Shown: positions 1-64,000, counted from the first letter of the stretch. The stretch: DNA of 64,000 bases from Archaeoglobi archaeon JdFR-42 (GCA_002010305.1 MTND01000009.1:18805-82804); one strand, 5' to 3'. Made by a program: numbers and translations. Notes: generated from the sequence alone by a model not told the origin.

Positions 1-1
1 T

Positions 2-328
2 GGTATCCTAGACTCGGTGATGGACAGGTATGTGGATATTGCTCTGTTCATAGGGATTGGGCTAAGCGGAATAAACTGGTTGTATGTTGTAATAGCACTC
101 TCAGGTGCCTTGATGGTCAGTTATGTCCGGGCTAGATCTGAAAATGCCATCAAAAAATGCGCTGTAGGATTTGCGGAAAGAGCTGAGCGGATGATCATAC
201 TGTTTTTTGGGCTTATCACAGGATATATAGAAGTCTCTCTTATACTCATTGCTGTTTTAGCTCATGCCACTGCCATATATAGAATTCTGTACTCTCGGAG
301 AATACTCATCAAAAACTCTATAGATTAA
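2..328 (+). CDS. CDP-alcohol phosphatidyltransferase family protein, C-terminal fragment (5' end lies upstream of the window)
   Basis: The frame is open from nt 2. Translation starts GILDSVMDRYVD, the D-x3-D end of the CDP-alcohol phosphotransferase signature. Hydrophobic helices follow, and the stop is at 326-328. Confidence 0.6.
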   Translation, partial: GILDSVMDRYVDIALFIGIGLSGINWLYVVIALSGALMVSYVRARSENAIKKCAVGFAERAERMIILFFGLITGYIEVSLILIAVLAHATAIYRILYSRRILIKNSID

Positions 329-351
329 ACAGATTTTATGCTACCAACCCT

Positions 352-1167
352 TTAGCGGGATTCAAGTTCACCCACCATACACTCAAAAATTTTTGAACTG
401 ACCAGATGGTAAGACAGGTAATCTCTAAGATGAGTCATTATTTTCTTTTTTGAATAATCATCCACTTCAAAGGTCACGTCTCTATATATCACATTCTTCA
501 GGATGAGTCCATAGGGTGGTGCAGGTTCAAGATGCTCTTCATACTGCTCTGGATTCAGCATATCTTCGAACCATTCGACCTCTCGCTCTCTGTATCCTAC
601 CATTTCCAGTCCTCGAATTATGTTCCTCACCATATTCCAAGTAAATCCGTTGGCAAGAATGTCAATCATAACCAGATCAGCATCCACTCTGATATTTACA
701 CTTTTTACAGTCCTGATGTTCCTTTTTTCTCCCGCTTTTCTGGTAAAATTAGAAAAATCATGAGTGCCAACGAGGAGCTTTGCAGCTTCTCTTACCCTTG
801 GAATATTCAGATCTCTAGCATGAAGGATATAGCGATACTCTCTTGCCTCTGCATCTCCTCTGGGGTCAAACGTATCGTTCACTAAAGCTCGGGCCCATAC
901 AAATATATCATCTGGCAAGTATGAATTGATGATACGAGGGAGTACTTGTTTTGGATCTTGAACATCGAATGCAATTACCTGCCCGATGGCATGTACACCA
1001 GCATCGGTTCTGCCTGCAGTGGCAAAACGTGCTTCTCTTGGATTATCAAATAACTCCATTTTTTTAAAGGCTTTAAACAACTCTCCCTCTACTGTTCTGA
1101 CATTTTTTTGATATTGAGAGCCCTTATATCGCTCCCCTATGTATCCTACTTTGAAAGCAACTCTCAT
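352..1167 (-). CDS. truA: tRNA pseudouridine synthase A (TruA/Pus1 type)
   Basis: 271-aa ORF with the GRTDAGVHA catalytic-Asp motif and overall TruA layout. Confidence 0.9.
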   Translation of the reverse strand: MRVAFKVGYIGERYKGSQYQKNVRTVEGELFKAFKKMELFDNPREARFATAGRTDAGVHAIGQVIAFDVQDPKQVLPRIINSYLPDDIFVWARALVNDTFDPRGDAEAREYRYILHARDLNIPRVREAAKLLVGTHDFSNFTRKAGEKRNIRTVKSVNIRVDADLVMIDILANGFTWNMVRNIIRGLEMVGYREREVEWFEDMLNPEQYEEHLEPAPPYGLILKNVIYRDVTFEVDDYSKKKIMTHLRDYLSYHLVSSKIFECMVGELESR

Positions 1168-1175
1168 CGGCTACA

Positions 1176-1502
1176 TCAGCCCTTCTGCTTTTTTTTCCCA
1201 ATTATTCCATTTACAAAATCCTCTATCTCAGATATTTTAGAATTTACAATCTTTTTAACGTTGGTCTGACCTTCAGTAAATCCAATAGCAGCACCCACAA
1301 TAAATAGAAAATCAATATCATCCAGCTGATATTTCTGTTTCAATGCTTCTAGATCCTTTACTCGACTTTCCGGAAGTCGATCAATCATCTTTTCAGAAGG
1401 CAGTTCTTTTTTGTAAAATATCTGATCTTCATTTAAACTCCATTTCTCCTTCATTTCATCGAAGGCATCCCATAGAAGGCTCTTTTTATCTGCCATTTCC
1501 AT
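1176..1502 (-). CDS. hypothetical protein
   Basis: ORF 1176..1532. GGTGGT (SD-like) sits just 5' of the ATG at 1502 (MEMADKK...). No motif recognised. Confidence 0.45.
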   Translation of the reverse strand: MEMADKKSLLWDAFDEMKEKWSLNEDQIFYKKELPSEKMIDRLPESRVKDLEALKQKYQLDDIDFLFIVGAAIGFTEGQTNVKKIVNSKISEIEDFVNGIIGKKKQKG

Positions 1503-1603
1503 ACAACCACCATCAATCCATACACATGACACAATTTGTATTTTTTGGTTAACTCAATTTGCACCATATTCTCTAAGTTCGCATCATTTTCTTATTTCAC
1601 TAT

Positions 1604-1643
1604 TGTAAATCTTTGATTTACATGTTGTTAACTGTCGTTAACA
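1604..1643. promoter_or_regulatory. composite double palindrome: TGTAAATCTTTGATTTACA + TGT + TGTTAACTGTCGTTAACA
   Basis: Read directly: an 8-bp inverted repeat with a 3-nt spacer, a 3-nt gap, then a 7-bp inverted repeat with a 4-nt spacer. It lies between the purC stop (1628-1630, overlapped) and the start of gene 1176..1502. Confidence 0.6.
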
Positions 1644-2686
1644 ATACCCTGAATGATTTCGAAATACTCTTCAATGACTTCTTTAAACCCTGGAACATCA
1701 AAAAATCTGATTCCTGTTAACTCGTTGGCCATGGATTGATATATACCAGCAACTACATTTTTCACTTCTTCTTCAAGGCAAGGGGGATTCGAGCATAGAG
1801 ATCTCCAGTCTCTTAACCCTTCGACTTCCAGCTTCTTTTTAGCCCTGCACACTTCCCTATACCATTCAGTATTTCTGTAAATATTTCTGAGAATTTCCTT
1901 GCTAACATGATGGCCATTATATGTGAACCGACATTCATCAAGAGTGCCCAAAGCATCCACCACCAGCAGCTCTCTCTCAGGGGTGAAGGCCAGTTCAATC
2001 TTCCCATCCTCGTTGAACAAACCTATCTTTTCCACTTTTTTTGAAATGCAATTATTTATCTTCAAAAGAACTGTCTTTATATTCTCAATCTCACCATCGG
2101 ATAACTTTGCAAGTTCTTTTACCTCCCTCCATGTAACATACCTATCCGTATCTTCCAATTTTGTACTCACATCCAGTATCGGCGTTTCAAGTCTTTCCCC
2201 TGGCTCTGGGATCTTTTTAAGGCCGAATTCCTTTATATCCACACCTTTCTCTATCCGTTGAAAAATGGAACTCCCTGCAGGGAGACCATTTCTATAGATG
2301 AATTCAAAAGGAATGAGGAAATTCACCATTTCTGGGAAGAAGACAGAATAATCATATTCAAGCCCTCTCGATGATGATTTCACCTCTGGATGGATCACTC
2401 GCACAAGATCGATTTCCATTACGTTTACCGGGTGTGACAACTCTCCGATATGAAAGACTTCTCCATCACATACCACGCCCCTGTAGTGGGTACGGACACC
2501 TTCTTTTTCCAGCTTTTCAAAAAACATCGCAGAAGTCAGGCATAACGCTGCACCTTTGCTCGGAATCTCATCAGGCATTGCCCCCCAGTCAAATACAGAA
2601 AAACGATCTGAGAAAATGAATCTGCCCACTCCCATCTCATATTTAGTTGGTTTCCTGACGATTTCCAGATCCTTTACACTACCCAT
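1628..2686 (-). CDS. purC: phosphoribosylaminoimidazole-succinocarboxamide (SAICAR) synthase, long form
   Basis: The ORF resembles the SAICAR synthase family (MGSVKDLEIV N-terminus, FSDRFSVFDWG, LVVDALGTLDECRF). The ATG at 2686 is preceded by GGGTGTGAT. The ORF-track start at 2695 is a GTG inside that SD. Confidence 0.75.
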   Translation of the reverse strand: MGSVKDLEIVRKPTKYEMGVGRFIFSDRFSVFDWGAMPDEIPSKGAALCLTSAMFFEKLEKEGVRTHYRGVVCDGEVFHIGELSHPVNVMEIDLVRVIHPEVKSSSRGLEYDYSVFFPEMVNFLIPFEFIYRNGLPAGSSIFQRIEKGVDIKEFGLKKIPEPGERLETPILDVSTKLEDTDRYVTWREVKELAKLSDGEIENIKTVLLKINNCISKKVEKIGLFNEDGKIELAFTPERELLVVDALGTLDECRFTYNGHHVSKEILRNIYRNTEWYREVCRAKKKLEVEGLRDWRSLCSNPPCLEEEVKNVVAGIYQSMANELTGIRFFDVPGFKEVIEEYFEIIQGIVNDS

Positions 2687-2762
2687 ACATATCACACCCT
2701 ATTTTTACATTGGATACGTGTAAGCCAGAAGGTATATAATAATTAAGGACCTACCAGCAATC

Positions 2763-3050
2763 ATGGAATTCATCCGGGTTGATGGGAGTAATAATCAGCA
2801 TTCTGTAAGAATGTATGCATTAAGCACCTGTGTCTGGTGTAAAAAAACCAAGAAGCTTTTAAACGATAATGATATAACATATGAATATATAGATGTGGAC
2901 CTTCTGGATGAGATGGAACGTCAGCAGGCCACAGATGAAATGATTAAATTAGGAAGTATGGCGTTCCCCACACTCATCATTGATGGAGAGGTTATAACAG
3001 GTTTTGATCAGCAGAAAATACGAAAATCCCTTGATCTACCTAATGGATAA
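2763..3050 (+). CDS. glutaredoxin-like small redox protein
   Basis: 95 aa with a CVWC (CxxC) motif after a beta-strand and a thioredoxin-fold pattern (YALSTCVWCKKTKKLL ... FPTLIIDGE). Confidence 0.75.
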   Translation: MEFIRVDGSNNQHSVRMYALSTCVWCKKTKKLLNDNDITYEYIDVDLLDEMERQQATDEMIKLGSMAFPTLIIDGEVITGFDQQKIRKSLDLPNG

Positions 3051-3446
3051 TTTCATTCGACCGTTTCTGGTAATATACATTCTTATTGACCGTGTGAGGA
3101 CTCTGTTTCTGATAGCTCCTTCTAGCTCATTGAGGACCATGGAAACAATCTCAACGCTGGTGAGGGGGATTTTAACCTTTTTCATATCTCCTCTCTCATA
3201 TACCATTCGAGGTATGTCAAACACATCTGTGCCTGCAGGTATATCTATACTCATTACTGCACTGATCTGTTCCCAGATTTGAATGGTTTTATAGGATTTC
3301 TCAATATTCTTTCTGGCTCTTTTTTCGAGAATAGATACATTGGATTTTGTTGTCCCTAGAACAGATGCAATCTCCTCTAGGGTCATATGTCTGGCCCTCA
3401 TTTCCAAAACCTTGATCTGCAGCTCTGTTAAAAATGACTCTCCCAT
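3036..3446 (-). CDS. tfx: Tfx-family DNA-binding protein
   Basis: N-terminal FLTELQIKVLEMRARHMTLEEIASVLGTTKSNVSILEKRARKNIEK, a LuxR/sigma-70 region-4-like HTH typical of archaeal Tfx. The 3' end overlaps the convergent glutaredoxin-like gene by 15 nt. Confidence 0.75.
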   Translation of the reverse strand: MGESFLTELQIKVLEMRARHMTLEEIASVLGTTKSNVSILEKRARKNIEKSYKTIQIWEQISAVMSIDIPAGTDVFDIPRMVYERGDMKKVKIPLTSVEIVSMVLNELEGAIRNRVLTRSIRMYITRNGRMKLSIR

Positions 3447-3500
3447 CAGATGTTATTCTATATTAAAACTTAAATAGATTATCCATCTCAACCATTATGG

Positions 3501-4205
3501 ATGAAATTCAGAATAAATGGAACTAAACTCCCCAAATTTTTCCTTGGGACCAGTCCTTTCATTGGTGCTTCCCAGTTTGGAGATAAATCAAGAAAATACC
3601 GGGAATTCTGGCTGAAAAAACCTAAGAATCTCGAGAAAATATTTGAGATGGCTGGAGAAATGGATGTAGGTGTCCAGGCAATAGCCTATCCTGAAATACT
3701 TACTGCAATAAAAAATGTAGGAGTCGATTGCCTTGTGTCGGCTGGAGTTAGAGACTTTAACAGGGAAATGGAGAGGATTGGAGAGATTGACGTAAAAGGT
3801 GTACTTCTTCATGCATCTAGGGTAGACGACCGAAAAATTGCGGAAATTAAAACCTACATCGAGCTAATAACCGATATGGGCCTCATGAGCGGGATTGCAA
3901 CTCACAACCCTTCCGATACCATACCGGAAATTTTATCCCTTGAGGGTGTGGAAATTATCATGGCCCCTATAAACGAGCAGGGTATTTTTATGTACCCAAA
4001 TAGAGACTCCGTTATTGAGAGAATTTCCCTTGCAAAAAAGGCCGGAAAAATAATCATAGCCATGAAACCTCTTGGGGGAGGAAGATTACCACTAAAGGCT
4101 TTAAAATTTCCTGTTGAAAATTCTGATGGAGTTGCTGTGGGAATTGGAGAGTTCAAAGAATTTAAAGAGACCTTTGATTTTCTCTTTAAACTGGTGTCAT
4201 CATGA
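3501..4205 (+). CDS. conserved hypothetical protein (possible TIM-barrel enzyme)
   Basis: 234-aa ORF, first gene of a translationally coupled run (ATGA overlaps at 4202 and 4744). No diagnostic motif recognised. Confidence 0.5.
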   Translation: MKFRINGTKLPKFFLGTSPFIGASQFGDKSRKYREFWLKKPKNLEKIFEMAGEMDVGVQAIAYPEILTAIKNVGVDCLVSAGVRDFNREMERIGEIDVKGVLLHASRVDDRKIAEIKTYIELITDMGLMSGIATHNPSDTIPEILSLEGVEIIMAPINEQGIFMYPNRDSVIERISLAKKAGKIIIAMKPLGGGRLPLKALKFPVENSDGVAVGIGEFKEFKETFDFLFKLVSS

Positions 4206-4747
4206 AATTGATAGCTTTTGTAGGAAAACCTCTGGCTGGAAAAAGTGAAGCATCCAGAATAGCAAAAGAGATAGGTCTGACAGTGATAAACATGGGAGAT
4301 GTGGTTCGAGAGGAGGTTAAAAGACGAGGTCTGGAAATGAAAGATAAGATAGTTGGAAAAGTTGCCACAGAATTACGAGAGAGAGAAGGGAAAGACGTTA
4401 TCGCAAAAAGGTGTATAGAAAAGGTAAGACGGATTAGTGGGGAAAATGTGCTGGTCATAGACGGTATAAGGAGTATATACGAGGTTGAAAGATTTAAGAA
4501 AGAATTTGGAGAGGATTTTATTCTTATTTCCATAAAAAGCCCTCTGGAAATACGATTTGAACGTGCCAAGAGAAGACAGAGAGAAGATGACGTATCAACC
4601 ATTGAAGAATTAAAAGAGAGAGACAGAAGAGAGCTCTCATGGGGAATGGGAGAAGCCATAGCCATGGCCAATCTGGTCATAGATAATACAGGAGATATAG
4701 AAGAATTCAGAAAGAAAGTAAAATCGATTCTGGAGGAAATCATATGA
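4202..4747 (+). CDS. P-loop nucleotide kinase, UPF0200 / dephospho-CoA-kinase-like family
   Basis: Walker A GKPLAGKSE at the N-terminus. Size is 181 aa, and it pairs with the next ORF, as is typical for UPF0200/UPF0201. Confidence 0.7.
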   Translation: MKLIAFVGKPLAGKSEASRIAKEIGLTVINMGDVVREEVKRRGLEMKDKIVGKVATELREREGKDVIAKRCIEKVRRISGENVLVIDGIRSIYEVERFKKEFGEDFILISIKSPLEIRFERAKRRQREDDVSTIEELKERDRRELSWGMGEAIAMANLVIDNTGDIEEFRKKVKSILEEII

Positions 4748-5145
4748 AAGTTTCCGTAAGGGTAGAGACAAAAATTTATCCCACTGAAGAAGAAAATATA
4801 GTTATCCACGCAATAAAACAGCTTTTTCCTGAATCTACCATAAAAATAAAAAGAGATATGGTAGTCGGTGAAGTCCACGATCTCAAACATTTCAAAGAAC
4901 TTCTGAACAAACAGAAGATTCTCGATGCCGCTAGATCTGAACTCCTAAAAGGGGTTAAAAATGGACATACGGTGATATATCTTAACAAACAGACTGCTGT
5001 TATAGGAAAAGTCAATTTTACTGATGAAGATGCGTTGTTATCCCCAATCAGGCTTGAACTTAAGTCAGATGACCTTCGGACAGTAATTGACTTTCTTGCC
5101 CCTCCCACTAAAAATGGGAAGCCTCTTGTTGAGGTGGATAAGTGA
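4744..5145 (+). CDS. UPF0201-family protein (putative RNA-binding)
   Basis: VRVETKIYPTEEENIVIHAIKQLFP N-terminus, characteristic of UPF0201. Start overlaps the upstream stop (ATGA). Confidence 0.6.
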   Translation: MKVSVRVETKIYPTEEENIVIHAIKQLFPESTIKIKRDMVVGEVHDLKHFKELLNKQKILDAARSELLKGVKNGHTVIYLNKQTAVIGKVNFTDEDALLSPIRLELKSDDLRTVIDFLAPPTKNGKPLVEVDK

Positions 5146-5936
5146 AAATCGGGATTTCCTATCTTTACTGGCATCAGGATCCTGATGGGTTTAGAGCATT
5201 TCTGGAAAAAAGCAGGATCAGGCGTTGGGAAGTTGTACTGAATAGATCTAATCAGGAACATATAAGGAGACTCATATCTGAATTCTCTGAGATATTCACT
5301 CTGGATATGTCATTCCATGCCCCTTTTTCGGAGTTAAATATTGCATGCTTAACAGATGATGTTAGAAAAGATAGTCTAAAAGTGATTAAAAAAGCCATTG
5401 AGATTGCTTCAGACTTTTCCAGCAGGATTGTAATACATCCGGGACATCTTCGACCTCATGGATTCAATTTTCCAGATAAAGCATGGCTTAAAAACATAGA
5501 GTCCATCCAGATGCTGGCTGATTTCTGTCAGGATCTTGGCCTACGTATGATGCTTGAAAATATGCCTAATTACCCCCATACCATGATAAAAACCTTTCAA
5601 GAGATGGAGGGAATAATTCTTGGGACCGATAGGGACATTGGAATGGTATTTGACATAGGCCACGCACATACTGCTGGAAGTCTTCGGGGATTTATGGATA
5701 ATCTGAAAAAAATAGACCACATCCACCTCCATGACAATGATGGAAAAAAAGATACCCACCTAGCTCTCGGAGATGGAACCGTACCTTGGTACACAATATT
5801 ACCAAAATTAAAAGCATGTGAAAAAGATTTAACCTACGTGGTCGAGATGAGGAATTTTAGAGATGGGATTAAAAGTCTGGAATTTCTCAGCCAGAAGGGA
5901 TTTATAAAGTCTCCAAAAAGATGGTTATTTATATAA
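5142..5936 (+). CDS. sugar phosphate isomerase/epimerase (xylose isomerase-like TIM barrel)
   Basis: HAPF, IHPGH, LENMP, DIGHAH and HLHDNDG metal and barrel motifs. GTG start with GAGGTGGA upstream. Confidence 0.7.
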   Translation: MKIGISYLYWHQDPDGFRAFLEKSRIRRWEVVLNRSNQEHIRRLISEFSEIFTLDMSFHAPFSELNIACLTDDVRKDSLKVIKKAIEIASDFSSRIVIHPGHLRPHGFNFPDKAWLKNIESIQMLADFCQDLGLRMMLENMPNYPHTMIKTFQEMEGIILGTDRDIGMVFDIGHAHTAGSLRGFMDNLKKIDHIHLHDNDGKKDTHLALGDGTVPWYTILPKLKACEKDLTYVVEMRNFRDGIKSLEFLSQKGFIKSPKRWLFI

Positions 5937-6069
5937 AAAAGGTTTTTCAATTTCCTTAACTACTGAACAGGCTTTGAACCGTTAAATCAGATTTATCTAT
6001 AGATGAGTATCCATGACATGAAGAGAATGAAACAAATGCTGGATTCGAAAGATTCATCCAACAATCCTA

Positions 6070-7068
6070 TTACAGGATTATATTGTTCTTATATCCGCAA
6101 AAAGGACATTTTTCTGTCTTAAATAGATTTGCCACAACTTCAAATCCTCTCCGTTCGATTACCATCTCTCCACAATTAGGGCAATAGGTATTCTCATATT
6201 TATGTCCAAAAACATTCCCTAGGTAGACATATTCTACTCCTTCTTCTTTTGCAATTTCATAGGCCATTTCTAGAGTCTCTATAGGAGTTGGTGGTATATC
6301 CATCACTTTATAGTCCGGATGAAATCTAGAAAAATGAACGGGTATTCGTTTATTCAGATCTGCAACCCATCGGGTAAACTCCCTGATTTCGTCAGAGTTA
6401 TCATTTTTGGAAGGGATCACCAGATAGGTTAACTCAAGAAATATTCCTTTTTTTTCCATTAGTTTGATATTTTCGAGGACTTTTTCCAGCGAGCCGCCAC
6501 ACACCTTTCTATAAAAATTCTCCTGAAATGCTTTCACATCTACGTTGGCTGCGTTTAAAATATCTGACATGACTTTTATGGCTTCTTTCGACATGTAACC
6601 GTTAGTTACATACACCGTATACATTCCCTTTTCAATAGCTAGAGAGAAACAGTCTTCAGCATATTCATGCCAGATGCTGGGCTCATTATATGTGAGAGCA
6701 ATACCTTCACAGTTATAACGACCTACCATTTCAACAACAGTTTCTGGCGAAATGTATTTCGTAGGAAAATCCAGATTTGCAAAGGAGATGGAATAATTCT
6801 GACAGTGTTCACATCTGAAATTACAGCTAACACCTCCTAAAGAGAGTACATAAGTTCCGGGTTTAAAATTATGAAGGGGTTTCTTTTCTATCGGATCGGG
6901 ATGGATGGAAGAGACCACACCATAATTAAGGACAAATAATGTTCCATCTCTATTCTCTCTTACTCTGCATATTCCCTTTCTTCCATCTCTGATTTCACAG
7001 TAATGGGCACATGTCTGACATTTTACTCTGCCATCCTTGGACTGATACAATCTTGACTCAATTTCCAT
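6070..7068 (-). CDS. radical SAM enzyme (PflA-like / AmmeMemoRadiSam-type)
   Basis: CNFRCEHCQN radical-SAM cluster motif plus an N-terminal Cys-rich stretch (CQTCAHYC). The ATG at 7068 is preceded by GGTGA, so the longer ORF-track start at 7164 is unlikely. Confidence 0.8.
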   Translation of the reverse strand: MEIESRLYQSKDGRVKCQTCAHYCEIRDGRKGICRVRENRDGTLFVLNYGVVSSIHPDPIEKKPLHNFKPGTYVLSLGGVSCNFRCEHCQNYSISFANLDFPTKYISPETVVEMVGRYNCEGIALTYNEPSIWHEYAEDCFSLAIEKGMYTVYVTNGYMSKEAIKVMSDILNAANVDVKAFQENFYRKVCGGSLEKVLENIKLMEKKGIFLELTYLVIPSKNDNSDEIREFTRWVADLNKRIPVHFSRFHPDYKVMDIPPTPIETLEMAYEIAKEEGVEYVYLGNVFGHKYENTYCPNCGEMVIERRGFEVVANLFKTEKCPFCGYKNNIIL

Positions 7069-7248
7069 GGATCTCTCACCATCGAAGGATAAACATTTAA
7101 ACCAGATAACCTTTTTGCAGAATTTTTTACCACTCAGATATGAGATACCTGCATAAAAAATCACTTCAATCTATAACGGATGGTGCATCCTACCAGCTAA
7201 ACTTTTAAATATCAAAAAATCCATTGTTTCGAATGTTCAACTGACAAG

Positions 7249-8739
7249 GTGATTCTTATAGCAACCGAAACTGAGGCCGAGAGTCCGGAAACTGTACCGG
7301 ATATACAGGATTATGACTACATAATACTCGGCTGTGGAAGCGTTGGATTCAGAGTGATTAGAGAACTTGTTAAATCCAAGAAAAAAATTTTTGCTGTAGA
7401 CCAATCCAAGGAGAAGGTAGAGGTTCTCAGAGAGCAGAATTTTGATGCAGTAGTGGGAGATATCATAGATGAGAACATTCTTAAATCTCTTAACCTTGAT
7501 TCTGTACAGGCTGTTCTCATATTAACCCCTTCACCGGATATCAATAAAAAAGTGGTTCAGGCGATAAGGGAGCGTAACAAAGCGGTATTTATAATAACCA
7601 GAGGTAGTGACCCAAAGAGCAAGGAAGAACTCGAAGACGCTGGTGCGGATGTCGTTCTCATACCCTCGAATGTAATGGCTACCTCAGTTATCAGTTATCT
7701 GACAAGAATAGAGTCCGTTCGGCGAGCTCGACAGTTAAGTCATGTTATTGAAGATGTCCGGGAAGGTGAACTTGCTATTCTGACTCACAACAATCCTGAC
7801 CCGGATGCCATATCCAGCGCTATGACTCTTAAAGAGATTGCTGAGAGAGTGGGTGTCAACGCAGAGATTATCTATTTTGGAAACATTGGTCATCAAGAGA
7901 ACCAGGCTCTAGTGAACCTGCTGAAACTGGACATGAAGCGAGGTGAAGAGGTAGATTTGTCTTCTTTTTCCAAGATTGCTCTTGTTGACTCTTCCAGATC
8001 GGGAAACAACAACACTATCCCTTCAGACCTGGTCATCAATATCGTTATAGACCACCATCCTCCAGTAGACCAGGTAGAGGCGGAATATGTCGATATACGT
8101 TTGGATGTTGGAGCTACAGCTACTATAATGACGAAATACCTTCAGGAACTTGATATTATTCCGTCCAAAGAATTGGCAACTGCTCTATTTTTTGGAATTA
8201 AATCTGAAACTGACGAATTCAAAAGGAATACACATCCATCAGATTTTACTGCTGCAGCTTTTCTATACCCCTATGTGGATAAAGAGCTGATTGAGAAGCT
8301 GGAGACTCCTGCTATGTCTGCTGAAACCCTCGATATCCTCGGGGCTGCCATAACCAATCGACAGGTCTATGGGAGTTATCTGATATCCAACGTAGGAGTA
8401 ATCAGAAATAGGGATGCCCTCCCTCAGGCTGCTGACTATTTGCTTAAACTCGAGGGGGTCACCACCGCCATTGTTTTTGGAATTGGGAAAGAACACATTT
8501 ATATTTCTGCCAGAAACAAAGATATTCGCGTAAACATTGGTGATATCCTGAAAAGGGCCTTTGGAGATGTTGGGTCTGCTGGCGGTCATCCTCATGCTGC
8601 AGGAGCCCAGATACCTCTTGGGGTATTTGGAGACCTCTCAGACAAACAGTCTCTCATGAACCTTGTAGAGGAAGTAGTAACCAAGCGGTTTCTGGAGATT
8701 GCCGGTGTGGAAGGAGAGGAAGGGAGTCAAAAAGAGTAA
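7249..8739 (+). CDS. TrkA-N (Rossmann) domain fused to a DHH/DHHA1 phosphoesterase
   Basis: N-terminal IILGCGSVGFRV Rossmann motif. DHH motifs follow: NPDPDAISSA, DSSR, IDHHPP and GGHPHAAGAQ. The start codon (GTG at 7249) is uncertain. Confidence 0.75.
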   Translation: MILIATETEAESPETVPDIQDYDYIILGCGSVGFRVIRELVKSKKKIFAVDQSKEKVEVLREQNFDAVVGDIIDENILKSLNLDSVQAVLILTPSPDINKKVVQAIRERNKAVFIITRGSDPKSKEELEDAGADVVLIPSNVMATSVISYLTRIESVRRARQLSHVIEDVREGELAILTHNNPDPDAISSAMTLKEIAERVGVNAEIIYFGNIGHQENQALVNLLKLDMKRGEEVDLSSFSKIALVDSSRSGNNNTIPSDLVINIVIDHHPPVDQVEAEYVDIRLDVGATATIMTKYLQELDIIPSKELATALFFGIKSETDEFKRNTHPSDFTAAAFLYPYVDKELIEKLETPAMSAETLDILGAAITNRQVYGSYLISNVGVIRNRDALPQAADYLLKLEGVTTAIVFGIGKEHIYISARNKDIRVNIGDILKRAFGDVGSAGGHPHAAGAQIPLGVFGDLSDKQSLMNLVEEVVTKRFLEIAGVEGEEGSQKE

Positions 8740-8794
8740 GCGAGCAAAATTTATATAAAGCTAATTTAACACTGTTAAACAATGGTGAGTTGTA

Positions 8795-9037
8795 ATGACC
8801 GATGTGAAACCTCACAAAACTGTGGACTGTATAGGTTTATTCTGTCCCGAACCAATATTCAGAACGAGAATAGCCATGGATACACTTAAACCTGGCGAAA
8901 TACTGGAAATATGGGCAGATGACCCTGCCTCAGAGAGTGATATTCAAAGCTGGTCCAAAAGAACTGGCCATGAATTACTAAAGATTGAAAAGATAGATGG
9001 TAAATTCCGATTCCTAATCAGGAAGGTGGAAAAATGA
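8795..9037 (+). CDS. TusA/SirA-like sulfurtransferase
   Basis: 80 aa with the CIGLFCPEP (CPxP) active-site motif. Confidence 0.8.
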   Translation: MTDVKPHKTVDCIGLFCPEPIFRTRIAMDTLKPGEILEIWADDPASESDIQSWSKRTGHELLKIEKIDGKFRFLIRKVEK

Positions 9038-9399
9038 GCAAGAAGAAAATACTGTATGTGCAGACGAGTGGCGTAGATACTCCCGAGAGGCTGTATGCCC
9101 CTTTTATCCTTGCCATGACTGCGAAAAGTATGGATATGGATGCAATCATTTATTTTGTAATAAAAGGAGTTACAGTAGTTAAAAAAGGAGAGGCTGAAAA
9201 AATAAAAATTGGAGAATTCCCAACTCTTGAAGAGATTATGCAACAGGCTATTGAAAGTGGTGTTGAGTTAATGGTCTGCGATAGAAGTGCCGATTTACTG
9301 GGGATTGATAAAGGAAACATAATCGATGGAGCGAAAGTGGTAGGTGCTGCAACCCTCAATGACTTAGTTTTAGAGGCAGATGCCACGATGTTCTTCTGA
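9034..9399 (+). CDS. DsrE/DsrF-like sulfur-relay family protein
   Basis: 121 aa with a DsrE-like pattern (ILYVQTSG..., conserved Cys in ELMVCDRS). ATGA overlap with the tusA-like gene. Confidence 0.65.
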   Translation: MSKKKILYVQTSGVDTPERLYAPFILAMTAKSMDMDAIIYFVIKGVTVVKKGEAEKIKIGEFPTLEEIMQQAIESGVELMVCDRSADLLGIDKGNIIDGAKVVGAATLNDLVLEADATMFF

Positions 9400-9409
9400 A
9401 GGTGGTGAT

Positions 9410-10586
9410 ATGAACGGCAACCGTTAAAGGGTATCTGGATTATACGGCAGGATGTCCTGTCGATAAAAGGGTTATTGAAGCTATGATGCCCTATTTAACA
9501 GAGAGAATTGGTAACCCTTCTTCTCTCCATTCTCCTGGTCTTGAAGCAAGAAAAGCTCTTGATGAATCCAGAGAAAGGATTTCGAAATTTATTAATGGGG
9601 ATGGTGGTGATATTATATTTACCTCGGGTGCCACGGAATCCAACAATATTGCTATAATCGGAACGGCCATGCGAAATTCAGGTAAAGGGAAACACATCAT
9701 CACCTCCTCTATAGAACACATGTCAGTGATTAACCCCTGCAAATACCTTCAGAAACAGGGATTTGAAATAACATACCTCCCTGTAGACAGAAACGGTAGG
9801 GTAGACCCGGACATTGTAGAACAGGAGATACGAGAGGATACCATACTCATCTCCATTCAACATGCCAACGGAGAAATTGGCACCATTCAGCCTATAGAAA
9901 AAATAGGTAAGATTGCATCAGAGAGAGATGTTTATTTTCACATAGATGCTGTGGCATCCCTCGGAAAAATCGAAGTAGATGTGAAGAGAGCTAATGTTGA
10001 TCTCCTTACCATTTCTTCCAACGATATTTATGGACCAAGAGGTGTAGGGGGATTATACATCCGGAAAGGTGTTAAAATTCAACCCGTAATGTTTGGCGGA
10101 GGGCAGGAACAGGGTCTGAGAAGTGGAACCGAGAACGTTGCAGGAATAGTCGGGTTTGGAATTGCTGCAGAGATTATGAGAAAGGAGTACAAGGGTGAAG
10201 CTGAAAGACAGGCCAGATTACGGGATAAACTTATTGCAGGAATACTTGAGAACATAGAAGAGTCGTACCTGAATGGGCATCCAACTGAACGATTGCCCAA
10301 TAACGCAAATCTAAGATTTAGCTATATAGAGGGAGAATCTCTCATACTGAACCTGGATATGGAAGGGATCTATGCATCAACTGGCTCTGCTTGTTCATCC
10401 AAAACTCTTCAACCAAGCCATGTCCTGATGGCCATTGGTCTGAAACACGAGGAGGCCCACGGTTCTCTTCTATTCACACTGGGGAGAGGGACCACAGAGG
10501 CCCAAATTGATCATGTTATGGAAGTTTTACCAAAAGTAGTGGAAAAACTGAGGGAGATTTCTCCCCTGTATAAAAAGGAGAGGTAA
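9410..10586 (+). CDS. NifS/IscS-like class V aminotransferase-fold protein; 5' frame break and no PLP-binding lysine
   Basis: The ORF 9483..10586 has NifS motifs ([25 protein letters not shown]). The conserved N-terminal [24 protein letters not shown] is encoded in the same frame from 9426, but an in-frame TGA lies at 9411-9413. The only SD-preceded ATG (GGTGGTGAT-ATG at 9410) is in the -1 frame and stops after 5 codons. The usual SGHK PLP site reads SSND. Confidence 0.8.
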
Positions 10587-10588
10587 AC

Positions 10589-11053
10589 ATGTATAGTGAG
10601 AAAGTGATGGAGCATTTTCGGAATCCGAGAAATGTTGGTGAGATCGAGAACCCCGATGGTGTTGGTACGGTGGGAAATCCTGTATGCGGTGATTTGATGA
10701 CAATCACCATAAAGGTAAACGGAGATGTTATCGAGGATGTGAAATTTAAAACATTTGGATGTGGAGCTGCCATAGCCACCAGCTCCATGGTGACAGAGCT
10801 GGCAAAAGGGAAGACCCTTGAAGAGGCTGTGAAAATCAGTAAACAAACGGTTGCTGAGGCTCTTGGAGGATTACCACCCCAGAAAATGCATTGCTCCAAC
10901 CTTGCCGCTGATGGATTGAGACGTGCAATTGTAGACTACCTTAAAAAGAGGGGGGAGATGGATCGAATAAAAGAGTTAGGCCTTGAAAGAGATCTTGAAA
11001 AGATGGAGAAAGGAGAAGAAGATGACGAACACGAAGAAACGTGTGAAACATAG
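10589..11053 (+). CDS. iscU: Fe-S cluster scaffold protein IscU/NifU-like
   Basis: NPVCGD, GCGAAIA and HCSNLA cluster-ligand motifs, with an acidic C-terminal extension. Confidence 0.9.
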   Translation: MYSEKVMEHFRNPRNVGEIENPDGVGTVGNPVCGDLMTITIKVNGDVIEDVKFKTFGCGAAIATSSMVTELAKGKTLEEAVKISKQTVAEALGGLPPQKMHCSNLAADGLRRAIVDYLKKRGEMDRIKELGLERDLEKMEKGEEDDEHEETCET

Positions 11054-11062
11054 AGCGCAAGG

Positions 11063-11073
11063 TTTCTTTTTTT
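11063..11073 (+). terminator. oligo-T tract downstream of iscU
   Basis: TTTCTTTTTTT begins 10 nt after the TAG stop, in a convergent intergenic region. Confidence 0.4.
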
Positions 11074-11212
11074 ATTCTAAACATATCTTCCCTAATCCAT
11101 TAGAGTTATCCAACTGAAAACGATTTCAAGGGGGTTGTTAAGTTCTGGAATAGTTGCATCCGGTAATAATTCCAAAAGTAAAACATCTAAAATAACTTTC
11201 AAAACAATATCA

Positions 11213-12229
11213 TCATGGATAAAGGACAACTTTCAAAGAGTCATTTCCCCTAGATGCCAGTTCAAATCCTTTTTTTGCTTCTGTCAGGGGCAGACGATGA
11301 GTTATCAAATCTTCCACCTCTATTCTCCTCGAACGAATCATTTTTAAGGCGATCTCTATGTCCTGGGGACTGCCCCCATACGATGTTGTAATAGTTATCT
11401 CATTCCTCCAGAGTTCCCACACTTCCACAGGAAGAGTCTCTCCAGCCTCCAGAGGGGCAAAGAACAGTACACTTCCTCCTCTATCCACAGAATGAAAAGC
11501 AGTTTTCATGGCAGAGTAGACTGGAGCTGTGACTATCACAACGTCTGCACCACACCCAATTACCTCCTTTATTTTCTCAGGCACATTATCTGTTGCCTTA
11601 AAAGCATAGTCTGCCCCCATTTTTCCCGCCATTTTAAGCTTAAAATCACTTATATCCACAGCTATAACTTCCTCAGCACCTACAGCTTTTGCGTATTTAA
11701 TATGAAGTATGCCTGAAACACCACTTCCTATTACCAGAACTGTGTCACCAGGAGAGACTCTCACATGCCTCTGTCCCCTGACAACACAAGCGAGAGGTTC
11801 TATGAAGATTCCCTGATCATAGGAAACCTCAGGGGGGAGGAGGAACACTCCTCTATCAACGTTAATAGGAGGTATTTTTACATACTCAGCAAAACCTCCC
11901 GGATAGTAATTAGTAGATCTCAAAGTGTCGCAGACGGTATGATGTCCTTTGAGACACCACTTACAGGTATTGCATGGGACATGATGTGAAACGAAAATCC
12001 TATCTCCTTCCACATAATTCTCCACATTTTCTCCCACTTCCACCACTTTTCCTGTCATCTCATGTCCCAGTACTCTTGGAGCTGTCTTTACCCTGTACCA
12101 CTCCATAACGTCACTACCACAGATTCCGCATGCTTTAACTTCTACCAAAAGTTCCTCTGGACCTATCTCAGGTTTTTCCATTTCGATTATTTTTATATTA
12201 TTATTAGAGTAATAGAGGGCCGCTTTCAA
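11213..12229 (-). CDS. zinc-dependent alcohol / polyol / threonine dehydrogenase family protein
   Basis: CGICGSD and GHEMTGKVVEVG zinc motifs and the GSGVSG Rossmann motif. 338 aa. Confidence 0.8.
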   Translation of the reverse strand: MKAALYYSNNNIKIIEMEKPEIGPEELLVEVKACGICGSDVMEWYRVKTAPRVLGHEMTGKVVEVGENVENYVEGDRIFVSHHVPCNTCKWCLKGHHTVCDTLRSTNYYPGGFAEYVKIPPINVDRGVFLLPPEVSYDQGIFIEPLACVVRGQRHVRVSPGDTVLVIGSGVSGILHIKYAKAVGAEEVIAVDISDFKLKMAGKMGADYAFKATDNVPEKIKEVIGCGADVVIVTAPVYSAMKTAFHSVDRGGSVLFFAPLEAGETLPVEVWELWRNEITITTSYGGSPQDIEIALKMIRSRRIEVEDLITHRLPLTEAKKGFELASRGNDSLKVVLYP

Positions 12230-13023
12230 CTGCCCTCCTCCTTCTTTTTTTCCTCCAAGAAAAGTTGGTAGGCTTCGTCAGCGGTGAAGTTATCGTGAAC
12301 GACTGCTCTAACCGCTTTTATCATGGCAACAGGAGATTCAGACTGGAAGATATTTCTTCCCATATCTACTCCCACTGCTCCAGCCTGAATGGCATTATAT
12401 GTCATCTCAAGAGCATCTTTCTCCGGGATTTTCTTTCCACCTGCTATTACAACAGGAACGGGACAGGTCTCAACTACCTTTTCAAATTCCTCACAGTAGT
12501 AAGTCTTAACGATTCTAGCCCCTAATTCAGCAGCCATACGAGAAGCCAGGCTGAGATACTTTGCATCCTTGGTCATTTCTCTACCAACGGCAGTTACAGC
12601 TACAACCGGGATGCCATACCGCTCTGCCTCATCCACTACCTGTGTAAAGGCCAGAATGGTGTCTCTTTCAAATTCTGCTCCAACAAGTATAGAAAAGGCC
12701 ACTCCTACAGCATTTAACCTTATAGCTTCCTCCATAGACGTGATTATTCCTTCATGGAGGAGATTTTTATTGAGAATACTTGTTCCCCCGGAAACTCTAA
12801 GAACTATAGGAATATCGCTCTCAGGAGGAATGTAATACCTCAACGCTCCTCTGGTTAACATGAGAGTATCTGCATAGGGGAGAAGAGGTATCACCGTTTT
12901 TCCTAAATTCTCAAGCCCAGTGGTGGGCCCCAAGAAATATCCATGATCCACTGCCAGCATAACAGTTTTACCATCTTCAGGACATATTATTTTCGATAAT
13001 CTATTTCGCATACCCCAGCCCAT
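12226..13023 (-). CDS. DhnA-type class I aldolase (fructose-bisphosphate aldolase / ADH-synthase family paralogue 1)
   Basis: LAVDHG..., VKTYY and IAGG motifs shared with the second paralogue at 33853..34653. GGAGGTG lies 7 nt before the ATG. There is a 4-nt overlap with the downstream ADH gene. Confidence 0.75.
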   Translation of the reverse strand: MGWGMRNRLSKIICPEDGKTVMLAVDHGYFLGPTTGLENLGKTVIPLLPYADTLMLTRGALRYYIPPESDIPIVLRVSGGTSILNKNLLHEGIITSMEEAIRLNAVGVAFSILVGAEFERDTILAFTQVVDEAERYGIPVVAVTAVGREMTKDAKYLSLASRMAAELGARIVKTYYCEEFEKVVETCPVPVVIAGGKKIPEKDALEMTYNAIQAGAVGVDMGRNIFQSESPVAMIKAVRAVVHDNFTADEAYQLFLEEKKKEEGS

Positions 13024-13482
13024 AAGAACACCTCCTTTGAAATCACTCGTGAGAATGTATTACAACAGGATATAAAGGTTTTCACTTCACTGACGAGATT
13101 TCTTTATTTTTACCCAGTCCTTTAAACCATCCATCAACACATAATTTTAGCTTTATGGAAATGCTATAATTCCTCAAAAACCAAATAAAAGATTACGGCC
13201 CTTTCCAGTGTATGAAATTGCTAGGTAAGTTAACGGCGACTGTCTCTTCTAAAGCCCATGGATAACATTGCAATGAGTCTTTTAGAGTAATTTTAAATAT
13301 CACTTGGATAGTTTATTATCTATAATCAAAATAAAATAAAACAATTAAAACAGTATTCTGATTTCCAATATAACCAGTAAACATCGAATTATACCATTCG
13401 TAGGATTTCCGACTCCCTTTACAAGGTTATCAAAAAATACTGGTAGATAAACTTTAAATAATCATCATCCTTTCATATAACC

Positions 13483-14508
13483 ATGTTCAATACCTTTTTG
13501 CTGTACCATGAAGATTTCCTCAAACATGATACTGGATTGCACCCAGAAAACAGAGATAGGCTCACAAGCATTATGGGATATCTAAAATCAGAGGAGTTTC
13601 TAGATGATTTCGAACTGATAAGACCCAATCCTGCACGACTGGACTGGATCAAGAGGATACACGAAGAAGAGTATATCTCGTATGTTGAAACACTGTGTTC
13701 TTCTGGAGGAGGGTACCTTGACATGGACACTCCTGTTTCAGCTGAGTCATATAAAGCTGCTCTTCTGGCTGCTGGAGCAATCTTGAAAGGTATTGACCTA
13801 ACATTTCAGCATAAAAGACCAGCTTTTGCTCTGGTTCGTCCTCCAGGACATCATGCAGAGAGATCAAGAGGTATGGGATTCTGCCTTTTCAATAATGTAG
13901 CCATTGGAGCTAGATATGCTCTCGAAGAGTACTGCAAGAGCGTGGCCATAGTAGACTGGGATGTGCACCATGGTAATGGAACTCAAGAGGTTTTTTACAG
14001 CTCAAATCAGGTGTTATTCATCTCAATTCACCAGAGTCCATTATATCCCGGAACGGGTAACTATACAGAGATAGGTAGTGGAGAGGGAAAGGGATATACT
14101 ATAAATATCCCTGTACCACCTGGAACAGGTGATTCAGGTTGTATCCAGGCCTTTAACGAGATTATCACACCAATACTACATGAATTCAGACCAGAACTGA
14201 TTCTAATTTCTTCTGGTTTTGACGGTCATAATGACGACATGTTGGGTGGACTAACACTCTCTTGCAATGTTTACCACACTATGGCGTCTGCCCTTTTTAA
14301 GATAGCTGAGAAGTACTCAGGAGGAAGGATTGTTGCTACTCTTGAAGGAGGGTATGATCTGACAGCAATTCCAAAATGCTTCATCAATACAATTTGTGGA
14401 ATAGAAAAAAAAGAGCCCTATGTGGTTGAAAATCATAAAGATGGTAGAGAAATTTATGACAGACTGAGAAACCTCAAGAGCTTTTTTAATAGATTGTGGA
14501 ACATCTAA
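13483..14508 (+). CDS. histone deacetylase / acetoin-utilisation (AcuC) / acetylpolyamine amidohydrolase family protein
   Basis: RPPGHHA, DWDVHHGNGTQ and EGGY motifs. Confidence 0.85.
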   Translation: MFNTFLLYHEDFLKHDTGLHPENRDRLTSIMGYLKSEEFLDDFELIRPNPARLDWIKRIHEEEYISYVETLCSSGGGYLDMDTPVSAESYKAALLAAGAILKGIDLTFQHKRPAFALVRPPGHHAERSRGMGFCLFNNVAIGARYALEEYCKSVAIVDWDVHHGNGTQEVFYSSNQVLFISIHQSPLYPGTGNYTEIGSGEGKGYTINIPVPPGTGDSGCIQAFNEIITPILHEFRPELILISSGFDGHNDDMLGGLTLSCNVYHTMASALFKIAEKYSGGRIVATLEGGYDLTAIPKCFINTICGIEKKEPYVVENHKDGREIYDRLRNLKSFFNRLWNI

Positions 14509-14516
14509 TTATCTGA

Positions 14517-15065
14517 TTAGCGAATGGCAGGTATGTCCTTTACATACCCGTCCAGCATATACTTACAGTCTTCACAAAACAGATAGGATTTAGTATCTGT
14601 ATCCTCAATATTTTTAGAAAAATACATCACGCATCTCCTTAAATTGCAGTGTTTCAACCCCAGTGTATGACCCATCTCATGGACAGCTTCTTTCAACACC
14701 CTGCTCAAAACTAGACCTGTATCCTTTCTATCGTTCCCGTTATTTTTTAACCTGTAGATTGATACGATGGCTGCTTTTCCATGAAGTTCTGCCTGTCCAA
14801 ATATGAAACTCGCTTTATCGGCATATATGTCTACATCTGTTACTCCCAAAATCTTGTCAAATCCATTCATTACTGCCTCTTTTTTACAGAGTCTCAGCAA
14901 GGATGAGGAGCGAAACTGGTTTCTTACAGGATTAAAAGCTTCAGAAGGGATCTCAATTGCTCCTTCCATCCTGAACTCAATAGAATATATTTCTCTTAAA
15001 CGTTTGTTCAAAAAATTAAGAATAGACTGAGGAACGTCCCCAATAGAGATGATTCCAACCTGCAT
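14517..15065 (-). CDS. amzA: archaemetzincin
   Basis: HEMGHTLGLKHC zinc motif plus the C-terminal CEDC pair. 182 aa. Confidence 0.85.
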   Translation of the reverse strand: MQVGIISIGDVPQSILNFLNKRLREIYSIEFRMEGAIEIPSEAFNPVRNQFRSSSLLRLCKKEAVMNGFDKILGVTDVDIYADKASFIFGQAELHGKAAIVSIYRLKNNGNDRKDTGLVLSRVLKEAVHEMGHTLGLKHCNLRRCVMYFSKNIEDTDTKSYLFCEDCKYMLDGYVKDIPAIR

Positions 15066-15188
15066 TGGATGGAAATCAAGAAAGAGATTATTTAAACCTT
15101 TTGGAATAGAATGTCCCCAGTCTGTTAAAAAGCTTACTGCCTGTCCTTTCCTTGAAGAGGATTGAACGATTTATAAAAAAATAGACCT

Positions 15189-15395
15189 TTATCCAGCTTC
15201 TTTTTTCCCTTCTTCTGTAAGGGTCCATTTACCTTTTTCTGGAGACTCCAGCAATCCTTTTTTCCTAAGAGGAGCAACTCTGCAAGAGATCTTGGAGGTT
15301 TTCACTCCAATTTTTTCTGCAATCTCTTTAGTGGATGCTGGTCTCCCGATCTCCTTTAAGGCCTTCAATATTTCCTTATTCAGATCCTGTGTCAT
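15189..15395 (-). CDS. small winged-helix DNA-binding protein
   Basis: 68 aa. ILKALKEIGRPASTKEIAEKIGVKTSKISCRVAPLRKKGLLE fits a wHTH pattern. GGTGGT SD lies 4 nt upstream. Confidence 0.6.
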   Translation of the reverse strand: MTQDLNKEILKALKEIGRPASTKEIAEKIGVKTSKISCRVAPLRKKGLLESPEKGKWTLTEEGKKEAG

Positions 15396-15424
15396 ACTAC
15401 CACCGGTGTTAATTTATACTTTAT

Positions 15425-15464
15425 TGTAAAGCTTTGCTTTACAATTTGTTAATTTACATTAACA
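15425..15464. promoter_or_regulatory. composite double palindrome: TGTAAAGCTTTGCTTTACA + ATT + TGTTAATTTACATTAACA
   Basis: Read directly. Same 19 + 3 + 18 nt architecture as 1604..1643. It lies 30-70 nt upstream of the wHTH gene start (15395). Confidence 0.65.
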
Positions 15465-15500
15465 ATATCATAAAAATACTTTTCGATTATAAGGTATAGT

Positions 15501-16109
15501 TTATACATCAGAACTTTTATCTTCCAAACTTCTATATGTATCCACTGCTCCTTTAAATCTGTTAAGGGTCTTTCTAAGGCTCTTGAACCCTTCTTCATCA
15601 TCCCTCACACCTTGAAGGGTGTCCTTTGACCAGAAAGTAGCACCGAGATTAGCCCCAAAAGCTCCTCCTCCTACGAAAACAACACCATTGATGGTATAGA
15701 AAGTGACTATCTGGAGGATGGCCAGTTCCTGGCCCCCAATTCGATCTCCTCCAACAGCTATGGCCATACCAGCTTTACCGGCGAACACATCTGGATTAAC
15801 AGCCACCATAGCTCTTGTTCGATCTATCACTGCTTTGAGCTGGGCACTGCAACCCCCATTATATACGGGTGTGGCCATTATAATTCCATCTGCTTTCTTA
15901 AAGAGACCATAAAGTTCCTCCATATCATCAGTAAATCTGCACTTTCCATGTTTTAAACAATAATCACAATGGATACAGTAATTGATTTCCTTTCCTCTTA
16001 CTGAAAACATAGATGTTGTATAACTATCTTCTTCCAGATGTTCAAGAGCCCTCTCTAGCACGTATTCAGTGGCACCCTTTCTGGGACTTCCACTTACACC
16101 CACTATCAT
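15501..16109 (-). CDS. iron-sulfur flavoprotein (NADPH-dependent FMN reductase fold, Isf-like)
   Basis: MIVGVSGSPRKG flavodoxin-like start and a compact Cys cluster CIHCDYCLKHGKC. Confidence 0.75.
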   Translation of the reverse strand: MIVGVSGSPRKGATEYVLERALEHLEEDSYTTSMFSVRGKEINYCIHCDYCLKHGKCRFTDDMEELYGLFKKADGIIMATPVYNGGCSAQLKAVIDRTRAMVAVNPDVFAGKAGMAIAVGGDRIGGQELAILQIVTFYTINGVVFVGGGAFGANLGATFWSKDTLQGVRDDEEGFKSLRKTLNRFKGAVDTYRSLEDKSSDV

Positions 16110-16157
16110 ATGAATAACTGTGGAATCATATGTATTAAAACCACCGTATGGAATAAT

Positions 16158-16176
16158 TGTAAAGCTTCGCTTTACA
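16158..16176. promoter_or_regulatory. 19-bp palindrome TGTAAAGCTTCGCTTTACA
   Basis: Perfect 8-bp inverted repeat with a 3-nt spacer, 49-67 nt upstream of the Isf-like start (16109). 17 nt are identical to the copy at 23389..23407. Confidence 0.6.
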
Positions 16177-16208
16177 AAGATAGAAGAAAGATTATCTCAA
16201 AATGACAT

Positions 16209-17066
16209 TCAGATCTCAGACTCTCTCATGGCAATGATATCATGAACAAATCTTGCTGCAAGGACTGAAGTTACACCCGTATCATAAGCTGGCACTACTT
16301 CTACCACATCCATCCCCAAAGATCTTTTGGCGATCTCTCTTAGGATTTCTCTCACATCCCATGGAGTCAAACCAAAAGGTTCTGGAGTTGAAACTCCAGG
16401 AGCATAAGAAGGGTCCAAGGCATCCATGTCCATAGAGATGTAAATCCTATCATAGCTTCTGAGAAGGTCAATCACCTCTCCACACCCAGTTTTCCGTATT
16501 CTAGTGCTAGTAAAATAGGTGATTCCATCCGTCCTATCGGCTAGAGCCTTTTCTTCTCTGGTCCCGCTTCTTACACCAACAAGAATGATCTCTTTGATTT
16601 TCCCATTCTCCATCATATCGAGAAGTCGTTTAGTGACACAAGCATGGCTGAATCTGGTTCCATCAAATTCATTTCTGAGATCGAAGTGAGCATCGAAAAT
16701 TAACACACTTGCATTATTTAACTTCCCAGTGGTCCCTATGGAGATGCTGTGATCTCCTCCAAGGACAATGGGAAATTTTTCCTCATTCAACCACTTTAAT
16801 ATAACATCACTCAAATGAGAAAGAATATTTTTTAGAGATCCTTCAACGGCTAGGTCTCCACAATCATGTATAGGTACTTCCGACAAACTCAGCTCAAACT
16901 CAAGTGAATAACTTTCAAGGTTCCAACTGGCTTCTCTGATTCTGGAGGGGGCAAATCGTGAACCCGGCCTGAAGGACTGAGTTATATCAACGGGAACTCC
17001 CATTACAACATATCGAGCTTCTGAAAAAGATGATGTTGCATCAGCAAATTCAGTCCCGATATACAT
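16209..17066 (-). CDS. speB: agmatinase (ureohydrolase family)
   Basis: GGDHSIS, DAHFD and SMDMDALDP Mn-binding motifs. Located next to aIF5A. Confidence 0.85.
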   Translation of the reverse strand: MYIGTEFADATSSFSEARYVVMGVPVDITQSFRPGSRFAPSRIREASWNLESYSLEFELSLSEVPIHDCGDLAVEGSLKNILSHLSDVILKWLNEEKFPIVLGGDHSISIGTTGKLNNASVLIFDAHFDLRNEFDGTRFSHACVTKRLLDMMENGKIKEIILVGVRSGTREEKALADRTDGITYFTSTRIRKTGCGEVIDLLRSYDRIYISMDMDALDPSYAPGVSTPEPFGLTPWDVREILREIAKRSLGMDVVEVVPAYDTGVTSVLAARFVHDIIAMRESEI

Positions 17067-17069
17067 GAC

Positions 17070-17453
17070 TTACCTGGGAATCAGTTTTCTTCTACCCATA
17101 CTCTCAATGTAGACGACTTCTTCTCCTATAGCTACTTTCTCTTTCATCTCGTCTGGAATTGTCAGCTCGAAGGTACTGTAATCCCCCAAATCCATAAGCT
17201 GAGCCACATCTCCAGAAATCGATATCACCTGAGCAGTTTTCCTTTCTACAATCGGTACATATATCTTTGCAGTAACAGGTTCTATCAAAGATCTTTTCTG
17301 ACCATCGAAGATTCCAACCGCATCAATTCTGGCTTTTGCTGAGCCATGTTTCCCAGGTTTTGAAACAGAAATACTGATTATGGTACACGGTTCGTCTCCA
17401 ACCAGCACATACCTTCCCTCTTTAAGATTCCTAACTTCTGTTTGTTCTTTCAT
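17070..17453 (-). CDS. eif5a: translation initiation factor 5A
   Basis: The SKPGKHGSAKARI hypusine loop. The start at 17453 gives a typical ~127-aa protein. The ORF-track start at 17504 is also possible. Confidence 0.9.
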   Translation of the reverse strand: MKEQTEVRNLKEGRYVLVGDEPCTIISISVSKPGKHGSAKARIDAVGIFDGQKRSLIEPVTAKIYVPIVERKTAQVISISGDVAQLMDLGDYSTFELTIPDEMKEKVAIGEEVVYIESMGRRKLIPR

Positions 17454-17576
17454 GGTCTCGTCCAAACAGTTGGTGACTGGTAATTTAAAATTTTCGATTA
17501 CCATGCAGAAAACAATGCCAGTAAACCATTCTGAATGGATATGGAAATAGATAACTATTGAGGACTTAAAACAACA

Positions 17577-18770
17577 CTATTCTTTTTCCCTTACTTTTTC
17601 TGCAAAACTCTTTCCAAACTCAATACATTGCTGTATCTCGTCTTCTGTAGGAGTATACCTGAATATGAGCCCTGAATCAACTACCTCTATACCCCCCTCT
17701 CTTAACATTTCTTCAGCTTTTTTTACTCCCTCTCCACTCCATCCGTATGAGCCAAACACAGATGCTATTTTGTTAATAGGCTTAAGCCCCTTCATGTACG
17801 TCAAAAATCCCGCCACACTAGGATACAACTCCCGGTTCAAGGTAGGAGTACCTACAAGAATGCCTTTAGCCAGCATTATTTCCTTCATAATCCAGCTCCA
17901 GTCAGAATGTTTGAGGAGATATATCTCGTAATCCATTTTTTCTTCCTCGAGACCTTTCGCTATAGCCCACGCCATTTTTTCTGTACTTTCCCACATAGTA
18001 TCATAAACTATAATTACCTTATCTGCTGCCATTCCACTGCTCCATTTCCCATATAAATCCAAGATTTTTTCTACACCATTTCTCCATATCAGTCCGTGGC
18101 TGGGAGCTATCATTTTAATGGATATGTTCTGCTCTTTCAAATATTTCAGGACTTTCTGGACTTGTTTCGAATACAGCATGATTATGTTGGCATAATACTT
18201 GGCAGCTTCATCATAGGGATCTACGAAGCTAATTTCATCTGCAAATCTTTCCGAAGAAGCGATATGCTGGCCGAATCCGTCGTTGGGAAACAGAATTTCA
18301 TCCTCAACTAGATACGTGAACATGGTATCAGGCCAGTGAACCATGGGCGTTTCAATAAATTTGAAGGTTTTATTCCCGATTGAGAGCTCATCCCCAGTTT
18401 TTACTACATTGATGCTCCATTCATCACTGTAGATTCTCTCAATAACATCTCTTGCTCTTTTTGTGCAAAAGATTTCCCCATCTACTCTTTCCATCAAATA
18501 AGGGAGAGAGCTTGAATGATCATACTCTATATGATTCACAATCACATAATCTATTTTATCAAAATCTGTGACACTCTCTATCCTTCTGAGATACACATCC
18601 TTGAATTTCCAGTAAACTGTATCTATCAGGGCTGTTTTTTTGTCACTGACTAAATATGCATTATAGGTTGTTCCATAGGGGGTGTTGTAGCCATGAAAAT
18701 CCCTAACATTCCAATCTACAGTTCCAACCCAGTATACATTATCCGTCAGATTTATCAGTTTCATATCCAT
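17577..18770 (-). CDS. fprA: flavodiiron protein (FprA / rubredoxin:oxygen oxidoreductase family)
   Basis: N-terminal metallo-beta-lactamase-like domain (NHIEYDHSS, HWPDTMF) plus a C-terminal flavodoxin domain (IIVYDTMWESTEKMA, GSYGWSGEG). Confidence 0.85.
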   Translation of the reverse strand: MDMKLINLTDNVYWVGTVDWNVRDFHGYNTPYGTTYNAYLVSDKKTALIDTVYWKFKDVYLRRIESVTDFDKIDYVIVNHIEYDHSSSLPYLMERVDGEIFCTKRARDVIERIYSDEWSINVVKTGDELSIGNKTFKFIETPMVHWPDTMFTYLVEDEILFPNDGFGQHIASSERFADEISFVDPYDEAAKYYANIIMLYSKQVQKVLKYLKEQNISIKMIAPSHGLIWRNGVEKILDLYGKWSSGMAADKVIIVYDTMWESTEKMAWAIAKGLEEEKMDYEIYLLKHSDWSWIMKEIMLAKGILVGTPTLNRELYPSVAGFLTYMKGLKPINKIASVFGSYGWSGEGVKKAEEMLREGGIEVVDSGLIFRYTPTEDEIQQCIEFGKSFAEKVREKE

Positions 18771-18784
18771 CCCCTTCTAGACAG

Positions 18785-19291
18785 CTATTGTGAGACTTCA
18801 AGAGAGAACTCAGGAATATCAAACCAGAATCCGGTATTTCGAATATAATCAAGCTCTGATTGGATAAGAAGGTAATGAGAGAGTTCCATCTCTCCAAGCT
18901 TTTCCAGAATTTTTCTAGCAACAGGGTCTTTAACTTTTTCCTTTTGTTCCCTGTAAAACCTCATAGACCGTTCTTCCTGCTCAAGAGCCATCTCAAGGGC
19001 ATCAATCTCTTGCATACCAGATTTTCCTTTCTTTTTCTGAATTGAATCGAGCACTGGTATCAGCTTTTCTACCTCAGATTCGGGTATATCTACTTTCTCC
19101 CATCCCTTTTTCTCCCTGATATTATTCAGTTCTTTTTCAAGAATTTCCATATGAGCAAATTCATCTTTTGCGAGAGAGATAAACATATTTTTCCCAGTGA
19201 TATCTCTGGATTTTCTTGCAAATTCCAGATAACTCTTCAACCCGGCCTTCTCCACTTTAATGGCAAATTCAAGGGCCTCAACATCATCCAT
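18785..19291 (-). CDS. rubrerythrin-family diiron protein without a rubredoxin domain
   Basis: Four-helix-bundle pattern with two ExxH motifs (EFAHMEIL, EMELSHYLL) and paired Glu (EKAGLKSY, EQEERSMRFY). Confidence 0.7.
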   Translation of the reverse strand: MDDVEALEFAIKVEKAGLKSYLEFARKSRDITGKNMFISLAKDEFAHMEILEKELNNIREKKGWEKVDIPESEVEKLIPVLDSIQKKKGKSGMQEIDALEMALEQEERSMRFYREQKEKVKDPVARKILEKLGEMELSHYLLIQSELDYIRNTGFWFDIPEFSLEVSQ

Positions 19292-19327
19292 AGCAATCCC
19301 TTCATTTATTCCTTATTAAACTTCGTA

Positions 19328-19492
19328 TTAGATTTTCTCAAAATCTTCCTTTGAAGCTCCACATACCGGACAAACCCAGTCTTCTGGGAGTTCCTCCCAT
19401 TTGGTCCCGGCAGGTATATCATTCTCCTGATCTCCTTCTGCTTCATCATATATATACCCACATACCGTACATTGATACCTTGCCATTTTCAT
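19328..19492 (-). CDS. rub: rubredoxin
   Basis: Not in the ORF track (54 aa). Hand translation gives [54 protein letters not shown], with CxxCG ... CPxCG motifs. The start ATG overlaps the upstream stop (ATGA at 19489-19492). Confidence 0.85.
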
Positions 19493-19905
19493 CCCTCCAG
19501 TAACGCGCTTAATTCAGCATCATGCTTTTCTTCTTCAGATAAAATCCCTTCAAGGAGATTTTTTGTCACCACATCCCCCACATCTTCAGCCAGTTTTATA
19601 TGATTTCTGTATATATTAATGGCACCCCTTTCAGCATCGAGATCATCCTTTATCATTTCCTTAAGGGTCCCACCAACTTGGATTTCAGCCGCTTCACTGA
19701 CTGGAGAGCCACCTAGGTATCGGATTCGCTCCGCCAGTTGCTCTGCATGCATCATTTCCTGAATGGCAAATTTCCTAAAAAGTCCACTTACATCCAAGCC
19801 CCCAATGCCGATAGCCATCACACTGTGCCACATGTATTGCACAATGGATGCGAGTTCAAGTGAAAGATCCCTGTTCAGGGCCTCAATCAGCTCTTCTTTC
19901 CCCAA
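19489..19905 (-). CDS. ferritin-like / Dps-like diiron protein
   Basis: 138 aa. [24 protein letters not shown] and EEEKHDAEL fit ferritin-like ligand spacing. Confidence 0.65.
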
Positions 19906-19914
19906 AAAGATCCC

Positions 19915-20289
19915 TCACTCCACTCTTATTGATTTCGTCCCTTCCCAGACACCATGGAGATTGCATCTGGCAAGAGCTCTGAGAGGGAAATCATCATGAG
20001 GGTGATTAAGAGTGATCCGGATTACAAGCTTTGGATCGGAGAAAACCGGCGTTAAATCAAGTCTAACCAAGAAAGTGTCTCCATGCCACAGTTCAATCCA
20101 TTGAAAATGATGACCAGCTTCATTGGGATGGGCGAGTAATTTTCCCACCTCTACTTCAACTTCAAACGATTCTCCAGCTTTAACAGCATCTGGAGCTTCT
20201 ATAACAGGAGTGTGCTTTTTCTCGAGATCTGACATTTCTTTAGATTGGGCTTTTTTTATCCCACAAAACAGGTCCTCTTCACAACCCAT
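19915..20289 (-). CDS. sor: superoxide reductase (1Fe-SOR, neelaredoxin type)
   Basis: EKKHTPVIEAP, HPNEAGHHFQWIEL and CNLHGVW give the complete His4-Cys plus Glu ligand set. Confidence 0.85.
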   Translation of the reverse strand: MGCEEDLFCGIKKAQSKEMSDLEKKHTPVIEAPDAVKAGESFEVEVEVGKLLAHPNEAGHHFQWIELWHGDTFLVRLDLTPVFSDPKLVIRITLNHPHDDFPLRALARCNLHGVWEGTKSIRVE

Positions 20290-20353
20290 GATAATCCCTC
20301 ATATATACACGGCAGTGGATTTATTTTTCATCTAAACTATAAAAAAATGTTGG

Positions 20354-20476
20354 TTATCTAACGAGGGCCATATCTTCTTTGCAACACACCAGCGTGCCTC
20401 CACCAACTTTGGTAACAACGACTTCATTTCCACATACATTACATCTATATTTTTCACCTACTTTTTTAACAGGCAT
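20354..20476 (-). CDS. desulforedoxin (stand-alone Dx domain)
   Basis: Not in the ORF track (40 aa). Hand translation gives MPVKKVGEKYRCNVCGNEVVVTKVGGGTLVCCKEDMALVR, with CxxC ... GGGTLVCC as in the Dx domain of 2Fe-SOR. Confidence 0.75.
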   Translation of the reverse strand: MPVKKVGEKYRCNVCGNEVVVTKVGGGTLVCCKEDMALVR

Positions 20477-20506
20477 TGTATCACCTCAAAAACCTTTAAA
20501 AGATGT

Positions 20507-20674
20507 TTAAACCTGTTCAATAGATTTTATGGCTTTTTTTAAATAGATGTCTTTTTTAGCTTCAACTTTCATCTGGAAGTTTGCCACTACACCGCATCCA
20601 AGATATACATCTTCAATCTCGAAGATTTCATTGGAAAAGACTGATGTCGAATTGTTCTCCATCATTTCTATCAT
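20507..20674 (-). CDS. small hypothetical protein (55-57 aa)
   Basis: Hand-found ORF (M)IEMMENNSTSVFSNEIFEIEDVYLGCGVVANFQMKVEAKKDIYLKKAIKSIEQV. AAGGAGA lies 6 nt before the ATG at 20674. It would be the first gene of the ROS-defence run. Confidence 0.3.
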   Translation of the reverse strand: MIEMMENNSTSVFSNEIFEIEDVYLGCGVVANFQMKVEAKKDIYLKKAIKSIEQV

Positions 20675-20808
20675 ATACATTCTCCTTTTCAGTTCGTAAT
20701 TGTTATTATACGATAAAGATATTTAAACGTTTTTAATCTATATTAGACTAAAATTACAGATATTAGAAAAAATTATATCGAATAACGTACCAATACATAA
20801 CGACTCAC

Positions 20809-21240
20809 ATGGCTTATGTCGACTCAAAAAATATGAAGATTCTTGAAATACTGCATAAAGATGCTCGAACTCCCAATACCGAGATAGCGAGAGAGATTGG
20901 TATCAGCGAGGCTGCTGTCAGAAAGAGGATCAAAAAACTAGAAGCTCAGGGCATTATAACACGATATACTATCGAAGTGAATCCAGAAAAGATTGGATTC
21001 AGCAGTATCTCCCTTACAGGAATAGATACCGAACCAGGGCTTTTTATGAGCATAGTACAGCAAATCCGTTCTATGGAAGAGGTGAGAGCTATGTATCTGA
21101 CTTCTGGAGACCATATGATAATGGCGGAGATTTGGGGTAAAAATGGTATGGACCTGAGTAAAATTCTCACAGAAAAAATTGGGAAGCTTAAAGGGGTCAA
21201 AAAGGTTTGTCCTGCAATAATACTAGAAAAAATTAAATAA
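20809..21240 (+). CDS. Lrp/AsnC family transcriptional regulator
   Basis: An N-terminal HTH (ILEILHKDARTPNTEIAREIGISEAAVRKRIKKLE) plus a RAM domain. Confidence 0.85.
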   Translation: MAYVDSKNMKILEILHKDARTPNTEIAREIGISEAAVRKRIKKLEAQGIITRYTIEVNPEKIGFSSISLTGIDTEPGLFMSIVQQIRSMEEVRAMYLTSGDHMIMAEIWGKNGMDLSKILTEKIGKLKGVKKVCPAIILEKIK

Positions 21241-21297
21241 GCATTGGTGTCAGCAAAAATATTTAAATCAGCTTGATGAAATTGACTCGGTGAATGT

Positions 21298-21735
21298 ATG
21301 CTCACGATTGAGGGATTTGAATTCGATATAAAACGGTATTATACGAGAGATCACATCTGGGCCCTAGTGGAAGGTTCAGTTGTTCGTGCTGGAATGGATG
21401 ACTATGGAGTCAAAGGTCTTGGAAACATTGAATATCTGGAGCTTCCAGAAGTCGGAGATGAGTTTAAACAGGGAGAAGCTTTTGGATCGGTGGAATCAGA
21501 GAAATGGGTCGGTCAGTTTACCATGCCTGTAAGTGGTAGAATTGTTGAAGTGAACAGAGAGGTGGAAGATGATTTCGATCTTCTGATAGAAAGTCCATAC
21601 GAAGATGGATGGCTCGTGGTTATAGACCCTTCAAATCTGGAAGAAGAACTTGAAAATGATTTTCTCATATATGGTGAGGCTGCAATAAAGAAATGGATGG
21701 CTGAAGAATTGAAAAGAGACGATGAGCACTCATAA
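21298..21735 (+). CDS. glycine cleavage system H-like lipoyl-carrier protein
   Basis: YTRDHIWA ... GSVESEKWVGQF (E-S-x-K lipoyl-lysine context). No other gcv genes are nearby. Confidence 0.7.
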   Translation: MLTIEGFEFDIKRYYTRDHIWALVEGSVVRAGMDDYGVKGLGNIEYLELPEVGDEFKQGEAFGSVESEKWVGQFTMPVSGRIVEVNREVEDDFDLLIESPYEDGWLVVIDPSNLEEELENDFLIYGEAAIKKWMAEELKRDDEHS

Positions 21736-21944
21736 CATTTTGTCTATTCACTGGAATAACTGGGTTCAGATTTTCAAAAGGTGCAACTACTGGAGAAGTA
21801 AATTACTGGAATTTTCAGGGGGAAAAAGAGAGTTGCGTTTTTAAAGGAATAAAACTGCTCTGAAAAACCTCAAATACTACACCAGTTGTATGGAATCAGG
21901 ATACCCACATACCCTGTAGAAATGTTCTGTTAGTTGACGAGAGC

Positions 21945-22502
21945 TCAAACTCTTTTTTTCGATGTTCCATGGACGATGGCAGTAGCAACTAGATGGGCGA
22001 GGCGAAGAGATTCAGGAATATTACCTCTGTTTCTGGAGAGTGAAATCAGTTCCAGAGCATCTTGTTTATCGATACCGGTAAACTGAGCAAAGAGTCCTTT
22101 TTCAATTGCGTGAATTTTTCCAGCCTTTTTAATTATATTAAGTCTCTCTTTCCAGTTATCCAGATTTTTCAGGGCTTTTATGACCTCATCCATATCTGGC
22201 TGTTTTCTCATCAGAACCATTACGGGAATATTCAGCTTTTCGTAGAGTTCTTGAATATCAATAACATTAAAGCCTCCCACAGTGATCCCTTTCAAAAAAA
22301 TCCCTTTTACCTGTTCCAGATATGGTGATTCCACCATCATGGACACAATAGTTGAAGTAGCATCCATTCCATCCACTTCAAAGGTACGGATCATAAAGGC
22401 TTCTGGATAGACTCCACTACAGACACAACCCACCATATATCCTGTTTCAGAAGAAAAACTGTCGTCGAAACCGGCAGTTCTCACAAAAAGTTTAAACTTC
22501 AT
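21945..22502 (-). CDS. DUF99/UPF0215 family protein (endonuclease V-like fold)
   Basis: 185 aa with VRTAGFDDSF near the N-terminus. Conserved position next to rpoL/csl4. Confidence 0.6.
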   Translation of the reverse strand: MKFKLFVRTAGFDDSFSSETGYMVGCVCSGVYPEAFMIRTFEVDGMDATSTIVSMMVESPYLEQVKGIFLKGITVGGFNVIDIQELYEKLNIPVMVLMRKQPDMDEVIKALKNLDNWKERLNIIKKAGKIHAIEKGLFAQFTGIDKQDALELISLSRNRGNIPESLRLAHLVATAIVHGTSKKRV

Positions 22503-22755
22503 TTAGCTGTGTAATGAGATGGTCGCAATCTTCCAGTATCTTCTTCCCAGCTTTAATTACAGATTTAACAGGATTTTCTCCAATTATCTCAAGAATTGGC
22601 TCACCAACCAAGGGATGGGGAGTGTTGTATTTTGCCATCTCTACAGAATCATCTTTAAGGAGATAATGCACCAAAAGGTTCAGCACTGTGTGGTTTTCTC
22701 CTCGGATTTCAAGTTTCAAACTGTCTTTGCTGATATTCAGTACCTTAACCTCCAT
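22492..22755 (-). CDS. rpoL: DNA-directed RNA polymerase subunit L (Rpo11)
   Basis: 87 aa. LEIRGENHTVLNLLVHYLLKD ... YNTPHPL is characteristic of Rpo11. Confidence 0.8.
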   Translation of the reverse strand: MEVKVLNISKDSLKLEIRGENHTVLNLLVHYLLKDDSVEMAKYNTPHPLVGEPILEIIGENPVKSVIKAGKKILEDCDHLITQLNEV

Positions 22756-22764
22756 TACATCACC

Positions 22765-23325
22765 TCATATCGCACCTGATCCATAATCCACAGATAGTTT
22801 TCTCCTTTCTATTCTCCCACATGAAGGACATATAAGCTTACTACCTTTCCGGGTCAATACAACTTTACAGTTGCGGCATATGGCGTGAATAACCCCGAGA
22901 TTATCCTCTGCTATGGTTAACTGAAGTGAATTTTCATCCAGAACCCTTGCCTTGATGACATCAAAGTGTTTGAGTTCATCATCAATCTGAGAAACATATT
23001 CTTTTTTTATGTTGGAGATGTGCAATGCTGCCAGCCCTATATTCGCAAGTTCCCTATCCTCTGATCCCTTTTTCCTTGCAATTTCAACTACTGCTATGGA
23101 ATTCTTGATATCCACTATTCTTCCTACAATCACATCTCCTTTTCTTAAAAGGGGCACCGGGTTGGTCTTTGGTTCTACAGAGACGGTCTTGTCCTTTCCT
23201 ACCGCAACCTCTCCCGCAACACATGCAAAAATCTTCCCACGCTCTTCATATACTCCATAACCCGGAATAAACTCTTCGGAGGTACCTATCAAGTCTCCAG
23301 GCAATACAATTTGACTTGCTTTCAT
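22765..23325 (-). CDS. csl4: exosome complex RNA-binding protein Csl4
   Basis: An S1-like domain plus a C-terminal zinc ribbon (CRNC ... CPSC). ATG at 23325; the ORF-track start at 23331 is TTG. Confidence 0.8.
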   Translation of the reverse strand: MKASQIVLPGDLIGTSEEFIPGYGVYEERGKIFACVAGEVAVGKDKTVSVEPKTNPVPLLRKGDVIVGRIVDIKNSIAVVEIARKKGSEDRELANIGLAALHISNIKKEYVSQIDDELKHFDVIKARVLDENSLQLTIAEDNLGVIHAICRNCKVVLTRKGSKLICPSCGRIERRKLSVDYGSGAI

Positions 23326-23367
23326 TTTCAAACCTTCTCAATTTCTTAATACACTAATTTACAATCT

Positions 23368-23407
23368 TGTCAATTCCTATTGACAATTTATAAAGCTTCG
23401 CTTTACA
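23368..23407. promoter_or_regulatory. composite double palindrome, inverted order: TGTCAATTCCTATTGACA + ATT + TATAAAGCTTCGCTTTACA
   Basis: Read directly. Same 18 + 3 + 19 nt architecture as the other copies. It overlaps the last 10 codons of the methyltransferase ORF and lies 43-82 nt upstream of the csl4 ATG. On the minus strand it carries GCTTTATAAA, a canonical TATA box. Confidence 0.6.
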
Positions 23408-23985
23408 ATCCTGTATACTTCCACATATATATACCCTACATCCTTGCGATGGAACTTATAAATTTTTTTCATAGGTATCTGAAAGTAGGCCACGTCTGTT
23501 ACCCTTGCTGGTTTCACATACTCCTTTATAAATTCTTCACTCCCCCTGCTGTGAATGCTGTATATTACCTTTCCAATCTCAAGGGCTTTATCCAAGAAGA
23601 TTCTGTCTGCATGTCGTTTTTGTATCCCAAAAGGTGGGTTCATCACCACTGTATCTGCGGTACCCTCAATATCTTCAACAGAACTGTGTATAAATTCAAT
23701 CTCAACTCCCAGTTTTTCAGCATTTCTTCTGGCTATCATAAGTGCTTTTGCATCCACATCAACTCCTATAACCTTCTTCGCACCTAGAAGTTTAGCCCCT
23801 ATGGCAAGGATACCATGTCCACATCCCAGATCATACACCACTCCTTTAAGATCTCCTTTGAGATAAGCTAGAAAGAGAAGCTCTGAAGCAAGAACTGGAG
23901 GGGTTGGATATTGTTCCAAAGATAGTTGAGGATTGTCGAACATTTCAAGACCTTCCAAAAGGATTTCCAGATCTTTCTTTTTCAT
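23377..23985 (-). CDS. SAM-dependent methyltransferase (METTL5-like)
   Basis: DLGCGHGILAI SAM-binding motif and the NPPFG catalytic motif. Confidence 0.75.
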   Translation of the reverse strand: MKKKDLEILLEGLEMFDNPQLSLEQYPTPPVLASELLFLAYLKGDLKGVVYDLGCGHGILAIGAKLLGAKKVIGVDVDAKALMIARRNAEKLGVEIEFIHSSVEDIEGTADTVVMNPPFGIQKRHADRIFLDKALEIGKVIYSIHSRGSEEFIKEYVKPARVTDVAYFQIPMKKIYKFHRKDVGYIYVEVYRIVKRSFINCQ

Positions 23986-23986
23986 A

Positions 23987-25384
23987 TCAGCTCAGTAACC
24001 CTAAATGTTTTTTTATCCCTTCTGCTGCAAGAATTCCAGTGCATCCCGCAGTTACAAGACTCCTACTCATTCCTGCTCCATCCCCAATGGTATACAATCC
24101 TTTCACATCTGTTTCAAAGTTCTCACCGACCTTAACTCTCATGGCAGAGAACTTGATTTCAGGGGCATAAATCAGGGTTGAGTCAGAAGCGACCCCTTCC
24201 ACCACTCTGTCCAGCATTTCTAGTCCTTCCAGTATATCAGTCACTATCCTATGGGGCAAAGCCATACTTATGTCTCCGGGTGTGACATCTCTCAGAGTGG
24301 GTTTCACATAACTTCTATTTATTCGACTCCAAGTACTTCTTCTTCCTCTTCGTAAATCTCCCAGTCTCTGTAAGAGGGGTTTTCCTCCACCGATGGTATT
24401 GGCCAGATGAGCAATGGAAAGACCATAAGCCGTGGTATTTTCAACTGGCTCTGTGAGATTTATCCTCACTAGAAATGCAAAATTAGTATTTTCGGATCTC
24501 TCTTCCATCATAGAATGGCCGTTAACTCCCACGACATCACTATAAGTGTCCTTTATCACAAATCCATAGGGGCATGTGCAAAAAGTTCGCACCATGTCAT
24601 CGTAACTCGGGGTATGCATCCTGAATTTTGGATCCCAGTTAATTTCCACTAGATCTTCGTACACAACAGCCGGAACCTCTACTCTCACCCCAATATCAAT
24701 TGGCATAAACTCCATAGTTAGCCCCAGATCTCTTGCCACCTGTTCCATCCATTCGGTTCCAGCCCTGCCAACACCAAGAATGACAAAATCAGCAGACATT
24801 ACATTGCCTTTCGAATCTTTCACCCCGGTTACCCTACCATTTTCAACAATCACTTCCTCAATCCTAGTGTTAAGCTTGAATTTTACTCCCTTTCTTTCAA
24901 GGTTTTTCTTGATTCTCTGGATAACCCGAGGTAATTTATCCGAGCCAATATGCCTCTGTTTTATCGGTATATACTCTATTCCGGCTCCTGCTGCTCTATG
25001 CACAAGTTCATCCCATCGGTTGTTATATTCATCCTGGTCTATTGTATCCGGGCAAAAAAGTTCTTCCACTTTGTTAAGGAGTTCCCATGCTTTTTCTTCA
25101 GAGACATGCTCCAGCAGGTTCCCGCCAATCTGGGGATGGAGATTGAGCTTCCCATCTGACATTCCCCCAGCTCCTCCCACCCCACAGATTACATCACATA
25201 TCTGGCAATCTGTACAAAGACCTGTTTCTATAATGTTGCAGTGTCTTCTAGATATATCCTTACCCATATCCACTATAACGATTTCCAGTCCTGAATCAGC
25301 CAGTTCATGGGCAGCAAAGAGTCCTGCAGGTCCTGCTCCAACGATGATGACCCGCTGCATAGCCTCCCCTAAAACTAAATCCAT
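23987..25384 (-). CDS. FAD-dependent oxidoreductase of unknown specificity
   Basis: VIIVGAGPAGLFAA dinucleotide-binding motif. 465 aa. Confidence 0.7.
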   Translation of the reverse strand: MDLVLGEAMQRVIIVGAGPAGLFAAHELADSGLEIVIVDMGKDISRRHCNIIETGLCTDCQICDVICGVGGAGGMSDGKLNLHPQIGGNLLEHVSEEKAWELLNKVEELFCPDTIDQDEYNNRWDELVHRAAGAGIEYIPIKQRHIGSDKLPRVIQRIKKNLERKGVKFKLNTRIEEVIVENGRVTGVKDSKGNVMSADFVILGVGRAGTEWMEQVARDLGLTMEFMPIDIGVRVEVPAVVYEDLVEINWDPKFRMHTPSYDDMVRTFCTCPYGFVIKDTYSDVVGVNGHSMMEERSENTNFAFLVRINLTEPVENTTAYGLSIAHLANTIGGGKPLLQRLGDLRRGRRSTWSRINRSYVKPTLRDVTPGDISMALPHRIVTDILEGLEMLDRVVEGVASDSTLIYAPEIKFSAMRVKVGENFETDVKGLYTIGDGAGMSRSLVTAGCTGILAAEGIKKHLGLLS

Positions 25385-25428
25385 CAGTCAAATAATGATT
25401 AAAAGAAGGAGATATTAAAGGTTTTCCT

Positions 25429-25743
25429 TCAGCCAAAGAGTGCTCCAAGACCTTCAATAGCCTCTTCTTCAGCTTTTTCTTCCTCTTCTTCCTCCTTCTC
25501 TTCTTCTTTCTCTTCTGCTTCCTCTTTCGTCGCTGGTGCTGCTGCTGGTGCTGTTGCTACCGGAGCGACTGCCGCTGTAGAAATTGCCTCTTCAATGTCC
25601 ACATCTTCCAATGCCGTAACCAGAGCTTTCACTCGTGCCTCTTCAGGCTCTACCCCGGCAGCCTGTAATACTGATTTGATCCCATCTTCATTCACTTCTT
25701 TTCCAGCGCTGTGAAGCAACAAAGCCGCATATACATATTCCAT
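25429..25743 (-). CDS. rpl12: 50S ribosomal stalk protein P1 (L12e)
   Basis: [11 protein letters not shown] start, an Ala/Pro hinge, and an acidic tail ending [11 protein letters not shown]. Confidence 0.9.
25451..25523. repeat. 73-nt block identical to 25795..25867 (acidic-tail coding sequence of P1 and P0)
   Basis: Direct comparison of the two gene 3' regions. Confidence 0.85.
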
Positions 25744-25772
25744 TTTTCACACCTCTCCTTTATCTCATTAAC

Positions 25773-26792
25773 TTAACCGAATAAAGCACCCAATCCTTCA
25801 ATAGCCTCTTCTTCAGCTTTTTCTTCCTCTTCTTCCTCCTTCTCTTCTTCTTTCTCTTCTGCTTCCTTTTCTTCTTTCTCAACTTTTGGCTTTTCTGGAC
25901 TGACAGGGATTGTTGATACTCTTTGCTTTAAATCTTCATCAAGGGCCTCATCTGGAAGCATTGAGACAATGGTAATGAGTCGCTGGTATGCTAGAGCGAG
26001 TATATCTTTGATGATGTCCTTTTCATAAATTCCCGCATTAATGGCCAGATTTCTGGCATCCATGTGTGCTCTTACAAGGATGGTTTTTACTGTTTGTTCT
26101 GTCGGATACACCACATTGACGGAGAGATTAATGGCATTCTGAACTGCTTCCACAAACATATTAAAGTACTCGCTGGTATCCAGTCTGAGAGTCTCAGGCA
26201 GGTATATAACCCCATCCTCGTAAATGGCCCTGACGTCCAGACCAACCTTGATGGGCTTGATCTCAAGTTTTGCAAGCATCTCAGCCAGTTTTGGATTTAC
26301 TTTTTCACCCTGTTTCACAACAACTCTAGTTTCTTTTATAACCACCTTTCCTTTCTCTATGGCAGCAGGAATCCCGACATTTTGAAGTTCTCCCACAACA
26401 GGCCCCGGCCTGAAAGGAGTGGGTCCTTTTTCAATCGTTATGTCCATTGGAGAGATCGAATTAGGTTTTAAAGGAGCATCAGTCTTGCTCTCTTCCATTT
26501 TCTTGAATACCACAAAAGGATTCTCATGGGTAAAAAACAGGGCAGTCTGTCCGTAGACGTATTCTTTGAGTTTTTCCATACCATCTCTGGCCTGATCTAG
26601 TGCCAGTCTTATAAGGGTATTTCTCGAGACCCTCAGCAATCCCATGGATTTTAGCTTCTTTCGAATACTTTGCATTTGTTCCGCAGAAATACCTTCGATC
26701 CCAATAAGAGCTACTACAGGATACATATTACAAAACTCAGATAGCTCCTTGACTTCTTCCTTTTTCCACTCTGCAACGCTCTGAGCTGACAT
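25773..26792 (-). CDS. rplP0: 50S ribosomal stalk protein P0 (uL10)
   Basis: 339 aa with a uL10 N-terminal domain and the same acidic C-terminal tail as P1. Confidence 0.9.
   Translation of the reverse strand: MSAQSVAEWKKEEVKELSEFCNMYPVVALIGIEGISAEQMQSIRKKLKSMGLLRVSRNTLIRLALDQARDGMEKLKEYVYGQTALFFTHENPFVVFKKMEESKTDAPLKPNSISPMDITIEKGPTPFRPGPVVGELQNVGIPAAIEKGKVVIKETRVVVKQGEKVNPKLAEMLAKLEIKPIKVGLDVRAIYEDGVIYLPETLRLDTSEYFNMFVEAVQNAINLSVNVVYPTEQTVKTILVRAHMDARNLAINAGIYEKDIIKDILALAYQRLITIVSMLPDEALDEDLKQRVSTIPVSPEKPKVEKEEKEAEEKEEEKEEEEEEKAEEEAIEGLGALFG
25795..25867. repeat. 73-nt block identical to 25451..25523
   Basis: Direct comparison. Confidence 0.85.
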
Positions 26793-27434
26793 TTAAACCA
26801 CCCTGATTGCAGGACCCATGGTCGTCTTAACAAAGATTGATTTAATGTTTTGGTTCGGGTCTTCCAATTTGCTCTCAACTCTTTTAATTATTTCGTCTGC
26901 ATTTTCTGCAAGTTTCTCCACATCCATATCTCTTGTGCCAATTATGGCATGAAATGTGGGCTTATCTCTTGTTCGTATTTTCACTGAACTTTTCAGTCGA
27001 TTGATTAATGGACCGGGATCGCTCAGTGGAGGTATTGGTGTTGGCATTTTCCCTCGAGGCCCTAGAACCGGTCCCAGCTTTTTACCTATATCAGGCATCA
27101 AAGGAGCTTCTGCAAGGAAGAAATGATACTCATTGGCCATTTTTTTAGCTACTTTCTTATCTTTAGCGAGTTCATCTATATCTTCTGGAGATATAATCAG
27201 ATCGGCTCCACCTTCTTTAGCCTTCAGAGCGGTTTCCCCTCTGGCAAAAACAGCAACCTTTCGTGGTTTTCCTGTGCCATTAGGAAGAAATACAGCCTCA
27301 TCGATTCTATTCTGAGGCTTGGAAAGATCAACATTTTTCAGGTTGATGGCTATTTCCACACTCTCAAGAAACTTTCGCTCTTTCGCCCTGTCAATGGCTT
27401 CCTTGATAGCTTTCTCAACTGCTTTTCTGTCCAT
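26793..27434 (-). CDS. rpl1: 50S ribosomal protein uL1
   Basis: MDRKAVEKAIKEAIDRAKERKF... matches the archaeal L1 N-terminus, with GGGGTGGTGAA before the ATG at 27434. An in-frame upstream ATG at 27482 also has an SD (GTGGTGAGG). Confidence 0.9.
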   Translation of the reverse strand: MDRKAVEKAIKEAIDRAKERKFLESVEIAINLKNVDLSKPQNRIDEAVFLPNGTGKPRKVAVFARGETALKAKEGGADLIISPEDIDELAKDKKVAKKMANEYHFFLAEAPLMPDIGKKLGPVLGPRGKMPTPIPPLSDPGPLINRLKSSVKIRTRDKPTFHAIIGTRDMDVEKLAENADEIIKRVESKLEDPNQNIKSIFVKTTMGPAIRVV

Positions 27435-27448
27435 TTCACCACCCCGTA

Positions 27449-27472
27449 GTAGGCGACCCAGTGGTCTCCTAC
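27449..27472 (-). promoter_or_regulatory. stem-loop between the two candidate rpl1 start codons
   Basis: RNA sense GUAGGAGACC-ACUG-GGUCGCCUAC: a 10-bp stem with one A.G mismatch, directly 5' of the SD of the 27434 start. Confidence 0.4.
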
Positions 27473-27786
27473 GGGTTTTCATAACCTCACCACAGAACTA
27501 ATATTTTAAGGTATCGGTTATAGCTTTTTATAAGAGGTGTATTTAATCTTGTGACAATTCAAATGATAACTCACCAGAGTAGAGTTAGCTCTTTTAGTAA
27601 AGAGAGACACATAACAAAAGCTAAATATTTAATCGATAAATAATAAAGTAATAAAATTAAGAGAACTCGTAAAAGAGAGACTTTACATTTTTATTTTAAG
27701 GGAATATGTGTTATATCTGCCTGTTCAAAAAATGTCTGATATTAGCGTTATTGATTCTTGTTAAATCAAAAGGGAAAAAATGGAAA

Positions 27787-28254
27787 TTATTCCTCTATCT
27801 GTATCTCACCATTATCTATTAGCTTTTGAACCTCTTTCGGACTTTTTCCCTCTACTGTCACACCCATAGATACACAGGTACCAAGAACTTCTTTTACTGC
27901 TCCCTTAATATCATACGAGAGCATCTGATCTTTTTTCACCTTAGCTATGGAGATTACCTGCTCCATTGTCAGATTGCCCACTACTTGGCTGGAATCACTA
28001 GTACCTTTCTCTATACCTAGCTCTTTTTTTACCAATGCAGTCACAGGTGGTATCCCCACTTCTATATCAAAATTCCTGTCTTCTTTTACTATCACCTTCA
28101 CAGGTACCTGCATTCCTGCAAAATCCTTTGTAGCCTCGTTGATTCTATCCACAACATCCTTAACATTTAATCCAAGAGGGCCTATTGCAGGTCCAAGGGG
28201 TGGACCAGGATTTGCCTGTCCACCAGTTACCAGAACTTCAACGATTTCTGCCAT
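27787..28254 (-). CDS. rpl11: 50S ribosomal protein uL11
   Basis: The [12 protein letters not shown] motif and conserved gene order. Confidence 0.9.
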
Positions 28255-28255
28255 T

Positions 28256-28705
28256 TCATTCTCCCTCCTTCATATCGATAACTCTGACGTGGTCCCCTCT
28301 AACAGTAACCGGAATAGGTACAACTGCATCAATCAGCTCTACTGTGATCTCTTCATGGGTATGGTCAACCCTTTTAACCCTTGCCTTTTCTCCTTTAAAA
28401 GGTCCGGAAATTATCTCCACAATACTTCCTTCAGAGATGCTCGCAACAGTTTTCTTCGGGGTTAAAAAGTGTTCAACTTCTTCAAAACTGGTCTCTCCTT
28501 TTATAAGGCCTCTCGCATGTGGAATTCCTCTTATCGCCCTTTCAACATCATCAGATGTCTCTGCTTCAACAAGGACGTATCCTCTTAGTTCTCTGGGAGC
28601 AAGAATAGAATATATCCTGAGATCATCTTTTCTGACTGCAAGTTCCATGAGATTTGCTACTGCTTTTTCCTGATTTACTGTGGTTTTTACAGCAAAAAAG
28701 CTCAT
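28256..28705 (-). CDS. spt5: transcription elongation factor Spt5 (NusG)
   Basis: NGN domain plus KOW motif ([18 protein letters not shown]). Confidence 0.9.
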
Positions 28706-28893
28706 TTCAACAACCCCGGCACATCATTCATGAGGAGATAAATGATGAACCCAAATATACCTATGATCAGTACTCCTGCCACTGTAATTTTCGTAACTTT
28801 GAGAAACTCTTCTCTGGTAGGCTTTCGAGTCATTTTAAGTACATTATAGTATTCTTTGAGTTTCTGCTGAATGTTTTTTATTTCCATATCCAT
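28702..28893 (-). CDS. secE: protein translocase subunit SecE (Sec61-gamma)
   Basis: 63 aa with a single C-terminal TM helix. Position between ftsZ and spt5. Confidence 0.8.
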   Translation of the reverse strand: MDMEIKNIQQKLKEYYNVLKMTRKPTREEFLKVTKITVAGVLIIGIFGFIIYLLMNDVPGLLK

Positions 28894-28921
28894 CCCTGAT
28901 CTTCTTCAGATTAATTCCAGT

Positions 28922-30025
28922 TCATCGAACGAAGTCGATTCCAAACCTCTGGGTAACCCTCCCGGTCTCCTTTTTGCCATAAATTTGAGGAGATTTTACA
29001 CCAGTAACAACAACAAGGGTCCTCACAACACCTTCAAGCTCTGGCTCAATCTGAGCACCCCATATGATCCTCGCATCCGGGTCCACTCTCTGATATATTT
29101 CTTCAACAACTCCTTCTGCCTCTTCCACTGTCATATCAGGGCCCCCTGTTACATTGATCAAGGCTGCAGTTGCTCCACTTATATCCACATCCAGCAATGG
29201 ACTCTTCAGAGCCTTTCTAACAGATTCTACTGCCTTTTCCTCTCCATCTGCTTCTCCAAGACCTATCATTGCCACGCCTCCTTTCTGCATTACAGTTCTT
29301 ACATCTGCAAAGTCCAAATTGATGATACCTGGTTTGGTTATGAGTTCGGTAATTCCCTTGACAGCTCTCATCAAAACTTCATCTGCCACTTTAAAAGCTG
29401 CCTGAAGTGGGAGTCTTGGTACGACTTCCAGCAATTTATCATTCGGAACCACAATTACAGTGTCTGTAACTTCTCTCAGCCTTTCAAGACCAGCTTCTGC
29501 GTTAGCTCTTCGTATTGCACCTTCTACAGAAAATGGGAGAGTTACAACAGCAATGGTAAGGGCTCCAACTTCCTGAGCTGCTTCTGCTATAATAGGAGCC
29601 GCGCCTGTTCCTGTTCCACCTCCAAGACCACAGGTAATGAATACCATATCCGAGCCGTCAACAGCACCTCTTAACTCCTCTTCACTTTCTTTTGCAGCAT
29701 CCTCTCCAACCTGGGGTAAACTTCCGGCTCCAAGCCCTCTGGTACGTTTTCTACCGATAAGAATCTTTTTATCAGCTTTGGTATAATACAGGTGCTGAGC
29801 ATCCGTATTAACAGCTATTAGTTCCGCGCCTCTGATTCCTTCCTCACTCATCCGGGTTACAGTATTACTTCCCCCGCCTCCTACACCAATCACTCTTATG
29901 ATCGTTTTTAACTCATGTAGAACCTCTTCAATTTCCATTTCTTCATCTTCTACAGTTTCCCTGGCCATTCTTGCCCTTTTTTCCCTCTCGGCTCTTGCAA
30001 GAGCCTCTTCAACTATGGATTTCAT
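28922..30025 (-). CDS. ftsZ: cell division protein FtsZ
   Basis: GVGGGGSN and [12 protein letters not shown] tubulin signature motifs. Confidence 0.95.
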
Positions 30026-30231
30026 CTTTATCCTCCTCTGCGATAAACAATATACATTTAAGCTTATGGACTTTCTTATGTAATAAGATTTAAGGATTTT
30101 GTCTCACATGACAACTTGCTGTTTAAATATTTTTGGTTTGCATCTATTTATGAAAAATTGAGATGGGTTCCAACCAAGCTGAGGAATAAAATATTGCATA
30201 TACCATTATGGGTTTTTATCCTGCCCTCCTT

Positions 30232-32109
30232 TCACATTTTCAAAACTTTTTGGAAACATTCTCTAGCATTCCCAAAACATCCGAGGACTTTCAAAAAGGA
30301 TGCCTTTCTTTCAAGAGCTTTGATATCATCTATACTAACTTTTTCCTCCACTTCTACCATGAAAAGATATTTCCCACTCTCATTTCTTGAAGGTCTCGAG
30401 ACCAGTAGCCTCATATTGATCCCTCTCTTTCCAAAATATTCCAGAACTTTCAACAGACTACCAGGTTTATCTTCAACAGAGAAGACCATGGCAGTAATCT
30501 TTCCTCCATCAAAATTGTCTCCATTTTTTGAGATGAGGTAAAACCGAGTGAAATTATCCCTAGAATCCTGGATATCTTCCTCAATAATGTCCAGCCCACT
30601 CATCAGGGCGCCATGTCGAGAAGTTATCGCAACAGAATTCTCATCCACTTTTTCGGCTGCTTCAGATGTACTTCTGGTCAATTGGATTTCAACATCAGAT
30701 AACATGCTCTGAACAAAACTCATGCATTGAGCTAGGGCTACGGGGTGTGAATACAGAGTTAATATATCCCTACCCTCTCCACTTCTTCTCTTTTTTTTCC
30801 CTGCAAGACACATAGAAACTCTAATGGATGTTTCACCTACTACTTTTACATCCCTCCTGACAAGTTCATCGAAAGTCTGACCAATTATACCCTCCAGAGA
30901 ATTCTCTACAGGCACCAGCCCAAAAGTGACTTCCCCATTCTCTACTTTCTCAAAAACTTCCCCAATAGAGCGACAGTAAACCAGAGGTAGTCTTGTACCA
31001 ACTTCCCTTATAGCAGCTTCTTCAGAGAAACTTCCTTCTGGTCCGAGAACTGCCAGAGTGAACATACTGCCTGTTTGCTCGAATTGTACCTGTTTTGTCC
31101 ACTGTATTATCAGTTTGAAGAGCTTCTCTAGAAAAACAGGACTGAGATGTGGGTTGGATCGTATGATATTGTTTATTTTGTTCTTCTCAATTTCAATATT
31201 TGTTACAGGCTGATCCAGTTTCTTTTTCATTTCCGCCAGCTTTCTGGCAAGCTCCATCCTCCTAGATAGTAGCTTAACCATGAGATCGTCCAGTATTTCC
31301 AGCTGAGCCCTTACCTCTAGTATATCTCTCGGCTCATCTATCAGCCTAACTATTTGTAATAACTCACTGGATATGGATCTATCAGAATGGTCACGAATGG
31401 TTGAAAATACGCGCTTGAATTCATTTTTTTCTTTTATCATTGAAATAAAGTTATTGAATGATTTCTCCACCCAATCCTGATTCTTCAGCAATTCCATAAC
31501 TATATGATAATACAGAGAAGGATTTTGCTCCACCATCCTGGAAACGAGCTGGTGCATGATTTTCATAAGAGGGGAGGCCATGGAAATGTTTTTTATTGAT
31601 CCTTTATCGATCATACAATAGGCATTGAACATCAGGAGTAGATGAGGAAGAGCTTGCAACAGTTTCATTTCCCTCTCGTGCTCATCCAAAGACAGTTGGT
31701 GAAGTCTGGCTCCTCCACGTTTCAATACATCCAGCAGGTGTTCCGCCCTTTCATCAGGGATGTCACCTACCACAATAATGTGGCCTCCTGTTATTGGTGA
31801 GGTAGGACCAAACATGGGATGGAGAGATAAAACCGGATTGCCCAGTTCATGCAATGGTCTGGCCATAGATTTAACAGAAGATATATCCACAAGCAAAGCA
31901 TCTTTTTTGATGTTTAATTCACTCACCACATCTTTAATGGATTCCATGGGTACTGAAATCAGAATTATATCAAACTCATCCACCTGGTTTGCTTCAATGG
32001 TGGAGCGGTCGTTTGAAATATCGTAGCTCTCAACTTTCCATCCAGCTTCCTTGAAAAAATCACCAAACAGCCTCCCCATCCCTCCATAACCCACCACAAG
32101 CATTCTCAT
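30232..32109 (-). CDS. trifunctional prephenate dehydrogenase / chorismate mutase / prephenate dehydratase fusion
   Basis: 625 aa. An N-terminal Rossmann TyrA part (VVGYGGMGRLF). A central AroQ-like helical segment (LEILDDLMVKLLSRRMELARKLAEMKK). A PheA domain (TLAVLGPEGSFSEEAA) and a C-terminal ACT domain (DKPGSLLKVL ... SRPSRNESGKYLFMVE). Confidence 0.85.
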   Translation of the reverse strand: MRMLVVGYGGMGRLFGDFFKEAGWKVESYDISNDRSTIEANQVDEFDIILISVPMESIKDVVSELNIKKDALLVDISSVKSMARPLHELGNPVLSLHPMFGPTSPITGGHIIVVGDIPDERAEHLLDVLKRGGARLHQLSLDEHEREMKLLQALPHLLLMFNAYCMIDKGSIKNISMASPLMKIMHQLVSRMVEQNPSLYYHIVMELLKNQDWVEKSFNNFISMIKEKNEFKRVFSTIRDHSDRSISSELLQIVRLIDEPRDILEVRAQLEILDDLMVKLLSRRMELARKLAEMKKKLDQPVTNIEIEKNKINNIIRSNPHLSPVFLEKLFKLIIQWTKQVQFEQTGSMFTLAVLGPEGSFSEEAAIREVGTRLPLVYCRSIGEVFEKVENGEVTFGLVPVENSLEGIIGQTFDELVRRDVKVVGETSIRVSMCLAGKKKRRSGEGRDILTLYSHPVALAQCMSFVQSMLSDVEIQLTRSTSEAAEKVDENSVAITSRHGALMSGLDIIEEDIQDSRDNFTRFYLISKNGDNFDGGKITAMVFSVEDKPGSLLKVLEYFGKRGINMRLLVSRPSRNESGKYLFMVEVEEKVSIDDIKALERKASFLKVLGCFGNARECFQKVLKM

Positions 32110-32732
32110 TTCAGAGCCCCCACGATTTTTCTTGCTTCTGAAGTATGCAACTGGCCTTCTGCTGCCTTATCTCCCAGAAAAGTGTATAAAAATGGTGCGC
32201 CCAGCAAAAAAGCCACTATCCGTGTGAATTTAAAAGTTTCCCCTATGCAAAAAGCAGTTACATTGTCCAGCTCAGATACCAGCTTTAAAAGATTTATAGC
32301 ATCACTGTTTGAACGGCCCATAGTGGCTATTTTCACAGGTCCATAAGAAGAATAATCCTTTACCATAGTTTTTAGATAACGAAAAGAGGGAGTTTTTTTC
32401 AAATTATGATATGAAACCAGAAATGGAACATCTCCGAGTATTTTTTCAGCTTTTTCCACAACATCAACTTCAACATCAAATAGCTCGACTGAACCAATAT
32501 AGGAGGACATCAGCTCGAGTCTTGCATTGTTATCTCCAGCGTAATATCCTCCATCCTGTTTCCGGCGCACTGTAAGTATGATCGGTACGTCTTCAAAGCC
32601 TCTGAGAATTGATGGGGGAATGGGATTCTTATCTAGTCTTACCTCAGCTATATCTCCTCCTTTTTTTCTGACCGTAGGTAATAGAGACTCCTGTTCTGAA
32701 ATTAACGTTGAAACAATTCCTGCCAGAGTCAT
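32106..32732 (-). CDS. aroD: 3-dehydroquinate dehydratase, type I
   Basis: AEVRLD, VSYHNLKKTP and VKIATM (Schiff-base Lys context). Confidence 0.8.
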   Translation of the reverse strand: MTLAGIVSTLISEQESLLPTVRKKGGDIAEVRLDKNPIPPSILRGFEDVPIILTVRRKQDGGYYAGDNNARLELMSSYIGSVELFDVEVDVVEKAEKILGDVPFLVSYHNLKKTPSFRYLKTMVKDYSSYGPVKIATMGRSNSDAINLLKLVSELDNVTAFCIGETFKFTRIVAFLLGAPFLYTFLGDKAAEGQLHTSEARKIVGALK

Positions 32733-32756
32733 ATCTCCAACTATATCTCCAATACT

Positions 32757-33878
32757 TCACTTCTCAATTATCGTCTCGTTAACCTTAATTCCGAAATGTC
32801 TAGCCTGTTCTTCAATGTAGGCGAGAACTTTCATCCCTTCTTTCAGAGCGGTGACTGAGACAGGTCCATCTGGAGTTACCAGCTCTACAGTCTCAGCATT
32901 CTGGAGAATGATCGTCCCTAGAATCCCATTATGATCGGCTTCAACCATAATAAGGGGTCTTTTTTCTATTTTTACCCTTCCGATATATGCTATCCTACCT
33001 TTTCCGTGCATGTCAACGATTTCTACTTCATCTCCGGTTTCGAGTTCAGAAAGGTACTTTGTTGTTTCTCCAACCCTGACGTATGAACTGATGGCTCCAG
33101 CATTCACTCTGAAGGGCCTTGGAGCAGAATACTCACTCCCCCTAGACTCATTATGAACAAGAAACAGAAAACCTGCCCGTGAACCTACTAGCAGCCCTTC
33201 CCCCTCAACCATAAGATCGGTGGTATCGACACATGCTCTCGCACCCATTCCAAGTTTTTTAATCTTGACAATGACTGCATCTTCCAGCCTTAAAAAAGAT
33301 TCCAGTTCCTTAATTGATTCCATAACCTGTGAGAGCTCATCCCTTGTAACATTTTCAAGCAAGATACCATCTGCCCCTTTCTCTAGTGTCAACAATGCAG
33401 TCTTGATGTCGTCCATACTGTCCATTTTTGCGATGATCCTGCACGTCTGTGAAAAGGCTATCAGATTCTCAAGGGGAATGATCTTCCAGTCTGAGAAATC
33501 AAGAAACAGGTAATCGGCAAGTTTTGCCATTTCAACTGCAAACTTCTGAGACTTCTCATCTCTGATCTTGACGAATCCTCCAGTTTTCTTATTTTTTTCT
33601 TTCAGAGTGACCATCAGATTTAAATCCCAGCTTCCTGATAGCTCATCGGGCAATTCTTTAATCCCCTCCCCCTCGCCATCAAATCCTACAACTACCATTC
33701 CATGACTTTCTCCATTTCTGTAAATTCCGCCAACCTGAAGATTACCAAGTTTTCGAATATTGTCAACAAACTCTTCTCGAACTATGATTCCGGTTATTCC
33801 GGTTTCCAGAGCATTGATGGCATTTTTTTTAACTTTATCCCAGTCCTCATTTCTATCCAATAACCATACTTCCTTCAT
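32757..33878 (-). CDS. aroB': 3-dehydroquinate synthase II (archaeal type)
   Basis: MKEVWLLD ... follows the DHQS-II family layout. GGAGGT lies 6 nt before the ATG at 33878. The gene is immediately downstream of the ADH-synthase homologue. Confidence 0.8.
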   Translation of the reverse strand: MKEVWLLDRNEDWDKVKKNAINALETGITGIIVREEFVDNIRKLGNLQVGGIYRNGESHGMVVVGFDGEGEGIKELPDELSGSWDLNLMVTLKEKNKKTGGFVKIRDEKSQKFAVEMAKLADYLFLDFSDWKIIPLENLIAFSQTCRIIAKMDSMDDIKTALLTLEKGADGILLENVTRDELSQVMESIKELESFLRLEDAVIVKIKKLGMGARACVDTTDLMVEGEGLLVGSRAGFLFLVHNESRGSEYSAPRPFRVNAGAISSYVRVGETTKYLSELETGDEVEIVDMHGKGRIAYIGRVKIEKRPLIMVEADHNGILGTIILQNAETVELVTPDGPVSVTALKEGMKVLAYIEEQARHFGIKVNETIIEK

Positions 33879-34653
33879 ACAGTACCTCCAGCGCCATTTC
33901 TGCAGTCCAGTTATCATGGACGATCCTTTTTATAGCCTTCGTAATCTTCTCTGGATTTTTATGCTGGAACACATTTCTCCCTATGGCCACTCCTCCTGCT
34001 CCTGCTTTGATGGCCTCATGAATCATATTCAGCAGATCTATATCTGAATTTACTTTTGGACCTCCAGCTATTACAACAGGAACAGGGCACCCATCCACAA
34101 CTTCTGCAAAGCTCTCAATACTCCCGGTGTAATTTGTCTTGATAATGTCTGCCCCAAGCTCTGCTCCGATTCTTGCGGCATGTTTCACTGCACTGACATC
34201 ATGCTCATGCTTTACCTTTTCACCTCTCGGATACATCATGGCAATTAGGGGTATACCCCATTCTTCTGCTTCTTTCGCAATTTTTCCCAATAGTTCAAGC
34301 TGCCTGCTTTCAGTATCTGAACCAACATTGACATGGATGCTAATCGCATCCGCACCCATTTTGATGGCCTCATCAACTTCCGCGACTATTACCTTATTGT
34401 TTGGATCTTTTCCAAGAGCTGTTGATGCACTCATATGCATTATCAGCCCCATCTTGATTCTATCGGCCATTTTTCTTGCAATTCCTTTATGAAGAACTAC
34501 AGCATCAGCGTCGATCAGGCTCAGAGTTTCTTCAATTACGTCGATTCCGTGAATTGGGCCTACTGTTACTCCATGGTCCATCGGCACTATAACCGTTCTT
34601 CCACTTTTTTCCTTTACTATCTTTTTCATCCTTCTTCTTTTTCCGGTTTCCAT
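33853..34653 (-). CDS. aroA': 2-amino-3,7-dideoxy-D-threo-hept-6-ulosonate (ADH) synthase, DhnA aldolase family paralogue 2
   Basis: DhnA-family motifs (VPMDHG, IKTNY, VIAGG). GGAGGTG lies 7 nt before the ATG at 34653. Adjacent to DHQS-II. Confidence 0.75.
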   Translation of the reverse strand: METGKRRRMKKIVKEKSGRTVIVPMDHGVTVGPIHGIDVIEETLSLIDADAVVLHKGIARKMADRIKMGLIMHMSASTALGKDPNNKVIVAEVDEAIKMGADAISIHVNVGSDTESRQLELLGKIAKEAEEWGIPLIAMMYPRGEKVKHEHDVSAVKHAARIGAELGADIIKTNYTGSIESFAEVVDGCPVPVVIAGGPKVNSDIDLLNMIHEAIKAGAGGVAIGRNVFQHKNPEKITKAIKRIVHDNWTAEMALEVLYEGSMVIG

Positions 34654-34822
34654 TTATACACCTCCTTTTTATATTTTTTGTAAATATATGTTTATAAAAA
34701 AATATTCGCAAAAAGTTGAAAGCAAACAAAGCCTATGCAGGAATTTTCAGTAACTAAACCTATAATAGAAATAGCGGAAGCTAAACCAAAAATCTGGAAT
34801 ATTAACTTCCATTACATTGTTA

Positions 34823-35641
34823 TCATATATCATAGTCATCCACTCCCACTTCCTTACTATATTTAAAATTTTCGGTTCCTTCCTTAAGAGACCTCACTTT
34901 TCTCCTTAACACAGGAGCTGCTGACTCACCATACTTTTCTATTATTCTCACCAAAATACTGCCAGCAACCACTCCGTCGGCCCCTGACATAATCATTTTC
35001 CTGACATCCCGTCTCTCCGTTATCCCAAACCCAACACATACTGGTGTATGCCCTATGGTTTTCTTTATCTCCCGGATTTTCGATCCCACCAGAGCAGATG
35101 GGCTTGAACCTGTTGTTCCATAGGTAGAAACTAGATAAATAAAGCCCGTTGAATACTCTGAGATCTCTTTCAATCTATCTTCAGGTGTATTTAAAGCAGC
35201 AAGCATTATGTTCTCAATTTCATGTTCTTTACTCAGCATACTCACTTCTTCTATCTCCTCGACTGGAATATCCACTATCAACAACCCATCTAGGCCTGAT
35301 TTTTCTGCTTTTGAGAAAAATTCTTCCAGACCTATTGTAAAAATAGGATTACAGTAGCTCATGAGAACTACAGGTATGTTTATACTCTTTTTCACTTCTT
35401 TCACGAAGGCAAGAATTTCAGGTAACCGTACATTGGAGATAAGAGCTCTCCGGTAAGAAGACTGGATTACAGTACCGTCTGCCATCGGATCTGAAAAAGG
35501 CACTCCTAACTCTACCACATCAGCTCCACCATCTGCAATAGCCTTTATATACCTGAAACTCCATTCAAAATTGGGATCTCCTGCCGTGATAAATGCAATG
35601 AGACTTTTTCTCTTTTCTATGGTTTTTCTGATCGAAGCCAT
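34823..35641 (-). CDS. trpA: tryptophan synthase alpha chain
   Basis: ELGVPFSDPMADG and GFGI motifs. Confidence 0.9.
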   Translation of the reverse strand: MASIRKTIEKRKSLIAFITAGDPNFEWSFRYIKAIADGGADVVELGVPFSDPMADGTVIQSSYRRALISNVRLPEILAFVKEVKKSINIPVVLMSYCNPIFTIGLEEFFSKAEKSGLDGLLIVDIPVEEIEEVSMLSKEHEIENIMLAALNTPEDRLKEISEYSTGFIYLVSTYGTTGSSPSALVGSKIREIKKTIGHTPVCVGFGITERRDVRKMIMSGADGVVAGSILVRIIEKYGESAAPVLRRKVRSLKEGTENFKYSKEVGVDDYDI

Positions 35642-35650
35642 TTTTTACCC

Positions 35651-36832
35651 TCATTTCATATTACCTGATCCAATTACCATTTCCAGATCCTTATCTCCCC
35701 TACCAGAAAGACATATAACCACTTTCTCATTATTTCCCATACTCTTTGCGAGCTTAAGAGCGTAATACAGAGCATGAGACGATTCAAGAGCGGGAATAAT
35801 ACCCTCCAGCCTAGACAATAGATGAAAAGCTTTCAGTGCATCTTTGTCACATACAGATACAACTTCCATTCTTCCGCACTCTTTCAGGAAAGCAAGTTCA
35901 GGTCCAACACCTGGATAATCAAGACCTGCTGCGATACTGTGGGTTTCACAAATCTGCCCATCATGCTGGAGAAAATACGAGTACATTCCATGGAATACCC
36001 CCTTCTCTCCTTCACAAAGAGTTGCTGCGCCTTTTTTGCCGTCTCCGCCTGCTTCAACTCCAATCAGTCTTACACTTTCATCAAGAAAAGGATGGAAAAA
36101 ACCAATGGCATTACTTCCTCCCCCTACACATGCCACAAGTACATCCGGGTGTGCCATTTTTTTCTTAACTTCCTGGCCTATGATAGATTGAAAATCCCTT
36201 ACAATAGTGGGATACGGATGAGGACCAACAACAGAGCCAATGAGATAATGGGTTGTTTCAAAGCTGGCAACCCAGTCTTTCAGGGCCTGATTAATAGCCT
36301 CTTTCAGCGTCATGGAACTTTCTCTTACCACATGAATCTTAGCCCCCAGTAACTTCATTCTGAAGACGTTTGTATTCTGGCGTTCGACATCCTTCGCACC
36401 CATATAAATTTCAGTTTTCAATCCAAACAGAGCTCCAACCATCGCTACTGCAGTTCCATGCTGTCCTGCTCCAGTCTCAGCAATTATCCGATTCTTTCCC
36501 ATTTTGAGAGCGAGTAATGCCTGACCGATGGCATTGTTAATCTTGTGGGCACCTCCATGCAAGAGGTCTTCTCTCTTGAGATAAATCTCCGCACCACCAC
36601 TTATTTTCGTGAGATTTCTTGCAAGAGTTAAAGGAGTTGGTCTGCCAGCGTACTCTTTCAGACAGCTCTTGTATAGCCTCCAGAATTCTCGATTCTTTTT
36701 TACCTTCTCATATTCCCTTATGAGCTCTCTCAGAGGCTGAATGAGAGGTTCTGGGACATAATATCCACCAAATTTACCAAATTTTCCAGATGTACCATAT
36801 TTGGTATATTTATTAATCTCTTTCACCACCAT
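35651..36832 (-). CDS. trpB: tryptophan synthase beta chain
   Basis: [12 protein letters not shown]-lysine motif and GGGSNAIG. Confidence 0.95.
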
Positions 36833-36853
36833 ATTCTTCTTCTTTCTATTCCG

Positions 36854-37435
36854 TCACCTTATGTATTCGTTATACCAGTTCTCCATAAGCAGAAATCCCT
36901 GCGGGGATAGAACGCTTTCTGGATGAAACTGAACTCCCTCCAGTGGACGATTTTTATGTCTTAATGCCATAATTATTCCATCTGAAGTTCTAGCAGAAAC
37001 TTCCATAATTCGGGGTGGATTTTCTACAACTAGTGAGTGATACCTCCCAACCCTCATGGGTTCTGGCAATCCTTTGAAAATTGTTTTTCTATCATGAAAT
37101 ATCTTAGAGATCTTTCCATGAACCGGGCCAGATGGACTTAACTTTATTTCGGCGCCATATGCAAATCCAAGAGCTTGATGCCCCAGACATATACCCAGTA
37201 TCGGAATTTCTACTAGATTTTTAATGATCTCTATACAGCTTCCTACATCCCTTTTCCGTCGTGGTGTACCTGGTCCTGGAGAGATTACCACTCCCTTCAG
37301 ATTGCTGAATCTCTTCTCAAGAAAGGCTGAAGTAATAATGTTGGACACCACTTTCACATCTGATTCTATTCTGGATAAATATTCCACCAGATTCCATACA
37401 AAGGAGTCCTTGTTATCTACAACTACCACGGTCAT
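36854..37435 (-). CDS. trpG: anthranilate synthase component II (glutamine amidotransferase)
   Basis: GICLGHQ catalytic Cys motif and the HPES His-Glu. Confidence 0.9.
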   Translation of the reverse strand: MTVVVVDNKDSFVWNLVEYLSRIESDVKVVSNIITSAFLEKRFSNLKGVVISPGPGTPRRKRDVGSCIEIIKNLVEIPILGICLGHQALGFAYGAEIKLSPSGPVHGKISKIFHDRKTIFKGLPEPMRVGRYHSLVVENPPRIMEVSARTSDGIIMALRHKNRPLEGVQFHPESVLSPQGFLLMENWYNEYIR

Positions 37436-37451
37436 TTCATAATCCCCAATT

Positions 37452-38846
37452 TTATAACCCCAGAGCTTTTTTTAACCCCATCATCTTATGTTCTGTCTCG
37501 CGGTATTCTTTCTCCGGGACAGAATCTGCCACAATACCTGCTCCTGCCCTTAGAGTAGCAATCTTCCTTTCAGAATCGTAAATACAGGTTCTAATCGCTA
37601 TAGCAAAGTCTGCATTTCCATTAATTGAGAAATAACCCACTGTTCCACCATATATTCCTCTAGGGGAGTTTTCAAGGCTGTTAATGAGCTCAATGGCCCT
37701 CAGTTTTGGTGCTCCTGTTACTGTCCCTGCTGGAAAGCCAGCTTCTACTGCATCGAACTGATCCTTGTTGTTGTCAAGCTCCCCTTCCACCATACTTTCA
37801 ATATGCTGGACGTGAGAATATTTTACTACTTGCATAAAATCTCTCACTCTGACACTTCCGGGCTTCGAAACCTTTCTGACATCATTTCTAGCCAGATCAA
37901 CAAGCATTACATGTTCTGCTCTCTCTTTCTCATTTTCCAGTAGCTTTCTGGCAAGTTCTTCATCTTCTTTGCTGTTTCTCCCCCTTGGACAGGTTCCAGC
38001 TATAGGATTTATGATCACTTTCCCATTATGAACACTCACCAAGGTCTCAGGACTTGATCCAAAAATATACAGAGGGTTAAAGTCGAGGAAAAACATGTAG
38101 GGGCTTGGATTTAACAACCTGAGCCTGTTATATACATCTCTTATGTTTCCTTCGTAATAAAAATCCAGTTTCCTGGAAATAACAAGCTGAAAAACATCTC
38201 CTTTCATTATGTAATCTCTGGCTTTTTCCACTTTTTCTACAAACTCTAGTTTTTCCATATCTCCTGAAACAAAACGACAGACTTCTTTTTTTGGTTTACC
38301 CTCAGACTTTCTGAACACTCCAAGAATATCTGAATTTCTGTCTGTGAATTCAACGATAAACATCTTTTTCAAAACATGATCCAAAACAACGACTTTATCA
38401 TAGAAGGCGAAATCAGCAAATATCTTTCCCCCTGTACCTTTTCCACTTTCTCCTATCATCAAGCTGGCAGTGTCGTGGGAAATATATCCAACAAGACCTC
38501 CGAGGAAAACCGATGTTTCTAGGCTGATAGAAGGTAACGATACAGGCTTTATCCCTTCCACCATACAGTTCATCACAGCTCTTAATATGGAGAATGGATT
38601 TCCAGTTGAATGATTCAGAGAATCAAGGATTCGTTCTTCAATAGAGGTCTCCCCAACCATCGTTACACCTCTTTCACCAATTTTTATCCTGAAGAGAGGG
38701 TTTCCTCCAACAAAAGTAAACCTACCTTTCTTATTCATCTTCTCTCTAGACTCTAGAATAAATGGGAGATCTGTCATCCTAAATCTCTCATACACATCAA
38801 TTTCCTTCATGTAAGGTCTTTCTGTGATTCTAATCGTAAAATTCAA
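37452..38846 (-). CDS. trpE: anthranilate synthase component I
   Basis: GTVTGAPK and the chorismate-binding C-terminal domain. Confidence 0.9.
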
Positions 38847-39519
38847 AACTTTTCACCTCCCTGACGAACTCAGAGACTTTTTGCCTGTTTTTACGTCCTC
38901 TAATTTCCACCCCTGACGAGACATCTACTCCAGCAGGACGCAGGAAGAGAGCTTGTTGGACATTCTCCGGATTTAATCCACCTGCCAGAATTACCGGAAT
39001 ACTGCTTCCCTGAATTACTTCCCGGCTGACCCTCCAATCATGAGGTATACCAGTTCCTCCTTCCAAGAGATCTGTATCCAAGACAAGACCATCTACCTCA
39101 TATATTTGCTGCAAAAAGAGGAGCTTTTTTGCCTCAATTTCTGGATTTTCAGCTTTTATCGGGACTTTCAGTACTTTGAAAATCTTTCCTGAAAAATCCT
39201 CTTTTATCTTCTCTACTTCCTCAGACGTAATATCTCCGTGAAGCTGAATTGCATCTGGTTTTATATGCTCGATGATCCTAATAATCTCCTCTGAAGATGT
39301 TGAGGTAGTGACAAAGAAACTAGTCAGCCCATTACCTCTTGCCATAGATATCAGTTCTCTCGCTTTATTTGCTGTGATTCTCCTTTTAGAGTTCACCTTT
39401 CCAACTACAAACCCAATTCCGTCCACACCACTCTGAGTAAGGAGTTCAATATCCTTTTCCTCTTTGATTCCACAAATTTTGATAAAAACCTGGTCTTTCA
39501 GAATTTCAAACACGTCCAC
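38830..39519 (-). CDS. trpF: phosphoribosylanthranilate isomerase
   Basis: KICGI start, QLHG, and position within the trp operon. Confidence 0.85.
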   Translation of the reverse strand: MDVFEILKDQVFIKICGIKEEKDIELLTQSGVDGIGFVVGKVNSKRRITANKARELISMARGNGLTSFFVTTSTSSEEIIRIIEHIKPDAIQLHGDITSEEVEKIKEDFSGKIFKVLKVPIKAENPEIEAKKLLFLQQIYEVDGLVLDTDLLEGGTGIPHDWRVSREVIQGSSIPVILAGGLNPENVQQALFLRPAGVDVSSGVEIRGRKNRQKVSEFVREVKSFEFYD

Positions 39520-40522
39520 ACCTCAATCTCCTATAATATGCCATAACTCTTTTCACGTGTTTCAACACTGTACCATCCTCAAAACCGTGTCTGCATGCTT
39601 CAATCCCATCTTCTATACTCTGAACTCTTTCAGCAGCATAAAGAGCCATTCCAGCGTTTATGAGTATAAAATCTCTGATTGGGCCCTCTTTATTGGAAAA
39701 AGCATCCAAGATGACTCTCTTATTATACCTACTGTCTCCTCCAGCAACCTCTGTGAGTTTTCTTCTCTCAAATCCAAAGTCTTCTGGCTGTATAGCATAG
39801 CTATCAACACAATTCCTCACTTCATACACCTGAGTTGCCTCTGCTATAGATACCTCATCCAGTCCAGAGCCATGTACTACAATACCCCTAATACCCAGCA
39901 TCAGCATCGATTCGGCTAGGATCTTGCATAGATGTGGGCTATAAACACCAATAAGCTGATAATCTGGTTCCACAGGATTGGATAATGGTCCCAGGATATT
40001 GAAGATAGTAGGTATCTTCAAAATTTTGCGTACTCCTGCAACTCTGGACATAGTTCGATGGATCAAAGGGGCGTACAGAAAAGAGAGACCAGCTTCCTGG
40101 AGAGTTAGATTCACCATCTCGGATGTCAGGGAAGGATGAATCCCTAATTCTTTCAGTAAATCTGCACTTCCACACCTTGATGTTATACCAGAGTTTCCAT
40201 GCTTGGCAACCGGAATAAAGCATGATAAAACGAGGGCTGATGCAGTGCTCACATTTATTGTATTCAGGCCATCTCCTCCTGTACCACATGTGTCCGCAAC
40301 ATGCATGGAGACCTCTATCTTTCCCGCCATATGCCTTAGTGCTCTTGCAAATCCTGTGACTTCTTCTGAAGTGATCTGTTTAGTCTGTAAGGCTGAAAGG
40401 ATGGCTGCCACTTCAACATCACTTGCATATACCATTTGCCTTAAAAGCTGGTCAGCTTCATCTACTCCCAGATCCTCTCCTGACATCAGTTTGTTTAATG
40501 CTAGAGAAATGCTTGAAACCAT
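39506..40522 (-). CDS. trpD: anthranilate phosphoribosyltransferase
   Basis: DTCGTGGDG and KHGN motifs. Confidence 0.9.
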   Translation of the reverse strand: MVSSISLALNKLMSGEDLGVDEADQLLRQMVYASDVEVAAILSALQTKQITSEEVTGFARALRHMAGKIEVSMHVADTCGTGGDGLNTINVSTASALVLSCFIPVAKHGNSGITSRCGSADLLKELGIHPSLTSEMVNLTLQEAGLSFLYAPLIHRTMSRVAGVRKILKIPTIFNILGPLSNPVEPDYQLIGVYSPHLCKILAESMLMLGIRGIVVHGSGLDEVSIAEATQVYEVRNCVDSYAIQPEDFGFERRKLTEVAGGDSRYNKRVILDAFSNKEGPIRDFILINAGMALYAAERVQSIEDGIEACRHGFEDGTVLKHVKRVMAYYRRLRCGRV

Positions 40523-41199
40523 TATATCGCCTCCACAAAAGATCTTACAGTCTTTTCCGGGTTACTAGCTAGCATAAAGGCTGTTCCAACAAGTATGCCA
40601 TCTACAACTTTCATGACCTCTCTAACATCGGATATAGAGCCTATTCCACTCTCACTGATAAGGATAGATGATTTTGGGACAAACTTCGAGAGTAAGAGAG
40701 TTCTAGAGATATCACCGTCATCCTTTTCCAGCTTTGTAATGTCCCTATTGTTTATGCCAATAAGCTTTGCATGATACTTTTTCGCAATATCAATATCATC
40801 CTTGCAACTGGTTTCTACCAGACCAGCAATACCATAATCGTGACAGTAATCAAGCATGATCCCCAGTCTGTCTTTTACCATGCCTGCGAGGAACAGGACA
40901 GCATCAACTCCACAATCCACACTGTCATCGATATCTTGTATATCCAGAATGAAGTCTTTTCTTAACACAGGTAAGTTGCTCACTGAACACAAATCTTTGA
41001 GAAGTCTCATATCCCCACCAAAAAATCTGCTCTCAGTTATATACGAAATTGCTCTTGCGCCTCCTTTTTCATATGCATCCAGAAGTGTAAAAGGGTCTCT
41101 CCCCCTCATCAGATCTCCATATTTTGGGGATCTCGGTTTGATCTCAGCAATCACCGCATTGGCGCCATTGTCTATACTGAGAGCTCGAATAAACCTCAT
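40522..41199 (-). CDS. trpC: indole-3-glycerol-phosphate synthase
   Basis: IAEIKPRSP and LRKDF motifs. First gene of the trp run. Confidence 0.85.
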   Translation of the reverse strand: MRFIRALSIDNGANAVIAEIKPRSPKYGDLMRGRDPFTLLDAYEKGGARAISYITESRFFGGDMRLLKDLCSVSNLPVLRKDFILDIQDIDDSVDCGVDAVLFLAGMVKDRLGIMLDYCHDYGIAGLVETSCKDDIDIAKKYHAKLIGINNRDITKLEKDDGDISRTLLLSKFVPKSSILISESGIGSISDVREVMKVVDGILVGTAFMLASNPEKTVRSFVEAI

Positions 41200-41297
41200 A
41201 CCACACCCTCTCTTATATTTTTACAATATATCCCGCAAAACAAGCAAACTGTCCAGAAATATCTTTTCAGAGATTTTCTCGAGAAATACTGACTGTA

Positions 41298-41316
41298 TGT
41301 AAATCCGGTATTTACA
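41298..41316. promoter_or_regulatory. 19-bp palindrome TGTAAATCCGGTATTTACA in the trp / ACT-regulator divergent region
   Basis: 7-bp inverted repeat with a 5-nt spacer and the same TGTAAA-N7-TTTACA geometry as the other copies, 99-117 nt upstream of the trpC ATG. A separate perfect 12-bp palindrome TTTCTCGAGAAA lies at 41275..41286. Confidence 0.5.
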
Positions 41317-41611
41317 GTTTCTTTCAAAAAACTGGATTTAAAGGCCGTATATAACTCTGAACCTAATCCTAAATAAAATAACTTTCTGAGATTATAAGGC
41401 CCTAACAGGCCAAACGCATTCACCTCTGGTATTACTTGGTATCACTGTAGCGATTCCTATCATCCATATCACTCGACAATCAACCACATATATGGTATTT
41501 AAATCTTTCTATTATGAATAAACTCAAAAATTGGTATTGAACTACTATAATGTGGTGTAAACCTATAATACAGGGGAAACCTTTAAAAGTTTCTTTATAA
41601 ATCTTCATTTA

Positions 41612-42109
41612 ATGTGGGATCGAATCAAGAGTAAATTTGATAAGTACCCTTCAAGGATGGAAGTAGCCAAAGAATTTCTGAGACTGGGCATTTCGGTCAG
41701 AGATGGAAAAGCCTGGTGTGGCAATATTGAATTAACACCGTCTAAAATAGCCAGAACCCTTGGAGTAGACAGAAAAGTAGTTCTTTCAACTATTCAGATT
41801 ATTGAACGTGATGAAGTCCTCAAAAAGGTATATTCTCTTATAAAACCCATCGCATATATTGGAGATGTGGCCCAACTTTTTGACTTTGGGGTACTGGAGA
41901 TATATGCAGAATCTGAAAAAAGCGGTATTGTTGGAAGTATTGCAGGGATACTTGGGAAAGAGGGTATATCCATTCGGTTTATAATAGCAGAAGACCCTGA
42001 GTTGAGTATTGACCCTAAACTCACCATTGTTACAGAAAAAAGAGTGCCGGGTCGAATTATAGACCAGTTACTAAAAGTCAATGGAGTGAAAAAAATTGTG
42101 GTTTCCTGA
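41612..42109 (+). CDS. ACT-domain putative regulator of amino-acid metabolism (N-terminal DNA-binding-like region + ACT)
   Basis: 165 aa. The N-terminal half is HTH-like (PSKIARTLGVDRKVVLSTIQ). The C-terminal half has an ACT pattern (LEIYAESEKSGIVGSIAGILGKEGISIR). It is divergent from the trp operon. Confidence 0.65.
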   Translation: MWDRIKSKFDKYPSRMEVAKEFLRLGISVRDGKAWCGNIELTPSKIARTLGVDRKVVLSTIQIIERDEVLKKVYSLIKPIAYIGDVAQLFDFGVLEIYAESEKSGIVGSIAGILGKEGISIRFIIAEDPELSIDPKLTIVTEKRVPGRIIDQLLKVNGVKKIVVS

Positions 42110-42110
42110 A

Positions 42111-43286
42111 TTACCTTCTCGAGATGCTCAGCATTTCTACTGTGAAAGCTATGAAGGAGAGCAACAGAATTATCCCTCCTACCATCACTACATATGCCGT
42201 TAAAGGCTGAAGAACGAACAGTATTATACCTGCATTTGTTGAATATAAAAGAGTTCTGGCTAGTTTTGCATTGTACATATCCTTGATCATAGGAACATCC
42301 TGAACTCCAAGTTTCGTGCTGTATTTTTCAATCCAGACCATCATAGGCACTATGTGGTACATGGCACCGATAATGGTGAGAGTTATCCATCCTACCAAGA
42401 TGAAATGCACATGAAGAAACCGGAGAGGATATACAAGATTCAACAGTCCAAGAGTTACCCCAATGACGCTGTAGAATAATCCATACACAAAGAAGACTGC
42501 ACTTATGTCGACTTCATCATGATCTCCCGGCTGAAAGTATGAGCGCACCATATTGTAGAAGAATAGATAAAAAGATACAACAAAGATAGAGCCGGATAAA
42601 ATCAGATAACTTCTGTCGAAAGTGAATGCCAAGAACATTCCCACCAAGCCGACATTAGAGAGCCAAAATTGCCATTTAGCTAAGGTAAGAGAATGGAGCT
42701 TTTTGAGAGCCAGCATTGGCAATAATTCATGGAGACCACCCATGGTAGTTATAACAACCCATCCAATAACAAGCAAGTGGGCATGAGCTAGAACGTTAAA
42801 AGGTACAATCCCCAATCTAGATAACACAACCAGGATGACACCCACAATAAAGTATATAATAGCAGCAACAAAGAACCAACCAGCTGGGCTCATTTTATGC
42901 CATCCTTTCACCCTGAATACTGTGTCAAAAATCATGTAAGCAAAGATAATAGATGCAAGGGCAAAAATCGTTCCAAAGAGTTTCAAAAGGCCGTAATTAT
43001 ACAGGAATGCGAAAAACATACCCATAATACCAATGTTAGACAACCAGAATTGAAGATCAGGCAACCTAGAAAAACGAAGATTGACCCCTAGGAAAGTGGG
43101 AACTATCTGGTACATGGCTCCCATGATTGTCAGAGAGACAAAACCAAGAAGCATCAAATGAACATGAGCAGCTCTGAATTCAGGCTTTAAAGTTACAATG
43201 ATCCCGAAAATAGCTCCCACAACCAAGTAGAATAAAGACGTGATTAGGAATCTCAGCGGTAATTTTTTGTATAGAACATTTTCCAT
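42111..43286 (-). CDS. 12-TM histidine-rich membrane protein with a threefold internal repeat (possibly NnrS-like or heme-copper-oxidase-subunit-I-like; family not assigned)
   Basis: 391 aa. HVHLMLLGFVSLTIMGAMYQIVP (res 41-63), HAHLLVIGWVVITTMGGLHELLP (168-190) and HVHFILVGWITLTIIGAMYHIVP (292-314). Also QFWLSNIGIMGMFFAF (79-94) versus QFWLSNVGLVGMFLAF (206-221). Confidence 0.6.
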   Translation of the reverse strand: MENVLYKKLPLRFLITSLFYLVVGAIFGIIVTLKPEFRAAHVHLMLLGFVSLTIMGAMYQIVPTFLGVNLRFSRLPDLQFWLSNIGIMGMFFAFLYNYGLLKLFGTIFALASIIFAYMIFDTVFRVKGWHKMSPAGWFFVAAIIYFIVGVILVVLSRLGIVPFNVLAHAHLLVIGWVVITTMGGLHELLPMLALKKLHSLTLAKWQFWLSNVGLVGMFLAFTFDRSYLILSGSIFVVSFYLFFYNMVRSYFQPGDHDEVDISAVFFVYGLFYSVIGVTLGLLNLVYPLRFLHVHFILVGWITLTIIGAMYHIVPMMVWIEKYSTKLGVQDVPMIKDMYNAKLARTLLYSTNAGIILFVLQPLTAYVVMVGGIILLLSFIAFTVEMLSISRR

Positions 43287-43314
43287 ACTTTGTTTCCTCC
43301 TTTTTTATCTGTAG

Positions 43315-43479
43315 TTAGATGTATTGCTCTAGTTCTTTGATCAGCTTACCTGTATCAAGATTTTTTTGTTGAGCATGCTTTTCCAGACTCAAATTCCCTC
43401 CACAGCAGTCACAGATTCCATATTTTAAGAGAATTTGTTTTAAATTTGGATACGACCGCAGAACTTCTGAAAGAGTCAT
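43315..43479 (-). CDS. DUF1858-type small redox-disulfide domain protein
   Basis: MTLSEVLRSYPNLKQILLKYGICDCCGG... The ATG at 43479 begins 2 nt after the upstream stop. The ORF-track start at 43506 would overlap it. Confidence 0.65.
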   Translation of the reverse strand: MTLSEVLRSYPNLKQILLKYGICDCCGGNLSLEKHAQQKNLDTGKLIKELEQYI

Positions 43480-43480
43480 G

Positions 43481-43999
43481 TCAGGTCTGATTTTCATTTT
43501 TTTCACGCTCCTTACGAATGTATTTTCTAAGATCAGGAAGTGGTCTACTGAGAGCCTCTTTTACCTTCATCACTTCCATAATCTTTTCGTATTTTTCATC
43601 TCCAACACATTTCTTTGCGTACTCACACCACTCAATACAGCTATCTATATCAAAGATTATCTCTCTTCCACAATTGTCACACGTTCCCTTTATCTCATCC
43701 GTCCACCGTTCCACTTCAGCACCACAGTCAGGACAGTTAACTATCTCCAACTTTGGCCTGAGAATGGTGGCAGCCCCAGGACATCTTCCCGGAACAATCT
43801 CAGGTTTGCGAATCTCCAGTTTCACATAATCTCCCTGCTGAGTAGTAGTCACAGAATAACCTTCATCCTTTAATCGTTTAATAAGAGGAGTAGGCTCTGT
43901 TTCTATGATCACATCTAGCTCTTCAGATTCCCTCAGTTTTTCAAAGATAAGAGGGTACTTCTCTTCTCTTTTCAGATTCCTGACATCCAGAACTTCCAT
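43481..43999 (-). CDS. DUF2249 domain fused to an 8-cysteine zinc-ribbon-like C-terminal domain
   Basis: N-terminal LDVRNLKREEKYPLIFEKL ... DVIIETEPTPLI (DUF2249 pattern). The C-terminal Cys pattern is C-x16-C-x2-C-x14-C-x2-C-x10-C-x3-C-x5-C. Confidence 0.6.
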   Translation of the reverse strand: MEVLDVRNLKREEKYPLIFEKLRESEELDVIIETEPTPLIKRLKDEGYSVTTTQQGDYVKLEIRKPEIVPGRCPGAATILRPKLEIVNCPDCGAEVERWTDEIKGTCDNCGREIIFDIDSCIEWCEYAKKCVGDEKYEKIMEVMKVKEALSRPLPDLRKYIRKEREKNENQT

Positions 44000-44003
44000 G
44001 ACC

Positions 44004-44201
44004 TCACCTTCGGATTTCTACCCTCCAGTGATCTTCTTCTTTAATACTCTTGCATGAATATCCTTTCTGGGTAAGCATCTGGATGAGAGGAACAGGATTT
44101 ACTTCTACGATCAAATCCAATTCCCCTTCTTCCTCAAGCTTCTGTATGACGAGAGGAGGCCTCTCAGGATGAGGTATTTTTCTGACATCAAGGGTTGTCA
44201 T
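44004..44201 (-). CDS. DUF2249 domain protein
   Basis: 65 aa. LDVRKIPHPERPPLVIQKLEE ... LIVEVNPVPLI. Confidence 0.65.
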   Translation of the reverse strand: MTTLDVRKIPHPERPPLVIQKLEEEGELDLIVEVNPVPLIQMLTQKGYSCKSIKEEDHWRVEIRR

Positions 44202-44480
44202 CTAAACCTCCTTCAACATTTCTTCAACTTCTTTATCCCGTATGTAGTCTACTACTTTGATCTCTATTTCCTTCGCTCCCGCTTCCCTTACTGCCTTTTT
44301 AATGGCCACTGCCAGTTGCATTCCAATAGGACAGAAAGGACTGGAAGGTTTGAAGGTTAGCTTAACCAAATCTCCATCCACTGTCAGATCCTCTATGAGA
44401 CCCATATCATACACACTCTGAGCTGTATGAGGGTCCATCACATTTTTTAATTTTTCAATTACTTCTTCTTGTGTTACCAT
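44202..44480 (-). CDS. DUF59 / MIP18-family Fe-S assembly-related protein
   Basis: VMDPHTAQSVYDMGLI ... SSPFCP motif. AGGTGAT lies 5 nt upstream of the ATG. Confidence 0.7.
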   Translation of the reverse strand: MVTQEEVIEKLKNVMDPHTAQSVYDMGLIEDLTVDGDLVKLTFKPSSPFCPIGMQLAVAIKKAVREAGAKEIEIKVVDYIRDKEVEEMLKEV

Positions 44481-44767
44481 CTATATCACCTGTAATACTT
44501 TTATATCTACCACATAATTAAGATATTCCCTTATATGTCAGGTAGAAACAGGCTAGGAGTGAGTATTCTAACCCCCAGAATATGTTTACCCCTCCCCCCA
44601 TAATAGTGAGAGGTACTACCACTTTATTTCTGCAAAGTACTATATCACAAACGAGTCAAGCTTACAATTTTCATAGAGAATGATTATAAAAATATAGAAG
44701 AGAGGATTATCCATTAATGAATTTTTTGCTTTCATTTCTCACAAAAGGAAGTCTCCTAACCTCTATT

Positions 44768-45763
44768 TCATGTCTTCCTTCTTCTTTTCTCATATACTGA
44801 ATTCAAAATTCCCATTATACCTTTGGGAGTTGCAATTATAACAACTATTATAAGAATACCTATGAATATCAGATAATTACGGAAAGTCGTACTCACATAG
44901 TTGATGAACAACACCATGATGGCTGTACCAATGATAGGGCCAGCAATGGTTCCGGACCCCCCAATCAGAGTCCATATAACCGGTTCACCTGAAACGGCTA
45001 TGGTAAAGAGGTTGGCACTAGTGTAGTGAGAGATCAGATTGGCATTTAATGCTCCACTCAGACCAGCAAATCCCCCAGCAACTATGAAAGAAGTTAGTTT
45101 AATCCTCTTGACATTATAACCGATAACGGATGCTCTTAGTTCGTTTTCCCGTATAGACTGAAGAACTTTTCCATATGGAGATTCAACTATCCTCTTGTAT
45201 ATAAGAAAGGCAATTACAAAAAAGATTAGGGCAAAATAATAATCGTTGGTGAGATTGTGGAAAGAGATTGTTGTACCAAAAAACTTCCAGGCTGGCACTC
45301 TGAAGGTTAAACCATCATCTCCTCCAGCAATCCATTTCCAGTTTAATGCAGCGAGATACATCACAACTGAGAATATTATAGTGATAATAGCAAAATAGAG
45401 ACCTGTCACTCTTATAGCAAAAAAACCGATCAACCATGCCGCACCGAGGCACACTATTACAGCAAAAAGGATAGAGGTGAGAAAACCCCCTGAGAGGTGC
45501 TGAATGGTGAGAGCTACCGTGCTGGCACCCAGACCGTAGAATATAGACTGGCCAAAGCTCAGTTCACCGGTATAACCGAATAGAACATTGAATCCCATGG
45601 CAAAAATACTGAATACCAGAATTTGAGTTACCAGCACTTTATAGAAATAACCCAGAAAGGGCTGAAGAATGGCTATAACTATCACCACCACTGTAAATAT
45701 AAAGTAATAAAGGATCTCTTTATTGAGAGCAAATAACTTTCTCTCCATTGGATTTGATCCCAT
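44768..45763 (-). CDS. livM: branched-chain amino acid ABC transporter permease (LivM type)
   Basis: Polytopic membrane protein with a LivM-like pattern. GGAGGT lies upstream of the ATG. Confidence 0.8.
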   Translation of the reverse strand: MGSNPMERKLFALNKEILYYFIFTVVVIVIAILQPFLGYFYKVLVTQILVFSIFAMGFNVLFGYTGELSFGQSIFYGLGASTVALTIQHLSGGFLTSILFAVIVCLGAAWLIGFFAIRVTGLYFAIITIIFSVVMYLAALNWKWIAGGDDGLTFRVPAWKFFGTTISFHNLTNDYYFALIFFVIAFLIYKRIVESPYGKVLQSIRENELRASVIGYNVKRIKLTSFIVAGGFAGLSGALNANLISHYTSANLFTIAVSGEPVIWTLIGGSGTIAGPIIGTAIMVLFINYVSTTFRNYLIFIGILIIVVIIATPKGIMGILNSVYEKRRRKT

Positions 45764-45776
45764 TCTGCATTACCTC

Positions 45777-46634
45777 CTAACGCTTGAACAACCCCTTTGG
45801 ACGCACAAGCAACACAACAGCTAAAACCAGCAGCGATATCATTCTGGCCTCTGTAGGATTGAGTAGCACACTGCCTATTCCTTCAAGCTCTCCGATGATT
45901 ATGGCTCCAATCAGGGTTCCCTTCAGACTACCTATACCCCCGACAATGACAACGATAAAAGCCAGGACTGTCATTTCCAAGCCCATACTATACTCGATGG
46001 CAAGAATCGGAGAAGCCAGAACTCCTCCAATAGCTCCCAGAGCAGCTCCCAGTCCAAAAGTCCACATAAAGACACGGTTTACTGGAATACCCATAGCCAT
46101 GGCCATATCTCTATCCTGAGTTGATGCACGGATCCACAAACCAAATTTCGTACGATAGAGCATAAAATACAGACCTATCAGAATTATGACAGCGATAATT
46201 CCCACTACAATTCTGTATATGGGATAATCAAAGGATAGTGCATGGAATGACTCAGTAATGGGTGGCTCAATTCGTCTTGGAGCACCTCCAAATACAATGA
46301 GCGCCACATGCTGAAACACAAAAATTAAACCGAAAGTTGCAATTAGAATTCGTATAGGATCGTCCTCAATGGGTCTTAAAATCCCTCTCTCAATGGCAAC
46401 GCCCAGAAAAAACACCACTACTATAGCAACTCCAAGACCGGGCCAGAAAAATCCGAGTTTATCTATGGCAAAAAAGCCAATAACAGCCCCAATCATATAT
46501 AGTTCTCCATGTGCCACGTTAGGGACATCCATTGTAAGAATGAGAGATAAACCTAGAGTGATCAGGGCAAGTATTAAACCCCATACAATTCCATTAATAC
46601 CTCCCAATATCAGCTGATCTATCATATTCTGCAC
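45777..46634 (-). CDS. livH: branched-chain amino acid ABC transporter permease (LivH type)
   Basis: 285-aa polytopic protein with a LivH-like pattern (NVAHGELYMIGA). Confidence 0.8.
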   Translation of the reverse strand: MQNMIDQLILGGINGIVWGLILALITLGLSLILTMDVPNVAHGELYMIGAVIGFFAIDKLGFFWPGLGVAIVVVFFLGVAIERGILRPIEDDPIRILIATFGLIFVFQHVALIVFGGAPRRIEPPITESFHALSFDYPIYRIVVGIIAVIILIGLYFMLYRTKFGLWIRASTQDRDMAMAMGIPVNRVFMWTFGLGAALGAIGGVLASPILAIEYSMGLEMTVLAFIVVIVGGIGSLKGTLIGAIIIGELEGIGSVLLNPTEARMISLLVLAVVLLVRPKGLFKR

Positions 46635-46658
46635 CTGAAAAATTAAAAAATAAAAAAG

Positions 46659-47966
46659 TTACATTTTTGTGTAATCTATCTCAGCCGGATACATAGAGTC
46701 TTCCATTGGAATTTCCCATTTCACTTTTAGTTTGCCGTTTTCAACCCTAGACATCCATGTCCTGACGAAGGCTTGATGATCCTGAGCCCTCATATAGAAG
46801 GGTCCCTGGGGATAGGATTTACTTTCCTCACCCCTCATATCCTCAATGGTCTGGATCAACTCCATATTGTCATCCTTGCTTTCCCATCCACTCTTTTCAA
46901 TAGCTTCTTTGAGAAGGAATACAGTCTCAAAATGAGCCCAATAATGAGAACCCACTACAACATTTTTGGGATCATTCACATCTCTTCCTTCAGGATCGAC
47001 TCCACATGCTTCTCTGAAAGCTCTGTGGTATGGCGTATCGAGGCCTTCAAGTCTTCTTGGTAAATATTCTAACATCCATTGGCCTTCTATAATGTCCTTA
47101 ATACCCTCAGTATCTATCCCGTCATTGGCACATATCACACTGAATAGCTCTGCTTCTTTACCCAGCTCTCTGTAAGTGTTCAGGAATCCAATGGTAGTTG
47201 ATCCCAAGGTTGCATAGTACACTGCATCTGATTCATCTGCTATTTTGCTTACATAGGGAACCAGATCCTTAGAACCAAGGGGTATTGGCACGTCTGCTAC
47301 CACTTTTCCCCCATACTCCTCAACTTTCTTTGAGAACCAGTCTCTGTGAGATTGACCCCATGCGTAGTCCAGATATACAATACTCCACTTCTTTCCGATG
47401 TTTTCCAGAACCCAGTCTCCAGCGGCCTCAACCTGAAGTCTTACTTCTGTAATCAATCTGAACATATACCTGTTCCCTTTACTGGCTGTTATAGCATGCG
47501 ACATTCCGGTCGGAAAATACAGAGTGTTGAACTGTTCTGCAAGAGGAGCACTGGCGATACACACTCCAGAATGAACGGATCCGAGAACAAAATCAGCATT
47601 CTGCTCCAGAATTAGCTTTTTCATTTTTTCTGCTCCGACATCTGCTTTAGTCTGAGTGTCTTCAGGCCCCACATACTCAACTGGTCTGTCTGCAATACCT
47701 CCCATCTGATTTACAATGTCTATGGCTGCTTTCGTTGCCCGGTCATACCACAGGCCATAAGTAGCAAGCAGTCCGGTCATTTCATACTGACCGCCTATTC
47801 GTATTGGTTTTCCTTCAGGTTTGGGTGTCTCCTCGGGCTTCTTTTCCGGTGTTGGAGTTGGTTTCTCTTCAGCACATCCAAGGAACGAGGATCCGAGTAG
47901 AAGAGTGCTCCCTACTGCCACCCCCTTGAGGAAATCCCTCCGAGTTACTCCATAGTATTTCCTCAT
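46659..47966 (-). CDS. ABC transporter substrate-binding lipoprotein (LivK/amide-binding family) with a Tat-type signal
   Basis: MRKYYGVTRRDFLKG twin-arginine motif, the LGC lipobox-like cysteine, a P/T/E/K-rich linker, then a type I periplasmic-binding fold. The ATG at 47966 is preceded by GGTGA. Confidence 0.8.
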   Translation of the reverse strand: MRKYYGVTRRDFLKGVAVGSTLLLGSSFLGCAEEKPTPTPEKKPEETPKPEGKPIRIGGQYEMTGLLATYGLWYDRATKAAIDIVNQMGGIADRPVEYVGPEDTQTKADVGAEKMKKLILEQNADFVLGSVHSGVCIASAPLAEQFNTLYFPTGMSHAITASKGNRYMFRLITEVRLQVEAAGDWVLENIGKKWSIVYLDYAWGQSHRDWFSKKVEEYGGKVVADVPIPLGSKDLVPYVSKIADESDAVYYATLGSTTIGFLNTYRELGKEAELFSVICANDGIDTEGIKDIIEGQWMLEYLPRRLEGLDTPYHRAFREACGVDPEGRDVNDPKNVVVGSHYWAHFETVFLLKEAIEKSGWESKDDNMELIQTIEDMRGEESKSYPQGPFYMRAQDHQAFVRTWMSRVENGKLKVKWEIPMEDSMYPAEIDYTKM

Positions 47967-48022
47967 CCAATTCACCACAATTCAACATGATTAAATTAAT
48001 ATATATCTTTATCGATACCTGA

Positions 48023-48964
48023 TTATCGATGACCCCCGGTGAGTAACTGTCCATCTTCTACCAAAGGAGATCCGTCCACCTTTAATGTAGAATTTAAGAT
48101 CATGGCGTCAATATGGATCGCGCTCCTGATCTTTCCCCCAATGGTGTGATTATCCCCAAATGCAATATGAATACTCCCCATAACCTTCTTGGCCATCGCA
48201 AGATTTTCTTCGAGGCTCGCCCATCTACTCGTTCCCACAGCTATTTCACATACCACACTGGAATTTATATCTCGCTGAAAGATGTTCTCCAATCTCCTAT
48301 CTCCATCCACCGAGACTACCTTTCCTTCTCTAATTTCCAAGATCGTTGGTTCTTTAAGCCATCCAATATTATCGACTGGGCCATTAATCAGTAGAACACC
48401 ATTGGTTTTAACTTCATCAGGGGTGATTGCACATTCTCCATCAGGAAGAGCACAAAAAGTGCCTTTCTCAAGAGCCATCCCGTAAAGAGGAATGGATTTT
48501 CTGCCCTGGAGACTGAATTCCAGCGTACCGGCAGAGGTCTCAATTATTCCTTCTTTTCCTTTATTAAAAATATCTGCTACCTGCTCAGTGACCCATTTCA
48601 GTTCTTGGTAATCTACTTCCCCTGCTTTTTTTAAAAGATCCTCTGAAACTCCCCTCAAAATGAGAGTTCTTGCTCCTTTTCTGCTGGCTTTGATTCTAGC
48701 CTGGGTATGGGTTATGGAAGCGGATGTTGCTCCCACTATGACATCTGACGCCATCATCAAAGATTCTGTAAGACTATTGAGTTCTTCATTGTGATATCTT
48801 CTCAAGGGAGTCAGAGCGAGTAGTGTCTCATTATTCATCTTGGAAGCCGCCTCAAAAAAATATTTTGCTATAGACAGCTTATCTTCATCCGTTACTACAC
48901 AGATTTTCTCGTCTTTCTTAACTCCAAGATTCTCTTTTAATATTTTTTGAGCCAGATCTATCAT
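48023..48964 (-). CDS. M29 (AmpS / aminopeptidase T / NicX-like) family protein
   Basis: 313 aa with the overall pattern of short archaeal M29 homologues (ICVVTD..., HIAFGDN). 4-nt overlap with nrpR. Confidence 0.55.
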   Translation of the reverse strand: MIDLAQKILKENLGVKKDEKICVVTDEDKLSIAKYFFEAASKMNNETLLALTPLRRYHNEELNSLTESLMMASDVIVGATSASITHTQARIKASRKGARTLILRGVSEDLLKKAGEVDYQELKWVTEQVADIFNKGKEGIIETSAGTLEFSLQGRKSIPLYGMALEKGTFCALPDGECAITPDEVKTNGVLLINGPVDNIGWLKEPTILEIREGKVVSVDGDRRLENIFQRDINSSVVCEIAVGTSRWASLEENLAMAKKVMGSIHIAFGDNHTIGGKIRSAIHIDAMILNSTLKVDGSPLVEDGQLLTGGHR

Positions 48965-49920
48965 GGCATCTCCAGAGAATTGTAGTCCAGTACATCAACC
49001 ATAATCTCTACTTCCACCTCTATTCCTCTTTCCTGTGCAACTGCCAGAGGAGTAGATGACGTTGCAAGAGCCACACCCGCCCTGTCCACACTCACCGGGA
49101 TGCCAAGAACTTCCTGATTTGGCTTGCCTATACTGAGAACACCATCAATATAGTACTCCTCAAGCTTTTTCTTAATTTTGATCAGTTCGTTATAGGCTAT
49201 TCCTGGTACTTCCCTGAAAGTGGCTGGACACTCACCATCACCCTTATCCAGCACACTTAAAACAGAATAAGGTCTAGCTGAAAAAAGCTCTAGAGAACTT
49301 ATAGATGCAGATTCATATCCCACCATATCGATAAATCTCACAGGAACGAAGTCTTTGAATTCCACAACTCCTCCATATCTCAGATTGACGTTCATCCCAT
49401 GTCTGAGCAGTATACCATCAATTGCAATACCACTGATGTAGTACAACCCAACTTCATTATGGTTCAACAAAGCATTGGTTTCTGTGGTCTTAACCAAGGG
49501 GGAGGTGGCAAGTCCAAGTCGGTAGCATTCCTTGAATATATCGAGAATCTGATCCAGATACTTTCTTTCAAATTTACACAGATTCACAAGGATCTCACCG
49601 GTTCCACTTTCAATATCAAAATTAGAACGGTACATCTGCTCTTCTTTTTTAGCCAGAAAGGAGCCCACACGATACGGAACATTTGCCCTCTTCAATTCAG
49701 ACAGACCTTTCGAAGTAATTTTCCTTCCAAAGTTCCCAACTTTCGTTATATATCCCCTTTCTTCAAGAATCCTAAGGTGATATCGTATCGCTGCTTCACT
49801 TAGCTCGAGACCTATTTCCTTCAACTTATCTGAAAGTTTTCTGGAGCCAATGGGCCCTGTCTCTTCTTTTACTATACTCAGTATAGTGTGCCGTACTTTA
49901 TCATCTGATAACAGCATCAC
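48961..49920 (-). CDS. nrpR: nitrogen regulatory repressor NrpR-like (wHTH + one NrpR domain)
   Basis: N-terminal GSRKLSDKLKEIGLELSEAAIRYHLRILEERGYITKVG wHTH, followed by a ~230-aa NrpR-type domain. Confidence 0.75.
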   Translation of the reverse strand: MMLLSDDKVRHTILSIVKEETGPIGSRKLSDKLKEIGLELSEAAIRYHLRILEERGYITKVGNFGRKITSKGLSELKRANVPYRVGSFLAKKEEQMYRSNFDIESGTGEILVNLCKFERKYLDQILDIFKECYRLGLATSPLVKTTETNALLNHNEVGLYYISGIAIDGILLRHGMNVNLRYGGVVEFKDFVPVRFIDMVGYESASISSLELFSARPYSVLSVLDKGDGECPATFREVPGIAYNELIKIKKKLEEYYIDGVLSIGKPNQEVLGIPVSVDRAGVALATSSTPLAVAQERGIEVEVEIMVDVLDYNSLEMP

Positions 49921-49960
49921 CGAATTTGAGGTGTTATTTTTATTAAAATTTTACCCCAAA

Positions 49961-50004
49961 ACCGATTATCATATTCTCTCTATAAATTATGTCACGAAAT
50001 CGGT
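49961..50004. promoter_or_regulatory. inverted repeat ACCGATT-N30-AATCGGT bracketing a TATAAATT element
   Basis: Read directly. It lies 41-84 nt upstream of the nrpR start in the nrpR / amidohydrolase divergent region. Confidence 0.35.
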
Positions 50005-50020
50005 AAACCTTCATCCTCTT

Positions 50021-50034
50021 TGAAAAATGTTTCC
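50021..50034. promoter_or_regulatory. NrpR-operator-like site TGAA-N6-TTCC (7/8 match to GGAA-N6-TTCC)
   Basis: Read directly, embedded in the 21-nt imperfect palindrome CTTTGAAAAATGTTTCCAAAG. A second 7/8 site, GGAA-N6-ATCC, lies at 50085..50098. Confidence 0.3.
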
Positions 50035-50217
50035 AAAGATGTTATTTCAAGAACCACGATTCTGGAGTGAGAAAGAGAATGGGGGGAAGGTGATATCCCT
50101 AAAAAATGTCTGAAATTAAGATATTTTAAAATAAACGCCTTCAGCTCGTGATTTTGTGTTTTATCAAAATCTATAAATATTTTCATAGTTCATCAGTAAT
50201 CATATATCGGTGATAAC

Positions 50218-51381
50218 ATGCGGTTAAAGATCTCTCAAATAGGGACTATTCTTTCAGGAGATATCTCGAATCCAATTTTAAAAGGAGACTGCATCGTTGT
50301 AGAAAACAATACTATTACCTTTGTGGGTTATGAGGAGGACTATGATGGGAAAGTTGACAAGGAAATAGATGCCAGAGGTATGACTGTCACTCCAGGATTG
50401 ATTGACTCCCATGTTCATCCTGTTCTCGGCGACTTCACTCCTCGGCAACGAACCCTTGATTTCATAGACAGTTCTCTTCATGGAGGAGTTACTACCATGA
50501 TTTCTGCTGGTGAAGCCCATACACCTGGTAGACCCAGAGATATAGCTGGCATCAAAGCTCTCGCTATTCTGGCTAAAAAATCCTTTGAAAATTTCAGACC
50601 AAGCGGAGTAAAAGTACACGCGGGAGCACTTATCTTAGAGAAAGGACTGGTTGAAAAAGATTTTGAGGAAGTTACAGCCCAGGGAGTATGGCTTGTTGGA
50701 GAAATAGGATTGGGTAGCATTTTTACACCCGAAGATGCTAAACCCATGGTTGAGATGGCCCAGAAATACGGGATGAAGGTAACCATGCATACGGGAGGGA
50801 CTTCCATCCCGGGAAGCAGTACTGTTACAGCCGATGATGTGATGGCCATCGAGCCAGATGTAGTATCCCATATAAACGGAGGGCCGACCGCTATCGCTAT
50901 AAATGAATGTCTGAAGCTCGTGGATGAGACCGATTTTCCCCTCGAACTTGTCCATTGTGGGAATCCAAAAGTGCTTATTGAAGTTATCAATGCTGTGGAG
51001 GATAGAGGGGATTTACACCGCATAATTGTTGGAAATGACGCTCCTTCAGGTACAGGTGTCATTCCTCTTGGGATTCTCAGAACTTTGTGTTTGATATCTT
51101 CAATTGGGGGTATATCAGGAGATCTAGCTGTTGCAATGGCCACAGGAAACACTAGATCAGTGTTCGGCCTTAACACGGGCATTATCGAAATAGGGAAAGA
51201 GGCGGATCTTGTGATTATGGATGCGCCAATGGGGAGTGTAGGAAACACTGCTGTAGAAGCAATAGAGGCTGGAGATGTACCGGGTATTGCTCTTGTCATG
51301 ATAGATGGGGAGATTAGGGTGGTAAAGAGCAGGAACACACCCCCGCCCGAGAGGATGGTTAAAATTAAGGAGGTGGAATAG
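50218..51381 (+). CDS. amidohydrolase superfamily protein, enamidase-like
   Basis: GLIDSHVHP metal motif, MHTGGTSIPGSS, VSHINGGP and GNDAPSGTG. GGTGAT SD lies upstream. Confidence 0.6.
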   Translation: MRLKISQIGTILSGDISNPILKGDCIVVENNTITFVGYEEDYDGKVDKEIDARGMTVTPGLIDSHVHPVLGDFTPRQRTLDFIDSSLHGGVTTMISAGEAHTPGRPRDIAGIKALAILAKKSFENFRPSGVKVHAGALILEKGLVEKDFEEVTAQGVWLVGEIGLGSIFTPEDAKPMVEMAQKYGMKVTMHTGGTSIPGSSTVTADDVMAIEPDVVSHINGGPTAIAINECLKLVDETDFPLELVHCGNPKVLIEVINAVEDRGDLHRIIVGNDAPSGTGVIPLGILRTLCLISSIGGISGDLAVAMATGNTRSVFGLNTGIIEIGKEADLVIMDAPMGSVGNTAVEAIEAGDVPGIALVMIDGEIRVVKSRNTPPPERMVKIKEVE

Positions 51382-52263
51382 ATGAAGATAACTCATGGAT
51401 TGATGGGGTCTCTTGTGACTCCTTTTACCAACGGAGAAGTAGATGAGAACAGTTTGAGAAGGCTCATCAATTTTCTCCTTGAGCAGAATGTGGATAGTGT
51501 TTCCACAACTTTGCCAACAGGGGAATTTACAAGCCTGAATTTTGACGAGATGAAAAAGGTAATAGAGATCACCGTTGACGAGGTTAATGGCAGAGTCCCT
51601 GTATGTGCTGGAACAGGCTGGAGTGCAACCAGAGAGACCATAGAATTGAGTAAATTTGCTGAAGATGTCGGAGCTGATGGAGTGATGCCTGTAGTTCCTT
51701 TTTTCGTGAGACCCATGGATAAGGGCATTTTAGCTCACTTCAATGAACTAGCAGAAAAAATCAACATACCCATAATTGTGTACAATGGCCCGGGTAGAAC
51801 AGGGGTTAATCTCAAACCAGAGGTTGTAAAAGAATTGAGCTCTCTTGAGAATATAGTGGGGGTTAAAGAAACAGATAGAGAAATGAGTCAGGTGTACAAA
51901 GTGATACAGATGACGGAAGGGAAAGTGGATGTAATGCAGGGATGGGAAGATCTCCTCCTTCCTTCCCTCGCTCTGGGAGCTACAGGAGTGGTATCAGTAG
52001 CCGCAAGTGTGATAGGAAAGGATATTGCCGAAATGATTAAAGCTTTCAATAAGGGAGACTTAAATAAAGCCAGGGAAATTCATTACAGCATACTTCCCAT
52101 CCTTGACGCTCTTTTCTGTGAATCCAACCCTGTTCCTCTGAAAGAAGCTCTTTTTATGATGGGTGCCATAGAATCTCCGGAAGTTCGTAAACCCCTTATG
52201 CCCATGTTGGAGACCAATAGAGAGGGGCTCAAAAACATCTTGTCAGAAAGGGGATACATTTAG
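51382..52263 (+). CDS. DapA/NAL-family class I (Schiff-base) aldolase
   Basis: LPTGEFTSL (GxTGE-type), VYNGPGRTG (Tyr motif) and VGVKETD (Schiff-base Lys context). The start abuts the upstream stop. Confidence 0.7.
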   Translation: MKITHGLMGSLVTPFTNGEVDENSLRRLINFLLEQNVDSVSTTLPTGEFTSLNFDEMKKVIEITVDEVNGRVPVCAGTGWSATRETIELSKFAEDVGADGVMPVVPFFVRPMDKGILAHFNELAEKINIPIIVYNGPGRTGVNLKPEVVKELSSLENIVGVKETDREMSQVYKVIQMTEGKVDVMQGWEDLLLPSLALGATGVVSVAASVIGKDIAEMIKAFNKGDLNKAREIHYSILPILDALFCESNPVPLKEALFMMGAIESPEVRKPLMPMLETNREGLKNILSERGYI

Positions 52264-53174
52264 CAAAATTCAATTTTTTCATACTCTTTTTTTAGTGTAA
52301 TTCCTTTTAAATCTTCGGGGTACATGGCAACATAGTTTCCCACTTTGATTATACAGGCTTTTACACCCATCTGTTTAGCTCTTTCAAAACCATTTTTTAA
52401 GGCCTCTTTCTGCTCTTCCTTGGTTAACTTTCCTACTCTCACCACTATTTCTTCTCTTGGAATGTCCGTCAATGGTTGTAATACTCCTGCTTTTACCTTC
52501 TTAATAGCCGGTGAATCCACAGAGACTGAATTACCGATTACTGTCGCAAAAGCATCTGCCATAGAAGCAGAGTTTTCAATGCAAGTTACTGCATCAGCTA
52601 TTCCTTTAGTAAAACTTCTCCCCCCAAACCCACTGGTACAAATCCCTCCAGCTACTTTCTCATCACTTATGGGCGGTTCTATTTCCAAATAACCAAAATG
52701 TGTTCCTGAGGCATCAATTAGCCCAACTATCAGTTTACTCGCCTTAAAAGCTATGTCACCATAGTTATTGACCACGATTTTATCCAGTCCGTTCTCCCCC
52801 AGTTCTTCCAGCTCTTTGACCATGAGTTCAGCAATACTTCCTGCCACGGCAGCCATTGGAGTGATTGGTTCACCACTCTTTCTCCAGACTGTTTGAGCTG
52901 CTCTGAACATCATTGCTACCACATCTGGTACATCTCTCCGCAATTCTTCCGGTTCTCTTTCTTCAACCCATCTGAAAAGGAGATCTTTGTGAGATGAGAC
53001 TTCCGATAATAGCTTTACCGCTTTCAATACGCATTTATCCATCACTTCTTCCGTGAAAATACTTCTATTTTCTTTTTCTGCCGTAATAACCAGACCCATA
53101 GGACCCAAGTAAATGTGCAATCTTCCACGGGCATCTATAAAAGTATTCAGATCATTATAATCTCTCAATTTCAT
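52260..53174 (-). CDS. UPF0280 / ApbE-like family protein
   Basis: ICTSGFGGRSFTKGIADAV and ADAFATVIGN resemble the ApbE motifs (ATSG.Y, AKG.A.D, ADA.sTA). 304 aa. Confidence 0.55.
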   Translation of the reverse strand: MKLRDYNDLNTFIDARGRLHIYLGPMGLVITAEKENRSIFTEEVMDKCVLKAVKLLSEVSSHKDLLFRWVEEREPEELRRDVPDVVAMMFRAAQTVWRKSGEPITPMAAVAGSIAELMVKELEELGENGLDKIVVNNYGDIAFKASKLIVGLIDASGTHFGYLEIEPPISDEKVAGGICTSGFGGRSFTKGIADAVTCIENSASMADAFATVIGNSVSVDSPAIKKVKAGVLQPLTDIPREEIVVRVGKLTKEEQKEALKNGFERAKQMGVKACIIKVGNYVAMYPEDLKGITLKKEYEKIEFC

Positions 53175-54894
53175 GTTCTCTCAAAAATTTGCTTAATGGA
53201 GTTACATTCTTAAGATGTCCTCCTATCCGGATAAATACATCTTTAGGCATGGTGTACTCCATAGGGGCAACTGTAGCTGGTGTGGGTATGTATGTGAACG
53301 GTCTCTCACCCATCACCTTTTCAACGTCCACATAGAAGTTTATTCCCCCTCCCGGTAATATGAAAGCCTTTGCTCCCCCTACAGTTACTTTTATTTCACC
53401 TTTATGCACTGCTTCAGTCACTGCTAGAGGGTTATTTGCTATACCGGCTCGAGCGCTACCTCCAACCCCTCCGCAGTAAAGGGCCGATACCTTAGCCTTT
53501 TCACAGTTTTTAGAGATGGTTTTAACAACATCCAATGCCTTTTTATCCGGTTCAATTTCCTTTAAATTCTTTTTTTCTAAGATAAACACGGAAATATGAT
53601 CGCCTGTTGTATCTGTAACAAGAATTCTCATTCCGTCCCAGGCTTGATCAAAATCGATAGATCGGATTGCATCTCTTGGATCTTTTACAGGGGTTCCACC
53701 GATTCCATCTCCATGTTCACCAAAATACCTCCCGTCTGTGCTCTTAATTCCAAAAGGAACTACACCAGAATATTTCATCCCCAAGAACTTGCCTGCTGAA
53801 TGTTCTGAAAGTAGACCAGTTATATGAGAATCCAGCACTATTACCTCATCAGCCACTTCTTTCAACAGGGGTGCAAACATGGCTATTACGGCACTTCCAC
53901 ATCCAAGACGCATTCTTTTAATAACTTCTCCATTGATGACCGGAGGTTTACCAATCTTCACACTCACTTTCACTCTCTTTCTCCCGACTCTGAGTTCCAC
54001 TTCTTCTCCGTTGGCTATTTCAACAACAGTCCTAGCAGCAGTAATTCCATTTTTACCCTGGAATACATTTACCCCACCGATATCTATCATTTTAGAACCA
54101 TATTCCTCTGTAACGATCATACCTACCTTTTTCCCATTTCTGTAAACAGCCTCACCTTCTTCACCGATGAACTCATCCGTGTCAATCTTCAACTTTAATA
54201 AACTAAAACTGAGAGGTGTAGCAGAAACAACGGTAACCACATCCACATCTTCTACAGTGTCCTCAACTATCACAGGAGCAGGAACAAAACATGGCTGAGT
54301 ATTGCCAGCACCAACCCCAGTAACCAGCGGTAAATCTGGAGTTTTCTCTGAGGGAACCGCGATTTTCCTGGCAAGGACTAATGAACCATTCAAATTTTTA
54401 TATCTCAGACAAGCTCCCAGATCTCCTTCTTTAATCTGACAGTTAACAGGACAGTAAGAACATATCACACCCTCAGAGGGATGAATTGAGATAGCATTTT
54501 TGGGACAAACCTTAACACATGTATTACAGTCGACGCAGATGGATGGATTTACATATGCCCTATCTTCTCCAAGGGAAATCGCTTTTTTCGGACACTCCTG
54601 TACACAGACTCCACATTTATTGCAGACATCTGAAACTACAGCATCTCCGCCTCCAATGGGTGGAACAATAACAACAGAATCCCCTTCCTGTATCTCCTCT
54701 GATTCAAAATCTTTCCAGATTACTTTACCATTGATCATAACCCTCGCATGCAACCCCCGTTCGAAAAGAGAATATTTTTCGTTCAGCGTATCAATGAGTT
54801 CCTGAACGGTACCTGTGTATAAGCTTATTATTTCTTTATCTTTTCCAGTTACATCCCTGATATTCGCCAGATATGTTACCCTGATCTCTTTCAT
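53155..54894 (-). CDS. MoaD/ThiS-like domain + 2x[4Fe-4S] ferredoxin domain + third Cys cluster + large uncharacterised catalytic domain (possibly 6-hydroxynicotinate-reductase-like)
   Basis: Residues 1-83 fit a MoaD pattern ending PPIGGG. Then CNKCGVCVQECP, CVDCNTCVKVCP and CSYCPVNC-x9-C. About 410 aa follow with no motif I recognise. Confidence 0.55.
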   Translation of the reverse strand: MKEIRVTYLANIRDVTGKDKEIISLYTGTVQELIDTLNEKYSLFERGLHARVMINGKVIWKDFESEEIQEGDSVVIVPPIGGGDAVVSDVCNKCGVCVQECPKKAISLGEDRAYVNPSICVDCNTCVKVCPKNAISIHPSEGVICSYCPVNCQIKEGDLGACLRYKNLNGSLVLARKIAVPSEKTPDLPLVTGVGAGNTQPCFVPAPVIVEDTVEDVDVVTVVSATPLSFSLLKLKIDTDEFIGEEGEAVYRNGKKVGMIVTEEYGSKMIDIGGVNVFQGKNGITAARTVVEIANGEEVELRVGRKRVKVSVKIGKPPVINGEVIKRMRLGCGSAVIAMFAPLLKEVADEVIVLDSHITGLLSEHSAGKFLGMKYSGVVPFGIKSTDGRYFGEHGDGIGGTPVKDPRDAIRSIDFDQAWDGMRILVTDTTGDHISVFILEKKNLKEIEPDKKALDVVKTISKNCEKAKVSALYCGGVGGSARAGIANNPLAVTEAVHKGEIKVTVGGAKAFILPGGGINFYVDVEKVMGERPFTYIPTPATVAPMEYTMPKDVFIRIGGHLKNVTPLSKFLREHEIERL

Positions 54895-56735
54895 GAGACT
54901 AAACCCAGTTCTTTAAGTTTTTCTTTATGTGGTATGCCATTTTCACTCCATCCTCTTAAACGGTAATATTCATCTAGCATGACTTCCAGTTCTACCACCT
55001 GATTTAAGGCTCCTTTGCTGGGATTGGGCTCATGGGTAAACCTTTTAGGAAGGGTATCATCTTTTCTTGTTACACCATGCTTAACAAGATACATTCTTTC
55101 AAGATTGATTATTCTTTCCCCTATGACCATCAGATCCTTCTCAGTAAATCTCACTCCCGTAGCAAAGGTTAACAATCTCGCCATATGCTCTACTGAAAAC
55201 CCATAAATAAGGTTGGTCATGAATTCACAAATTCCAAGAGAATCTGCCAGAGCTGCCACATGCTCACTCCATATTACTAACTTGGCCTTTCCTTCCACGG
55301 CAAATCTGTCAGAGGCTTTTTCTGTTCCAAACATCTCTTTTGCTCTTTCTGGTGGAAAGGCATACTCTGCTGTTGGAAGAGCCCTCAAATGATCGCCACC
55401 TCGACTTGCAACAGCATATCCAAGACCATAAGCTTTTTTTCCTCTTGGATCCGAAGCACAATGTAACAGCCCCTTTGTATGGATTACAAATTCTTCCCCA
55501 CCCAGCTTTTTTGCGGCTTCATAAGCTCCCTCAGCTAGGATGTCACCGAACCCTTCCCGATGAGCAATCATATCTACAAGGCGAATGATGGAGTCACTAT
55601 CTCCCCATTTAAGCTCAAAACCCACTGTTTTTTTATCTATAATGCCTTTTTCGTAAGCCTCCAGAGCCCAGCTCACCGTTCTAGAGGTGGTTATAACATC
55701 CAGTCCAAGCTTGTTCAGCATAGTATTGAGATATAGCACTGCCTCAGGATCTGATATCCCACATCCTGATCCAAAACCTCCAGTTTGCTCATATTCAGGC
55801 CCCTCACCATATGTTTTATACTTACCATCTTTCACCACATAAAAATGACTGCAATGGATGTAACACATATAGCAACCTTTACTCTTGGTTATATATTTAT
55901 CCAGCAATGTTTCAGCGCTTAAATTTTCAGCAAATTCAAAATCCCCTCTTTGACTGTTATAGGTATTCAGCCACCCCTGTTCATTGGCTATCATTAATAG
56001 GGCTGGAGTTCCGTATGTCGAAAGGCTTCGAGCCATAGGATCAGTCAGTATATCATCTCTGGTTGCAAGAGCTTCTTCAAGGAATTTATCAGGATCATAC
56101 AGACTCACACCTTTCGTCCCTCTAACCACAACACCCTTGAGATTCTTTGAGCCCATCACAGCACCCATGCCACATTTTCCTGCTGCTCTAGACAGGTTAC
56201 TCAGAACACATGCAGTTTTAACAAGATTTTCTCCAGCAGGTCCTATCACAAGTGTTTGGGCTTCTATATCGGTCTCTTCCCTGAGAATTCTATCGGTTTC
56301 CCAGACATTCTGGCCCCATATGTGATTGGCATTTCTTATCTCAATATCATCATCCCTGATTGAGATGTAACAGGGCGTTTTTGCCTTACCTGTCACAATA
56401 AGATGGTCATAGCCAGCAAATCTGAGCTCTGGTCCAAAGTGCCCTCCACTATTTCCATCACAGAGCATTCCATTTATCGGAGACTTTGAGGTGACTGTCC
56501 ATCTGCCTGAAGAAGGAGCGAATGTTCCTCCAAGGGGACCTGTTCCTACAATAAAGGGATTTTCTTCACTGAATGGATGTGTATTCTCATCTGTAAGGTC
56601 ATAAAGTAACTTCGAGTTTCCACCTCGTCCACCTAGAAAATTCAGCCTGATGTCTTCGGGCGTTGGATATACCTTGACATTACCTGATGAAAGGTCCACT
56701 TTGACAATTCTTCCACTCCACCCATAAATATTCAT
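54891..56735 (-). CDS. aor: aldehyde:ferredoxin oxidoreductase family tungsto/molybdopterin enzyme
   Basis: GWSGRIVKVDLSSG start and the LGGRGG motif. 614 aa with typical AOR layout. Confidence 0.85.
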   Translation of the reverse strand: MNIYGWSGRIVKVDLSSGNVKVYPTPEDIRLNFLGGRGGNSKLLYDLTDENTHPFSEENPFIVGTGPLGGTFAPSSGRWTVTSKSPINGMLCDGNSGGHFGPELRFAGYDHLIVTGKAKTPCYISIRDDDIEIRNANHIWGQNVWETDRILREETDIEAQTLVIGPAGENLVKTACVLSNLSRAAGKCGMGAVMGSKNLKGVVVRGTKGVSLYDPDKFLEEALATRDDILTDPMARSLSTYGTPALLMIANEQGWLNTYNSQRGDFEFAENLSAETLLDKYITKSKGCYMCYIHCSHFYVVKDGKYKTYGEGPEYEQTGGFGSGCGISDPEAVLYLNTMLNKLGLDVITTSRTVSWALEAYEKGIIDKKTVGFELKWGDSDSIIRLVDMIAHREGFGDILAEGAYEAAKKLGGEEFVIHTKGLLHCASDPRGKKAYGLGYAVASRGGDHLRALPTAEYAFPPERAKEMFGTEKASDRFAVEGKAKLVIWSEHVAALADSLGICEFMTNLIYGFSVEHMARLLTFATGVRFTEKDLMVIGERIINLERMYLVKHGVTRKDDTLPKRFTHEPNPSKGALNQVVELEVMLDEYYRLRGWSENGIPHKEKLKELGLVS

Positions 56736-57199
56736 CAGACCACCCTTTCTCCAGAAAGAAATCTTTTTACGAGCTCAATCCTTTTTTCACTCCCGGATTT
56801 AAATTCTTCACCGAAGAATATAGCATGGGTGGGACATATTGTCGCGCAAAAAGGGTCTCCACCACATAGATCGCACTTAATAGGTCTATTCCCCCTGACA
56901 GATATTGATCCAAAGGGACAGGCGATAACACATAACTTGCAACCAATGCATCTCTCATCATTTATTATAACGGCTTTTCCCTCCCGTACTACTGCCCCAA
57001 CTGGACACACATTCATACAAGGAGGGTCCTCACAGTGAAAACATAGCACAGGAAAATCTATTCCTTTTTCTTCGAATTTAACTACCTTCACTCTGGAAAA
57101 TGATGGATTCGCTATTTTTTCTTTTATCAAAGAACAACCAGACTCACATATCCTGCAACCGGTGCATTTATCCGGGTCGGATAACAGGATGAACTCCAT
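56735..57199 (-). CDS. 4x[4Fe-4S] ferredoxin-domain electron-transfer protein
   Basis: CTGCRICESGC, CFHCEDPPCMNVCP, CIGCKLCVIACP and CDLCGGDPFCATICP. Start is at 57199 or 57226. Confidence 0.8.
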   Translation of the reverse strand: MEFILLSDPDKCTGCRICESGCSLIKEKIANPSFSRVKVVKFEEKGIDFPVLCFHCEDPPCMNVCPVGAVVREGKAVIINDERCIGCKLCVIACPFGSISVRGNRPIKCDLCGGDPFCATICPTHAIFFGEEFKSGSEKRIELVKRFLSGERVV

Positions 57200-57240
57200 A
57201 ATACCACGTCGCCAATTGCTTATCATCTTACGATATTTAA

Positions 57241-58278
57241 TTATTTCGAATTTATTGAATTAAATACCTCTAAAACTTCTATTGTGAGTTCAATGGAGCT
57301 ACTGGACTTTTTAGCAGATAGTGGATCGAATTCACATATATCAAGGCCCACCACATTGCAATTTTTGATGATCCAAATAACAGAGTCGATAAATGGTTTA
57401 CACCCAATTCCGTTATAGTCATTAAATCTAACTCCAGAGATGCATGTGCCTGATGCCACATCCAAATCGATGGACAGCAAGACTGGTTGCCTTTCGAAAC
57501 CTTTCATCACTTTTTTAAAAAATCCTGCAGGATTGCTCCTGAGTCTATCTCTCTGTATGATTTTCACACCCTGTTTTTCAAATCCAGTGTAGAAATCCAG
57601 ATATTTCTTTACTCTTTCATCATCGATTTCCCATGCATGTTCAGGGGGATAGTCTGCCACTCCAGCTACAACAGTATTTTCAGGGTTCACAATGTTATTT
57701 TCCCATAGATGATACAGATATGAATCAGCATTGTAAGAATTGGGCCTTCCATAGATATACGGGTTGTATAGAGAATATCTGGATTCAGGATTTGTCTCAG
57801 CATCATACTGGATCAAATTGCATCTGATTTCCGGTATTATAGCATCAAAATGAGCATCCAGTACCACATATACAAGATTTTCATAGATATTCGAAAGATA
57901 CTCTGCCAGTCCTCCCGAAAGACTGTGATCAACTCCCACCATCACAGGAATTCCTTCCGCATGATTAACACATGCCTTGAATACTTCCTCTGCATACTCA
58001 TAACATCCATTCGAGTCTATAAAAGCCACAAAGTTATCCACAGTGAGCATGGGTAAATCATATATATCAGGAACAGGTCGCAACCAACTTTCCACTTCAA
58101 TTTTAAAAAAAGAGACACCAACTCGTTTCTCTAGTTCAGTGGATGGATCTATCCAAGAGAGACTAGATGGGTTTAAAACCGCCCTCCTTTTACTTTCTAT
58201 TCTTGGTTCCCTTTCATCTGGATCAAGAGAACAGCTGAGGAACCAACATTCACCGGCAAAATCCCTCATTGAACTCAT
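57241..58278 (-). CDS. ureohydrolase (arginase / agmatinase / formiminoglutamase) family protein with an N-terminal extension
   Basis: VGVDHSLSGG, VLDAHFDA and LSIDLDVASG give a complete binuclear-Mn ligand pattern. The start overlaps the upstream gene by 20-29 nt. Confidence 0.7.
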   Translation of the reverse strand: MSSMRDFAGECWFLSCSLDPDEREPRIESKRRAVLNPSSLSWIDPSTELEKRVGVSFFKIEVESWLRPVPDIYDLPMLTVDNFVAFIDSNGCYEYAEEVFKACVNHAEGIPVMVGVDHSLSGGLAEYLSNIYENLVYVVLDAHFDAIIPEIRCNLIQYDAETNPESRYSLYNPYIYGRPNSYNADSYLYHLWENNIVNPENTVVAGVADYPPEHAWEIDDERVKKYLDFYTGFEKQGVKIIQRDRLRSNPAGFFKKVMKGFERQPVLLSIDLDVASGTCISGVRFNDYNGIGCKPFIDSVIWIIKNCNVVGLDICEFDPLSAKKSSSSIELTIEVLEVFNSINSK

Positions 58279-59284
58279 CAGCAGCCTTTACCATGGCTTT
58301 AAGATTATCCAGAGGTGCCTGAGGAGGTATGGCACACGCACCACATAGCACATCAATCCCATCTTTCAAAGCCTGGAGGGAGAGCTCTTTCACCACCTCA
58401 GGAGTTCCATTGAGCAATCCCTCTACCGTTGGGACGTTGCCGAACAGAGCCAGTTTTCCACCAAGCTTCTCTTTTGCTGTTTTAACATCCACCATAGAAT
58501 CAAATGAATATGCTTCAAATCCAGAATCTGGAATGAAATCCAAGAAATAGCTGGTATTACCACAAATATGCAATATTATTTCACCCTTTACACTCCTGGC
58601 TATTTCTCTGTAAATAGGAATTAATAATTCTTTGAAACTCCTAGGACTGATTAAATCACCACTAGCAGTCGGGTCTGCTATGCATAAAATGTTTCCGCCA
58701 CTTTCCATCACTCTGTTACCATACTCTATATTGAATTTTGTTACTTCATTCAAACCCTCTTTTACTGCTTCTTTTTCCTTCAATGTCATCCTCAGCATTT
58801 TTTCTGTACCAATCAGATGACCTAAAAGCGTGAAAGGACCGACAATTTGAGGGTATATTGGGAGGAAATCTCCATATTTCTCATTTAATATTTCAAGACT
58901 CTTGAAAACCAGGTCAAACCTTCCTTTCTCAAAGACGTCATCGGTGAAGGTCAATTGAGAGACATCCTCGAAAGCTGGTTTGATCACATATGGATTTCTG
59001 CCCATTTTTCCCATATTTAACGTGCTACCAAAAGCTTCTGCTTCCACTGTTAGTTCGAATGGAACTTTAATACCTTTCAAACCCACCACTTCAAAAGCTG
59101 CAGAGGCTAACTTCACCATCAATTCCACATCAGAGTGAGCTTCTGGCCAGAAGGCATTAACAGCTTTCATTTGATCGAAAGTTGGAGTGGTTAAGGGGCT
59201 CGAGGCCAGTGTTTCACATTCTCTTCCTCTTTTTTTCAGAATATCCTTGGTTAATTCCAGATAATTCATGTTTATCCCTTCCAT
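58250..59284 (-). CDS. uroporphyrinogen decarboxylase (URO-D) superfamily protein, MtaA/CmuA-like methyltransferase type
   Basis: N-terminal pattern FDQMKAVNAFWPEAH, and ILHICGNT plus a late Cys (LCGACAIPP), consistent with Zn ligands of MtaA-type enzymes. GGTGA lies before the ATG. Confidence 0.65.
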   Translation of the reverse strand: MEGINMNYLELTKDILKKRGRECETLASSPLTTPTFDQMKAVNAFWPEAHSDVELMVKLASAAFEVVGLKGIKVPFELTVEAEAFGSTLNMGKMGRNPYVIKPAFEDVSQLTFTDDVFEKGRFDLVFKSLEILNEKYGDFLPIYPQIVGPFTLLGHLIGTEKMLRMTLKEKEAVKEGLNEVTKFNIEYGNRVMESGGNILCIADPTASGDLISPRSFKELLIPIYREIARSVKGEIILHICGNTSYFLDFIPDSGFEAYSFDSMVDVKTAKEKLGGKLALFGNVPTVEGLLNGTPEVVKELSLQALKDGIDVLCGACAIPPQAPLDNLKAMVKAADEFNEGFCR

Positions 59285-59310
59285 TTCACCATTCTCATGT
59301 ATTAAAAAAT

Positions 59311-60456
59311 TTAAAGGGAGCGCTGGACAAGCTCCATTATATCATATACCGGTATCGAGGGCTGAGCATCCTGAAGGTTTCTCACACAGAAAGGACATGA
59401 TGTAACAATTGCCTCTACCCCTAAAGATTCTGCTTCTTTTACCCTATCCTTAGAAGTCTGAATAGCAAGATCTGGGAAAGCTCCTTTAACTCCTCCACCA
59501 GCCCCACAGCAGAAAGAGTTGCCTCTGTTTCTCGGCATTTCAATCAACTCAATCCCAAGCTTGTTCAGTATTTCTCTGGGTTCTTCGTATATCTCAGCAT
59601 GTCTTCCCAAATGACATGGATCATGGTAAGTAACTTTCATACCAAGAGATGCTGAGGGTCCCAGTCGGTCTTTCAGGAACTGGGTTATGTGATAGAAATT
59701 CAGTTTGTCATACCCAGGAAACTCAAAACTGGCATAATCTTTGCTGAGGGTTTTGTAACACCCAGCACATGTAGCGACTACATCCTTAATACCCGTCTCT
59801 TTGATCTTATCAATATTTTCACCCATTACTTGCTCTGCAACATCCCACTGCCCAATTCTGATTAATGGAGATCCACAACAAACCTCATCTTTCCCTAAAA
59901 CTGTGAATTCAATACCCAGCTTGTCAAAGACGTCTGCGGTCGCTTTCGGTATGTGGGGTTCTCTTAAAGCAGCTGTGCATCCTACAAAATACAGCACCTC
60001 TCTTCCATCTGCCTTTTTAACCATCCACTCTTCTTTTTTCTCTGGACTCTCTCCATATGGATTTTTAAACTGGAGAACATTCTGGGATATCCTTTCATGC
60101 TCCTTCAGAGATTTTCCATTTTTAACAGCTTCATATCTGAGAGCCTCAATGGTATTCAGAATTTCAGGCTTGAAATCAGTCTGACATTGATATTCACACC
60201 CACCACACACATTGCATGTAAATAGGGCTTTAATCATGGTGTCACTCCAATCCACTTCTTTATTTAGGATGGCTTTAGCCATTGCTGACTTGGATCTACT
60301 TCCCAGAAAAGCGTCAAATTTGAAAGTATTTCCTTGAGGACAGATGGGAGCAAAAAGTGGAGGAGGACCATAGCTGTAAGCAACTTTACATGTTCCACAG
60401 TAGGTGCACATGTACACCGCATCCTTTAATTCCTCAAGTGTTTTAAACCCCATCAT
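59311..60456 (-). CDS. Fe-S oxidoreductase with two CCG domains (GlcF / HdrD-like)
   Basis: CTYCGTCKVAYS and CNVCGGCEYQC ferredoxin-like motifs. Two CCG motifs (VCCGSP, FCCGAGGG). Confidence 0.8.
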   Translation of the reverse strand: MMGFKTLEELKDAVYMCTYCGTCKVAYSYGPPPLFAPICPQGNTFKFDAFLGSRSKSAMAKAILNKEVDWSDTMIKALFTCNVCGGCEYQCQTDFKPEILNTIEALRYEAVKNGKSLKEHERISQNVLQFKNPYGESPEKKEEWMVKKADGREVLYFVGCTAALREPHIPKATADVFDKLGIEFTVLGKDEVCCGSPLIRIGQWDVAEQVMGENIDKIKETGIKDVVATCAGCYKTLSKDYASFEFPGYDKLNFYHITQFLKDRLGPSASLGMKVTYHDPCHLGRHAEIYEEPREILNKLGIELIEMPRNRGNSFCCGAGGGVKGAFPDLAIQTSKDRVKEAESLGVEAIVTSCPFCVRNLQDAQPSIPVYDIMELVQRSL

Positions 60457-60457
60457 C

Positions 60458-61885
60458 TCACCTCACGAGCAGCTTACCAGGATTCATGATATTGTTTGGA
60501 TCGAGCATATCCTTAACCTTCTTCAGCAACTCCACATATCCTGTATCAGCTCGCTTGTATATCTCTTCCTGGAATTCCAGCGGTGGTTTATAGGGTATTC
60601 CCCCCACATCCAGCGCCACTCTTAACGCTTCTACGATAGCATCTCTCGCATTCTTGATCTTCTCTGGGTCTCTTTTATCAAAAGGTGTCATTGCTCTGAG
60701 CATCCCGTAATGGGTCCCCCTATAAAGGGTAATTCTGACAGAAGGGGAAAGATTTCTCCGAATATATATTTCCTTCCATCTATTGTAGGCTTCAGGCCAT
60801 TTAGGAGCTGGAGTGAAGGTCCCTGGCCATGAAATTCCACCCCCTGCCGATTTGGCATAATTTTTGGTAGAGCCAACAATCTGACTTGGAAGCTGAGTCC
60901 TTGCCTTTTTTGCCTCTTCAGGATACTCATACTCCTTCACACTGCTTCCACTTTCCTGTTCTTTTTTAAGGGACATCTCCCACATTTCTCGTTTAGCTTC
61001 TAGCTCTTTTTCTGTAAACCCGGTTATTACACTGTAACTGTACCATTCAGGCTCATCATCCGGTTTAGGTTTATAAGGGTACGGAATAGGGATCTGAGCT
61101 AGCCACCAGCTCACTGCGGTCAAATCATCCGCTGCTTCATATCTACCCCATCGGATCATGTAATTTGTCATATCTTCAACGTTCTCAGCCGAGACTGTTA
61201 ACACATCACTGTAGTCTGGGATTCCTGATACAACAATACCCAGCTTTGTTACGATCCCTGTGGTACCGAGGGTTCCTATAAACAAGCCATCCAGTCTAGG
61301 AACTGGATATAACGAATGCCATGAACCTGTTATCCCTGCACTACCAAGTCTTACCAATTCTCCTGTGGGAAGAATAACCTCCATACTGGTTATCATCTGA
61401 CTGTTAAGGCCATATCTACCGGTAAGATGTCCAATTCCATGATTTATGGCACAAGCCAGTACAGATGCCGATGGTGGACCCACAGGCCATCCAAACCTTA
61501 AGCCCTTTTCATATAGAGCGTCGGCCAGCTGTGCATGGCTGACTCCTGGCTCAATCACCGCATACCTCATTTCTTCATTGATCTCCACAATTTTATTCAT
61601 TCTTTTTAAATCTAAAATTATACCCCCTTTTTCTGGAATGCACAGTCCCCCTATATTGGTCCCCCCTGTAAATGGGATCACCGGGACTTTCTCTTCGTTA
61701 GCCATTTTCATAATAGCCTGAATCTCTTCAACAGTTTCCGGTAGGGCAATGATGTCTGGCATTTTTGGATCCACAAATGACATATCATATGAATACGTGT
61801 ATCTGACGAACTCGTCGTCGGATACCCACTCATCCCCCAGAATGTCAACTAGCCTTCTGTAAACCCTCTTTTTATCCCAACTCAT
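60458..61885 (-). CDS. FAD-linked oxidase (GlcD / D-lactate dehydrogenase family)
   Basis: FAD-binding PCMH-type domain (PFTGGTNIGG). The ATG at 61885 is preceded by GGGTGAT; the ORF-track start at 61918 is a GTG. Confidence 0.8.
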   Translation of the reverse strand: MSWDKKRVYRRLVDILGDEWVSDDEFVRYTYSYDMSFVDPKMPDIIALPETVEEIQAIMKMANEEKVPVIPFTGGTNIGGLCIPEKGGIILDLKRMNKIVEINEEMRYAVIEPGVSHAQLADALYEKGLRFGWPVGPPSASVLACAINHGIGHLTGRYGLNSQMITSMEVILPTGELVRLGSAGITGSWHSLYPVPRLDGLFIGTLGTTGIVTKLGIVVSGIPDYSDVLTVSAENVEDMTNYMIRWGRYEAADDLTAVSWWLAQIPIPYPYKPKPDDEPEWYSYSVITGFTEKELEAKREMWEMSLKKEQESGSSVKEYEYPEEAKKARTQLPSQIVGSTKNYAKSAGGGISWPGTFTPAPKWPEAYNRWKEIYIRRNLSPSVRITLYRGTHYGMLRAMTPFDKRDPEKIKNARDAIVEALRVALDVGGIPYKPPLEFQEEIYKRADTGYVELLKKVKDMLDPNNIMNPGKLLVR

Positions 61886-61981
61886 AACATCACCCGATAA
61901 AGGATAACCATTTATCACACATCAATAATGTTAAATAAACCTTTTTATTTTTCAATCTAATAAGTAAAGGGATAGGAGCAT

Positions 61982-63154
61982 ATGGAGGTACCATCACCAA
62001 AAAAAATTGGATTCAGATATTTCTATCGAAAAAGAGTTAGAACATTTGTAGCAATATTTGTAATTGCTCTCTCAGTGGGAATTGTGATTTCCAGTTCACT
62101 TCTCATCTCTCACTCTATAACAGAAGTAAACAAACTTGGTAATCTGGCCGGGGCAGATCTTGTGGTGATTCCCAAGGGTAGCAAACACGCTTATGAAGGG
62201 CTTATGCTTGTTGGGGAGCCTTCCACATTTTTTATGGAAGATTCAATACTGAGTGAAATCCAGAATATGGATCATGTGAAACAGGCAACACCCCATCTGT
62301 ATATGATTACTCTTTCAGAGTCTTTTGGATGCTGTGGCCTATCTAATACTGAGGTTGTAGGAATAGATCCAGAAACAGATTTTGTTTTCAAAAATTTCCT
62401 TCCGGATGAGTTTGTTTTAAAAACAGGTGAATGTATTCTCCCATTCACTGTTCCTGGAAATCCTGGTCAGACCATTCCTTTATTTGGAAAATCCTTTACC
62501 ATAGCTTATAATCTGCCTTATACGGGCACACCACTGGATTACTTCATAGTTATCAGATTGGATGACATGAGAGATGTGTTAAAAAGTAATCCTGATGTAA
62601 AGATAGACTATTCCACTCTTATATCAGCAGTGCTGATCAAAGTGGATGATCCCATCTATATAGACTTACTGAGGGCGAAGATCACTCATGCTGAGGATGT
62701 GGAAGTCATCACTCAGGATACACTGGTCGCTTCAGCTTTAAGAGCCCTTCAGAGCACAGTGAGTGTTTTCAAAATTGCCATCCCTGTGGTAATCGCCTTT
62801 TCAGCTCTGTCCATGGGAGGAGTGATGCTGGCAGGAATGGGTGAGAGAAAAAGAGAGATAGGTCTCCTTAAAGCTATTGGTGCATATGACAGCTACATAC
62901 TCCAGATTTTCTTAGTAGAGGGCTTCCTGAATGTCATTACAGGCTGGATAATCGGGCTAGGAGTAGGATATCTGATGTACATGTTCCTATCTTCTTCTCC
63001 CGGGATTCAGATAACCACTGAAATAGAATTGAGAGAGTTTCTTGAAGTGAGTGGAACTGGTCTGGCTATTGCTTTAGTCCTTGGAATGATGCCGGCATTA
63101 TATTCATATTTCGTTTCTAAGAAGGAGATGATAACCCGTATTGTGAGGGAATAA
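61982..63154 (+). CDS. ABC transporter permease, FtsX/MacB type
   Basis: An N-terminal TM helix, a large extracytoplasmic domain, and a C-terminal FtsX-like 3-TM bundle. Confidence 0.75.
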   Translation: MEVPSPKKIGFRYFYRKRVRTFVAIFVIALSVGIVISSSLLISHSITEVNKLGNLAGADLVVIPKGSKHAYEGLMLVGEPSTFFMEDSILSEIQNMDHVKQATPHLYMITLSESFGCCGLSNTEVVGIDPETDFVFKNFLPDEFVLKTGECILPFTVPGNPGQTIPLFGKSFTIAYNLPYTGTPLDYFIVIRLDDMRDVLKSNPDVKIDYSTLISAVLIKVDDPIYIDLLRAKITHAEDVEVITQDTLVASALRALQSTVSVFKIAIPVVIAFSALSMGGVMLAGMGERKREIGLLKAIGAYDSYILQIFLVEGFLNVITGWIIGLGVGYLMYMFLSSSPGIQITTEIELREFLEVSGTGLAIALVLGMMPALYSYFVSKKEMITRIVRE

Positions 63155-63202
63155 CTATGGACAGATGGAGTGAGGACAATGCCATCTGAAATAGGAGGGA
63201 GC

Positions 63203-63880
63203 ATGATTGAACTTGTCAATATCAAAAAAACATATATAGATGGAGACATCAGGGTGGAAGCTCTTAAGGGTATCAGTCTTACAATCAACCCGGGAGAGAT
63301 TATCTGCATTACCGGACCATCTGGTGGGGGAAAAACAACCCTGCTTAATATTACGGGAGGGCTTGACAGACCCACTTCTGGCAAAGTTATCATACGAGGG
63401 GAGAATCTAGCTGATTTTTCCAGTTCTCAGCTGAATGAGTTTAGAAAAAGTATTGGATATATATTCCAGTATGATTTTTTTATCTCGACTCTGAACCTTA
63501 TAGAAAACCTGCTTGTTCCTGCATCAATATTACAACTAAACTCTGAAGAAAGAGAGCAGATTGTGACTAAAGCTGAGACCTTGCTGGATTTCATGGACCT
63601 CTCTCATCGTGCAGATCACCTTCCTTTCCAGTTGAGTGGTGGAGAATTAAGGAGGGCTACCATAATACGCGCTTTATTGTATGAGCCAGATGTCCTCCTG
63701 GCAGATGAGCCCACTTCTAACATAGATAAAGAGAATAAAGAGATTGTTATGGAAATGCTGAGGAAAGAACGGGGTAAAAGAACGATAGTGATTGCCACAC
63801 ATGATATAGAATTGCTAAATATTGCTGATAGAGGCTTTAAAATGAATTTTGGAGAGTTAATTCCTCTTGATTTTCAGTAA
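63203..63880 (+). CDS. ABC transporter ATP-binding protein (MacB/LolD type)
   Basis: Walker A GPSGGGKTT, signature LSGGELRR and Walker B LLADEPT. GGAGG lies 5 nt before the ATG at 63203. Confidence 0.9.
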   Translation: MIELVNIKKTYIDGDIRVEALKGISLTINPGEIICITGPSGGGKTTLLNITGGLDRPTSGKVIIRGENLADFSSSQLNEFRKSIGYIFQYDFFISTLNLIENLLVPASILQLNSEEREQIVTKAETLLDFMDLSHRADHLPFQLSGGELRRATIIRALLYEPDVLLADEPTSNIDKENKEIVMEMLRKERGKRTIVIATHDIELLNIADRGFKMNFGELIPLDFQ

Positions 63881-64000
63881 TTTTTATGGATTATTTTGAT
63901 GGATGGGTATATGCAGAGCATATACACCAATTTCATAACTAAATCACTGTTTGTCAAATATCATGTTAAGAGGGGGCACATACATCCACACCAGAAGAAA

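What the first reader, a model, noticed from the sequence alone, without database searches (positions are those of the whole stretch)
52260..61918. 9.7-kb, eight-gene minus-strand operon combining AOR, ferredoxin, a ureohydrolase, an MtaA/UroD-like protein and a GlcD/GlcF-type dehydrogenase
The junctions are +1, +26, -29, +14, -1, -4 and -20 nt (negative values are overlaps), indicating translational coupling. The order is GlcD-like, GlcF-like, MtaA-like, ureohydrolase, 4x[4Fe-4S] ferredoxin, AOR, MoaD-ferredoxin enzyme, UPF0280. The set joins a hydroxy-acid dehydrogenase, a guanidino/amidino hydrolase with an intact Mn site and an N-terminal extension, an aldehyde oxidoreductase with its own ferredoxin, and the ring-reductase-like enzyme. 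AOR could oxidise the aldehyde that an enamidase-type reaction releases. The E. barkeri route instead reduces that aldehyde. I cannot map the whole set to any known pathway.
Basis: inference. Interest (0 to 1): 0.6.

Follow-up and report, generated by a model that had tools for sequence, protein, structure and literature searches.

The report
Chimeric archaeal operon of three modules
Eight tightly packed genes in an Archaeoglobus-like archaeon form a real operon, but it splices together three independently conserved gene sets rather than encoding one new pathway: a known-type ring-opening route for the vitamin-B3 derivative 6-hydroxynicotinate, a tungsten aldehyde oxidoreductase, and an uncharacterised enzyme trio common in uncultured archaea.

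Summary
Eight minus-strand ORFs sit with junctions of at most 41 nt whichever start codons are used, and each gene identity is correct at family level. The whole block recurs in at least three Archaeoglobaceae-type genomes. Comparative genomics splits it into three units. Module A is a GlcD-like flavoprotein, an HdrD/GlcF-like CCG protein, an MtaA-like Zn methyltransferase and a deep-branching Mn ureohydrolase. This unit occurs without the rest in Methanomethylicia, Asgard and other Archaeoglobales. Module C is a polyferredoxin plus AOR, which stands alone in relatives. Module B is a MoaD-fused 6-hydroxynicotinate reductase (Hnr) plus ApbE-like UPF0280. Together with the convergent enamidase gene (509 bits to E. 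barkeri enamidase), B is the core of 77 bacterial nicotinate clusters. Those clusters carry either the reductive E. barkeri branch or a methylmalonate-semialdehyde-dehydrogenase-type aldehyde dehydrogenase, never both in long loci. In the archaeal loci the aldehyde oxidiser is that Aldedh, the AOR, or in one locus both. The function of module A is unknown. Verdict: a new variant of a known pathway fused to an uncharacterised module. Interest is moderate.

The parts
60458..61918 (-). g1: FAD_binding_4 flavoprotein ('GlcD-like'), module A. The probable true start is ATG 61885 (475 aa).
   Evidence: Pfam FAD_binding_4 117 bits and FAD-oxidase_C 38 bits. The glcD equivalogs score far below cut-off: 121 vs 568 and 83 vs 897. 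The FAD domain is closest to VAO/PCMH-type and D-LDH structures. The cap domain (residues 253-486) has no significant PDB match. Orthologues score 650-710 bits next to the ureohydrolase in distant archaea.
59311..60456 (-). g2: HdrD/GlcF/TfrB-like iron-sulfur protein with two CCG domains, module A
   Evidence: Pfam CCG x2 (138 bits) and Fer4_8. The best NCBIfam hit is TfrB at 232 bits, below its cut-off of 385; GlcF scores 80 vs 333. It lies next to the ureohydrolase family in 44 of 82 loci.
58250..59284 (-). g3: MtaA/CmuA-family Zn methyltransferase-like protein, a variable member of module A
   Evidence: URO-D 222 bits. PRK06252 scores 327 vs 244 and TIGR01463 282 vs 235, both above cut-off. 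The MtaA equivalog scores 309 vs 400, below cut-off. The H239-x-C241...C317 motif is conserved in 13 homologues from module-A loci. In L092 the homologue is fused to a B12-binding domain. No corrinoid protein is found in the operon.
57241..58278 (-). g4: deep-branching Mn ureohydrolase (arginase fold) with a conserved N-terminal extension; the signature gene of module A
   Evidence: Pfam Arginase 64 bits. Agmatinase, HutG and arginase equivalogs are far below cut-off. The metal ligands are invariant. The family has 152 clusters at E<=1e-30 among 1.84 billion representatives. The AF2 model has pLDDT 93.7 and is equidistant from all solved ureohydrolases (TM 0.5-0.6, 11-18% identity).
56735..57226 (-). 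g5: 4x[4Fe-4S] polyferredoxin, the AorA-type electron-transfer subunit of AOR (module C)
   Evidence: Fer4_11 and related families. The best PDB hits are the Fe-S subunits of AOR complexes: 9mqx_E (127 bits) and AorA 8c0z_C (115 bits). It sits immediately upstream of the AOR orthologue in every locus seen.
54891..56735 (-). g6: tungsten-type aldehyde:ferredoxin oxidoreductase, AOR sensu stricto clade (module C)
   Evidence: AFOR_N 248 bits and AFOR_C 449 bits. PDB scores: 9mqx_D 480, P. furiosus AOR 469, AorB 389, FOR 332, WOR5 261, BamB 224. GAPOR scores only 29 bits. The CxxCxxxC...C cluster motif is visible in the translation. The orthologue clade is small, at 65-82% identity.
53155..54894 (-). 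g7: MoaD-like beta-grasp domain, 2[4Fe-4S] ferredoxin domain and 6-hydroxynicotinate reductase (Hnr) catalytic domain (module B)
   Evidence: It is 50-54% identical over 84% of its length to the roughly 500-aa proteins of bacterial nicotinate clusters, and all invariant columns are kept. TIGR01687 moaD_arch scores 54.9 vs 49.5. In the AF2 model the N-terminus matches MoaD/SAMP structures and the catalytic domain has no PDB match. It overlaps the AOR stop codon by 4 nt.
52260..53174 (-). g8: UPF0280, an ApbE-like protein and obligate partner of Hnr (module B)
   Evidence: NCBIfam PRK04334 family. Precomputed Pfam hit PF27030 AbpE_bact. It is adjacent to Hnr in 66 of 77 bacterial loci and in all archaeal loci. 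Twenty of 25 family members hit Pfam ApbE weakly, best 3e-7. The only PDB relative is 2O34.
50218..51381 (+). Enamidase orthologue.
   Evidence: E 7.8e-152, 509 bits, full length against E. barkeri enamidase 2VUN. It is next to Hnr in 64 of 77 bacterial loci and in the archaeal loci.
51382..52263 (+). DHDPS/DapA-family gene, co-oriented with enamidase. Its stop overlaps the g8 stop tail-to-tail by 4 nt. Its role is uncertain.
   Evidence: DHDPS 277 bits; the dapA equivalog scores 294 vs 206. It is present beside enamidase only in the Archaeoglobaceae-type loci that lack AA_synth.
48961..49920 (-). NrpR-family nitrogen regulator, divergent from enamidase
   Evidence: NRD1_2 222 bits and HTH_12. 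NrpR plus a BCAA/urea-type ABC transporter also flank the Hnr locus of Hydrothermarchaeota (L007) and L004.
44768..48964 (-). M29/NicX-like protein (48023-48964), then an ABC-transporter binding protein and two permeases, downstream of NrpR
   Evidence: Peptidase_M29, Peripla_BP_6 and BPD_transp_2. Precomputed PF26233 NicX. UrtB/UrtC-like, below cut-off.
61886..61981 (.). AT-rich divergent intergenic region shared with the FtsX/ABC genes; the presumed promoter of the operon
   Evidence: Sequence read: a TTTATTTAA-type element on the operon strand and GGTGAT 5 nt before ATG 61885. No NrpR-type GGAA-N6-TTCC operator was found here.

Best explanation
The eight genes form one tightly packed, probably co-transcribed unit that is specific to an Archaeoglobaceae-type lineage. 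It was built by joining three units that exist independently elsewhere.

Module B (g7 Hnr, g8 UPF0280, and the convergent enamidase) carries out the first committed steps of anaerobic 6-hydroxynicotinate breakdown. Hnr uses low-potential electrons to reduce the 2-pyridone ring to 1,4,5,6-tetrahydro-6-oxonicotinate. Enamidase then opens the ring, releasing ammonia and 2-formylglutarate. UPF0280 is an ApbE-like maturation or cofactor-loading factor for Hnr.

Module C (g5 polyferredoxin, g6 tungsten AOR) occupies the position that a methylmalonate-semialdehyde-dehydrogenase-type aldehyde dehydrogenase holds in related loci. It oxidises 2-formylglutarate, or its decarboxylation product glutarate semialdehyde, to the acid. 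It passes the two electrons through its polyferredoxin back to the ferredoxin domain of Hnr. The overall conversion to glutarate-type products, CO2 and NH3 is therefore redox-balanced. This resembles the oxidative Azorhizobium route, not the reductive B12-dependent E. barkeri route. The NrpR regulator and ABC transporter next door suggest nitrogen-scavenging use.

Module A (g1-g4) is a separate, uncharacterised system. A Mn amidino/guanidino hydrolase works with an FAD/CCG-FeS dehydrogenase and, in some lineages, a Zn methyltransferase. It probably also produces a 3-oxopropanoate-type aldehyde, which the same AOR could oxidise. That would explain why AOR sits at the A/B junction.

Shown here: the gene identities, the modularity and the co-occurrence statistics. 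Inferred: the substrates, the electron loop, the role of UPF0280 and all of the chemistry of module A.
For: The ORFs and junctions are confirmed.

Module B:
- g7 keeps every invariant column of the Hnr family.
- The enamidase scores 509 bits over its full length against 2VUN.
- In 77 bacterial loci Hnr co-occurs with Ena (64), UPF0280 (66), AA_synth (60), and the nicotinate dehydrogenase, Hgd, Hmd, Mgm, Mii, Dmd and Dml genes of the E. barkeri pathway.
- There are two mutually exclusive downstream architectures. Among 40 loci of at least 18 kb, 30 have Hgd only, 7 have Aldedh only and none has both.
- That Aldedh belongs to the CoA-acylating methylmalonate-semialdehyde dehydrogenase subfamily (476-484 bits vs a cut-off of 448.5). 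Its substrates are 2-substituted 3-oxopropanoates, and 2-formylglutarate is one. The product would be glutaryl-CoA.
- L009 continues after Hnr-UPF0280 with acyl-CoA dehydrogenase, ETF and FixCX.

Archaeal loci:
- L007 has Ena-Aldedh-AA_synth-Hnr-UPF0280 and no AOR.
- The window, L004, L010, L006 and L179 have Fd-AOR-Hnr-UPF0280, with an AOR/Hnr overlap of 4-11 nt.
- All six archaeal Hnr proteins carry an archaeal MoaD-type domain.
- g6 is closest to broad-range AORs, and g5 is closest to the Fe-S subunits of AOR complexes.

Module A independence:
- Contexts.
- Of 82 ureohydrolase loci, 44 have GlcF and 43 GlcD. All 14 of the closer relatives with at least 4 kb of flank have GlcF and 13 of them GlcD, and none has Hnr, UPF0280 or an enamidase orthologue.
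- Aldedh of the same MMSDH subfamily (7 loci) or non-orthologous AORs (6 loci) have been recruited next to module A.

Module C independence: L176 and L177.

UPF0280 is ApbE-like.

NrpR and a transporter lie beside Hnr loci in two archaeal phyla.
Against: No nicotinate dehydrogenase (Mo hydroxylase) is present in the 64-kb window or in any archaeal locus. The source of 6-hydroxynicotinate is therefore unexplained, and the true substrate could be another 2-pyridone.

Orthologous Fd-AOR pairs also occur with no Hnr nearby. AOR-family genes also sit beside module A elsewhere. L006 carries both AOR and the Aldedh. The assignment of AOR to the enamidase product is therefore not exclusive.

The three genomes with the full operon also share flanking genes, so its conservation may reflect common descent only.

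AA_synth, conserved in 60 of 77 bacterial clusters, is absent from the window.

The ApbE link of UPF0280 is weak. The window protein itself gives no Pfam ApbE hit, and no ApbE-type flavinylation motif is conserved in the archaeal Hnr.

There are no expression, biochemical or cofactor data.
Confidence: 0.55

Rival explanations
1. All eight enzymes, plus enamidase, act on one substrate in a single new pathway. For example, an N-heterocycle carrying a guanidino or methyl group might be demethylated, de-amidinated, oxidised, ring-reduced and ring-opened in turn.
For: The gene order and tight junctions are conserved in at least three genomes at 57-65% identity. A single presumed promoter region precedes g1. 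Aldehyde dehydrogenases of the same MMSDH subfamily accompany both halves elsewhere, which hints at chemically similar intermediates.
Against: The g1-g4 set occurs without Hnr, UPF0280 or enamidase in every other lineage examined. The Hnr/UPF0280/Ena set occurs without g1-g4 in 77 bacterial and several archaeal loci. Another Archaeoglobales lineage has module A alone. The genomes that share the operon also share its flanks, so they are not independent observations.
Confidence: 0.12
2. Fd-AOR belongs functionally to module A: GlcD/HdrD, MtaA, the ureohydrolase and AOR form one unit. Hnr-UPF0280 is merely appended downstream, and the enamidase aldehyde is handled by an enzyme encoded elsewhere or decays spontaneously.
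For: An aldehyde oxidiser lies in the retrieved stretch of 16 of 44 module-A loci that also show GlcF. These comprise 9 AOR loci, including the 3 Archaeoglobaceae-type ones, and 7 MMSDH-type Aldedh loci. In L113, L116 and L122 the AOR is directly upstream of GlcD.
Against: Those AORs are distant paralogues of g6 (262-448 bits, against 1032-1200 for the orthologues). The g6 orthologue sits as Fd-AOR-Hnr-UPF0280 in L006, where only small ORFs including a MazE antitoxin gene on the opposite strand lie in the 1.1 kb available upstream, and in L179. The AOR stop overlaps the Hnr start in the window, L004 and L179. The archaeal Hnr carries a MoaD-type domain that NCBIfam classifies as the archaeal MoaD family.
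Confidence: 0.2
3. g1-g3 are energy-metabolism components, not catabolic enzymes. The GlcD/HdrD pair would be a heterodisulfide-type disulfide reductase and g3 a methyl-thiol transferase, as proposed in genome papers on Mcr-encoding archaea. The operon would then mix energy conservation with unrelated genes.
For: The HdrD-GlcD pair is repeatedly proposed for CoM-S-S-CoB reduction in Methanomethylicia, Bathyarchaeota and Archaeoglobi (PMC6421429; 10.1101/2022.08.18.504445; 10.1101/2022.12.01.518715). The best hit of g2 is the thiol:fumarate reductase subunit TfrB. g3 passes the MtaA/CmuA subfamily cut-offs and keeps the Zn-thiol motif.
Against: In the closer relatives the pair is always accompanied by a Mn ureohydrolase with intact ligands. 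It also occurs in proteins named from Heimdall- and Lokiarchaeota. It often has an aldehyde dehydrogenase beside it. No mcr, mtr or corrinoid protein gene lies among the window ORFs scanned. All equivalog cut-offs are missed.
Confidence: 0.12
4. The archaeal Hnr and enamidase act on a pyridone or related cyclic enamide other than 6-hydroxynicotinate, for example a heat- or damage-derived NAD breakdown product.
For: No nicotinate hydroxylase lies in any archaeal locus or in the 64-kb window, whereas bacterial loci of both architectures have one. The archaeal Hnr proteins form a separate clade with an extra MoaD domain. An M29/NicX-like gene lies next to NrpR.
Against: Identity to the bacterial enzymes of nicotinate clusters is high: 50-54% for Hnr with all invariant columns kept, and 509 bits for enamidase. 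The same MMSDH-type Aldedh occurs in archaeal and bacterial loci. A hydroxylase could be encoded elsewhere in the genome.
Confidence: 0.2

Closest known systems
Eubacterium barkeri nicotinate fermentation cluster (Alhapel et al. 2006, PNAS 103:12341; recalled from memory because the paper is not in the library)
   Same: It has a 6-hydroxynicotinate reductase with an N-terminal 2[4Fe-4S] domain, and an enamidase (2VUN, 509 bits to the window protein). Clusters of this type in 77 anaerobic bacteria also contain UPF0280.
   Different: The window has no nicotinate dehydrogenase. It also lacks 2-(hydroxymethyl)glutarate dehydrogenase and dehydratase, the B12 mutase, the isomerase, and dimethylmalate dehydratase and lyase. 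The aldehyde is presumably oxidised by AOR rather than reduced. Hnr carries an extra MoaD-like domain. The host is an archaeon.
Azorhizobium caulinodans nicotinate catabolism (Kitts et al. 1992, J Bacteriol 174:7791; recalled from memory)
   Same: The route runs 6-hydroxynicotinate -> THON -> hydrolytic ring opening with NH4+ release -> decarboxylation -> oxidation to glutarate -> glutaryl-CoA. It serves as a nitrogen source. This matches the Aldedh/AOR-type architecture, the ACAD/ETF genes in L009 and the NrpR context.
   Different: It is an aerobic alphaproteobacterium. As far as I know its genes for these steps are not defined. Here the oxidant would be a tungsten AOR reducing ferredoxin, not an NAD-dependent enzyme.
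AOR of Pyrococcus furiosus (1AOR) and the multi-subunit AORs with a polyferredoxin subunit (Aromatoleum aromaticum AorABC 8C0Z; complex 9MQX)
   Same: g6 scores 469, 389 and 480 bits against these catalytic subunits. g5 scores 115-127 bits against their Fe-S subunits. The domain pair and the cluster cysteines are the same.
   Different: No FAD/NAD-binding AorC-type or NuoF-type subunit gene is present. Instead the next gene, overlapping by 4 nt, is Hnr with its own ferredoxin domain.
The 'HdrD-GlcD' gene pair of Methanomethylicia, Bathyarchaeota and Archaeoglobi described in genome papers (PMC6421429; 10.1101/2022.08.18.504445)
   Same: g1 and g2 are this kind of pair. Their orthologues in a Methanomethylicia contig (L094) sit side by side.
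   Different: The papers read here do not mention a partner. In this analysis the pair that resembles g1/g2 is consistently followed by a Mn ureohydrolase, and often by an MtaA-like gene and an aldehyde oxidiser. This points to catabolism rather than, or in addition to, heterodisulfide reduction.
Ureohydrolase (arginase/agmatinase/formiminoglutamase/guanidino-acid hydrolase) superfamily
   Same: g4 has the arginase fold, and all binuclear-metal ligands and the active-site Glu are conserved.
   Different: Identity to any solved member is 11-18%, with no nearest subfamily. All equivalog models are far below cut-off. The family has a conserved extra N-terminal segment of about 85 residues and is small and almost wholly archaeal.
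CoA-acylating methylmalonate-semialdehyde dehydrogenase (MMSDH/IolA, TIGR01722)
   Same: This subfamily supplies the aldehyde dehydrogenase that sits where AOR sits in the window, both next to enamidase/Hnr and next to module A in other genomes. It defines the likely chemical class of the aldehyde: a 2-substituted 3-oxopropanoate.
   Different: The window has no member of this family. A tungsten AOR, which forms the free acid and reduces ferredoxin, is present instead.

Membership tests
6-hydroxynicotinate reductase (Hnr, EC 1.3.7.1) family | Full-length homology of the catalytic domain to the proteins encoded in nicotinate fermentation clusters, with the family's invariant residues | tested here: met
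   50-54% identity over 84% of g7. All invariant columns of a 16-sequence alignment are kept, including the Cys145/148/152/162 motif. The homologues sit in E. barkeri-type clusters.
6-hydroxynicotinate reductase (Hnr, EC 1.3.7.1) family | N-terminal 2[4Fe-4S] ferredoxin domain | tested here: met
   Two CxxCxxCxxxCP motifs (C91...C130) are invariant. Fer4 Pfam hits. Clostridial ferredoxin structures match the model.
6-hydroxynicotinate reductase (Hnr, EC 1.3.7.1) family | Genomic association with enamidase and UPF0280 | tested here: met
   UPF0280 overlaps g7 by 20 nt. The enamidase orthologue lies 0.9 kb away, convergent.
6-hydroxynicotinate reductase (Hnr, EC 1.3.7.1) family | Genomic association with nicotinate dehydrogenase (the source of the substrate) | tested here: not met
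   No NdhF/S/L/M homologue lies in the 64-kb window or in any archaeal locus. Most bacterial loci have them.
6-hydroxynicotinate reductase (Hnr, EC 1.3.7.1) family | Ferredoxin-dependent reduction of 6-hydroxynicotinate to THON; covalently bound flavin | not testable with these tools
   This needs enzyme assays and cofactor analysis.
Enamidase (amidohydrolase, EC 3.5.2.18) | Close full-length similarity to the characterised, crystallised E. barkeri enzyme | tested here: met
   phmmer vs PDB: 2vun_A, E 7.8e-152, 509 bits, residues 5-383 of 387.
Aldehyde:ferredoxin oxidoreductase, AOR sensu stricto | AFOR_N plus AFOR_C domains, closer to AOR than to FOR, GAPOR, WOR5 or BamB | tested here: met
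   Pfam 248 and 449 bits. PDB: AOR 469-480, FOR 332, WOR5 261, BamB 224. GAPOR model 29 bits vs 1300. This is a score ranking; no formal phylogeny was built.
Aldehyde:ferredoxin oxidoreductase, AOR sensu stricto | Tungsten-pterin cofactor and aldehyde substrate range | not testable with these tools
   The metal and the substrates cannot be read from sequence.
Glycolate oxidase GlcDEF / D-2-hydroxy-acid dehydrogenase | GlcD and GlcF equivalog-level similarity, a GlcE subunit, and a recognisable substrate (cap) domain | tested here: not met
   glcD scores 121 vs 568 and 83 vs 897. GlcF scores 80 vs 333. GlcE has only a marginal hit. The cap domain has no significant PDB match. Membership holds only at the FAD_binding_4 and CCG superfamily level.
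Heterodisulfide reductase HdrD / thiol:fumarate reductase TfrB | Two CCG domains plus a 2[4Fe-4S] domain; equivalog-level score | tested here: inconclusive
   The domain architecture is met. TfrB scores 232 vs 385 and HdrB models 46-76 bits, all below cut-off.
Arginase/ureohydrolase family (PF00491) | Pfam gathering score and the binuclear-metal ligands (H, DxHxD, DxD) plus the active-site Glu | tested here: met
   64 bits vs 22. H118, D141, H143, D145, D271, D273 and E316 are invariant. The fold is confirmed.
Arginase, agmatinase, formiminoglutamase or guanidino-acid hydrolase (specific enzymes) | Equivalog-level similarity to a characterised subfamily | tested here: not met
   Agmatinase 41 vs 174, HutG 24 vs 229, arginase 22 vs 228. 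The structural hits are all tied at 11-18% identity.
MtaA/CmuA methylcobamide:thiol methyltransferases | Subfamily score and the Zn-binding H-x-C...C motif | tested here: met
   PRK06252 327 vs 244; TIGR01463 282 vs 235. H239, C241 and C317 are conserved.
MtaA/CmuA methylcobamide:thiol methyltransferases | A cognate corrinoid protein or domain, and MtaA/MtbA equivalog score | tested here: not met
   No B12-binding gene lies in the operon or among the window ORFs scanned. MtaA scores 309 vs 400 and MtbA 241 vs 600. A homologue in L092 does carry a fused B12-binding domain.
ApbE flavin transferase family | Significant match to the ApbE profile or structures; a flavinylation target motif in the partner | tested here: inconclusive
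   g8 itself gives no ApbE hit. Twenty of 25 UPF0280 homologues give weak ApbE hits, best 3e-7. The precomputed family name is AbpE_bact. A PDB profile search finds only 2O34. The bacterial 'GSAT' stretch of Hnr is 'GSAV/I' in the archaeal proteins.

The most novel reading that the evidence does not exclude
The GlcD-like flavoprotein, the HdrD-like CCG protein and the N-terminally extended Mn ureohydrolase (g1, g2, g4) form a previously unrecognised enzyme system. It is often accompanied by an MtaA-like methyltransferase and an MMSDH-type or AOR-type aldehyde oxidiser, and it is widespread in uncultured archaea (Methanomethylicia, Asgard, Archaeoglobales). It would degrade an amidino or guanidino compound through a 3-oxopropanoate-type aldehyde. 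If so, the 'HdrD-GlcD' pair widely invoked for heterodisulfide reduction in non-euryarchaeal methanogens is really part of a catabolic module. In the window this module would share one tungsten AOR and a closed ferredoxin loop with an archaeal 6-hydroxynicotinate pathway.
Probability: 0.25. Interest if true: 0.7.

Novelty: new variant of a known kind. Interest (0 to 1): 0.5.

Why it matters
1. It would be the first indication, in the sources I could search, that archaea carry the Hnr/enamidase steps of anaerobic nicotinate-type ring cleavage. They would be wired to a tungsten AOR instead of the B12-dependent reductive branch. A self-contained electron loop (aldehyde -> polyferredoxin -> ring reductase) is directly testable in vitro.

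2. The bacterial comparison reveals an unreported split of anaerobic nicotinate clusters. One type has the E. barkeri branch. The other has an MMSDH-like enzyme that should convert 2-formylglutarate to glutaryl-CoA. The comparison also shows two conserved unassigned members, UPF0280 and AA_synth.

3. The ureohydrolase/GlcD/HdrD trio gives a concrete handle on a gene pair that metabolic reconstructions of Methanomethylicia and related archaea have treated as a heterodisulfide reductase without evidence.

None of this overturns a paradigm. It refines annotation and yields clear experiments.

Tried and rejected
- NrpR operator: a search for GGAA-N6-TTCC found 2 matches, both inside coding sequence, against 2.2 expected by chance. 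There is no support for, or against, NrpR control.
- tRNA and Rfam scans of the window found nothing.
- The Alhapel 2006 paper is not held in the library. Statements about Hnr cofactors and the E. barkeri gene list rest on memory plus the bacterial loci analysed here.
- The papers on the 2,8-dioxopurine pathway and on riboflavin degradation mention nicotinate only in passing.
- I considered the DHDPS-family gene as a Schiff-base decarboxylase replacing AA_synth, because the two are mutually exclusive in the archaeal loci. I set this aside as weak. The gene passes the DapA equivalog cut-off, it keeps the DapA-type Tyr/Arg/Lys residues on reading the sequence, and the loci that share it are syntenic relatives.
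- I considered g1 as a PCMH/VAO-type hydroxylase making 6-hydroxynicotinate from a methyl-pyridone. Only the FAD domain aligns, so there is no basis for this.
- I considered 3-guanidinopropionate -> beta-alanine -> malonate semialdehyde as the module-A chemistry. It fits the ureohydrolase, flavoprotein and MMSDH families but leaves the MtaA-like gene unexplained, and nothing supports it directly.
- The rest of the window is housekeeping (trp and aro genes, ftsZ, ribosomal proteins) and adds nothing.

Full report
**Observation.** The ORF listing finds the eight minus-strand ORFs at exactly the reported coordinates. The junctions are +1, +26, -29, +14, -1, -4 and -20 nt. The window is identical to a contig of NCBI assembly GCA_003935005.1 and of JGI metagenome 3300037583. 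The two public gene callers chose other starts for g1 (475 aa), g3 (339 aa), g4 (342 aa) and g5 (154 aa). With any combination of starts no junction exceeds 41 nt. For g1, ATG 61885 is preferable to GTG 61918. It is preceded by GGTGAT at the right distance, and the orthologues are 475 aa long. The operon therefore probably starts 33 nt inside the reported end. Composition is uniform across the region. No tRNA or Rfam element lies in the window.

**Gene identities.**
- g1 is an FAD_binding_4 flavoprotein. Its FAD domain resembles VAO/PCMH-type and D-lactate dehydrogenase structures. Its substrate (cap) domain matches nothing solved. The glcD models are missed by a factor of about five or more in score.
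- g2 has a dicluster domain and two CCG domains. Its best match is the thiol:fumarate reductase subunit TfrB, and it is below every equivalog cut-off.
- g3 passes the MtaA/CmuA subfamily cut-offs and keeps the H-x-C...C zinc motif. No corrinoid protein is encoded nearby.
- g4 is a ureohydrolase with every metal ligand and the active-site Glu invariant, and a conserved N-terminal extension of about 85 residues. A confident model (pLDDT 93.7) is equidistant from all solved family members, at 11-18% identity.
- g5 and g6 are a polyferredoxin and an AOR. They are closest to P. furiosus AOR and to the catalytic and Fe-S subunits of the multi-subunit AORs 8C0Z and 9MQX. They are clearly further from FOR, WOR5, BamB and GAPOR.
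- g7 is a three-part protein. It has an archaeal MoaD-type beta-grasp domain that ends in the usual Gly-Gly, a clostridial-type 2[4Fe-4S] ferredoxin domain, and the catalytic domain of the 6-hydroxynicotinate reductase family. The catalytic domain is 50-54% identical to the bacterial proteins and keeps all invariant positions.
- g8 is UPF0280, a family with weak but repeated similarity to ApbE.

**The neighbourhood matters.** Converging on g8 are a DapA-family gene, whose stop codon overlaps that of g8 by 4 nt, and an amidohydrolase. The amidohydrolase is a full-length, 509-bit match to the crystallised E. barkeri enamidase. Diverging from enamidase is an NrpR-family nitrogen regulator. It is followed by an M29/NicX-like gene and a BCAA/urea-type ABC transporter. 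The remainder of the window is housekeeping.

**Comparative genomics of Hnr.** A scan of one genome per species returned 80 loci, 77 of them bacterial. I searched their six-frame ORFs with the window proteins and clustered them. Hnr is embedded in complete E. barkeri-type nicotinate clusters. These contain nicotinate dehydrogenase subunits, enamidase (64 loci), UPF0280 (66), a PF06684 AA_synth protein (60), 2-(hydroxymethyl)glutarate dehydrogenase and dehydratase, the B12 mutase with its MutL-like partner, PrpF-type isomerase, an aconitase-type dehydratase and an ICL-type lyase. None of these loci contains AOR, the g5 ferredoxin, or the g1, g3 or g4 families. A single GlcF-like hit was found.

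The bacterial loci fall into two types. Among 40 loci of at least 18 kb, 30 have the reductive branch, 7 have an aldehyde dehydrogenase instead, and none has both. That aldehyde dehydrogenase belongs to the CoA-acylating methylmalonate-semialdehyde dehydrogenase subfamily, above its curated cut-off. MMSDH enzymes oxidatively decarboxylate 2-substituted 3-oxopropanoates to acyl-CoA (established enzymology). 2-Formylglutarate is such a compound, and the product would be glutaryl-CoA (inference). This is the logic of the Azorhizobium route, in which the ring-opened product is decarboxylated and oxidised to glutarate and then glutaryl-CoA (recalled from memory). I found no paper describing this variant.

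**Archaeal Hnr loci.** Only six archaeal MoaD-Hnr proteins exist in the protein collection.
- Hydrothermarchaeota-type loci (L007, L008, L011, L012) have NrpR, an ABC transporter, enamidase, the MMSDH-type Aldedh, AA_synth, Hnr and UPF0280, with no AOR.
- A related contig (L009) continues with FixCX, an acyl-CoA dehydrogenase and ETF.
- L006 and L179 have Fd-AOR-Hnr-UPF0280. L006 also has enamidase-Aldedh-AA_synth downstream. Only small ORFs, including a MazE antitoxin gene on the opposite strand, lie in the 1.1 kb available upstream of its ferredoxin gene.
- The window, L004, and L090 with L010/L091 have the full eight-gene order with the same flanks.

No archaeal locus, and nothing in the 64-kb window, encodes a nicotinate hydroxylase or any gene of the reductive branch. 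In these loci AOR therefore stands where the aldehyde dehydrogenase stands in other Hnr clusters. Its stop codon overlaps the Hnr start. Every archaeal Hnr carries a MoaD-like domain of the kind NCBIfam classifies as archaeal MoaD. Hnr needs two low-potential electrons and AOR delivers two to ferredoxin (established properties of the two enzyme classes). A closed loop through the g5 polyferredoxin is therefore the simplest working model, but it is an inference.

**Independence of the AOR pair.** The g6 orthologue clade is small, at 82, 70, 69, 66 and 65% identity, followed by a drop to 52% or less. The 65-66% members (L176, L177) are Fd-AOR pairs among beta-oxidation genes, with neither Hnr nor g1-g4 nearby. 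Fd-AOR is therefore a portable two-gene unit.

**Independence of g1-g4.** The g4 family is small: 77 hits in the word-indexed search, and 152 clusters at E<=1e-30 among 1.84 billion representatives. It is almost entirely archaeal. Context look-ups and a metagenome scan gave the following.
- GlcF-like genes lie in 44 and GlcD-like genes in 43 of 82 loci, many of which are short contigs.
- Among the 14 closer relatives with at least 4 kb on both sides, all 14 have GlcF-like and 13 have GlcD-like genes.
- MtaA-like genes occur in 12 loci. One, in an Archaeoglobaceae lineage, is fused to a B12-binding domain.
- Hnr, UPF0280 and enamidase orthologues never occur. There is one marginal 35-bit Hnr-query hit and one 34-bit amidohydrolase hit.

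Aldehyde oxidisers recur beside this module. An Aldedh of the same MMSDH subfamily is found in 7 loci, and AOR-family genes that are only distant paralogues of g6 in 6 loci. Module A therefore probably also ends in a 3-oxopropanoate-type aldehyde. In the window the single AOR lies exactly between the two modules. The published interpretation of the HdrD-GlcD pair as a heterodisulfide reductase does not mention the ureohydrolase partner.

**Verdict.** The set is not one unmapped pathway but a lineage-specific fusion of three separately conserved units. One of them, together with enamidase, maps onto the upper part of known anaerobic nicotinate catabolism, followed by an oxidative step of the Azorhizobium kind.

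Several things remain unknown:
- the origin of the pyridone substrate, since no hydroxylase was found;
- whether AOR serves module B, module A or both;
- the role of UPF0280, and of AA_synth, which is absent here;
- the whole chemistry of module A.

The fusion is conserved only among syntenic relatives, so it may reflect shared regulation (nitrogen scavenging, a shared aldehyde oxidiser) or simply descent. I rate it a new variant of a known kind, of moderate interest. The more novel possibility rests in the ureohydrolase/GlcD/HdrD module.

Noticed in passing
window 53155-54894 (g7), residues about 140-579: The catalytic domain of the 6-hydroxynicotinate reductase family is modelled with confidence (pLDDT mostly 85-95) as a largely beta architecture. 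Foldseek finds no match for it in the PDB; only the MoaD-like and ferredoxin domains match. The family appears to lack any solved structure.
   Followed up: partly
window 54640-54894 (N-terminus of g7); also P0002-P0006: All six archaeal Hnr proteins carry a fused MoaD/SAMP-like beta-grasp domain that still ends in Gly-Gly just before the ferredoxin domain. Bacterial Hnr proteins lack it. The domain is present even in the Hydrothermarchaeota protein, whose locus has no AOR.
   Followed up: partly
L013-L089 (bacterial Hnr loci): UPF0280 (66 of 77 loci) and a PF06684 AA_synth protein (60 of 77) are conserved members of anaerobic nicotinate clusters and have no assigned role. The clusters split into a reductive type (Hgd/Hmd/Mgm and the rest) and an MMSDH-type aldehyde dehydrogenase type, and the two do not co-occur in long loci.
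   Followed up: partly
window 48023-48964 (-): A 313-aa M29-peptidase-like protein has a precomputed Pfam hit to NicX (2,5-dihydroxypyridine dioxygenase family). It overlaps the NrpR stop by 4 nt and precedes the ABC transporter. This is a second nicotinate-themed family in the neighbourhood. It is absent from the orthologous locus L004.
   Followed up: no
window 52260-52263: The stop codons of g8 (minus strand) and the DapA-family gene (plus strand) overlap tail-to-tail by 4 nt. This leaves no room for terminators between the two convergent units.
   Followed up: no
L092 6205-7989: In an Archaeoglobaceae/Archaeoglobales lineage the MtaA-like gene of module A is fused to B12-binding_2 and B12-binding domains, a CmuA-like architecture. 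The module there is preceded by an MMSDH-type Aldedh and an SSF transporter.
   Followed up: partly
L176 1-1558 and 9535-11848: A relative carries two Fd-AOR pairs. One is immediately next to an NrpR-family regulator. They lie beside hydantoinase A/B, methylmalonyl-CoA-mutase-type and beta-oxidation genes. NrpR-AOR linkage may be recurrent.
   Followed up: no
window 42111-44000 (-): A truncated-looking COX1/ccoN-family protein (391 aa, matching only a short stretch of the profile) lies next to DUF2249, ScdA_N/DUF1858 and FeS_assembly_P genes. This could be an NO- or O2-stress cluster in an otherwise anaerobic-looking genome.
   Followed up: no
window 30232-41199 (-): A long minus-strand block encodes aromatic amino-acid biosynthesis. 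It contains a fused prephenate dehydrogenase/chorismate mutase/prephenate dehydratase-ACT protein, archaeal DHQ synthase II and a DeoC-type aldolase, plus the complete trp gene set.
   Followed up: no
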